From the NCBI RefSeq assembly GCF_001465295.1, contig NZ_CP011034.1, positions 1,140,001-1,172,000 on the forward strand: DNA of 32,000 nucleotides, read 5' to 3'. The notes under the pieces are model-generated. The model did no database searches. It was not told where the DNA came from and worked only from the letters and a program-made list of their open reading frames with translations. The position numbers were made by a program, and so were the translations under genes. This stretch comes from Pseudoalteromonas translucida KMM 520. Lineage in GTDB: Bacteria > Pseudomonadota > Gammaproteobacteria > Enterobacterales > Alteromonadaceae. Below, one piece after another: positions 1 to 32,000 of this stretch. Position 1 is the stretch's first letter. Each line of letters opens with the position of its first letter.

Positions 1-2
1 AA

Positions 3-866
<864 letters not shown>

Positions 867-892
867 TTTATAACCTATATTAGGTAATATTT

Positions 893-919
893 AAAAAGCG
901 ACTAAGGTCGCTTTTTTTA
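893..919 (+). terminator. Rho-independent terminator after kdsA
   Basis: Stem agcgac/gtcgct with loop taag, followed by a 7-T run. Confidence 0.8.
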
Positions 920-974
920 CACCTTAAATATATAATTCCATGCATAAGAAAAACTAATTCAAAGCGTGGTTATC

Positions 975-1871
975 ATGTCAAGACGGGTCCCTCCATTAAA
1001 CGCGCTTAAAGCCTTTGAAGCAGCAGCACGTCATTTAAGTTTTACCAAAGCTGCTGAAGAGCTATATGTAACGCAAGCCGCTGTAAGTCATCAAATAAAA
1101 ACATTAGAAGAACATTTAGGCTTAAAGCTATTTATACGCAGAAACCGCTCGCTATTATTAACCGAAGAAGGGCAGGGTTATTTTCTCGATATAAAAGAAA
1201 TATTTACCCAACTAATAGACGCTACCGAAAAATTACTAGCACGGGGTGCAAAAGGCTCTTTAACGGTAAGTTTAACGCCAAGTTTTGCGATTCAGTGGTT
1301 AGTACCCAGATTAAGTTTATTTAATGAGTTACACCCAGAAATAGACGTGCGAATAAAAGCGCAAGATCAAGACGAAAACTCTTTAACCGACGATGTCGAC
1401 GTCGCTATTTATTATGGCCGTGGGCATTGGAGTGGGGTGCAAACTTTTAAGTTACATACCGAGTATTTAGTGCCGCTATGTAGCCCGCTATTATTAAATG
1501 GCATTAAGCCACTTAATCAACCCAGTGATTTAGCGCACCATACCTTATTGCACGACACCACACGTAAAAATTGGAAAACATGGATGAAAACCGCCGGTGT
1601 ACGTAATGTGCAAGTTAACCAAGGGCCTATTTTTAGTCACTCATCTATGGTGTTACAAGCCGCAGTGCATGGCCAAGGTGTTGCTATAGGTAATAGTGTA
1701 CTCGCTAAGCCCGATATTGACGCCGGACGATTAGTGATCCCGTTTAATCATAGTTTAGAGAGTAAAAACGCTTATTATTTAGTGCTGCGCGAGTCGCAAA
1801 CAGAAATGGGTAAAATAGTGTCATTTAAAGAATGGATGCTGAGCTTAGTAGAGCAAGAACAAGAGTATTAA
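975..1871 (+). CDS. gcvA: LysR-family transcriptional regulator, glycine cleavage system activator-like
   Basis: The sequence from MSRRVPPLNALKAFEAAARHLSFTKAAEELYVTQAAVSHQIK onward closely parallels E. coli GcvA over its whole length. I prefer the ATG at 975 over the track GTG at 966. It is syntenic with ygdD and rlmM, as in E. coli. Confidence 0.85.
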   Translation: MSRRVPPLNALKAFEAAARHLSFTKAAEELYVTQAAVSHQIKTLEEHLGLKLFIRRNRSLLLTEEGQGYFLDIKEIFTQLIDATEKLLARGAKGSLTVSLTPSFAIQWLVPRLSLFNELHPEIDVRIKAQDQDENSLTDDVDVAIYYGRGHWSGVQTFKLHTEYLVPLCSPLLLNGIKPLNQPSDLAHHTLLHDTTRKNWKTWMKTAGVRNVQVNQGPIFSHSSMVLQAAVHGQGVAIGNSVLAKPDIDAGRLVIPFNHSLESKNAYYLVLRESQTEMGKIVSFKEWMLSLVEQEQEY

Positions 1872-1872
1872 T

Positions 1873-2505
1873 ATGATTAAATGGTTTAAAAGTACACAGC
1901 AGCCAGCTATAGCACAGTTTATTTTTGCCCATGGTGCAGGGGCAGGTAGCGACCATGAGTTTATGCAAAATATGGCACAACTCATTAGTGAGCAAGGGAT
2001 TGATGTTGGCTTATTTGATTTTGAATATATGCAAATAGCGAAACAAACCAATAAACGCCGCCCACCCGATCGCGCGCCCAAATTGCTTAGCTACTATGAG
2101 CAAATACTTAGCCATGCACAGCCAGGGTTGCCGTTATTTATTGGTGGTAAATCTATGGGGGGGCGAATGGCGTCAATGCTTGCCTGTACTAGCGAGCATG
2201 CTATTTTAGGTGTATTAGCGTTTGGTTATCCGTTTCATCCGCCAGGCAAGCCTGAAAAACTACGCACCGATCACTTTGCTGATATAGGCTGCCCATTTTT
2301 AGTATTACAAGGTGAGCGCGATACGTTTGGTACTCGTGAGGAGCTAGCTACTATGTTAATGCCCAAGCAACCAGAATATTGCTGGTTACCCGATGGCGAC
2401 CACTCACTAAAACCGCGTAAAAAAAGTGGCGTTAGTGAGGCGCAAAATCGAGCAACTGCAGTGCAAAGTGCTGTACGCTTTATAAATAAGTATTCGAGAG
2501 AGTAA
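1873..2505 (+). CDS. Alpha/beta-fold hydrolase (dienelactone hydrolase-like), function unknown
   Basis: 210 aa. Nucleophile elbow GGKSMGG, later LQGERD and DGDHS consistent with a Ser-Asp-His triad. Starts 1 nt after the gcvA stop. Confidence 0.7.
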   Translation: MIKWFKSTQQPAIAQFIFAHGAGAGSDHEFMQNMAQLISEQGIDVGLFDFEYMQIAKQTNKRRPPDRAPKLLSYYEQILSHAQPGLPLFIGGKSMGGRMASMLACTSEHAILGVLAFGYPFHPPGKPEKLRTDHFADIGCPFLVLQGERDTFGTREELATMLMPKQPEYCWLPDGDHSLKPRKKSGVSEAQNRATAVQSAVRFINKYSRE

Positions 2506-2508
2506 TAA

Positions 2509-2877
2509 ATGATTAAATTATTTTTAATGACCGGGAGCTTTTTTTGTATGCTGTCGGTAATGCTAGGGGCGTTTGCCGCTCACGGTTTAAAAAGCCGACT
2601 GTCGGAGTACTCATTAGGTGTGTTTAAAACCGCGGCCGAGTACCAAATGGTGCATGGATTAGCGCTAATAGCTGTGGCGGTGTTAATTAAGTGGGGTATA
2701 AACCTCAATTGGGCTGGCGGTTTTTTTATTGCGGGCACACTGCTTTTTAGTGGCAGTTTATACTTACTTGCCATAACAGGCATGAAGTGGCTAGGCCCAA
2801 TAACCCCATTGGGTGGTTTATGCTTTATTATTGGTTGGATTGTTATTTTAGTGCAAGTTGCACGATTTAAGTTTTAA
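2509..2877 (+). CDS. ygdD: DUF423-type small inner membrane protein (YgdD-like)
   Basis: 122 aa with four hydrophobic segments. Sits immediately upstream of rlmM, as in E. coli. Confidence 0.75.
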   Translation: MIKLFLMTGSFFCMLSVMLGAFAAHGLKSRLSEYSLGVFKTAAEYQMVHGLALIAVAVLIKWGINLNWAGGFFIAGTLLFSGSLYLLAITGMKWLGPITPLGGLCFIIGWIVILVQVARFKF

Positions 2878-2886
2878 AGGGTTAAT

Positions 2887-3972
2887 ATGTCTAGTGTTGT
2901 GATTTACTGTCGTAGTGGGTTTGAAAACGATGCCGCTGCTGAAATAACGTTCCACGCTGCCGAGCAAGGTTTTGCCGGTTATGTTAAAGCAAAGCCAAAT
3001 ACCGGTTATGTTATTTATGAGTGTTTTGACGCGCAGCATGGCGACGAAATAATTAAAAAAGTTGATTTTAAAAACATGGTGTTTGCTCGTCAATGGTTTG
3101 CCGGTACGCTGATCGAAAACATGCCAGTAGAAGATCGTGTAGGGGCCGTTGTAGAGGCTGCTAAAGATTTTACCTTGTGCTCTGAGCTACGTGTAGAAAC
3201 CCCCGATACCAATGAGGGAAAAGAGCTTTTAACCTTTTGTAAAAAAATATCAACACCCCTTAAAAAAGCCCTCGAAAAACGTAATATTGTACTGCGCGAG
3301 CCAAAAGCAAACCGCCCAGTAATGCATGTACTGTTTTTAACTAACAACACCGCTTATGTGGGTTACTCGTATAGCTTTAATAACTCGCCATTTTTTATGG
3401 GTATTTTGCGTTTACGTATGCCAAGCGATGCACCAAGCCGCTCTACTTTAAAATTAGATGAAGCATTTAATGTGTTTATTCCAGAACAACAACGCGAGTC
3501 ACGCGTTGCAGCCGGAATGCGCAGTGTTGACTTAGGGGCGTGCCCAGGTGGCTGGACTTATCAGTTAGTACGCCGCGGTATGTTTGTAAGCGCGATAGAT
3601 AATGGCCCAATGAACGACGATTTAATGCAAACAGGGCAGGTAAAACATTTTAGAGCCGATGGTTTTAAATATCGCCCAGAAAAACGCAACATTACTTGGT
3701 TAGTATGCGACATGGTAGAAAAGCCAACTAAAGTAACCAGCCTAATGATTGACTGGGCAGTAAATGCATATGCTAAAGAGCTTATTTTTAACTTAAAGCT
3801 GCCAATGAAAAAACGCTTTGATAGTGTTTACGAGTGCTTAAGCATGATCAGAGCTGAACTGGAAAAATACGGTATAAGCTACGAGTTACAAGCTAAGCAT
3901 TTATATCATGATCGCGAGGAAGTGACCGTGCATTTAAATGTGACCAAAGTGCCACAAAGCTTATATAGCTAA
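2887..3972 (+). CDS. rlmM: 23S rRNA (cytidine2498-2'-O)-methyltransferase
   Basis: 361 aa. N-terminal THUMP-like region (YCRSGFE) and SAM-binding DLGACPGGWT motif typical of RlmM/YgdE. Confidence 0.9.
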   Translation: MSSVVIYCRSGFENDAAAEITFHAAEQGFAGYVKAKPNTGYVIYECFDAQHGDEIIKKVDFKNMVFARQWFAGTLIENMPVEDRVGAVVEAAKDFTLCSELRVETPDTNEGKELLTFCKKISTPLKKALEKRNIVLREPKANRPVMHVLFLTNNTAYVGYSYSFNNSPFFMGILRLRMPSDAPSRSTLKLDEAFNVFIPEQQRESRVAAGMRSVDLGACPGGWTYQLVRRGMFVSAIDNGPMNDDLMQTGQVKHFRADGFKYRPEKRNITWLVCDMVEKPTKVTSLMIDWAVNAYAKELIFNLKLPMKKRFDSVYECLSMIRAELEKYGISYELQAKHLYHDREEVTVHLNVTKVPQSLYS

Positions 3973-4008
3973 TGATGAATTAGTAAATAACCTGAGTTTA
4001 GGTTAAAT

Positions 4009-4036
4009 AAAAAATGGGTCAAGCGACCCATTTTTT
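4009..4036. terminator. Bidirectional rho-independent terminator between rlmM(+) and cysZ(-)
   Basis: Stem atgggtc/gacccat with loop aagc. An A-run lies on the left and a T-run on the right. Confidence 0.85.
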
Positions 4037-4044
4037 ATGACATA

Positions 4045-4776
4045 TTATTGATTTCGGTATTGGCTGCGAAAGTTATCAACCCATAATTTGGTGCCACCAC
4101 AAACAGCAACAGGCATTACAATTAAATTTACCAACGGAATGGCTGTTAGCAACATTACTGCAAAACCAAACCCGTACGATAAACCTTGCTTGCTTTGTAA
4201 ATCGGCTTTCATTTGCTTAAAGCTGATTTTATGATTATCGAACGCGTAATCTTGGTATTGCACGGCAAACATCCAACACGAAAAAAGCACCCACAGTATT
4301 TGCCCTATAACCGGTAACACCCATAACAATATAAAAAAGCCAATGGCGCGGGGAAGGTAATAGCAAAGTTTTGTCCACTCTCGGCCAAGCATGCGTGGTA
4401 CATCTTTTAATAACTCAGCCAAGCCATCATCATTAATTTTTTGACCTGTTAAATGCAACTCAACTTTTTCACTGAGTAACCCATTAAAAGGCGCGGCAAT
4501 AAAGTTTGTGATCACAGTAAATAACATACTGTAGCTAAACAGCACTATTAACAGGGCAATGGGCCACATTAACCACTCAAGCCAGCTTAACCACTCGGGC
4601 AGCATATTATTTATGTAGCTAAAACTGTCGCTTAACCAGCCAAATAAAAAAAACAACGAGCTACCAAAAAGTAAAATATTAATTAACAGCGGAATAAACA
4701 CAAAACGCTTTAATCCTTTTTGAGTAATTAATTTAAACCCCGAAAAAAAATACTCCATACCTTGTATGATCTGCAC
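4045..4776 (-). CDS. cysZ: Sulfate transporter CysZ
   Basis: 243 aa polytopic membrane protein. The N-terminal FFSGFKLITQKGLKRFVFIPLLINILLF region is typical of CysZ. Confidence 0.85.
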   Translation of the reverse strand: MQIIQGMEYFFSGFKLITQKGLKRFVFIPLLINILLFGSSLFFLFGWLSDSFSYINNMLPEWLSWLEWLMWPIALLIVLFSYSMLFTVITNFIAAPFNGLLSEKVELHLTGQKINDDGLAELLKDVPRMLGREWTKLCYYLPRAIGFFILLWVLPVIGQILWVLFSCWMFAVQYQDYAFDNHKISFKQMKADLQSKQGLSYGFGFAVMLLTAIPLVNLIVMPVAVCGGTKLWVDNFRSQYRNQ

Positions 4777-5109
4777 AACTACCTCAAAAAATATTTTTCA
4801 TTTGCACTAGTATAAATAGCTGAGTAATTTTAAACAGTATTTTTAGGTAACAAAGTGTTTAAGTAAAATAATAACAACGGCCAGCTTACTACTTTATTCA
4901 TCCTGCTTAATAAATAATATTTAGTTTATAAGCCTATATATTGGCGCTATGGCGTAACTAAATGCTAACTTAGCTTGATTTTTGGGCAGTGCAAAGCGTA
5001 CTATAGCTGATTTAGCCACTCTAGGCTTAAGCATCGCTTTGATGCATTGTGGAGAAATTAGTAAAGTTGCCGCGTCAGTGCGTTGCAAAAATAAAGGGTA
5101 TAAATAGTG

Positions 5110-5463
5110 ATGTACAAAAATCAGGAAGTAATTTTACGATTGCGCGCTAATATTCCAGCGTTTGAATGTGTAAAAGGATGCCACGACTGCTGCGGGCCAG
5201 TAACAACGTCTTCAGAGGAAATGTCGCGTTTACCTGTAAAAACGGATGCCGAGCATGAAGCGGCATTAAACGAGTTCAATTGTGTACATCTTGGCCCCAA
5301 TGGCTGTACTGTATATGACGAGCGGCCATTAATTTGTCGTTTATTTGGTACTACACCAAGAATGCCTTGCCCAAATGATCGTCGACCAAATGAGCCAGTT
5401 GACCCTAAAATTGAGCGTGAAGTACATCACTTTATAGCAAACACGCGTCAAGTATTAGTGTAA
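5110..5463 (+). CDS. YkgJ-family cysteine-cluster (Zn/Fe-chelating) protein
   Basis: 117 aa. CVKGCHDCCGP plus later CxxxxxC and C-rich motifs. I prefer the ATG at 5110 over the GTG at 5107. Confidence 0.7.
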   Translation: MYKNQEVILRLRANIPAFECVKGCHDCCGPVTTSSEEMSRLPVKTDAEHEAALNEFNCVHLGPNGCTVYDERPLICRLFGTTPRMPCPNDRRPNEPVDPKIEREVHHFIANTRQVLV

Positions 5464-5487
5464 GTATTGGTATTTATTAAAGTAATT

Positions 5488-5511
5488 AAGCGCTTATTCA
5501 GCGCTTTTTTT
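5488..5511 (+). terminator. Rho-independent terminator
   Basis: Stem aagcgct/agcgctt with loop tattc, followed by a T-run. Confidence 0.8.
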
Positions 5512-6034
5512 ATGTGTGTTATACGCGTTATTAATAATTTAAAAACCATCAATAAGTTTATTCTAAACACTGCCCTAGTTATTTTTACAAAAAATGCTAT
5601 CAATACATATTAAATATATTGCGAGATTAATAATGCATTTGACTATTAATATACTTAGCCTTATGCAGCTTGTTTTACAGCTACACTTTTGCATCTCTCT
5701 ATTTATATTACGATTTCTGTTTGCCTAGTTCCTTCAAAATTGTTGTTTTATATTTGTTTATTATTAAAAATAGCTGTAAGCAAGGCTTTGCTATTGTGTA
5801 AATTCACTATTAATAATTAGAGTACCGTTGGATTAGGTTGCTGAAAAGGGTAAAATATTCACAAATTGGCAGTTAAGATATTTGTTATGGCATTTTCTAA
5901 ACTCGAAATAAAGCAAGATCAATAGATAATTTAACCTTTTGATTAGCGTCGCTTCATGGTGAAATTTCGTATTTAGGGTGGGTGTTGTGGTATGTCGCTA
6001 TGTCGGTAACTAAAAATCCATCAGGAGACGATAA

Positions 6035-7594
6035 ATGAGTACCACTGGAGTAACAAAACAACATGAAGATGAGCATTCATCTACAACAAAGTATTTGGCA
6101 GGGGTTGATATACCGGTATTTTTAATCAGTGGTGGCATTCTTGTGCTATTTGCTGTGCTAGCACTTTATGATATTGATTTGATGTCGGGTTGGATCAATA
6201 CCGCTTTTGCTTTTTCTACTAAAACGTTTGGTGCCTTTTGGCAAATATTATTGCTTTCGACCTTTATAATTGGGTTGTTTTTAGCCTTTGGACGTACTGG
6301 GAAAGTGGTATTAGGTGGCTTAAAAAAGCCAGAAATTACTACCTTTAAGTGGATCAGCATTATTATGTGTACACTCCTTGCTGGTGGCGGGGTGTTTTGG
6401 GCTGCTGCTGAGCCAATGGCACATTTTATTTCGCCGCCGCCAATTTTTGGTGGTGAGTCAGGCACTAAAGAGGCTGCATTTAATGCTTTAGCGCAAAGCT
6501 TTATGCATTGGGGATTTTTAGCCTGGGCTATTTTAGGCAGCCTGACTGGCATAGTGTATATGCATTTACATTACGAAAAAGGTTTACCACTTAAGCCGCG
6601 TACTTTGTTGTATCCGGTATTTGGCGATCGCGTAATGAAAGGCACATTTGGTGCTATTGTCGATTCGTGTTGTGTTATAGCTGTAGTAGCAGGCACGGTA
6701 GGCCCTATTGGCTTTTTAGGCTTGCAAGTAAGTTTTGGTTTAGAAAAACTATTTGGTATTCCAGATACTTATACCACTCAAGTGGCCATTTTATTTAGTT
6801 TAATTGCAATTTATACTCTATCTGCCGTAAGTGGTGTTACTAAAGGGATTCAATTACTCAGTCGCTTTAATGTAATTTTAGCCGTGGCGTTAATGCTGTT
6901 TATTTTGCTGATGGGGCCTACAGCCTTTATTTTTGATAGCTATATTCATTCGTTTGGGCTTTATATTAATAACTTTATTCCTATGGCCACTTTTCGTGCC
7001 GATACCGCTTGGTTAGACTGGTGGACAGTATTTTTTTGGGGCTGGTTTTTAGGTTATGGACCTTTAATGGCTATGTTTGTTGCACGAATTTCGCGCGGCC
7101 GTACTATTCGTGAAATGATCACGCTTATTTCAATAATTGCCCCTGTTATTACTTGTTTTTGGTTTACGATAGTAGGTGGTTCAGGAATATTTTTTGAGTT
7201 AGCAAACCCGGGTGTTATTTCAGAACCCTTTGCGGGCTTAAATTTACCTGCTGCACTGTTGGCCATTACTGAGCAGCTGCCTATGGGCTTTGTTATATCG
7301 GTATTGTTTTTAATTTTAACCACAATATTTGTAGCAACCACAGGTGACTCTATGACCTACTCGGTGTCTATGGTAATGACGGGTAACGATCATCCGCAAA
7401 CATCCATTAGAGTGTTTTGGGGCATTATGATGGGGGTTATGGCAGCAATATTAATTTCGATAGGTTCAGGTGGTATTTCTGCACTGCAGTCGTTTATTGT
7501 AGTAACTGCCGTACCTGTATCTTTTGTGTTGTTACCATCACTTTGGACGGCCCCACAAATTGCGAAAAAAATGGCTACTGAGCAAGGTTTATAA
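6035..7594 (+). CDS. BCCT-family (betaine/carnitine/choline-type) transporter, paralog 1
   Basis: 519 aa with about 12 TM segments. BCCT signature region WTVFFWGWFLGYGPLMAMFVARISRGRTIRE. SD aggag lies 7 nt upstream. Confidence 0.9.
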   Translation: MSTTGVTKQHEDEHSSTTKYLAGVDIPVFLISGGILVLFAVLALYDIDLMSGWINTAFAFSTKTFGAFWQILLLSTFIIGLFLAFGRTGKVVLGGLKKPEITTFKWISIIMCTLLAGGGVFWAAAEPMAHFISPPPIFGGESGTKEAAFNALAQSFMHWGFLAWAILGSLTGIVYMHLHYEKGLPLKPRTLLYPVFGDRVMKGTFGAIVDSCCVIAVVAGTVGPIGFLGLQVSFGLEKLFGIPDTYTTQVAILFSLIAIYTLSAVSGVTKGIQLLSRFNVILAVALMLFILLMGPTAFIFDSYIHSFGLYINNFIPMATFRADTAWLDWWTVFFWGWFLGYGPLMAMFVARISRGRTIREMITLISIIAPVITCFWFTIVGGSGIFFELANPGVISEPFAGLNLPAALLAITEQLPMGFVISVLFLILTTIFVATTGDSMTYSVSMVMTGNDHPQTSIRVFWGIMMGVMAAILISIGSGGISALQSFIVVTAVPVSFVLLPSLWTAPQIAKKMATEQGL

Positions 7595-7620
7595 GCAATA
7601 GACGTTAAAGCTAAATAAAG

Positions 7621-7657
7621 GATTGATTGCCCAACGAGAGGCAATCAATCTTATTTA
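7621..7657. terminator. Bidirectional terminator between BCCT-1(+) and the 245-aa gene(-)
   Basis: 11-bp stem gattgattgcc/ggcaatcaatc with loop caacgaga, followed by T-rich sequence. Confidence 0.75.
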
Positions 7658-7661
7658 CAGG

Positions 7662-8399
7662 TTAGCGCCCCCCTGCATCGAGTCTAGAGCGATCGGTGTT
7701 TTCTACCAAGACTCCCGCACCGAGATAATTTATTTTTAGCCAAATATCTTCGTCAATTTCGATCCCATGATTAACTGAGTGATTTTTGTTTTTTTCAATT
7801 TTTTCAGCGCTAATCATATGACTGTCATCACTTTGAAGTGAAGTAGTTAAATCGACCCTTGAACTACAAATAATGGTTAACGCTTGCTTGTCATCATCAG
7901 TGGTTATTAAGTTGGTTACACCGCTGCTATAGCTAGGATAACGTCTACCCGAAAGAATAGCTGCAGTATGTTCGGTAATTATATCGCTGCCATTTTTCCA
8001 ATAAGCCGCAGTACTGATCCCTCTGCGACCTCGGTCGGTCAATGCTTTTAGTACAAACATTCTGTTATGACAGTTATGCACAGTTACGGTTGCAATACCT
8101 GTTTCGAGTGCTTTTGCATGGGCCAGATCTACTGCTGCAGCAATACAATTTAGTGCACTACGATTGTGCGCATCAATAATTGCAGAAGTGCTATCTTCAT
8201 AAATTACATTACTTAGCGGCTTGTCAGCATCATCACAAAGGTATGGCAGCGCCTGGCGTAATTCTTTTAAGCCATTTAAACCATGTTTTTCTAACCACAA
8301 CACCATGTTTGCAGCATCTTCATAGTTACCAACAAAATAGCCACTAGCTTCAAAACACCTACGTAGCGAGGCTTTAAGTTCATTCATAGAAATATTCAC
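7662..8399 (-). CDS. Conserved-looking hypothetical protein, 245 aa; N-terminus resembles the Ldh_2 (malate/L-lactate/DpkA-type dehydrogenase) fold pattern but is about 100 aa shorter
   Basis: GTG start with an AAGGAG SD 7 nt upstream; the SD overlaps the stop codon of the upstream 569-aa gene. The pattern ELKASLRRCFEASGxxxxxAxxxAxxLxxxxLxG...TVTVHNCHN recalls Ldh_2 N-termini. This is motif-level only and needs an HMM check. Confidence 0.6.
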   Translation of the reverse strand: MNISMNELKASLRRCFEASGYFVGNYEDAANMVLWLEKHGLNGLKELRQALPYLCDDADKPLSNVIYEDSTSAIIDAHNRSALNCIAAAVDLAHAKALETGIATVTVHNCHNRMFVLKALTDRGRRGISTAAYWKNGSDIITEHTAAILSGRRYPSYSSGVTNLITTDDDKQALTIICSSRVDLTTSLQSDDSHMISAEKIEKNKNHSVNHGIEIDEDIWLKINYLGAGVLVENTDRSRLDAGGR

Positions 8400-8410
8400 A
8401 AAGAATCTCC

Positions 8411-10120
8411 TTATTGTTTTGGTGTTAATGGCATAAACCAGTCATCAATAAATGGTTTACCAATGTCTTCAAGTAATGGTGCGCCTTGAAACATGGTATT
8501 TCTTACCCATAATCGAGATCGAGGATCAAATTTACTCACGCCAAAAAAAGCAAGTTTACAGCGCAGTAAATGTATAGGTAACACATCGCGATCGAGTAAG
8601 TTGGCCTGGATATCACCATATACACTGCGGTTCATGCTTTGAATACGCCTTACAATACCGCGTAACTTAGGGTGAGCTACCATAAAGCGCGCAGTAATGT
8701 GCTCCGGGTTGTTTACTATATATTCAACCAGCATGTTATAGCATTTGCGCACCGCGTAACCTACGGCAAGCGCCATCGCTTTCTTTTTACCTTCTACGTC
8801 GGCAATACTACCGAGGCGAGGTTCCATTTTCTCTTCTGAGCGATACCAATAAGTTTCTTTAGCGCCCTCAGCGTCAAAGTCTATAGCCAGCGCCCAATCA
8901 TAACGTTGTTCAATAACTGCTTTTAACTGCTGTAATGGCATAAGTGGATCTAAATCTAAAAACTCATCGGAACAGTGAAAGTCTTCAAGCTCATCAACTA
9001 AATCCGGATAAATTTCTAACATAATAGAAACTAACATTTCCTGACCTTGTAAAGAGCAGTGTTGTTCACTATAAGCAATTAACTCATCCCAACTATTAAA
9101 GCCGCCAGTAACCAGTGCTTTAAGTTTTTGCATGTCTTGGACGACAATTTTGTTTAGAGCTGTTTGCGATGCATCTTCAGTAATGGTTTCATGTGTGTAC
9201 TGAACGGCACGGGTTATTAACTCAACCGTTAATTGTTGAGTATAAGCAGTAATTGCACCCAGTGCTCTGATACGAGCTAGTGCGAGTTCTCGCATAGATA
9301 TCCACTGGTTTATGAGTAGTGGATGATTTACTAAATAGGGTGCCATGCCTAGCCCGGTAGAATTACCAATGCCAAAATAACGTTTAATATCATGGCGCAT
9401 AGGGGTAAATGTGGCAGCATTACGGTGGCGGGCAATATGCTCTACTTGCAGTAAACTAAAGTTACGTAGCATAAAACAAACAAACATCTCACTGGCAAAT
9501 GGGCGTGCAAAGTCAGGAAATTTTTGTTGAACTTTTTCCCAATCAGCCATACCCAATTTACCACTGCCATAAACAGCAGTAGTGCGATACAAATAGCCTA
9601 CTTCTGCTATTTTTGCTACTTCGGGTTGCTTACCGCTGGCTAGTTGCTCAACCACATAATCAAAGTTACGGGCACTGCGGTTAGCACGCGATAACACAAA
9701 AACCCGCGAGTCAACGCGTCCGGCTTCTTGTTTTGGTACATTTTGCTTTAACTGGACAACATATTCTGGGGTCACTTGGCCTTCAACTAACGCCATAGTT
9801 AAATCCCACTTTGTAGCAATTACGCGATCATTACGCTCTTCTGACAGTAGCTGTTCAGAAAAAAGTACAAAACTAAAGAATCCATCGGGTGCTTGTACTT
9901 CATAAACAACCGTACCAAATCCTTGTTCATTTAGATCTAAAGTGGCAAGTTCAATTTTCCAACGCTCGCGAAAAATTCGACGTACCAAAGTGCGCATAAA
10001 GCTTAGGCGGCTTTGATGTAAAGAGCCTAACCTTTCTAGTTTCATAACTTGACTGGCAGGGCGCAGTGGCAGTGCGTTGTCGCCCCAAAGTGAAGCGTGA
10101 ATATCGGCATGTTTAGTCAT
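8411..10120 (-). CDS. Hypothetical protein, 569 aa, no family recognised
   Basis: Long uninterrupted ORF with normal composition and no TM segments. Translationally coupled to the 245-aa gene downstream. Confidence 0.7.
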   Translation of the reverse strand: MTKHADIHASLWGDNALPLRPASQVMKLERLGSLHQSRLSFMRTLVRRIFRERWKIELATLDLNEQGFGTVVYEVQAPDGFFSFVLFSEQLLSEERNDRVIATKWDLTMALVEGQVTPEYVVQLKQNVPKQEAGRVDSRVFVLSRANRSARNFDYVVEQLASGKQPEVAKIAEVGYLYRTTAVYGSGKLGMADWEKVQQKFPDFARPFASEMFVCFMLRNFSLLQVEHIARHRNAATFTPMRHDIKRYFGIGNSTGLGMAPYLVNHPLLINQWISMRELALARIRALGAITAYTQQLTVELITRAVQYTHETITEDASQTALNKIVVQDMQKLKALVTGGFNSWDELIAYSEQHCSLQGQEMLVSIMLEIYPDLVDELEDFHCSDEFLDLDPLMPLQQLKAVIEQRYDWALAIDFDAEGAKETYWYRSEEKMEPRLGSIADVEGKKKAMALAVGYAVRKCYNMLVEYIVNNPEHITARFMVAHPKLRGIVRRIQSMNRSVYGDIQANLLDRDVLPIHLLRCKLAFFGVSKFDPRSRLWVRNTMFQGAPLLEDIGKPFIDDWFMPLTPKQ

Positions 10121-10306
10121 GTTAATGATCTCATATTATACCGTTTGAGTACGTTTGATTGATCACACGTTGCGCGTAACTGGGATTAAGTGTTAACCAA
10201 TTTAAATGGTATAAATAATGTGTACTCAAAGTGGTGCTATTTTACTGGTGGCGCCATTTTTGACCAATAGCTGGAATTAGCACAAGTCAAAAAAGTCTAT
10301 CTATCG

Positions 10307-10321
10307 ATAAGTAAAACTTAT
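10307..10321. promoter_or_regulatory. Putative LysR-type operator (ATAAG-N5-CTTAT, contains T-N11-A) upstream of the 569/245-aa operon
   Basis: The sequence ataagtaaaacttat is a perfect dyad, identical in both half-sites to the site at 11417. Confidence 0.5.
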
Positions 10322-10515
10322 TGTTGCGGACTGTTTTTTGATTCTATTGAAGTATTTATATATTAAAATTGTTTTAAATGTAACTTAATAACGTTAGTTA
10401 GCGTGTTTCTTGTTGTTTGTTTTGTTAAGTTGAATTTAGTGATCATCTAGTTAAAAAGTTAATCACTATCGCAAAGCATATTAGGTTTGTAACTCATTAT
10501 ACGTGCTCTGGGGCA

Positions 10516-11415
10516 CTATTGTTGCTCAGCCCCGTGCTTTAAAATAAAGTCAGTTAACGCTTGTGCCGCTGGGGCAAGTGACTTGTTTTTAAGTTGTACT
10601 ATGCCTATTTCGCGCACCACATGCGGGGTTTTTAATGGAATAAAACACAAGGTGTTGTTGTGTTGCGGAAAAGCAAAACGCGGTAATGTGGTTATACCCA
10701 TTCCAGTTTCTAGCATGGCTATAAGCGATAGCATATTTGAAATATAAAACTGCGAGTTTTCGAGTAGCGGCTCAGCAGCTGTTTTTTTAAGTAAGCGCGA
10801 AGTGCCATTACTTATAAATCGCTGTTGTTGTAGATCCTGCCAGTGTAGTTCTTGCACGTGTGTAAGAGGGTTATCTTTATGACAAACAACACCTATTTCA
10901 TCCTGCCATATAGGGGTAAACAGTACATTATCGTGTTCATGACCAGGTGTAAGACTGGCAATTCCTAAATCAACTTGTTGTTTTTCGACTTTTTTTAATA
11001 CTGTTTCAGAATTATCATCATAAAGACTAATGTGTAACTCAGGAAGATCTGCCACAAATTTAGATAATAAGTTAGGCAGTAATCTACAGCCGATGGAGGG
11101 CACAGATGCAAGGCGTAAATGGCCCGTTTTATTTTGGCGCATTAATACCATATCTTGAGAAATACTGTCGTGATGGGCAATCAGCTCTTTTGCTTTGGGC
11201 AAAAAGTTTCTACCAAATGGTGTAAGCTCAGTCATAGTACTTTTCGTACTTCGCTTTTCAAAAACATCGGCACCTAATTTATTTTCAAGGTCACGAATCG
11301 ATAAAGAGATTGCCGGCTGTGTACGACATGCCTTTTGCGCAGCGTAATGAAATCCTTTTAATTCAGCAACCCAGACGAAATGTCGTAGCTGGGTAATTTT
11401 AAATTCAGGTAGCAC
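10516..11415 (-). CDS. LysR-family transcriptional regulator of the locus
   Basis: 299 aa. N-terminal wHTH (FHYAAQKACRTQPAISLSIRDLENKLG) plus a LysR substrate-binding domain. GTG start with an AAGGA SD. Divergent from the ALDH operon. Confidence 0.9.
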   Translation of the reverse strand: MLPEFKITQLRHFVWVAELKGFHYAAQKACRTQPAISLSIRDLENKLGADVFEKRSTKSTMTELTPFGRNFLPKAKELIAHHDSISQDMVLMRQNKTGHLRLASVPSIGCRLLPNLLSKFVADLPELHISLYDDNSETVLKKVEKQQVDLGIASLTPGHEHDNVLFTPIWQDEIGVVCHKDNPLTHVQELHWQDLQQQRFISNGTSRLLKKTAAEPLLENSQFYISNMLSLIAMLETGMGITTLPRFAFPQHNNTLCFIPLKTPHVVREIGIVQLKNKSLAPAAQALTDFILKHGAEQQ

Positions 11416-11416
11416 G

Positions 11417-11431
11417 ATAAGTTTTCCTTAT
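11417..11431. promoter_or_regulatory. Putative LysR-type operator (ATAAG-N5-CTTAT) in the lysR/ALDH divergent region
   Basis: The sequence ataagttttccttat is a perfect dyad with T-N11-A. It starts 2 nt upstream of the lysR start codon, the position expected for autoregulation. Confidence 0.55.
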
Positions 11432-11508
11432 CAAAATATATTAATTATTAATTTTAGTTATTAGAGCATGGTTCTTATACTGAATCCAATTATTTAATGG
11501 AGGTATTT

Positions 11509-12954
11509 ATGTCATCAAATTCAGTGTTTCAAAATTACATCGCAGGTCAGTGGGTTGAAGGTAAAAGTTCAATTGAGAATATTAGCCCAGCAGACTTAAG
11601 CGATACGATAGGACATTACGCCCAAGCAGATAAAGCACAAACAGAAGCAGCAATTGATGCTGCGATTGTAGGTCAACTCGAATGGCAAAAAAGTGGTCTT
11701 GAAGAGCGCTATCGCGTTTTAATGGCCATTGGTGATGAGTTAATTGCCCGTAAAGATGAGCTTGGCAAACTACTAGCACGTGAAGAAGGCAAAACATTAG
11801 CAGAAGGCGTGGGCGAAACTTATCGTTCAGGTCAATTTTTTCATTACTACGCTGCAGAAGTGTTACGCCAAATGGGCGAAACGGCCGATTCAGTACGTCC
11901 AGGAGTTGAAATTGAAACCCGCAGAGAACCTGTTGGTGTTGTGGGTATTATTACTCCATGGAATTTTCCTACGGCTACTGGCGCATGGAAAATTGCTCCG
12001 GCACTGGCCTTTGGTAATGCCATTGTATTTAAACCCGCTAACCAAGTACCAGCAAGTGCATGGGCATTAACCGAAATCATCTCACGTCAAGGTTTACCAG
12101 CAGGTACGTTTAACTTAGTTATGGGGCCTGGCGCTGAAGTAGGTGATTTACTTATTAATTCTAAAAAAATTAATGCGTTAACATTTACAGGTTCACTGGA
12201 AACAGGCCGTAAAGTGGCTATAGCTACAGCAACAAACCTAGTTAAATGTCAGCTTGAAATGGGCAGTAAAAATGCCTTAATCGTACTAGACGATGCCGAT
12301 TTAGATAATGCAGTGGAATGCGCTGTGGGTGGTGCATTTTTTGGTACTGGTCAAAAATGTACTGCATCATCGCGCTTAATTGTTACCGAAGGTATCCATG
12401 ACCGTTTTGTTGCTGCTGTAATTAAAAGAATGGAACAGCTAGTAGTGGGTCACCCACTTAGAGATGGTGTGCATATTGGTGCTGTCGCCGATGCACGTCA
12501 AATGGCACAAAACTTAAAGTATCTACAAATAGCTAAAGACGAAGGCGCTACGCTTGCCATCGGTGGTGAAGTGATCACTGAGGAAACCGAAGGTTATTAC
12601 TTAAAGCCTGCTCTGTTTATTAATACTACTAACGATATGACCATTAACCGTGAAGAAGCGTTTGCGCCAATTGCTTGTGTTATCAAAGTTAAAGATTATG
12701 AAACAGCCTTAGCCACATTAAACGATACAAACTATGGTCTTACAGGCGGAATTTGTACGCAATCACTTAAATATGCGAGTGACTTTAAACGCCGCGCACA
12801 AACAGGCTGTGTCATGGTTAACTTGCCAACAGCGGGTACTGACTACCATGTACCATTTGGTGGTCGTAAAGAGTCTAGCTTTGGTGCACGTGAGCAAGGT
12901 ACTTACGCGAAAGAGTTTTACACCATAGTTAAAACAACTTACATCCGCTCATAA
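11509..12954 (+). CDS. NAD(P)-dependent aldehyde dehydrogenase (2,5-dioxovalerate/ketoglutarate-semialdehyde dehydrogenase-like)
   Basis: 481 aa from the ATG at 11509, which is preceded by ggagg. Catalytic Glu context LEMGSKNA and Cys context GQKCTASSR. Cofactor motif ITPWNFP. Confidence 0.9.
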   Translation: MSSNSVFQNYIAGQWVEGKSSIENISPADLSDTIGHYAQADKAQTEAAIDAAIVGQLEWQKSGLEERYRVLMAIGDELIARKDELGKLLAREEGKTLAEGVGETYRSGQFFHYYAAEVLRQMGETADSVRPGVEIETRREPVGVVGIITPWNFPTATGAWKIAPALAFGNAIVFKPANQVPASAWALTEIISRQGLPAGTFNLVMGPGAEVGDLLINSKKINALTFTGSLETGRKVAIATATNLVKCQLEMGSKNALIVLDDADLDNAVECAVGGAFFGTGQKCTASSRLIVTEGIHDRFVAAVIKRMEQLVVGHPLRDGVHIGAVADARQMAQNLKYLQIAKDEGATLAIGGEVITEETEGYYLKPALFINTTNDMTINREEAFAPIACVIKVKDYETALATLNDTNYGLTGGICTQSLKYASDFKRRAQTGCVMVNLPTAGTDYHVPFGGRKESSFGAREQGTYAKEFYTIVKTTYIRS

Positions 12955-12968
12955 TCTAAGGAATCATT

Positions 12969-13961
12969 ATGCATAACGATCTAATTGTCATTGATGGATT
13001 GCAGTATTCCAATTGGAATAGAACTATTTTTGAACAACTTAAAAGTGGTGGCGTAACAATGGTGCATGTGACCATTGTTTACCACGAACAAATTCGTGAA
13101 ACATTATTACGTATCGCACAGTGGAATCGCCTGTTCGAGATGCATAATGATCTGATTATGCCAGTAAAAAGTACAGATGATATTCACCTTGCCAAAAAGT
13201 TAGGCAAAGTGGGGATTATGTTTGGTGCACAAAACTGTTCAACCATTGAAGATGACATTGGTATGGTGGAAATCATGCGCGAGTTAAATTTAATGATTAT
13301 GCAGCTCACTTATAACAACCAAAGCTTGTTAGCTTGTGGTTGTTATGAGGCTGAAGATAGCGGTGTTACCCGTTTTGGCCGCCAAGTTATTAAAGAAATG
13401 AACCGCGTAGGCATGATTGTTGATATGAGCCATAGTGGTGAGCGAAGCACGCTGGAAGCAATTGAAATATCGCAGCGTCCTATCGTCATTTCGCATGCTA
13501 ATCCAAGTAGTTTTCATGCCGCTAAACGTAATAAATCAGACACTGTACTAAAAGCGCTTGGTGAGTCGGGCGGTTTATTAGGGTTTAGTTTATATCCATT
13601 TCATCTTAAAAATGGCCCCGATTGCACTTTAAACGAATTTTGCGACATGGTGGCAAATACGGCCGATTTAATGGGTATAGATAATATTGGTATTGGTACC
13701 GATTTATGCCAAGAGCAGCCAACCTCAATTTTACAGTGGATGCGAAACGGACGTTGGTCTAAAGAAATGGATTATGGCGAAGGCTCTAAGTCGGATGCAG
13801 ATTGGCCCAAACCGTTACCTTGGTTTAAAGATAGTAGCGATTTTCCCAATATTACAAAAGGGCTTCAGGCACGAGGTTTTCATGATAATGAAGTTGCAAA
13901 AATAATGGGCTTAAATTGGCTTAATCTTTTAAATAAAGGCCTGAAACCACAAGACGTATAA
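12969..13961 (+). CDS. Peptidase M19 (renal/membrane dipeptidase) family homolog, non-canonical
   Basis: 330 aa. Family motifs DMSHSGERS, PIVISHANPSS and GIGTDL are present. The N-terminal DGHxD metal-ligand motif is replaced by VIDGLQYSN, and LTHxxxN is replaced by LTYNNQS. Confidence 0.8.
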   Translation: MHNDLIVIDGLQYSNWNRTIFEQLKSGGVTMVHVTIVYHEQIRETLLRIAQWNRLFEMHNDLIMPVKSTDDIHLAKKLGKVGIMFGAQNCSTIEDDIGMVEIMRELNLMIMQLTYNNQSLLACGCYEAEDSGVTRFGRQVIKEMNRVGMIVDMSHSGERSTLEAIEISQRPIVISHANPSSFHAAKRNKSDTVLKALGESGGLLGFSLYPFHLKNGPDCTLNEFCDMVANTADLMGIDNIGIGTDLCQEQPTSILQWMRNGRWSKEMDYGEGSKSDADWPKPLPWFKDSSDFPNITKGLQARGFHDNEVAKIMGLNWLNLLNKGLKPQDV

Positions 13962-14048
13962 ATTAATTTGTTATTAAGGAGTGATATCAAAAAGTAATAC
14001 AACATATTGATAAACTATAACTAAAAGAGATCCATCAGGAGACGAGAA

Positions 14049-15608
14049 ATGAATACCACCAGTACAACGATAAAACAGGATATGGGTACATTACCCTGCA
14101 ATAAAATTCTGCCTGGGGTAGATATAGCGGTACTATTGATCAGTGGGGGAGTACTCGTGTTGTTTGCTGCACTAGCGCTTTACGATATTGACTTGATGTC
14201 GAGTTGGATCAATTCCGCCTTTGCATTTTCTACTAAAACTTTTGGCGCATTTTGGCAAATACTACTGCTTTCGACTTTTGTTATCGGTATATTTTTAGCG
14301 ATCGGTCGCACGGGTAGGGTTGTTTTAGGTGGGTTAAAGTCTCCTGAAATTTCGACGTTTAAATGGATCAGCATCATTATGTGTACGCTGCTTGCTGGTG
14401 GAGGCGTATTTTGGGCTGCCGCTGAGCCAATGGCGCACTTTATTTCATCGCCGCCGCATTTTGGTGGCGAGTCGGGCACTAAAAACGCGGCTTTTAATGC
14501 ATTAGCACAAAGCTTTATGCATTGGGGGTTTTTAGCCTGGGCTATTTTAGGCAGCCTAACTGGCATAGTGTACATGCATTTACATTACGAAAAAGGCTTA
14601 CCGCTTAAACCACGTACTTTACTTTACCCTGTGTTTGGCGACCGTGTAATGAAAGGCGCTTTTGGTGCTATTGTTGACTCATGTTGTGTACTTGCGGTTG
14701 TTGCCGGTACTGTAGGACCAATTGGCTTTTTAGGACTACAAGTGAGCTTTGGTTTAGAAAAACTATTTGGCATTCCCGATACCTATACAACTCAAGTGGT
14801 TATTTTATTTAGCTTAATTGCTATTTACACGCTATCGGCAGTCAGTGGTGTGACCAAAGGGATTCAGATGCTAAGTAGCTTTAATGTTATTTTAGCGGTA
14901 GCGCTAATGTTATTTATTTTAGTAATGGGGCCAACGGCATTTATTTTCGACAGCTATATTCAATCATTTGGTCTTTATATTAATAACTTTATTCCTATGG
15001 CGACCTTTCGCGCCGATACCGCCTGGTTGGATTGGTGGACGGTATTTTTTTGGGGCTGGTTTTTAGGCTATGGTCCATTAATGGCGATGTTTGTTGCACG
15101 TATTTCACGCGGTCGCACTATTCGTGAAATGATCATGCTGATCTCTGTAATTGCCCCTGTTATCACCTGTTTTTGGTTTACGATAGTAGGTGGTTCAGGA
15201 ATATTTTTCGAGCTGGCTAATCCCGGTGTCATTTCAGAACCTTTTACTGGTTTTAACTTACCTGCAGCGCTATTAGCCATTACTGAGCAGCTGCCTATGG
15301 GTTTTGTTATCTCAGTATTATTTTTAATATTAACCACTATTTTTGTGGCAACCACTGGTGATTCGATGACCTATTCAGTCTCTATGGTAATGACTGGAAC
15401 TGATCACCCGCAAACATCAATCAGGGTGTTTTGGGGAGTTATGATGGGGGTTATGGCTGCTATTTTAATCTCTATTGGCTCTGGAGGTATTTCTGCTTTG
15501 CAATCGTTTATTGTAGTAACCGCAGTGCCAGTGTCTTTTGTACTGTTACCTTCGCTTTGGACCGCGCCGAAAATAGCTAAAAAAATGGCTGATGAGCAAG
15601 GTTTGTAA
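14049..15608 (+). CDS. BCCT-family transporter, paralog 2
   Basis: 519 aa. My manual comparison finds about 30 substitutions against paralog 1 after the first 22 residues or so. Both share the same SD context, atccatcaggagacga. Confidence 0.9.
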   Translation: MNTTSTTIKQDMGTLPCNKILPGVDIAVLLISGGVLVLFAALALYDIDLMSSWINSAFAFSTKTFGAFWQILLLSTFVIGIFLAIGRTGRVVLGGLKSPEISTFKWISIIMCTLLAGGGVFWAAAEPMAHFISSPPHFGGESGTKNAAFNALAQSFMHWGFLAWAILGSLTGIVYMHLHYEKGLPLKPRTLLYPVFGDRVMKGAFGAIVDSCCVLAVVAGTVGPIGFLGLQVSFGLEKLFGIPDTYTTQVVILFSLIAIYTLSAVSGVTKGIQMLSSFNVILAVALMLFILVMGPTAFIFDSYIQSFGLYINNFIPMATFRADTAWLDWWTVFFWGWFLGYGPLMAMFVARISRGRTIREMIMLISVIAPVITCFWFTIVGGSGIFFELANPGVISEPFTGFNLPAALLAITEQLPMGFVISVLFLILTTIFVATTGDSMTYSVSMVMTGTDHPQTSIRVFWGVMMGVMAAILISIGSGGISALQSFIVVTAVPVSFVLLPSLWTAPKIAKKMADEQGL

Positions 15609-15626
15609 ACGTTAAAATTAAGGATA

Positions 15627-15655
15627 AAAGGGCTATGGCTATAGCCTTTTCATTT
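15627..15655 (+). terminator. Rho-independent terminator after BCCT-2
   Basis: Stem ggctat/atagcc (plus a G-U pair) with loop ggct, followed by tttt. Confidence 0.65.
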
Positions 15656-15758
15656 ACTGCATTTTAATAGAATTAATTTTAAAGTCCCAAATTTTTCCAA
15701 CAGTTTGGGCAAAACAACCAACCATAATGTTACTTATCCAATTAGAGCTGAAACTAAA

Positions 15759-16133
15759 ATGAAAACACCTGTTAAAACTAATTTATTCGCATCTAAAGCC
15801 CCATTAGAATGGGCAATTATTGCCAATGGCACATTATCAACTGCACAAATACCAATTGATGCAGAAGGCAAAGTTGTTGCCGGTGGTATTGAAGCACAAG
15901 CGCGTCAAACAATGGAGAACTTTAAGCACACAATTGAAGCAGCTTCGCTTACTATGGATGATGTAACGCAAGTCCTTATTTACGTGACCGAACGTTCGCA
16001 GTTGGCCACTTTTAATAAAGTGTACGCAGAGTATTTTAAGCCACCTTATCCAAATCGTGCTGCTATGATAGTAGCAGGCTTAGCCCGAGAAGAGATGCTG
16101 TGTGAAGTAGTGGCTTACGCTGCAGTACCTTAA
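15759..16133 (+). CDS. RidA/YjgF/UK114-family (reactive enamine/imine deaminase-like) protein
   Basis: 124 aa from the ATG at 15759; the track TTG at 15705 is less likely. RidA-like core IEAQARQTMENFKHTIEAA and C-terminal PNRAAMIVAGLAREEMLCEV. Confidence 0.8.
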   Translation: MKTPVKTNLFASKAPLEWAIIANGTLSTAQIPIDAEGKVVAGGIEAQARQTMENFKHTIEAASLTMDDVTQVLIYVTERSQLATFNKVYAEYFKPPYPNRAAMIVAGLAREEMLCEVVAYAAVP

Positions 16134-16192
16134 TTATTAAAGTTAAGTACCTCGTTTTTGCGCCCAAAAGGCTGGTAGATGAAGGTATGAGT

Positions 16193-16217
16193 AAGCCAGC
16201 ACTATGCTGGCTTTTTA
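16193..16217 (+). terminator. Rho-independent terminator after ridA-like gene
   Basis: Stem aagccagc/gctggctt with loop actat, followed by a T-run. Confidence 0.8.
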
Positions 16218-16267
16218 CGTTTACATAATGCAAATAACAGTAGTAACCACTTCATTAGGGACAAGGT

Positions 16268-17512
16268 ATGCGAGCAACTTATATTTCATTACTAGCGTTA
16301 TTTTTTAGCTGTTTTATTTTATTATTAGGTAATGGCTTACTCAATGTGTTACTTCCGGTACGTATGGGGCTTGATGGCGTAGATATAGATACTATAGGCA
16401 TGGTTTTGTCGTTGTACTTTGTAGGCTTATTAATAGGGGCTCTTTATAGTATTAATTTGATTCGCCGAGTGGGGCACATTCGCATGTTTGCTGGATGTGT
16501 GGCACTGGGAGCTATTAGTGTACTTATGTATAGTATTTATCCCAGTATTATTTTGCTGGCAGTTATGCGCGTTATTATTGGTTTTTGTAATGCTTGCGCA
16601 TTTACTGCTATGGAAAGTTGGTTAAGCGATAGCTCAACTAAACAAACCCGAGGTAAAATGCTTGCAGTGTATAATTCGGTTGTTTTGTGCGGCTTATTTG
16701 GTGGGCAGTTTTTTATGGGCTTAGCAGAGCCTCAACAATCTACATTATTTGTGTTGGTAGGAATATTACTATGTGCATCCGTTATCCCGTTAATATTTAG
16801 CCGCCATACCGGGCCGACTATTCAAGACGTAACCGCTATGCCCTTACTGGCTTTGTATCGCATTTCGCCATTAGGGGTAGTGACTTGTTTTATTTCTGGC
16901 TTGATTTACTCCGCCATTTTTAATCTACTGCCAGTGTTTGCACTGCAATACAATATTATTGAGTTTCAGCTTTCTTTGTATATGGGCGCAGCAATTTTTG
17001 GTGCGTTTTTATTGCAATTCCCAGTGGGTTATTTTTCAGATCGATACGACCGACGCTCAGTACTACTTATTTTATTGTGTATTTCGGTATTGGCCGATAT
17101 TGCAGTAGTACAGTTTGTATCATTAAATATGATCCCGGCATTATTTATTGTTACCGCACTAACTAGTGGCATTATTGCGTGTACCTATCCGCTAAGTATT
17201 TCGGAAGCGTTTGATCGCTTGAAAAAAAGTGAAATGGCGGCCGCCATGGGCAGTATGATTTTGGCATTTGCCTTAGGTGGGATCATTGGACCTTATACAA
17301 CGTCAGTTATGATGAAAGAATTTGGGGTCAATGCAATGTTTTACTTTATGGCATTGGTACAGCTTTTTCTCGCAGTTTTTGTGGTTTATCGTATGATTAA
17401 GCGCCCAGCACTGCCAATCGACGAACAAGAAGTGTTTGTAATGCAAAGTCCTGCAATTTCTCCGGCAATAGAATTTGACCCGCGTACAGAGCAAGAGCCC
17501 GAAAGTAACTAG
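16268..17512 (+). CDS. MFS transporter (YcaD/YfkF-like)
   Basis: 414 aa with about 12 TM segments. The MFS loop motif is suggested by IRRVGHIRMF and DRYDRRSV. Confidence 0.8.
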   Translation: MRATYISLLALFFSCFILLLGNGLLNVLLPVRMGLDGVDIDTIGMVLSLYFVGLLIGALYSINLIRRVGHIRMFAGCVALGAISVLMYSIYPSIILLAVMRVIIGFCNACAFTAMESWLSDSSTKQTRGKMLAVYNSVVLCGLFGGQFFMGLAEPQQSTLFVLVGILLCASVIPLIFSRHTGPTIQDVTAMPLLALYRISPLGVVTCFISGLIYSAIFNLLPVFALQYNIIEFQLSLYMGAAIFGAFLLQFPVGYFSDRYDRRSVLLILLCISVLADIAVVQFVSLNMIPALFIVTALTSGIIACTYPLSISEAFDRLKKSEMAAAMGSMILAFALGGIIGPYTTSVMMKEFGVNAMFYFMALVQLFLAVFVVYRMIKRPALPIDEQEVFVMQSPAISPAIEFDPRTEQEPESN

Positions 17513-17533
17513 CTTAAGTCTGCGCCGCTAATT

Positions 17534-18292
17534 TTATGAGTTAAACAAATCGTGACTAACTTGAAATAAAATTAGCGCGCAGGCGCTTAAAGAAAGTAGC
17601 GCAATAGCGGGTTTAAGATAGTGAGCTTTAAAGTACTTTTCTAATCGTCGAGACAGTAAAAATCCAAATAGCACTGCGGGTAATAACGGCAATGCAAGCT
17701 GAAGTTGATAATAACTAAAGTTACCCGTCACTATTAATAAAAATAATGATAAAATAGTTGATATTAAAAAGAATATACTTAGCTCGGCACGTACCGAACT
17801 CGCATTACTATTTTGATACACAATAGCGATAGGCGGCCCGCCAATCGAAGTAGAAGTCCCCGCGAGACCAGAGAAAAAACCACCGATAAATAAATTTTTT
17901 GCTGAGTAACTAATTTGCCAATGACTGTAGGTTAATAGCACGCACAGTATAATTAATATTGAAAATAATATGGTGAAAAACAACGGCGGTAATAGTAACA
18001 ATAGTGCCACAGCTAATAACGACCCCATAAAACGCCCGCATAAAGCAATGCTAATACAACTAATCTGTATGTTCTTTTTATTATTTAGTACACTTAATAG
18101 CGATAAGCCTAATCCTAAAAGCAAAATAGGGGCGGGTATAAAAGCAGGATCAATCAATACTAAAATTGGCGCAGCAATAACCCCTAAGCCAAAACCAAGT
18201 AAACTTTGCAGTGCAGCAGCACCAGCAATAAGGGTTAAAACAAGGATTAAAATTAAAGGGTCGGTGAGCATAATCACATAGCAAGGAGGCAT
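17534..18292 (-). CDS. TauE/SafE (TSUP, DUF81) family anion exporter-like membrane protein
   Basis: 252 aa, very hydrophobic. Has the Gly-rich helices typical of TSUP (LLGFGLGVIAAPIL, GTSTSIGGPPIAIV). The start codon is uncertain and could be the internal ATG at 18271. Confidence 0.75.
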   Translation of the reverse strand: MPPCYVIMLTDPLILILVLTLIAGAAALQSLLGFGLGVIAAPILVLIDPAFIPAPILLLGLGLSLLSVLNNKKNIQISCISIALCGRFMGSLLAVALLLLLPPLFFTILFSILIILCVLLTYSHWQISYSAKNLFIGGFFSGLAGTSTSIGGPPIAIVYQNSNASSVRAELSIFFLISTILSLFLLIVTGNFSYYQLQLALPLLPAVLFGFLLSRRLEKYFKAHYLKPAIALLSLSACALILFQVSHDLFNS

Positions 18293-18551
18293 AAGTGGAT
18301 GAATTATCTTAAATATTTAATGTCGAGTCTAATTAGGAGTTTTTATCTTTTAATAATAATTACTAGTGGCTGAAGTTGTTATTAGTTATACCCATATAAT
18401 TCAATTTATTTAAGTTCCCTTTATATTCAGCCACTTAAGTTAACTGATTTCACACCCAGAGTAAGTCTTCTTATGATCACCCTGCATAAAATAATAAATA
18501 TTTAACAACCAACGGTAAATATCGTTATTACCAAGTAAGAAAGCGATATGT

Positions 18552-18836
18552 ATGCATTTAAATAACTTAGCCGCTAAATACATTATTGGCGATATTACCG
18601 TATCAGCTTCACGTTACTATTTAACTGCCATGGTAGGCGAGAATAAAGTAGATGCAGTACAGGTAGCTTATAATCGCGACCATCTAAGCTTGGCAGCTCG
18701 CTTACAAAGCTCTAACGATATGCGTTTTTACCAAGGACTAAAACCCAGCGGTGAAATAGTTAAAGAAAAATGTGGGAAATATATTCAGGCTATAAAATTT
18801 ACAATATTCAACTACAAGCCACTTATGCCAATGTAG
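18552..18836 (+). CDS. Hypothetical protein, 94 aa
   Basis: ORF only, with a weak SD. No family recognised. Confidence 0.4.
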   Translation: MHLNNLAAKYIIGDITVSASRYYLTAMVGENKVDAVQVAYNRDHLSLAARLQSSNDMRFYQGLKPSGEIVKEKCGKYIQAIKFTIFNYKPLMPM

Positions 18837-18837
18837 C

Positions 18838-19011
18838 ATGGACTCTGTAAGTGGTTTAACCGTAGACACCAGCCAAGTGATGCTTGATGCAATATATAAT
18901 CATAAAGCGGGGAGCTTTTACGTAGAGTACAGTATGTGGGTCGATGAAGCCGAGCAAATATTTGAAGCTGCTGATGAGTTGTTGATTAGCTATCGATTCG
19001 ATTTTTGCTGA
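18838..19011 (+). CDS. Possible 57-aa acidic protein, start 1 nt after the preceding stop
   Basis: Sequence MDSVSGLTVDTSQVMLDAIYNHKAGSFYVEYSMWVDEAEQIFEAADELLISYRFDFC. The TAG-c-ATG junction suggests coupling, and there is no SD of its own. It ends just before a strong terminator. Confidence 0.3.
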   Translation: MDSVSGLTVDTSQVMLDAIYNHKAGSFYVEYSMWVDEAEQIFEAADELLISYRFDFC

Positions 19012-19016
19012 TGCAT

Positions 19017-19051
19017 AAAAAAGGGCGCCAATATTATTGGCGCCCTTTTTT
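19017..19051. terminator. Strong bidirectional rho-independent terminator
   Basis: 10-bp GC-rich stem gggcgccaat/attggcgccc with loop att. An A-run lies on the left and a T-run on the right. It serves the convergent units on both sides. Confidence 0.9.
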
Positions 19052-19055
19052 GTTA

Positions 19056-19166
19056 TTACTTAGATTTTCTCTTTCTTGGTTTTGCAACTTCGACAGTATT
19101 TGATTCTTTCAGTTTACGTTTTTCTTTTAACGATAAAGCGGGTTTTTTCTTATCATTTTTAGACAT
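19056..19166 (-). CDS. Highly basic micro-protein, 36 aa (copy A): MSKNDKKKPALSLKEKRKLKESNTVEVAKPRKRKSK
   Basis: Not in the ORF track because it is under 60 aa. SD aggtggtga lies upstream of the ATG and a terminator follows immediately. A paralog 394 nt upstream differs mostly by synonymous changes and one in-frame codon indel. Confidence 0.65.
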   Translation of the reverse strand: MSKNDKKKPALSLKEKRKLKESNTVEVAKPRKRKSK

Positions 19167-19300
19167 ATTCACCACCTAAACAATAAATAATAGATTAATA
19201 TAAAATACTTTTTTACCAACTAAAACCCTATCAACAATCAAGGTAAGTTACCTCCTTACTTTGTCGAAAATAAACGTTAGTTACTTATAAATTATTCGCA

Positions 19301-19388
19301 TTAAAAGTGAAGCGGGGGTTAGTTTCCTTCTACCGATAAGCCGACTGATCCAAGTTCGGCATAATCGTAAATAACCACCGCAGCTCAC
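19301..19388 (-). terminator. Long structured element ending in a U-run (probable terminator of micro-protein gene B)
   Basis: On the minus strand the outer stem is gtgagc.gcgg / cccgc.ttcac, followed by ttttaa. An inner 5-bp hairpin pairs gccga with tcggc (19340-19360). Confidence 0.45.
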
Positions 19389-19449
19389 TTTATTTACCTA
19401 ATTAAAGGCATAGCTAATAACTTTAAAACCCAGCGTTATTCAAAGTAGC

Positions 19450-19563
19450 TTAAGCCTTTCTCTTTTTCCTTGGTTTTGCCACTTCGGTTGTATTCGATTC
19501 TTGTTTTAACTTACGTTTTTCTTTTAACGATAACTGTGGTTTTTTCATATCATTTTTAGACAT
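19450..19563 (-). CDS. Highly basic micro-protein, 37 aa (copy B): MSKNDMKKPQLSLKEKRKLKQESNTTEVAKPRKKRKA
   Basis: SD aggtga upstream. Paralog of copy A, with a conserved leader of about 100 nt. Confidence 0.65.
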   Translation of the reverse strand: MSKNDMKKPQLSLKEKRKLKQESNTTEVAKPRKKRKA

Positions 19564-19920
19564 ATCATCACCTATTAATAAATAACAAATTAATTACTTC
19601 TGCTTTTAGTAAACTAAAAATTAAAGAAACAATATCAATCGGCTATTCACCTCCTTTAATAAGATTAAATAATTACTGCTCTTCGTTTATATTGCTTAAA
19701 ACTAAACGAAGAAACTTTATGCTTTTACTGTATTTAATAACCAAATTTGCCACGCGCTATACAAGAGCGCATAAATAATATTGATAATAAAAACACAGTA
19801 ATATTTAAATTTCACTTTAATCTAGGCGATAGAAAGCTTGCCGAGAATGGCCTAAATTAAAGTTAAATTAAAAATTTATAGTAAATTCTGTGAAACAGAT
19901 GGACGCAGAGAAGCGTCCGC

Positions 19921-19992
19921 TTAAGCGGGGAATTTTAGGGCGAAGCTCCCCAAACAAATAATATAATTAAATAAAAAAATATATGTTTTCAT
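19921..19992 (-). CDS. Possible 23-aa hydrophobic micro-ORF: MKTYIFLFNYIICLGSFALKFPA
   Basis: ATG preceded by ggag, but the spacing is very short. The stop is followed directly by the hairpin ggacgc/gcgtcc (19901-19918). Speculative. Confidence 0.2.
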   Translation of the reverse strand: MKTYIFLFNYIICLGSFALKFPA

Positions 19993-20300
19993 AGCTCCAA
20001 TATAGCAGCTTAAATAATAACTACAAGCTATCTTAGATGCTTTAATTAAAGATTAAATTTATGGGTAAAATAGACATGAACTTATTAAAAAGCAATCCAT
20101 TTTTTAAGCGTATAACTTATGCGGCTCTCAAGTAAGCAAAGAAAATAGATGGCAAAAGATTTATTATTTTAACCAACTCCCTACCTCAAGTTAATGGAGT
20201 TAACGTCGTACTGTACTTATTAACACCAACACGACCAAATTAAAGGCTTAATCTTGCAATGCTCGCCATTAATAGCTGCAAGTATAAATAGCAATTAGTT

Positions 20301-20327
20301 ATAAAAATCCCATATAGCATATGGGAT
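20301..20327 (-). terminator. Rho-independent terminator for the 20440-20934 gene
   Basis: 9-bp stem atcccatat/atatgggat with a 3-nt loop, followed on the minus strand by ttttat. Confidence 0.7.
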
Positions 20328-20439
20328 TAATATAGTGTGTTTTTAAACGCTAGCTATAATATGCGACATTTTTTGTAACAAGAGTTAAAAACAGGTTTAA
20401 ATATTTACACCTGCTAGGCTAAAGTAAATAAAGTTATTT

Positions 20440-20934
20440 TTATTTGAAACTTCTAGTTTGAGCACCCCATGCAAAAACTAATGCGTAAAGTATATGGCCA
20501 ATGAGTGCAACCCAAGTGGTTTCGGTGAAGCCGATAAACGGCGGCAGACCAATAATTAAATGCGCCACAACGTAGAGTGCGAATACCCAAAGTACAATAC
20601 CGTACACTACAGCTGTAATACTCCAGTGAAGCGAGGGCATGATTGCTTTGCGCATTGGTAGTACTACAAATAACCAGCCTAATGGGTAAAGTATTAAGCC
20701 TGTAATATAGTGAATCAATTCGGGAGTTCCTGTAGGTACTGTACCGAATATAACCTCAATCATAGTTCTGGGGAGCTTAATTGTTGATAGCTCAGCAAAA
20801 CCTAGAAGAGGAGACAGCGATGGCCCCCAAAAATCAAAGATAACCGTAGCGAGTGCGCCTGCAAATAGCATTATTAAAATAGACGAAAACATATTCGCCG
20901 AGAGACGTTCACTTTCATTATCGTGATTAGTCAT
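20440..20934 (-). CDS. Small integral membrane protein, 164 aa, family not recognised
   Basis: Four to five hydrophobic helices. SD aagga lies upstream of the ATG. Confidence 0.7.
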   Translation of the reverse strand: MTNHDNESERLSANMFSSILIMLFAGALATVIFDFWGPSLSPLLGFAELSTIKLPRTMIEVIFGTVPTGTPELIHYITGLILYPLGWLFVVLPMRKAIMPSLHWSITAVVYGIVLWVFALYVVAHLIIGLPPFIGFTETTWVALIGHILYALVFAWGAQTRSFK

Positions 20935-21123
20935 AGTTTTTTCCTTGTCGAGAGCAAGCTGATAGTTCCTTAAATGGCTTGTCTCAGTAAGCGTTCAAAA
21001 GATTATAAAGCCCCGTGGCATGTAGTACTAGCTGAGGACTGAGGTAGGCTGTCGCGTTTGACCTTTAATAACGGCACAAGCGACATTTAATAAAAGATTA
21101 ACGTGGCTGATAGTATACCGCTG

Positions 21124-21153
21124 TTTATAGTTTGTAAATGTCTTTTATATCAA
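21124..21153 (-). promoter_or_regulatory. Putative sigma70 promoter (TTGATA-18 nt-TATAAA) for the 20440-20934 gene
   Basis: Both hexamers read on the minus strand. This promoter would give a leader of about 180 nt. Confidence 0.35.
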
Positions 21154-21685
21154 GTATAGCAAGGCTTACAGCAGGTTACGTATACAATTTATAAATATTT
21201 AATTATAGTTAAACTGTAATTATTTAATTTGTTAAAATGATGTTGTCGGGAGTTGGTAACAATATCAATCTTATTAAAAATATGATCATTGTAGCTTATT
21301 AAATAGCTTACCTATTATTTTAGGTAATAATATAAAATGAAGCTTAAAGCAGACGCTGAAAATGAATTTTTAGTAGCAAATTAAATGGCTAATTTAACTT
21401 TTTAATCTCTGCGAGTTTAATTCCTCGTCGCTTGCGGCGTAAAGGTTATTGACCTTTAACAGCTAATTAAAATATCCTTCTTTGCGAAGCGAAAATTTTG
21501 GCACGGGGTAATTCATTCCTCACTTTCATTCATTTTATTGAATATAAGTATAGAGTGAGGGCTTATACATTTTTACTGTGTAAATTTTTATTATTTAAAA
21601 ATGATTACGTAGCAATACTTTAAGTTATTTGTTAAAACTATTAAATTATTATTCTAGGTTTAAATGTGAGTATAAGGAGTATTTT

Positions 21686-21856
21686 ATGTCGAAAAAAGTA
21701 GTAACTTTTGAATACGAAAAAGAAACAAAAAACAGTGTTCGTTACAAAGAAGTGCCTGATGAAGGCGTTGCCCCTATTGTAGGATCTTTGTATGTTCAGA
21801 AGTGGTTTGCTGGGAATAGCAAAACGATTGAAATAACGATAGATAAAAAAGACTAA
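21686..21856 (+). CDS. Small hypothetical protein, 56 aa: MSKKVVTFEYEKETKNSVRYKEVPDEGVAPIVGSLYVQKWFAGNSKTIEITIDKKD
   Basis: Strong SD aaggag 6 nt upstream of the ATG at 21686; the track TTG start at 21629 is unlikely. The sequence looks beta-rich. Confidence 0.6.
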   Translation: MSKKVVTFEYEKETKNSVRYKEVPDEGVAPIVGSLYVQKWFAGNSKTIEITIDKKD

Positions 21857-22058
21857 TTAGCGGCATTATTTTTGCGCCATAGTTTTTGTTTAGGTAAAAA
21901 CGACTAGTAAATAGTGCGTTTTATTTAAGAGCGCATAATATATTTTTAAACTAATAAAGTTTTTTATAGCGTATTATAGTAGCTCATTTATTATTTATAT
22001 TAGGCTTAAGTAAAAGTACGCTAGCCTCACAAATTTTACTAACAAGGAAGTTGTATAG

Positions 22059-22502
22059 ATGAAGTATTTTATTTTAATCTCTATTTTAATTATTAGTGGG
22101 TGTACATCAACACCTAAAGTTATATCTAACTCGGATATAACCAGCACTATGAATTTAATTGCCCTCACAGAAGAAGCTGCTCCTGCAGGAATAAAAGGCG
22201 TATTTAAGTTATCAATAAAGGCGGCAGGCATTCAAAACAGTGGTATTTATTTAAATACAGAATTGGATTATAGAGATAGAAGAAATGTGAGTGTCGCTAT
22301 TCACCCTAGAACAGTAAATGCTTTTATAAAAAAGTATGGAACTTCGCCCGATTTATATTTTATTAATAAAACTATTGAAGTTACGGGCGAGGCTAAACGT
22401 ATGATAATTGATTTTTACGCTATGGGTAAAAAAACAGAAAAGTACTATTTTCAAACACATATAAATATAACATCACTCGATCAGATAAAAGTATTGGACT
22501 AG
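22059..22502 (+). CDS. Lipoprotein, 147 aa, function unknown
   Basis: Signal peptide with lipobox ISGC (MKYFILISILIISGC). SD aaggaag upstream. Confidence 0.7.
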   Translation: MKYFILISILIISGCTSTPKVISNSDITSTMNLIALTEEAAPAGIKGVFKLSIKAAGIQNSGIYLNTELDYRDRRNVSVAIHPRTVNAFIKKYGTSPDLYFINKTIEVTGEAKRMIIDFYAMGKKTEKYYFQTHINITSLDQIKVLD

Positions 22503-22528
22503 GTGAGTTATTAAATAAACTATAATTT

Positions 22529-22554
22529 GTCGGGTGGCGCTGCGTTTATCCGAC
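22529..22554. repeat. REP-like extragenic palindrome
   Basis: Sequence gtcgggtggcgctgcgtttatccgac. Its reverse complement, gtcggataaacgcagcgccacccgac, has the CGGATAA...CCG.C architecture of enterobacterial REP units. Only one copy is in this window. Confidence 0.5.
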
Positions 22555-22876
22555 TTTAGCTTGTACCCTGTTTTTATTTTAATATCGCTAATATTGGCTT
22601 TTCAAGCCGTAATTTAGCAACTAATTTTACGCTATATTCCTGCAATTCTTAATAAAAAAAGTTGTAATAAAAGCCACACATTAAGCGCAATTTAGATTCT
22701 TCCTTTATATTTCCTGCCTCTGAGGCGCTATGATATTTAGCGTTACTTTGTTTCTAATTTTTAACATTAAAATTTACTCGTTACGAGTAAAAATTCTTGT
22801 TGGACTTAAACCGCTATTTTTCTTTTAATGCGCGCAATTAGCCAGTTCGGCATTTCTAAATAAAAGAGAAAGATAA

Positions 22877-24790
22877 ATGAAAGAAACAACATCACTAGAA
22901 CAAGCTCGCACGAGCTACAATGTTCGTCATTGGAGCCAAGGTTTTTTTGGTATTAATGAACAAGGTGATGTATATGTTGCGCCTAAAGCTGATGCACCAG
23001 AGCAAACTATTGCACTGACCGACATTGCTAAGCAACTAGAAGACAAAGGCTTAAGCTTGCCTGCATTAGTACGTTTTCCGCAAATATTACATCATCGTGT
23101 GCACAGCTTATGTGCTGCATTTAATACCGCGATTGCAGATTACGGCTACCCTAAAGATTATTTATTAGTTTACCCAATTAAAGTAAACCAACAGCGTGAA
23201 GTGGTTGAAGAAATTGTTGCCAGCCAAGCACAACTAGAAAAAAAACAACTCGGTTTAGAAGCAGGTAGCAAGCCAGAATTACTAACCGTACTAGCATTGG
23301 CTGAAAAAACCAGTGCGGTGATTGTATGTAACGGTTACAAAGATAAAGAGTATGTACGCTTAGCGCTAATAGGCGAAAAACTAGGCCATAAAGTATACAT
23401 AGTGCTTGAAAAGCTCTCTGAGCTCGACATGGTTCTTAGCCAAGCTAAAGAATTAAATGTAAAGCCACGCATTGGTATTCGCGTGCGCTTGGCATCGCAA
23501 GGTAAAGGTAAATGGCAAGCAAGTGGCGGCGAAAAATCAAAGTTTGGTTTATCGGCATCACAAGTCTTGCATGTGGTTAATCGCTTAAAAGAATCGGATC
23601 AACTTGATTTAGTGCAATTGGTGCATTTTCACTTAGGTTCGCAAATGGCGAATATTCGAGATGTACGTTTAGGTGTAAGTGAAGCTGCACGGTTTTACTG
23701 TGAGTTACGTAAACTAGGTGCAAAAATTGAGTGTCTTGATGTGGGCGGTGGTTTAGCTGTTGACTACGATGGTACCCGTAGCCAGTCACATAACTCAATG
23801 AACTATAGCTTAGCTGAATACGCTAACAATATTGTGTACACCATAGGCGACATTTGTAAGCAGTATGAACAGCCGTTTCCTACAATTATTTCAGAGTCGG
23901 GGCGTGCACTTACTGCGCACCATGCCGTGCTTATATCAAATGTAATTGGTACTGAAAGTTATACACCTGAAGAAATTGAAGCACCGACTGATGATGCTCC
24001 GCAGTTACTTAAAAATATGTGGATGTCGTGGCAGCAACTGCACGTACTAACTGATGACCGTGCATTAATTGAAATTTATCACGATAGCCAAGGCGATTTA
24101 GCCGAAGCACATAATCAGTTTGCAATGGGGTTACTAAACTTAACCCAGCGTGCGTGGGCTGAGCAAACAAATTTACGAGTGTGTTATGAGCTTAATAAGC
24201 ATATGGACAACAAAAACCGCTTTCATCGGCCAATAATTGACGAGCTTAATGCACGTTTAGCCGACAAGTTTTTTGTAAACTTCTCGTTGTTTCAATCACT
24301 ACCAGATGCGTGGGGGATTGATCAGGTGTTTCCGGTGTTGCCATTAAGTGGCTTAACCGAAGCGCCAAAAAAACGTGCAGTATTACTGGATATTACTTGT
24401 GATTCTGACGGTGCACTTAACCATTATGTTGATGGCCAAGGCATTGAAAGTACACTACCAGTACCTGAGTTTAGTGCAGATAAACCATATTTAATGGGGT
24501 TTTTCTTGGTGGGTGCTTATCAAGAAATATTAGGTGATATGCATAATTTATTTGGCGATACGCACAGCGCTATGGTGAACATGGATGAGTACGGCGTAGC
24601 CAGCATTACCGAAATAAACCAAGGCGATACTGTAGCCGATATGATGCGTTACGTGCATTTAGACGTTGAGAGTTTTCAGCAGTCGTATCAGCAGTTGGTA
24701 AGTAGCAAAATAGCAGAACACGAACAGCAAAGCGTTTTAGACGAATTGCAAAATGGCCTTGATGGCTACACTTATTTAGAAGAGCTATAA
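22877..24790 (+). CDS. speA: Biosynthetic arginine decarboxylase
   Basis: 637 aa. PLP-lysine context YPIKVNQ, plus [10 protein letters not shown] and CDSDG motifs. Followed by speB. Confidence 0.95.
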
Positions 24791-24792
24791 GT

Positions 24793-25716
24793 ATGTCGAC
24801 TTTGTTTGATCATCCCGATCACTCATTGTATTCCAATGGGATGACCTTTTTACGTTGTCCTATGGTGCAAAATATTACCGCGATTGACGCCGATGTAGTG
24901 GTGCTTGGTTTGCCATTTGACATGGCGACCTCGGGCCGCCCGGGTGCACGTTTAGGCCCAGACGCGATTCGTCGTGCATCGGTGCATTTAGCGTGGGAAG
25001 GCACTAAGTATCCATGGACGTTTCCATTATTTGAGCATTTAAAAGTGGCCGATGCTGGAGACTTTACTTACCCGGTAGGCGACGCTGAGTATTTTACGGC
25101 GCAGCTTGAACAAGCCGCGAGTAAAATATTAAGCCAAGGGAAAACCTTATTAGGGCTAGGTGGCGATCATTTTGTGACTTTACCATTGCTACGCGCACAT
25201 GAAAAACAGCATGGCAAAATGGCCCTGGTGCACTTTGATGCGCACACAGATACTTACAGTAATGGCTCACGCTACGACCACGGTACCATGTTTTATCATG
25301 CGCCAATGGAAGGGTTAATTGATTTAGAGCACAGTATTCAAATTGGTATTCGCACCGACTTTGATCAAAGCAAGCATGGGTTTGCAGTGATTGATGCCAT
25401 GCAAGCCAACGATTTATCGGCAAACGATATTGCTGCGCAAATAATTGCGCGAGTAGGCGATTTACCTGTTTATTTAACCTTTGATATTGATTGCCTTGAT
25501 CCGGCGTTTGCACCTGGTACAGGCACTCCCGTGTGTGGTGGTTTAACATCAGACAAAGTGCTTAAAATATTACGTGCTTTAAAAGGCATTAATATGGTGG
25601 GTATGGATGTAGTAGAGGTATCGCCAGCGTATGATCAAAGTGAAGTAACCGCGATTGCTGCAGCAACCATTGCGCATGAGCTTTTGCACTTATGGGCATA
25701 TAAAAATAAGTATTAA
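24793..25716 (+). CDS. speB: Agmatinase
   Basis: 307 aa. Ureohydrolase Mn-binding motifs GGDH, HFDAHTD and DIDCLDP. Starts 3 nt after speA. Confidence 0.95.
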
Positions 25717-25742
25717 ATTAAACTAAATAAAACACTAATAAA

Positions 25743-25774
25743 TAGGGCACCCTTAAAGCGTGCCCTATTTTTTT
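25743..25774 (+). terminator. Rho-independent terminator after speB
   Basis: Stem tagggcac/gtgcccta with a 9-nt loop, followed by a 7-T run. Confidence 0.85.
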
Positions 25775-25922
25775 GCGCCCAATAAAAGTAGTATAATTTT
25801 TTAGTCGTGTTTATTATCCAGAATTTAGGTTATTTACATATCATTCTATTATAAGCTCGTCAGGCTCAGTCTATACTGAGCTTAATTATCCACTTATAAA
25901 AACTAAAATAGGATACTTTTTT

Positions 25923-26132
25923 ATGCTTCAGGCTGTTGTTTTAGGAGGGCTAGAATTTAGCCCTTTGGTTGTTTATTTTCCCATAGCATTTTTATTAACA
26001 GCGCTGAGTCGTTTTATTTTGCATCGTTTAGATTGGCACGATCGCATTTGGCGGGTTGCCTGGTTTGAGGTGTCTTTATTTGTGTGTTACTTAGCATTAA
26101 CCGTATATTTATTAAGTGGAAGAATAATTTGA
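25923..26132 (+). CDS. aaeX: AaeX-like small membrane protein (DUF1656)
   Basis: 69 aa with two TM helices. Overlaps the next gene by ATGA, matching the E. coli aaeXAB architecture. Confidence 0.7.
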   Translation: MLQAVVLGGLEFSPLVVYFPIAFLLTALSRFILHRLDWHDRIWRVAWFEVSLFVCYLALTVYLLSGRII

Positions 26133-26992
26133 TGGCCAAATATTTACGTATTTTAATTACTGTACTGGTTGTTTTTATGGCTGTATTAGCAGGGCGTTGG
26201 GTATGGAACGATTACATGCATACACCATGGACCCGCGATGGCCGCATTAGAGCCAATATTGTTACGGTAGCGCCAGATGTGTCTGGTTGGGTAACTCATT
26301 TAAACATGATTGACGGGCAAAGTGTAAAGCAGGGGGATCTGCTTTTTAGTGTTGATGCTAAGCGTTATCAGGCGGCGTTAGAGCGCAGTAAAGCCAGTAC
26401 CGAAAATGCATTATATACCTGGGAGCTTGCTAAACATAAATACGAGCGTCGAATAGCATTAAACAGCCAACAAGCAATTAGTGAAGAAAGTTTAGAAGCA
26501 ACACGAATTAATACAAAAATAGCAAAAGCCAACTATGAACTCGCTAAAACAGAGCAAGCAGTAGCACAGTTAAACCTTGATAGAACCCAAGTTATTGCAC
26601 CTGTGTCGGGTTACATAATTAACTTAGATTTACGCCAAGGCAATTACGTTGCTCAAGGCGTGTCGGTATTTGCCATTGTACAAGCCGACTCTTTTTATGT
26701 AACCGGCTACTTTGAAGAAACCAAAATCCCTCTTATTCATTTAAAACAACACGCAAATATAGCTTTGTTAAGTGGTGGTAAGCCTTTAACTGGTCAGGTA
26801 ATGAGTATAGGTAAAGCAATTGCTAATACTAATACGCAAAGTAATGGCCAGCGTTTACCACAAGTGCAGCAAACCTTTAACTGGGTACGCTTATCGCAGC
26901 GTATTCCGGTAGATATTAAATTAGACGCGCTTCCTGCAGGTACTCAGCTTAGCGCCGGAATGACCGCAACCATTCGACTTGTTGAGCGCTAA
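26132..26992 (+). CDS. aaeA: AaeA-like efflux pump membrane fusion protein (HlyD family)
   Basis: 286 aa from the ATG at 26132. TPWTRDGRIRANIVTVAPDVSGWV closely parallels E. coli AaeA, as does the C-terminal WVRLSQRIPV. Confidence 0.85.
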   Translation: MAKYLRILITVLVVFMAVLAGRWVWNDYMHTPWTRDGRIRANIVTVAPDVSGWVTHLNMIDGQSVKQGDLLFSVDAKRYQAALERSKASTENALYTWELAKHKYERRIALNSQQAISEESLEATRINTKIAKANYELAKTEQAVAQLNLDRTQVIAPVSGYIINLDLRQGNYVAQGVSVFAIVQADSFYVTGYFEETKIPLIHLKQHANIALLSGGKPLTGQVMSIGKAIANTNTQSNGQRLPQVQQTFNWVRLSQRIPVDIKLDALPAGTQLSAGMTATIRLVER

Positions 26993-29043
26993 TGGAAGCT
27001 GTGCTGCGTAACCTGTTTTCTCCTAAGAAGCAGGCTGTTATTTTTGCTCTAAAAGGCGTAATTGCCATGGCAATGGCGCTTACAGTTGCTTTGTTTCTTA
27101 ATTTAGATCGCCCGTACTGGGCTTTAGTTTCGGCGGTGTTTTTACAAATACGCCCAGAGAGTGGCTTAGTGGCCGAAAAAGCTCTGTGCCAAATTGTAGG
27201 CACTATTATAGGCGGCTTATTTGGCATATTACTATTAACGCAGCTCATATCTTACCCTTACTTAGCACTGGGCGTATTGGGGTTGTGGCTGGGTATTAAC
27301 TCAACGTTATCGGCTATGGTTAGGCAAACAAATTTTATTTATGCGTTTGCTATGGCGGCGGTTACCGCCGAAATTATAGTGTTACTGGTAATAGCAAACC
27401 CTACTACAGTAAGTAGCCAAGCCATATTTAGTATTGCCCAATCACGCATGAGCGAAATTATAATTGGCTCAATTTGCGCCGGCATTGTGAGCCATTTATT
27501 TTGGCCTGTAAAAGTCAAAGATGGGCTGCAAATTCAGGCAAAGTCATTAATAAATCAAACCCTTAATTACCTAGTTACTGAGCTAAATATAAAAGGTTCG
27601 CACGAAGAGCGACACCAACAAATAGATGGCATTTTAGCAACATTAGGCGCGGTTAACGAAGATTCTAGCGCGGTGCGTTACGAAGGCCCTAAAGGTCCTG
27701 GGCGTGCTCGTGCAGCAAATCAATTGTCGCAAAAAGTATTATCTTTACTGGCGTTAATTCAAATATTTGGTCGTTTACAGCGTAGCCATACAAAATTGAT
27801 GAGCCCGCTACTGACTCAATTATTTACTCAGCTCAAACAGGTTTTAGCAAATATAGCGCAAGCAAACAGTATTGATGATTGCATTGAACAAGTAAAAAAC
27901 TTGCGCCGAGAGTTAACCGAATATCGTGCTGACAATAGCAGTGAGCTGCCTTTTGAGTCGCATATGCTTAATGTTAGTGTTGATATAGCTACAGAGCTAA
28001 CTGTGTTGCTGCGTGCTTATCGCGCCCTTGAAGAGCGTGATACAAGGCTACTAAACGCACCTAGCACAGTAACTTATCGTGACCCGTTAGCGGCTATAAT
28101 TGTAGGGTTTCGCACCGTTATGGTGTTTTTTATTGGCGCGTGTATTTGGGTAAGTACAGGATCGCCGGCAGCAATAATGATTATGATTTTACCGGTGATA
28201 TTTTCAATTATGTTAGCGCGTTTTCCACTCATTGTTTTGCGTGTGGTGTTAAAGCGGATAATGATTGGAGTTGTGGTTGCCAGTTTTGTCAGTATTTTTT
28301 ATGCACTTAACTTATTAGCCTACAGTGGTGGGCAATTAGAAATACTTATATTGGTATTAGCTGGCCCTTACTTTATTGGTTTATTACTACTTGCCGATAG
28401 AGAAACCCTGCCTTACGGATTAGGTTTTTGTATACCGTTTTCTATTTTGGTGAGCCCAAGCACCGATATGAGCCGAGCATTTTCAATTGATTATACGCTG
28501 AGTGCAGCAATGGCTATTTTTACTGGGGTGGCTATTTTATTTTGGGTTTTTCATTTAATTACAGGGCCAAGTGCACAATTATTAGTGCATAGAATTTTTA
28601 AAGCAACCCATCAAGACCTGCTCGATATTAATAAACACAGTGCGCCTATTGTTTGGTATAACCAGCGAATGGCCGACCGACTATTACGACTCACTAATTA
28701 CGACCAAGGTTCGCAGTCTCGCGCTATTACTGATTTGGCATTAACCGCATTAAATTTAGGCCACGCAGCAGTGCGATTACGCTCTGTGTGCGAAAACGTA
28801 GCAGGTAAAGATCTAAAATATTTTACACTATGGCAGTATGCCCTTGCTGATGCGTTTTTGCAGGCAAGTAAAGGTCAAGTCGATCAGCGGTTTAAACATG
28901 CATGCGACGCGTTATATCAAGAATTAGTGTGTATATTAGGAGAGTCGCAGCAGGTTGAGGCAATACAAGGAATGTTTATGCGGATTAACTTAACCTTTGA
29001 GCGTAGCGCCAATAGTATTAAGACCCCAAACTCACTACTTTAG
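26992..29043 (+). CDS. aaeB: AaeB-like aromatic carboxylic acid efflux pump subunit (FUSC family)
   Basis: 683 aa. Two hydrophobic blocks separated by a cytoplasmic helical region. The start overlaps the aaeA stop (TAATG). Confidence 0.85.
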   Translation: MEAVLRNLFSPKKQAVIFALKGVIAMAMALTVALFLNLDRPYWALVSAVFLQIRPESGLVAEKALCQIVGTIIGGLFGILLLTQLISYPYLALGVLGLWLGINSTLSAMVRQTNFIYAFAMAAVTAEIIVLLVIANPTTVSSQAIFSIAQSRMSEIIIGSICAGIVSHLFWPVKVKDGLQIQAKSLINQTLNYLVTELNIKGSHEERHQQIDGILATLGAVNEDSSAVRYEGPKGPGRARAANQLSQKVLSLLALIQIFGRLQRSHTKLMSPLLTQLFTQLKQVLANIAQANSIDDCIEQVKNLRRELTEYRADNSSELPFESHMLNVSVDIATELTVLLRAYRALEERDTRLLNAPSTVTYRDPLAAIIVGFRTVMVFFIGACIWVSTGSPAAIMIMILPVIFSIMLARFPLIVLRVVLKRIMIGVVVASFVSIFYALNLLAYSGGQLEILILVLAGPYFIGLLLLADRETLPYGLGFCIPFSILVSPSTDMSRAFSIDYTLSAAMAIFTGVAILFWVFHLITGPSAQLLVHRIFKATHQDLLDINKHSAPIVWYNQRMADRLLRLTNYDQGSQSRAITDLALTALNLGHAAVRLRSVCENVAGKDLKYFTLWQYALADAFLQASKGQVDQRFKHACDALYQELVCILGESQQVEAIQGMFMRINLTFERSANSIKTPNSLL

Positions 29044-29110
29044 CTATTTTTCGAGTTCAGAAGTAGGTGTGAGATCTGCTATACTGTGCGCATCATTTTA
29101 TGGGGCTGTT

Positions 29111-29842
29111 ATGATTTCAAAAAACCAACTCAAACTTATTCGCCAACTTGGCCAAAAAAAGTACCGCAAGCAATTTAATCAATACCTTGTACAAGGTGAA
29201 AAAAACGTACTTGAGTTATTAAACAGCCCATTAAAGGCGGTTGATGTATTTGCTACCGAGGCATTTATAAATACCTATCAAGGGCAGTATCAGGGTGTTA
29301 ATTTTATTAGCGCCGAGGAAGAGCAGCTAACCAAAGTAAGTACGCTGGTTAGTAACAATGCCGCCATTGCTATTGTAAATATGCCACACGCAGCACAACT
29401 ACAAACCAGTGGCTTAATATTAGCACTTGATGGCGTATCTGATCCGGGCAATTTAGGCACTATTATTAGAGTTGCTGATTGGTACGGTATTAAACATATT
29501 GTAACCAGTACTGATAGCGCCGATGCATACAACCCTAAAACAATTAGCGCTACTATGGGCTCGTTTGTAAGAGTGTCGGTAAGCCAAGTTGATTTACCTG
29601 CGTATTTAGCCACATTAAAATTACCAATTTATGGTGCCTTTTTAGACGGGGAAAATGTGCACAACACTCAATTTACAGGTTCAGGCGTGTTATTAATGGG
29701 CAGTGAGTCGCACGGTATACGCGAGGCGTGTGCCAAATTAGTAACTGATAAAATAACCATACCGGCTTTTGGTCAGGCTGAGTCGCTAAATGTGGCTATG
29801 GCAACCGGTATTATTTTAGATAACTTTAAACGCCAAGCTTAA
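29111..29842 (+). CDS. TrmH/SpoU-family RNA 2'-O-methyltransferase
   Basis: 243 aa from the ATG at 29111. SpoU motifs DPGNLGTIIRVADWYG, LLMGSESHGI and AESLNVAMATG. Confidence 0.85.
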   Translation: MISKNQLKLIRQLGQKKYRKQFNQYLVQGEKNVLELLNSPLKAVDVFATEAFINTYQGQYQGVNFISAEEEQLTKVSTLVSNNAAIAIVNMPHAAQLQTSGLILALDGVSDPGNLGTIIRVADWYGIKHIVTSTDSADAYNPKTISATMGSFVRVSVSQVDLPAYLATLKLPIYGAFLDGENVHNTQFTGSGVLLMGSESHGIREACAKLVTDKITIPAFGQAESLNVAMATGIILDNFKRQA

Positions 29843-29895
29843 AACTAAAGCAAGGTGAATGTTTATAACCAATAATATTCGGTAATCACAAAAAG

Positions 29896-32000
29896 ATGCG
29901 CTTAAGCACTATAAAATTGGCAGGCTTTAAATCGTTTGTAGAGCCAACTAAAATTCCATTTCCTGATCAAATGACCTGTGTTGTAGGCCCCAATGGCTGT
30001 GGCAAGTCTAATGTTATTGATGCAGTGCGCTGGGTGCTTGGCGAAAGCTCGGCTAAAAATTTACGTGGCGACGCTATGGCCGATGTCATTTTTAATGGCT
30101 CAACTAATCGTAAAGCTATTTCGCAGGCCTCGGTAGAGCTTACTTTTGATAACGATAAAGGCGACTTTCCTAATACCTTTGCCGATCGTAATCAAATTGC
30201 AATAAAGCGTTTAGTTACTCGCGATGGTCAGTCGTTGTATTTTTTAAATGGCAGTAAATGCCGTAAACGCGATATTACCGATATATTTTTGGGCACTGGC
30301 CTTGGCCCACGTAGTTACGCCATTATTGAGCAAGGCATGATCTCGCGCTTAATAGAGAGTAAACCGCAAGAGCTTAGGGTGTTTTTAGAAGAAGCCGCAG
30401 GGGTGTCTAAATACAAAGAGCGCCGCCGCGAAACGCAAACTCGAATTAAAAGCACCCGTGAAAACTTAGAGCGCTTACTCGATGTGCGCAAAGAGTTACA
30501 AAGTCAGCTTACTAAGTTAGCGGTGCAGTCGGTTGATGCTAAAAAATACCGCGAGTTAAAAGCGCAAGAGCGAACATTAAAAGGGCAAATTGCCGTTTTA
30601 AAATGGCAAAAACTACACCAACAACAACTCGAAAAAAGCCAACAAATAAATAAATTAAATGAGCAAGTTACGTTTTTTAAAACGGCTCATTCTGGCCACG
30701 ACGACGTACTTGCAAGCTTAGAAACCCAAGTACAGGCTTCGCAAGAAAGCGTAAGTGATGCACAACAGCAACAACATGTAATACACACTGAGCTTACGCG
30801 ATCTGAGCAACAACAAATAAGCATAAAACAACAAATTCAAACGCTTAAACAAAATCAGATTACACTGCAGCAGCGCCAAACGCATAGTTTAGAGCTTAAA
30901 ACGCAGCAGCAAACAGTGTGCGAACAACTAGAACACGCTTTGCAGCAGGCAATAGAAAACAACTTAATGCGCAACGAGCAAGTAAGTGAGTTAAGCCAAG
31001 AACTTGAGAGCGCTTTAGAGCTAAAGCAGCAACACACCGAGGATTGGCAATCGCTTAGCGAGCAACTACAGCAACTTAATAATAAGCTGCAGATGCAAGC
31101 AAATAATATTGAGCAAACTCAGCAGCAAAGCAAACACGTTAATGAACAAAGTGAGCAGTTAAACAAGCAAATTACACATCTAAAAAGTGGCGATGTTGAA
31201 CAGCAGTTAGTTTCTCAAAAACAACAAAGGCAAGTACTTACTCAAGAGTTAGCAACTAAGCAAACGGCGCATAGTAAAGGCCAAGTACTGCTTTTAAAGC
31301 AACGTTCGCAGTTAAACATTGCTGAGCAGCAATATCAGCAACTTAGCCAGCAAGCTAACGAACTAAAAGCTAGTATAGCAGGGCTAAGCAGTACATTAAG
31401 CCTTGATAATAAGAGCGAGCATCACAACACGTTATTAAATCAATTAAAGGTTAAAGACGGGTTTGAGCACTGTATCGAACAGGCACTTAAATCGCTTGAG
31501 CATTTAAATGTAAGTGAGCAGTCGGCAAATAACAGTGTGTGGCATAACGCATCAACAAAAAGTAATCAGGCAAATGTAAAAAATAGCTTAGCGGCATTTA
31601 TAACTCAGGGTGTTTACCCTGAAATATTGACCCGTATTGCTTATAGTAAAAACGGCGAACTTAAAGCGTTAGAAGATGATTTTTATATTGCCGTAATGGA
31701 TGAAACCGCCGCTTTGCATGGCCGGAACTGGCATGTAAGCTCAGATCGAAATGCTGAAAACTCATTACTGGTAAAGCACAAGCAATTGCAGCTTAAAACA
31801 GCGCAGCTAAAAAATGTAGAGGGTGAGTTACAACTCGCAGCACAAGTGCTTGAGCAGCAAAAAGCACAGCAAAGTGAGCTTAGTACGCAGCAAAGTGAGC
31901 TTAAAGAAACGATACATCAGCTGGCTCAAAATATTGCCGTAGCGAGTACGCGTAACGATATGCTAAAAGAGCAAGTAGCGCAGTACCAGCAGCAATTGCA
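29896..32000 (+). CDS. smc: Chromosome segregation protein SMC, N-terminal part (runs off the window)
   Basis: Not in the ORF track because it has no stop in the window. The sequence begins MRLSTIKLAGFKSFVEPTKIPFPDQMTCVVGPNGCGKSNVIDAVRWVLGE (Walker A), followed by a long Gln/Leu/Glu-rich coiled coil. Confidence 0.9.
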   Translation, partial: MRLSTIKLAGFKSFVEPTKIPFPDQMTCVVGPNGCGKSNVIDAVRWVLGESSAKNLRGDAMADVIFNGSTNRKAISQASVELTFDNDKGDFPNTFADRNQIAIKRLVTRDGQSLYFLNGSKCRKRDITDIFLGTGLGPRSYAIIEQGMISRLIESKPQELRVFLEEAAGVSKYKERRRETQTRIKSTRENLERLLDVRKELQSQLTKLAVQSVDAKKYRELKAQERTLKGQIAVLKWQKLHQQQLEKSQQINKLNEQVTFFKTAHSGHDDVLASLETQVQASQESVSDAQQQQHVIHTELTRSEQQQISIKQQIQTLKQNQITLQQRQTHSLELKTQQQTVCEQLEHALQQAIENNLMRNEQVSELSQELESALELKQQHTEDWQSLSEQLQQLNNKLQMQANNIEQTQQQSKHVNEQSEQLNKQITHLKSGDVEQQLVSQKQQRQVLTQELATKQTAHSKGQVLLLKQRSQLNIAEQQYQQLSQQANELKASIAGLSSTLSLDNKSEHHNTLLNQLKVKDGFEHCIEQALKSLEHLNVSEQSANNSVWHNASTKSNQANVKNSLAAFITQGVYPEILTRIAYSKNGELKALEDDFYIAVMDETAALHGRNWHVSSDRNAENSLLVKHKQLQLKTAQLKNVEGELQLAAQVLEQQKAQQSELSTQQSELKETIHQLAQNIAVASTRNDMLKEQVAQYQQQL

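Follow-up and report, generated by a model that had tools for sequence, protein, structure and literature searches.

The locus of Pseudoalteromonas translucida KMM 520 described here is, judged from its sequence and with a probability of roughly 0.86, the copy in this strain of the hom operon for the catabolism of homarine (N-methylpicolinate). It lies in a window of 32,000 nucleotides, i.e., the whole stretch of DNA that was analysed, and appears to be a gene-for-gene counterpart of homABCDER and homT, the homarine operon published by Ferrer-Gonzalez et al. (Nat Microbiol 2026, PMC13236597). Since the locus is orthologous to that operon, the pathway is already known. The initial annotation had presented the system as undescribed and had itself named a match to a published pathway as the finding that would overturn this; the claim fails because the cluster is such a match. 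The functional class proposed at that time, a LysR-controlled and BCCT-fed catabolism of a marine N-methylated (quaternary-amine-type) osmolyte, is upheld, and so is the placing of a 569-aa and a 245-aa protein at the first step, with the aldehyde dehydrogenase (ALDH), the M19 homolog and RidA handling the downstream products. The operator motif, the BCCT duplicate, the HomB model and the HomA fold are new from the present analysis.

Gene content of the locus

The gene order was confirmed, and every open reading frame is found at the position first assigned to it. The BCCT, LysR, ALDH, M19 and RidA calls agree with the Pfam families BCCT, LysR, Aldedh, Peptidase_M19 and Ribonuc_L-PSP. The description of the two remaining proteins as unassignable holds for the 569-aa protein, which has no recognisable family or fold, and is given up for the 245-aa protein, a member of DUF3726 with a truncated Ldh_2 domain. 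Scanning the window against Rfam and for tRNA genes gave no hits. The features are as follows.

6035..7594, plus strand: BCCT-1, extra HomT paralogue (Pfam BCCT, 2e-155)
7621..7650, minus strand: terminator-like hairpin with a 12-bp stem, between the convergent BCCT-1 and homA
7662..8399, minus strand: homA, 245-aa DUF3726 protein with a predicted truncated Ldh_2-like fold, putative HomB partner subunit (Pfam DUF3726, 5e-24)
8411..10120, minus strand: homB, 569-aa protein with a predicted unseen fold, presumed ring-opening catalytic subunit (46% identical to a Cobetia 599-aa protein)
10307..10321, minus strand: putative HomR operator ATAAGTTTTACTTAT (T-N11-A), upstream of homB, an exact inverted repeat
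10516..11415, minus strand: homR, LysR-type regulator (Pfam HTH_1 and LysR_substrate; 49% to the Cobetia LysR in the homR position)
11417..11431, plus strand: putative HomR operator ATAAGTTTTCCTTAT, in the divergent homR-homD intergenic region
11497..12954, plus strand: homD, NAD(P)+ aldehyde dehydrogenase (Pfam Aldedh, 1e-152; 71% to Cobetia HomD)
12969..13961, plus strand: homC, non-canonical M19/amidohydrolase-superfamily hydrolase (Pfam Peptidase_M19, 2.6e-81; 69% to Cobetia HomC)
14049..15608, plus strand: homT (BCCT-2), putative in-operon homarine transporter (Pfam BCCT, 5.5e-154; 54-55% to the Cobetia BCCT in the homT position)
15759..16133 (listed open reading frame from 15705), plus strand: homE, RidA-family imine/enamine deaminase (Pfam Ribonuc_L-PSP, 2.9e-21; 64% to Cobetia RidA)
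16193..16213, plus strand: terminator, hairpin and T-tract, closing the homD-C-T-E unit

Correspondence with the published operon

In Cobetia sp. OBi1, ACFLL8_11490-11520 are homE-A-B-T-C-D-R in order, and the hom genes of Ruegeria pomeroyi are SPO3188-3192 (PMC13236597). In the same study, HomC is described as a 'peptidase', HomD as an aldehyde dehydrogenase, homT as a 'GBT' of the BCCT type and homR as a regulator; a HomA/HomB heterodimer is predicted, whose genes are adjacent in 97.7% of 11,755 genomes. The operon is induced by homarine in the Cobetia and R. pomeroyi work; growth on homarine requires homB, homC, homD and homR, and homT contributes. Labelled homarine is converted to C7H9NO5, C6H9NO4, C6H9NO3, N-methylglutamate and glutamate, and the N-methyl group is retained through ring opening (PMC13236597). 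These induction, growth and N-methylglutamate data cover Cobetia sp. OBi1, R. pomeroyi, nine isolates and field communities, and mgdABCD, encoding N-methylglutamate dehydrogenase, is present in the genomes of 8 of the 9 degrading isolates (PMC13236597). The main text of that paper makes no mention of Pseudoalteromonas. For SPO3188, 'hypothetical' is the only annotation met in the literature search, and a keyword search of the literature for the gene combination returned nothing relevant.

The comparison with Cobetia, to which the model strain of the published work belongs, used proteins of the C. amphilecti/marina cluster and not of strain OBi1 itself. Their locus has the order RidA, 262-aa Ldh_2/DUF3726 protein, 599-aa protein, BCCT, M19, ALDH and LysR, which is the published order. 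All seven Cobetia proteins have an orthologous counterpart in the window at 30-71% identity over nearly the full length, and the only or best match of each within the 32 kb is the expected gene. One-to-one synteny and similarity to the Cobetia locus link the window to the published operon. Moreover, homA and homB are adjacent on the same strand, 11 nt apart, and the distance from homB to the M19 and ALDH genes is 1.4-3.9 kb, inside the published search criterion of homC and homD within 10 kb of homA/B (PMC13236597). The LysR gene homR and the BCCT gene homT are in the cluster, and the optional homE is also there.

The window and the published operon share all seven gene types, the adjacent and translationally coupled homA/homB, the LysR regulator and the in-cluster BCCT, and homE of the window, downstream of homD, occupies one of the two published positions. 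In contrast, the window is split into two divergent/tandem transcription units, whereas the published operon is one co-directional block; the window also carries an extra diverged BCCT paralogue, and divergence is much greater in its HomA and HomB than in its HomC and HomD. No mgd or sox genes are found within the 32-kb window.

Distribution and co-conservation

Related loci came from a genome scan with at least 599 loci, of which the best 80 were used. Where the flanks are adequate, in 54 related loci, the partners of the 569-aa gene are M19 (94%), DUF3726 (91%), ALDH (81%), LysR (72%), BCCT (69%) and RidA (54%), and this association is far beyond chance. The same cassette stands between unrelated flanking genes in Alcaligenes, Reinekea and at least 80 further species. 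By these comparisons the locus is a self-contained cassette, strongly co-conserved in Gamma-, Alpha- and Betaproteobacteria. Both published homE positions occur among the related loci, and the window is of the 'downstream of homD' type. The gene arrangement differs between two gammaproteobacterial types; the Oceanospirillaceae genera among the loci have the window-type arrangement, with HomB 72-75% identical. When the Ruegeria arenilitoris copy was used as query, a gamma-like subclade was returned, and R. pomeroyi is not in it.

HomB and HomA

HomB: The HMM, structure and Foldseek searches that had been proposed as a check give a split result, as HomA matches DUF3726/Ldh_2 and HomB matches nothing in Pfam, NCBIfam or the PDB, by sequence or by structure. 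HomB has more than 8000 relatives, every one annotated as hypothetical, with 1313 representatives at the 50% level. Its AF2 model is confident (pLDDT 89.5, pTM 0.91), and a Foldseek search of the model against the PDB finds no structural relative (best E 0.32, TM ≤ 0.12); the predicted fold is unlike any solved structure. A PPDK_N match in HomB (E 0.066) is weak and was taken as chance. The homB and homA genes lie 11 nt apart in the window and overlap, by 1-4 nt, in Alcaligenes, Reinekea and Cobetia. HomB is presumed to be the catalytic subunit for pyridinium ring opening.

HomA: Pfam assigns HomA to DUF3726 (5e-24) and, at the N-terminus only, to Ldh_2 (1.7e-8). The Ldh_2 score is 34.4 bits against a gathering cut-off of 38.8 and covers profile positions 1-117 of 333, which is less than a full-length domain. 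As single sequences, neither HomA nor HomB finds anything in the PDB. The HomA family profile finds YiaK, sulfolactate dehydrogenase and DpkA in the PDB, with matches limited to residues 1-135 and about 185-228. HomA shares 30% identity, along its whole length, with the 262-aa protein at the Cobetia homA position. In Arcobacter, HomA is fused to HomB. The fold was judged from the model of a natural HomB-HomA fusion taken from the representative search; its C-terminal part, the DUF3726 domain, matches Ldh_2 structures with a Foldseek probability of 1.0. By this model the fold of HomA is that of an Ldh_2-type NAD(P)H oxidoreductase in truncated form, and the fusions support a two-subunit enzyme. 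The H-G motif is H39-G40 in the window protein; the Gly is present in 93% of homologs and a His at the catalytic-His position in only 47 of 71.

HomA can be aligned to the Ldh_2 family (PF02615: YiaK, sulfolactate dehydrogenase, ureidoglycolate dehydrogenase and DpkA) over its first ~135 and last ~45 residues. It differs from the family in that it lacks ~150 residues in the middle of the 333-residue domain and is always found with, or fused to, HomB. DpkA is a delta1-piperideine-2-carboxylate/N-methyl-amino-acid dehydrogenase acting on 2-carboxy cyclic imines and N-methyl-2-imino acids, and these substrates resemble homarine and the proposed imino intermediate.

Ring-opening chemistry

The trigonelline (N-methylnicotinate) pathway of Acinetobacter baylyi ADP1 reportedly consists of TgnA-F, including a flavin reductase (TgnA) and a flavin-dependent oxygenase (TgnB). 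Both this pathway and the hom route would open the ring of an N-methylpyridinium carboxylate to an N-methylformamido aldehyde/lactol (C7H9NO4), followed by dehydrogenation to C7H9NO5 and hydrolysis of the amide, and the homarine intermediates in PMC13236597 share the formulae of the Tgn intermediates. In contrast, the hom route ends in N-methylglutamate and the Tgn route in succinate semialdehyde and methylamine, and HomA has a predicted truncated Ldh_2 fold while HomB has no known fold or flavin-related domain.

HomA/HomB were likened to the flavin-dependent TgnAB in PMC13236597. For HomA of the window and of Cobetia, only DUF3726 and Ldh_2 are matched even at E ≤ 10, with no flavin reductase or FAD/FMN-binding signature; in HomB, Pfam and Foldseek of the model against the PDB reveal no flavin-monooxygenase fold or domain. 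The analogy is therefore not reproduced. Moreover, Pfam and Foldseek find in HomA/HomB no cofactor-binding signature that would explain O2 activation. A tentative and rather doubtful reading is that HomB and HomA constitute a new, flavin-free class of pyridinium ring-opening enzymes unlike TgnAB, made up of an unseen-fold HomB and a cut-down Ldh_2 NAD(P)H-type HomA. If so, HomA may descend from reducers of 2-carboxy cyclic imines. Its role may be to bind homarine or to transfer hydride to the NAD+-like N-methylpyridinium ring. HomB would then oxygenate and cleave the resulting dihydropyridine without flavin, with the balance C7H7NO2 + 2H + O2 = C7H9NO4.

Downstream enzymes

HomC: The Peptidase_M19 alignment of HomC begins at profile position 30, and its closest solved structure is the 'amidohydrolase' 2I5G (3e-71, end to end). 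The earlier description of HomC as a non-canonical M19 protein is borne out, as its binuclear zinc site is not intact: the HxD motif is replaced by LQY (DGLQY) and the bridging Glu by Gln, with two His and an Asp kept. The HxD and the bridging Glu are likewise replaced in 2I5G. With the classical M19 dipeptidases (human DPEP1 1ITQ, Sco3058 3ID7 and GliJ 5LWZ), HomC shares the aligned core and the two His and Asp of the second metal site, but it lacks their HxD motif and bridging Glu. The substrate of HomC is probably an N-formyl or N-acyl dehydroamino acid and not a dipeptide.

HomD and HomE: The nearest NCBIfam models of HomD are the KGSA and 2,5-dioxovalerate dehydrogenases, both below their cut-offs. 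The PYPNR of HomE lines up with the PYPAR motif seen in RidA structures, and the catalytic Arg of 2-imino-acid deaminases is kept, as in the archetypal RidA subgroup of the Rid family. The TTG at 15705, where the listed open reading frame begins, is an unlikely start; the ATG at 15759 is the most likely start and gives 124 aa, a length that agrees with homologs including the gene call of P. porphyrae.

Transporters and regulation

BCCT-1 and BCCT-2 are 91% identical in amino acids and 82% in nucleotides, with 214 of the 275 differences at third codon positions, and the duplicated segment spans the ribosome-binding site to the stop codon only. BCCT-1 is absent from the P. porphyrae locus, other Pseudoalteromonas lack the extra BCCT paralogue, and no HomR box lies upstream of it. 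BCCT-1 is a lineage-specific duplicate under purifying selection.

Both hom promoters carry exact copies of a conserved putative operator, ATAAG-N5-CTTAT. The copy upstream of homB is kept at the same position in related loci, and 28 of the 31 occurrences in 1.4 Mb of related loci sit at hom promoters. Both units are flanked by terminators (terminator-like 7621..7650; hairpin and T-tract 16193..16213). A sigma-70 promoter scan performed no better than on shuffles and was left unused.

Proposed pathway

In the proposed scheme, HomT (BCCT-2), together with the duplicate BCCT-1, would import homarine, and HomR would bind ATAAG-N5-CTTAT at the two promoters and activate homB-homA and homD-homC-homT-homE. 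The HomB/HomA complex would cleave the N-methylpyridinium ring at its C5-C6 bond, with a net gain of O2 and 2 H, to give the N-methylformamido aldehyde (C7H9NO4), which HomD would oxidize to the acid (C7H9NO5). HomC, as an amidohydrolase-type M19 homolog, would release the N-formyl group as formate and leave N-methyl-2,3-dehydroglutamate/N-methyl-2-iminoglutarate (C6H9NO4). This product would be reduced to N-methylglutamate, or its imine hydrolysed with the help of HomE (RidA). Subsequently, an N-methylglutamate dehydrogenase encoded elsewhere in the genome would convert N-methylglutamate to glutamate. By atom counting, the formulae in PMC13236597 would agree with this order of steps; we infer from them the assignment of enzymes to steps and the structures behind the formulae. 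The pathway is presumably active in P. translucida KMM 520.

Alternative readings

The window-type ('type I') cassette could, in place of homarine, degrade an N-methylated or 2-carboxy N-heterocycle related to it, such as trigonelline, picolinate or a betaine of the N-methylpipecolate type, which we consider unlikely. Identity to the Cobetia proteins is 30% for HomA and 46% for HomB, the presumed specificity pair, but about 70% for HomC and HomD (69% and 71%), and because of this far greater divergence of the pair a shifted substrate range is possible. The different arrangement of the two gammaproteobacterial types is in line with another substrate, and the duplicated and diverged BCCT could mean a broadened or different solute range. 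However, ~60 columns of HomB are invariant across sequences that are 36-79% identical, the window protein included, and hom function is validated in one gammaproteobacterium and one alphaproteobacterium that bracket much of the family (PMC13236597). Moreover, homB transcripts of Oceanospirillaceae respond to homarine, and the layout with homE downstream of homD, found in half of the homE-carrying genomes, is counted as hom in the survey of that paper.

An osmolyte or quaternary-amine catabolism new to the literature would fit the naming of the 569-aa family as 'hypothetical protein' throughout the databases, the lack of a Pfam or NCBIfam model for it and the occurrence of DUF3726 in no paper of the literature searched. 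It is nevertheless highly improbable, as the exact gene set is described with mutants, transcriptomics and isotope tracing (PMC13236597), and the Cobetia synteny and similarity bind the window to that operon. A loose neighbourhood of BCCT osmoprotectant importers beside unrelated housekeeping enzymes, with no common pathway, would explain why BCCT-1 lies outside both operons and has no operator box; it is scarcely credible for a cassette that moves whole among unrelated neighbouring genes across three classes of Proteobacteria, with an operator common to both promoters and terminators at its edges. Homarine catabolism is the preferred reading.

Ectoine, carnitine, DMSP, ergothioneine and sulfonate catabolism were rejected, as their signature enzymes are absent. 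A glycine-betaine/dimethylglycine link was set aside as not needed; in Pseudomonas, an M19-like gene and a hypothetical gene presumably precede dgcAB. Homarine was already among the osmolytes on the test panel of the initial annotation.

Significance

Homarine is among the most abundant small nitrogen-containing metabolites from marine phytoplankton and invertebrates and serves as an algal osmolyte, and the hom operon, which also occurs in SAR11, is a bacterial route from homarine to glutamate. Thousands of database entries named 'hypothetical protein' or 'DUF3726' become nameable as HomB and HomA, and the neighbouring M19, ALDH, RidA, BCCT and LysR proteins as HomC, HomD, HomE, HomT and HomR. 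The remaining interest lies in the ring-opening enzymology of HomA and HomB, which would combine one unseen fold and one NAD(P)H-oxidoreductase relic with no recognisable cofactor site.

Identification of the locus as the hom operon

The locus in the window agrees with the operon for homarine (N-methylpicolinate) catabolism, homABCDER and homT, in every feature that sequence can test, and its pathway is already known from the published account (Ferrer-Gonzalez et al. 2026; PMC13236597). The gene order and coordinates in the initial annotation are fully matched by the ORF list of the window, and Pfam backs all five named families: BCCT, LysR, ALDH, M19, and RidA.

Features of the locus in the window (genes from the ORF list)
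6035-7594, + strand, BCCT-1; Pfam BCCT
7621-7650, 12-bp-stem hairpin between the convergent BCCT-1 and homA
7662-8399, - strand, homA, 245-aa ORF; Pfam DUF3726 and sub-threshold Ldh_2
8411-10120, - strand, homB, 569-aa ORF; without Pfam match
10307-10321, putative HomR operator upstream of homB; inverted repeat
10516-11415, - strand, homR, LysR; Pfam
11417-11431, putative HomR operator in the homR-homD intergenic region; inverted repeat
11497-12954, + strand, homD, ALDH; Pfam
12969-13961, + strand, homC, M19; Pfam
14049-15608, + strand, homT, BCCT-2; Pfam
15705-16133, + strand, homE, RidA ORF as listed; Pfam
16193-16213, hairpin and T-tract 3' of homE

An 11-nt gap separates the end of homB from the 245-aa ORF in the ORF list. 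PTRA_a1231 of Pseudoalteromonas translucida KMM 520 matches the 569-aa protein at 100% identity. The start of homE is most likely the ATG at 15759, giving 124 aa. Between homT and homE lies a short hairpin in an A/T context (15628-15652, GGCTAT..ATAGCC), after which comes a gap of 110 nt; homE may be in part uncoupled from the genes before it.

The published cluster in Cobetia sp. OBi1 (ACFLL8_11490-11520) consists of seven genes induced by homarine and named homE, homA, homB, homT (a BCCT "glycine betaine transporter"), homC ("peptidase"), homD (aldehyde dehydrogenase), and homR, and SPO3188-3192 of R. pomeroyi are homA, B, C, D, and R (PMC13236597). Deletion of homD abolishes growth on homarine and deletion of homT reduces it, and this growth is lost when homB, homC, homD, or homR carries a transposon insertion (PMC13236597). 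The window was tied to this operon via sequence: starting from a Halomonadaceae homolog, a search led to Cobetia proteins, whose 90% cluster takes in C. marina; OBi1 and C. marina share 98.5% ANI (PMC13236597). The Cobetia locus reads LysR (-), ALDH, M19, BCCT, a 599-aa protein, a 262-aa Ldh_2/DUF3726 protein, and RidA, which is exactly the order given in PMC13236597, reversed. On this basis HomA is the DUF3726 protein, HomB the protein of about 570-600 aa, HomC M19, HomD ALDH, HomE RidA, HomT BCCT, and HomR LysR. Each Cobetia protein matches the corresponding protein of the window and no other there, at identities of 71% for HomD, 69% for HomC, 64% for HomE, 54-55% for HomT, 49% for HomR, 46% for HomB, and 30% for HomA.

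The proposal of an undescribed osmolyte or quaternary-amine system thus falls to the operon of PMC13236597; the functional intuition behind it was good. A literature search found no publication on hom genes besides this one.

Arrangement and distribution of the cassette

According to PMC13236597, half of the genomes with homE have it beside homA, and the other half beyond homD. The Cobetia, Halomonadaceae, Marinobacter, and Pseudomonas loci have the former arrangement, and the window, Oceanospirillaceae, Alteromonadales, and Alcaligenes loci the latter. In Alphaproteobacteria homE is mostly missing (PMC13236597), in line with the loci fetched here. Oceanospirillaceae genera combine the window-type arrangement with HomB proteins 72-75% identical to that of the window, and homB transcripts of this family respond to homarine (PMC13236597).

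The HomB family is very large. Scoring covered more than 8000 relatives, in which identity is still at least 70% across orders and every name is "hypothetical"; at the 50%-cluster level there are 1313 representatives. A scan with one genome per species gave at least 599 loci, from which the best 80 were fetched and 54 had enough flanking DNA for partner counts. Among these 54, the homB gene is accompanied by M19 (94%), DUF3726 (91%), ALDH (81%), LysR (72%), BCCT (69%), and RidA (54%), with all six partners in 29. The whole cassette also occurs in the betaproteobacterium Alcaligenes faecalis and in Reinekea forsetii amid unrelated flanks, so the gene set is co-conserved across genomes, as the initial annotation had proposed to check.

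HomB of Ruegeria arenilitoris (locus L022) falls in a small subclade with Roseovarius, Leisingera, Aestuariivita, and Kiloniella. This subclade is nearer the gammaproteobacterial types (53-60% identity), and R. pomeroyi was not among the matches to the R. arenilitoris protein; horizontal transfer is implied, and with it no fewer than two hom lineages in the Roseobacter group.

Flanking genes

Housekeeping genes make up both flanks, with DAHP synthase, RlmM, and CysZ upstream and an MFS transporter (16268-17512, +), a TauE/SafE-family membrane protein (17534-18292, -), speA/speB, and an efflux system downstream. A TauE/SafE protein, 35-55% identical to that of the window, directly follows homA in many window-type loci (L004, L006-L011, L014, L016, L018, and L020 among those fetched), with an MFS transporter alongside it in L004 and in the window. 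To see in this protein an auxiliary anion exporter belonging to the cassette, perhaps one for formate, would be pure speculation. Further on are ordinary genes, namely the arginine decarboxylase (speA) and agmatinase (speB) pair, an HlyD-type adaptor, a FUSC-family efflux protein, and a SpoU-type rRNA methylase (22877-25716 and 26084-29842). The stretch 18300-22900 is AT-rich (GC 30-36% versus about 40% elsewhere) with few ORFs; Rfam and tRNA scans of it gave no match, and its ORFs at 20440-20934 (-) and 22059-22502 (+) have no Pfam match. In Cobetia (locus L084, 1171-2636), an MTHFR gene and a DUF5981 gene directly adjoin homR, which suggests a link to one-carbon handling; neither gene is present in the window.

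Twin BCCT transporters

The duplicated segment of BCCT-1 and BCCT-2 runs from the RBS to the stop codon and no further. The copies share 82% nucleotide and 91% protein identity, and 214 of their 275 differences are at third codon positions, so both have been kept under selection. P. porphyrae carries a single BCCT, and the duplication is therefore lineage-specific.

Putative HomR operator

The exact inverted repeat ATAAGTTTT(A/C)CTTAT, of the LysR-box form T-N11-A, has two copies in the window, one ahead of homB and one between homR and homD. The motif ATAAG-N5-CTTAT occurs 31 times in 1.41 Mb of related loci, and 28 of these lie within about 300 bp of LysR, ALDH, or HomB gene edges; the loci listed for it are L002-L020, L049, L053, and L060. 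Judged from sequence, it is likely the HomR operator, tying both transcription units together. No such box was found for BCCT-1. The available portion of PMC13236597 makes no mention of this operator.

Downstream enzymes and proposed pathway

HomC and the uncharacterised "amidohydrolase" 2I5G align over their whole lengths (3e-71). Compared with the binuclear zinc site of M19 enzymes, HomC retains two His and the Asp but has lost the HxD motif and bridging Glu, as has 2I5G; its sequence places it in the M19 subgroup typified by 2I5G, without these ligands. In Pseudomonas, dgcAB is presumably preceded by an M19-like gene of this kind together with a hypothetical gene, which would hint at broader involvement in the metabolism of N-methyl amino acids. 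HomE retains the defining Arg of RidA proteins that are competent as imine deaminases. The nearest models to HomD, a full-length ALDH, are of 2-ketoglutarate-semialdehyde type and match below their cut-offs.

The products traced from labelled homarine are C7H9NO5, C6H9NO4, C6H9NO3, N-methylglutamine, N-methylglutamate, and glutamate, and the N-methyl group is retained during ring opening (PMC13236597). We infer the assignment of steps to the Hom enzymes, with formulae from that source. HomB/HomA would cleave homarine between C5 and C6 with O2 and 2 H (C7H7NO2 to C7H9NO4, an N-methylformamido aldehyde), which HomD would oxidise to the acid C7H9NO5. HomC would then add water and release formate, giving N-methyl-dehydroglutamate/N-methyl-2-iminoglutarate (C6H9NO4), and a reductase step would add 2 H to form N-methylglutamate (C6H11NO4); these last three products correspond to observations in PMC13236597. 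HomE would handle the enamine/imine, a role that would explain why it is dispensable in many lineages.

HomA and HomB

Of the two proteins initially regarded as unassignable, the 569-aa HomB stays so, with no match in Pfam, NCBIfam, or PDB sequence searches, whereas the 245-aa HomA is a DUF3726 protein with a partial, sub-threshold N-terminal Ldh_2 match. A PDB search with HomA as a single sequence gave no match. The HomA family profile does match Ldh_2-family structures (YiaK at 3e-8, sulfolactate dehydrogenase, and DpkA), with an alignment confined to residues 1-135 and about 185-228; HomA therefore lacks some 150 residues from the centre of the Ldh_2 fold. The position of the catalytic His of Ldh_2 enzymes is His in only 47 of 71 HomA homologs.

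The AlphaFold model of HomB, built on an 83-sequence alignment (45-87% identity), is confident (pLDDT 89.5, pTM 0.91) and predicts an alpha/beta region at the N-terminus and a long helical one at the C-terminus. Foldseek found no PDB relative for it (best E 0.32, TM at most 0.12), which was the outcome of the structural check initially suggested. About 60 columns are invariant among sequences 36-79% identical, including the motifs RTTAVYG-G-K-G and GIGN-TGLGM-P. Arg, Asp, Glu, His, and Tyr are numerous among these columns, and Cys is absent.

Arcobacter encodes HomB and HomA (DUF3726) in one 804-aa polypeptide (representative P0135), which argues that the two form one enzyme. This fusion is the one verified by alignment; many HomB representatives of 760-930 aa point to the same fusion. 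Further putative natural fusions are P0133-P0134, P0145-P0149, P0153, and P0161-P0162, along with many representatives of 840-960 aa, which may carry an additional domain. In Foldseek, the model of the Arcobacter fusion (pLDDT 76.9) matches Ldh_2 structures at a probability of 1.0, and its HomB part has no structural match.

FAD-binding motifs have been claimed for HomA, and HomA/HomB likened to the flavin reductase/oxygenase pair TgnAB (PMC13236597). This was not reproduced here: a Pfam search as permissive as E <= 10, with HomA and HomB from both the window and Cobetia, gave no domain related to flavin, and neither protein has a known flavin-enzyme fold. A TgnAB-type enzyme is therefore less probable, and the probability of an analogous reaction is not lowered. 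The remaining interest of the locus lies in the biochemistry of HomA and HomB. Because HomA is read as descending from reductases of 2-carboxy cyclic imines, it may, speculatively, bind the substrate or pass hydride to its NAD+-like pyridinium ring, and HomB would then oxygenate the dihydropyridine.

Follow-up and report, generated by a model that had tools for sequence, protein, structure and literature searches.

Among small nitrogen metabolites of the surface ocean, homarine (N-methylpicolinate) is one of the most abundant. An operon for its catabolism, homABCDER (plus homT), has been described by Ferrer-Gonzalez et al. (Nat Microbiol 2026; PMC13236597), with loci at SPO3188-SPO3192 in R. 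pomeroyi and ACFLL8_11490-11520 in Cobetia sp. OBi1, and is the bacterial route from homarine to glutamate, including in SAR11 and Roseobacters. Besides a regulator and a 'glycine betaine transporter', the operon comprises five catabolic genes, among them those for the peptidase HomC and the aldehyde dehydrogenase (ALDH) HomD (SPO3191) (PMC13236597). Growth on homarine is lost when homB, homC, homD or homR is knocked out (homA was not among the knockouts); dependence on the genes or their induction was shown in two organisms, one gammaproteobacterium (Cobetia) and one alphaproteobacterium (R. pomeroyi), and a Vibrio isolate carrying the operon also grows on homarine (PMC13236597). Homarine is converted to N-methylglutamate with the N-methyl group intact and the product fully labelled from homarine, and features with the formulas C7H9NO5, C6H9NO4 and C6H9NO3 are seen en route (PMC13236597). 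Of 11,755 genomes, 97.7% have homA next to homB, while homE is found in 93% of Gammaproteobacteria and missing from 94% of Alphaproteobacteria (PMC13236597). A HomA-HomB heterodimer was predicted with AlphaFold for the orthologues, HomA was said to have 'conserved motifs for a FAD binding domain', and an analogy with TgnA/TgnB was drawn (PMC13236597). SPO3188 is annotated as 'hypothetical protein'.

In Acinetobacter baylyi the trigonelline ring is opened by TgnAB, a two-component flavin-dependent oxygenase. Like the homarine system, TgnAB acts on an N-methylpyridinium carboxylate, and its reaction is followed by dehydrogenase and hydrolase steps; the likeness probably extends to reduction plus O2, cleavage next to the nitrogen and an N-formyl-N-methyl enamine of formula C7H9NO4. 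However, the two systems have no sequence or fold relationship. The Ldh_2 family (PF02615), which bears on the small subunit below, includes type-2 malate/lactate dehydrogenases, the ureidoglycolate dehydrogenase AllD, YiaK/DlgD, the sulfolactate dehydrogenase ComC and the imine reductase DpkA, and DpkA-type enzymes also act as N-methyl-amino-acid dehydrogenases. An M19-type 'dipeptidase' inside a catabolic operon for an N-methylated betaine derivative is also seen in the dgc operon of P. aeruginosa (PA5396 (putative dipeptidase)-PA5397-dgcA-dgcB; PMC13492115). In that operon DgcA and DgcB are the catalytic partners, in place of a HomB-type protein. PA5397 may be a DUF3726 protein.

The window analysed here is a 32,000-nucleotide stretch of the Pseudoalteromonas translucida KMM 520 genome (NZ_CP011034.1, positions 1,140,001 to 1,172,000). 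It carries a pair of minus-strand genes encoding a large and a small protein (Table 1). At their junction the minus strand reads ...CAA TAA GGAG ATTCTTT GTG: the TAA of the large gene occupies 8413-8411, the AAGGAG of the small gene (8412-8407) shares the last two bases of that stop, and the GTG start (8399-8397) follows 11 nt after the stop, with a Shine-Dalgarno-to-start spacing of 7 nt. The open reading frames, the overlap and the 11-nt distance are exactly as the first-pass annotation had read them. The GTG start is supported by M1, S4 and E7 of the small protein, which are conserved across homologues. Homologous junctions in other genomes mostly have a 4-nt overlap.

Table 1. Features of the putative homarine utilisation island (window coordinates).
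Feature	Position	Strand	Basis or context
Second BCCT transporter	6035..7594	+	convergent with the small gene
Terminator-like hairpin, 12-bp stem	7621..7650	-	3' of the small gene, before the convergent BCCT gene
Small subunit, HomA-type, 245 aa, DUF3726	7662..8399	-	ORF, GTG start
Coupling junction	8400..8413	-	read directly from the sequence
Large subunit, HomB-type, 569 aa	8411..10120	-	ORF, ATG start
ATAAGTAAAACTTAT dyad, T-N11-A LysR-type box (predicted)	10307..10321	.	395-nt region upstream of the large gene
LysR-family regulator (homR-type)	10516..11415	-	Pfam HTH_1 + LysR_substrate
ATAAGTTTTCCTTAT dyad	11417..11431	.	divergent regulator/ALDH promoter region
Aldehyde dehydrogenase (homD-type)	11497..12954	+	Pfam Aldedh, 1e-152
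M19 'membrane dipeptidase' family hydrolase (homC-type)	12969..13961	+	Pfam Peptidase_M19, 2.6e-81
BCCT transporter (homT-type)	14049..15608	+	Pfam BCCT, 5.5e-154
RidA / L-PSP family protein, candidate homE	15705..16133	+	ORF; Pfam Ribonuc_L-PSP, 2.9e-21

The module around the pair has the same gene set as the hom operon: a LysR regulator, an ALDH, an M19 'peptidase', a BCCT transporter, an auxiliary small gene (RidA) and the adjacent large and small genes. The operon definition of PMC13236597 asks for homA, homB, homC (peptidase) and homD (ALDH) within 10 kb; in the window all four types lie within 7662-13961, about 6.3 kb, and a homR-type LysR gene, a homT-type BCCT gene and a RidA gene as candidate homE are also present, in line with the homR, homT and auxiliary homE of Cobetia-type operons. 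The closest NCBIfam models to the ALDH are those of alpha-ketoglutaric semialdehyde dehydrogenase and betaine-aldehyde dehydrogenase, each below its cut-off. RidA is probably HomE, since its phyletic pattern matches that published for homE (all modules seen in Gammaproteobacteria or Betaproteobacteria include RidA), and its true start is probably an internal ATG near 15756. The window differs from the hom operon in its duplicated BCCT transporter, the two copies being 91% identical. It differs also in that homB-homA form their own transcription unit behind homR, with an operator-like box of their own.

Gene order also agrees with the Roseobacter relatives. With the Phaeobacter protein as seed, a genome scan gave 50 Roseobacter loci, one of them in Ruegeria atlantica, and Phaeobacter and R. 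atlantica have the order LysR-ALDH-M19-large-small, as from SPO3192 to SPO3188. The large protein of the window is about 40% identical, over 96% of its length, to the Phaeobacter protein of this syntenic five-gene cluster. Judged by synteny, gene composition and this level of identity to Roseobacter proteins, together with a phyletic pattern in which the auxiliary gene is mostly absent from Alphaproteobacteria, the island is very probably a hom operon. The pair itself is very probably HomB/HomA, and probably the subunits of the enzyme that starts homarine catabolism, within a complete hom-type module. Pathways for ectoine, carnitine, DMSP, proline-betaine and dimethylglycine, considered on account of the BCCT, LysR and ALDH genes, were dropped because the hom gene set matched fully; no literature linking a BCCT transporter, a membrane dipeptidase and an ALDH was found. 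The first-pass annotation had held that confident matches to characterised families would refute its reading of the pair. This came true in part, because the pair belongs to the genetically characterised hom system. The pair is thus already known genetically from the hom operon paper, and the fold results and LysR boxes reported below are new. For annotation, the names HomB-like and HomA-like can replace 'hypothetical' for PTRA_a1231 and its neighbour, and the 6.0-16.1 kb island can be named a homarine utilisation locus.

The seven-gene module spans Alphaproteobacteria, Betaproteobacteria and Gammaproteobacteria. It was found on a Pseudomonas plasmid and in Alcaligenes, Reinekea, Psychrobacter and Cardiobacteriaceae, as well as in about 50 Roseobacter genomes. 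A LysR gene adjoins it in all clades. A tblastn search of the small subunit against plasmids, aimed at DgcAB-type partners of DUF3726 but insensitive, gave only five matches.

Across 57 loci examined, the small gene lies directly downstream of the large gene on the same strand in 52; of the remaining five, one is a true fusion and in four the contig runs out within 700 bp. Stop and start codons overlap or nearly overlap throughout. In Cardiobacteriaceae the two are one protein (a homB-homA fusion of 805 aa). Long forms make up 49 of the 150 top cluster representatives of the family, with a HomA-like domain detectable in 28 of these, and DUF3726 is present in all 14 fusion members of alignment A1. 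HomA-type proteins have no free-standing case, and are always paired or fused with a large subunit. The proposal that the genes form a coupled pair encoding a two-subunit enzyme is borne out by this adjacency and these fusions, along with the near-overlapping codons and the heterodimer prediction published for the orthologues; that the two genes are partners of one enzyme is supported.

The large protein has more than 8000 homologues, with at least 70% identity across orders, and its family forms 1313 cluster representatives at 50% identity. Motifs invariant in the family are RNDRVIA, GYxxRTTAVYGxGKxG, GxGNxTGLGMAP, WYxSxxKxEPRxG and KFDPRS. HomB proteins of different clades are about 40% identical and share about 110 invariant columns, and the invariant residues include one His and zero Cys, with no cofactor site assignable from sequence. 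The 569-aa protein has no sequence match in Pfam, NCBIfam or PDB, and searches of PDB sequences with two profiles (A1, A2) and with both single proteins gave no match. An AF2 model of the large subunit (pLDDT 87.9, pTM 0.89) found no structural relative with Foldseek in PDB or BFVD (best PDB E 0.47, TM <=0.1). Kinase-like Foldseek matches were scattered (E >1, TM <0.1) and are regarded as noise. Likewise, a weak match to PPDK_N/PEP-synthase (ATP-grasp) is taken to be due to chance, because it was found in only 1 of 75 family members. The statement that no family can be recognised in the pair stands for the large protein, which has no recognisable motif either, but not for the small one, as described below. 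The long protein is identified as HomB because, in the hom operon paper, homB HMM matches reach E = 3.9e-240 and those of homA only 9.5e-57 (PMC13236597). Its conservation suggests that it is the probable catalytic subunit.

The 245-aa protein matches DUF3726 (PF12525) with 84.4 bits against a gathering threshold of 22.1 (E 5e-24, residues 4-80); no literature naming DUF3726 was found. Its residues 3-115 align to positions 1-117 of the 333 of the Ldh_2 profile (E = 1.7e-8), although the score of 34.4 bits is under the Pfam cut-off of 38.8, and no PDB sequence match was found, profile search included. The Ldh_2 likeness suggested in the first-pass annotation is upheld by structure: the C-terminal domain of a natural fusion homologue, on which the fold was judged in place of the window protein, has 27 Foldseek matches, all of them Ldh_2 structures (E 3.8e-6 to 1.7e-3; TM by target 0.44-0.55), including delta1-piperideine-2-carboxylate reductase 1wtj. 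The small subunit is however 245 aa long versus about 335-360 aa in Ldh_2 enzymes. The idea of a truncation by accident is not upheld, since 239-252 aa is the normal length in 120 homologues. No flavin-reductase or FAD-binding family was found in the small proteins of the window, Phaeobacter, Ruegeria or Psychrobacter with Pfam/NCBIfam at E up to 1. The small subunit is therefore a DUF3726 protein with a predicted truncated Ldh_2 dehydrogenase fold and not a recognisable flavin protein, in contrast to the FAD-binding signature given in the hom operon paper.

HomA is much less conserved than HomB, with just 23-27% identity between clades. H39-G40 and N109-C110-H111-N112-R113 are near-invariant in the clade of the window, but both motifs are replaced or deleted in Roseobacter HomA, which speaks against HomA having a conserved active site for hydride transfer. 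The motif TVTVHNCHN, earlier equated with the V.V.NS.H of Ldh_2 proteins and a candidate for a catalytic His, fares poorly on two counts: the register is off by one, so that the H falls on N112, and the motif is absent in the Roseobacter orthologues, the clade of an experimentally tested organism.

A reaction scheme can be read from the molecular formulas alone. HomB/HomA would add a net 2 H and O2 to homarine (C7H7NO2) and break its C5-C6 bond, which opens the ring and yields an N-formyl-N-methyl enamine aldehyde (C7H9NO4); the stoichiometry is that of TgnAB on trigonelline. HomD would then oxidise the aldehyde to C7H9NO5, and HomC, a relative of renal dehydropeptidase, would strip the N-formyl group to give C6H9NO4; HomC acting ahead of HomD would give C6H9NO3. 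The resulting N-methyl enamine/imine of 2-oxoglutarate would then either undergo reduction to N-methylglutamate or be hydrolysed with RidA assisting. The highly conserved HomB would be the catalytic subunit, while HomA, with its truncated Ldh_2 (NAD(P)H-dehydrogenase/imine-reductase) fold, may either supply the NAD+-like pyridinium ring with a hydride from NAD(P)H or have a structural role. We lean towards ring opening by HomB/HomA. Direct transfer of the NAD(P)H hydride followed by O2 cleavage without flavin is put forward tentatively, as a doubtful option. More speculative is a general picture in which HomB-type proteins would be a new enzyme fold opening N-methylpyridinium rings without flavin or known metal, the truncated Ldh_2 partner giving the hydride and O2 cleaving the dihydropyridine, and the large/small/M19 trio being a reusable cassette adapted elsewhere, for example on S. 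meliloti pSymB. As HomB is without a structural relative and HomA resembles a cut-down NAD(P)H dehydrogenase, biochemistry of the pair could reveal new ring-opening chemistry.

Other divisions of labour within the pair have to be weighed against ring opening by both subunits. HomB may open the ring alone. HomA would then act later as a DpkA-like imine reductase, making N-methyl-L-glutamate from 2-(methylimino)glutarate, and its tethering to HomB would serve channelling. An imine/enamine reduction step is needed, as N-methylglutamate is the demonstrated product, and the operon has no other reductase; the Ldh_2 fold, the match to 1wtj and the double role of DpkA-type enzymes would suit such a step. 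However, HomA lacks about 100 aa relative to Ldh_2 enzymes and matches the start of the profile only, its candidate catalytic motifs vary between clades and are lost in Roseobacters, and an active site shared with HomB accounts better than separate steps for the obligatory fusion or adjacency, so that this reading is considered unlikely. A TgnAB-like two-component flavin-dependent oxygenase, with HomA as FAD reductase supplying reduced flavin and HomB as oxygenase, is the view of PMC13236597, where the FAD-binding motifs and the Tgn analogy are given, and the 2 H + O2 inferred from the formulas is what TgnAB needs on the isomer trigonelline. The small proteins nevertheless match DUF3726 or Ldh_2 and no flavin family, the small domain of the fused homologue resembles Ldh_2 NAD(P)H enzymes exclusively and no flavin reductase, and the large subunit has neither a flavin-monooxygenase fold nor any other known one; we regard this reading as quite unlikely.

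The substrate may also be questioned, in that the module of the window could be a hom-like paralogue for another N-methylated betaine or pyridinium, for example trigonelline or another BCCT substrate. The Vibrio/Psychrobacter and Roseobacter clades are each only 40-44% identical to the clade of the window. Sequence divergence between the two gammaproteobacterial clades is about 58% and both occur in Zobellella maritima, so substrate specificity could differ between clades, and in a divergent S. meliloti clade the large, small and M19 genes are retained but transporter, regulator and downstream enzyme are swapped. Against this, gene content in the window is identical to that of the seven-gene Cobetia operon, the two validated organisms span the divergence of the family and both use homarine, as does the Vibrio isolate with the operon (PMC13236597), which makes a paralogue of other specificity very unlikely. 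A defence or toxin system, or unrelated hypothetical genes adjacent by chance, is effectively refuted: stray UniRef names on two homologues ('ZorC EH domain' and 'restriction endonuclease') point that way, but neither protein matches in PADLOC, the catabolic neighbourhood is invariant across classes and the genes are fused in many genomes.

The dyad ATAAG-N5-CTTAT has two matches in the window versus 0.04 expected, one in front of the large gene and one between the regulator and ALDH genes (Table 1). An equivalent site is conserved in Reinekea, and the dyad is also found in Pseudomonas MPC6 and Alcaligenes with at most one mismatch. Both hom promoters carry a conserved, predicted LysR box, and the dyads support co-regulation of the module.

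The 569-aa and 245-aa genes of the window are a HomB-type and a HomA-type gene, respectively. They almost certainly belong to the homarine operon, which was described in 2026 from Cobetia sp. OBi1 as a gene cluster that homarine induces (Ferrer-Gonzalez et al., Nat Microbiol 2026, PMC13236597), and thus the system is already known genetically. It comprises homA, homB, homC (peptidase), homD (aldehyde dehydrogenase, SPO3191), homE (auxiliary), homR and homT; mutants in homB, homC, homD and homR do not grow on homarine, homA lies next to homB in 97.7% of 11,755 genomes, and a HomA/HomB heterodimer has been predicted with AlphaFold (PMC13236597). HMM matches reach E = 3.9e-240 for homB and only 9.5e-57 for homA (PMC13236597), and as the former value is impossible with 245 aa, homB encodes the long protein. 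From SPO3192 to SPO3188 the genes run R, D, C, B, A, an order shared by LysR-ALDH-M19-large-small on Phaeobacter plasmids and in Ruegeria atlantica, and SPO3188 is annotated as 'hypothetical protein'; together these points give the assignment of the two names. homE is found in 93% of Gammaproteobacteria and missing from 94% of Alphaproteobacteria (PMC13236597), a phyletic pattern matched by that of RidA, from which we infer that RidA is probably homE.

Features of the hom region in the window
Feature	Position	Strand	Remark
BCCT transporter	6035-7594	+	
Terminator-like hairpin	7650-7621	-	12-bp stem, 3' of small gene
Small gene (HomA-type)	7662-8399	-	245 aa, GTG start
Large gene (HomB-type)	8411-10120	-	569 aa, ATG start
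ATAAG-N5-CTTAT dyad	10307-10321		395-nt region upstream of large gene
LysR	10516-11415	-	
ATAAG-N5-CTTAT dyad	11417-11431		divergent LysR/ALDH promoter region
ALDH	11497-12954	+	
M19 'membrane dipeptidase'	12969-13961	+	
BCCT transporter	14049-15608	+	
RidA	15705-16133	+	

Both reading frames of the first-pass annotation are present as described, and its proposal that they encode a two-subunit enzyme, one subunit being a repurposed Ldh_2 domain, was essentially right. The coupled layout was confirmed by reading the minus-strand junction directly (CAA TAA GGAG ATTCTTT GTG): AAGGAG overlaps the stop codon of the large gene, the gap is 11 nt, and the spacing from Shine-Dalgarno to start is 7 nt. 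The hairpin check that found the terminator-like structure 3' of the small gene found none between the two genes.

The large protein (PTRA_a1231 of Pseudoalteromonas translucida KMM 520, 100% identity) had been described as lacking a recognisable family, and this holds: no Pfam, NCBIfam or PDB-sequence match was found with either the single sequence or a 75-member family profile. A PPDK_N match (E = 0.066) is due to chance, being present in one of the 75 members. The same description fails for the small protein, which is a DUF3726 protein (PF12525, 84.4 bits). Its residues 3-115 align with positions 1-117 of the 333 in the Ldh_2 profile, scoring 34.4 bits, under the 38.8 cut-off. It had been suggested to be a truncated or repurposed domain; it is indeed short, but it is a stable short family rather than a broken gene, since all of its 120 nearest homologues measure 239-252 aa. 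Between clades the small subunit shows little conservation (23-27% identity), and in the Roseobacter forms about 35 residues are missing, as is the NCHNR motif. Across the large-subunit family about 110 columns are invariant, with many Arg, Asp, Asn, Trp and Tyr residues, and these point to no cofactor. They include one invariant His and no invariant Cys, which speaks against both Fe-S clusters and a classic metal centre. The large subunit is probably the main seat of catalysis.

An AlphaFold2 model of the window's large protein, built from a 75-sequence alignment, scored pLDDT 87.9 and pTM 0.89, its single disordered stretch being the invariant glycine-rich loop G185-S-G-K-L-G190. Foldseek found no match for it in the PDB (best E = 0.47, TM <= 0.1) or BFVD. 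A Cardiobacteriaceae genome carries the module with the large and small genes as a single 805-aa ORF, and the AlphaFold2 model of this natural fusion (pLDDT 86.2, pTM 0.68) gave 27 significant Foldseek matches (E 3.8e-6 to 1.7e-3). All 27 are Ldh_2 enzymes (type-2 malate DH, DpkA, AllD, YiaK, ComC), aligned on the C-terminal, small-subunit-like domain. The predicted structure thus supports an Ldh_2 fold for this domain, as had been supposed from sequence patterns.

Searched exhaustively, 1.84 billion cluster representatives yielded 1313 relatives (E up to 1e-3). Among the best 150 of these, 49 are at least 690 aa long with an N-terminal large-subunit region, and in 28 of the 49 the small-subunit HMM matches the stretch directly after it; fused forms carry a DUF3726 or Ldh_2 segment according to Pfam. 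The large-subunit family is also found in Caballeronia, Sporosarcina (Firmicutes), Ilumatobacter, soil actinobacterial MAGs and a Natrinema versiforme plasmid (33% identity). This reach into Firmicutes, Actinobacteria and a haloarchaeal plasmid is wider than the mainly proteobacterial spread stressed in PMC13236597.

The same module occurs on an Antarctic Pseudomonas conjugative plasmid, in Alcaligenes faecalis and Reinekea forsetii, and in Psychrobacter, whose clade is only about 41% identical to the window's large protein. HMMs made from our own alignments were run over all 57 loci with a large gene, covering three proteobacterial classes. The small gene lies directly downstream on the same strand in 52 of these, the other five being one fusion and four loci whose contig stops within 700 bp, although the loci are not independent samples, as they were picked via the large protein and 50 came from one Roseobacter-seeded scan. 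The junction elsewhere is mostly a 4-nt overlap.

The dyad ATAAG-N5-CTTAT (a T-N11-A LysR box) has exactly two copies in 32 kb, versus 0.04 expected. Reinekea has exactly two copies in equivalent places (locus L003, 8583-8597 and 9661-9675), and in Pseudomonas MPC6 and Alcaligenes both places hold versions that differ by no more than one mismatch; the Psychrobacter and fusion clades lack them. The conserved sites in both promoter regions suggest that a single regulator drives both transcription units.

The labelled features C7H9NO5, C6H9NO4 and C6H9NO3, with N-methylglutamate as the fully labelled product (PMC13236597), are consistent with a simple reaction grid. The ring of homarine (C7H7NO2) would be cleaved at the C5-C6 bond, gaining 2 H and O2 overall, to give an N-formyl-N-methyl enamine aldehyde (C7H9NO4), which the ALDH would turn into C7H9NO5. 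Formate would be taken off by the M19 enzyme, which shares its family with renal dehydropeptidase, leaving C6H9NO4, or C6H9NO3 where M19 precedes the ALDH. The resulting N-methyl enamine/imine of 2-oxoglutarate would be reduced to N-methylglutamate, with RidA at hand to hydrolyse any that escapes.

TgnAB, which opens the trigonelline ring, has a stoichiometry equal to that of the proposed first step, and a flavin-dependent version of this step would follow that precedent. The TgnAB proteins are unrelated to HomB and HomA, and the small subunit is a member of an NAD(P)H-dependent family in which imine reductases are found. For these reasons the tentatively favoured route is that hydride passes directly to the NAD+-like pyridinium ring and that O2 cleavage then takes place on the large subunit, and a flavin-dependent step appears improbable; the 'FAD-binding motif' stated for HomA in PMC13236597 was not reproduced with Pfam or NCBIfam. 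The same family membership would suit HomA as a later imine reductase, which is considered unlikely. What stays of interest is how HomB/HomA fold and react, together with the divergent clades in which the large, small and M19 trio is put to use again.

One such clade (about 29% identical) is seen on S. meliloti 2011 pSymB (L008, 7139-16854), where M19 and the large gene with its small partner (251 aa) are kept, and LysR, BCCT and ALDH give way to an IclR regulator, an ABC transporter (SBP_bac_8) and a class-III aminotransferase; its substrate is probably different. Zobellella maritima seems to have members of both gammaproteobacterial clades (P0227, P0502), and may thus hold two paralogous hom-like clusters relevant to substrate specificity. 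PA5397 is presumably a DUF3726 protein; if so, DUF3726 and M19 pairs would be tied more generally to N-methyl catabolism. The dimethylglycine demethylase genes of the P. aeruginosa dgc operon are likewise accompanied by an M19 'dipeptidase', together with a small uncharacterised protein (PMC13492115).

On Pseudomonas sp. MPC6 plasmid pMPC6-328K, which is conjugative, the module lies beside an IS6 transposase, near a second BCCT accompanied by two mandelate-racemase-family enzymes, and near a Rieske oxygenase accompanied by an ALDH; the region looks like a mobile betaine-catabolism island. On Phaeobacter inhibens DSM 17395 plasmid pPGA1_262 (L007, 3062-15304) the cluster adjoins DMSP demethylation genes (annotated DMSP demethylase, AMP-binding protein, dmdD, acyl-CoA dehydrogenase), together an algal-osmolyte catabolic island.

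In the window, the two BCCTs flanking the hom genes are 91% identical across all 519 residues and look like a recent duplication; redundant homarine transporters are noted in PMC13236597. Further downstream, 18300-22870 is an ORF-poor, AT-rich stretch of about 4.5 kb (28-34% GC versus about 40% for flanking genes) with only short ORFs (94, 164, 75, 78 and 147 aa); Rfam gives no family there at the gathering threshold, and tandem repeats are absent. It is followed at 22877-25716 by near-abutting tandem genes for arginine decarboxylase (637 aa) and agmatinase (307 aa), a commonplace pair for putrescine biosynthesis.
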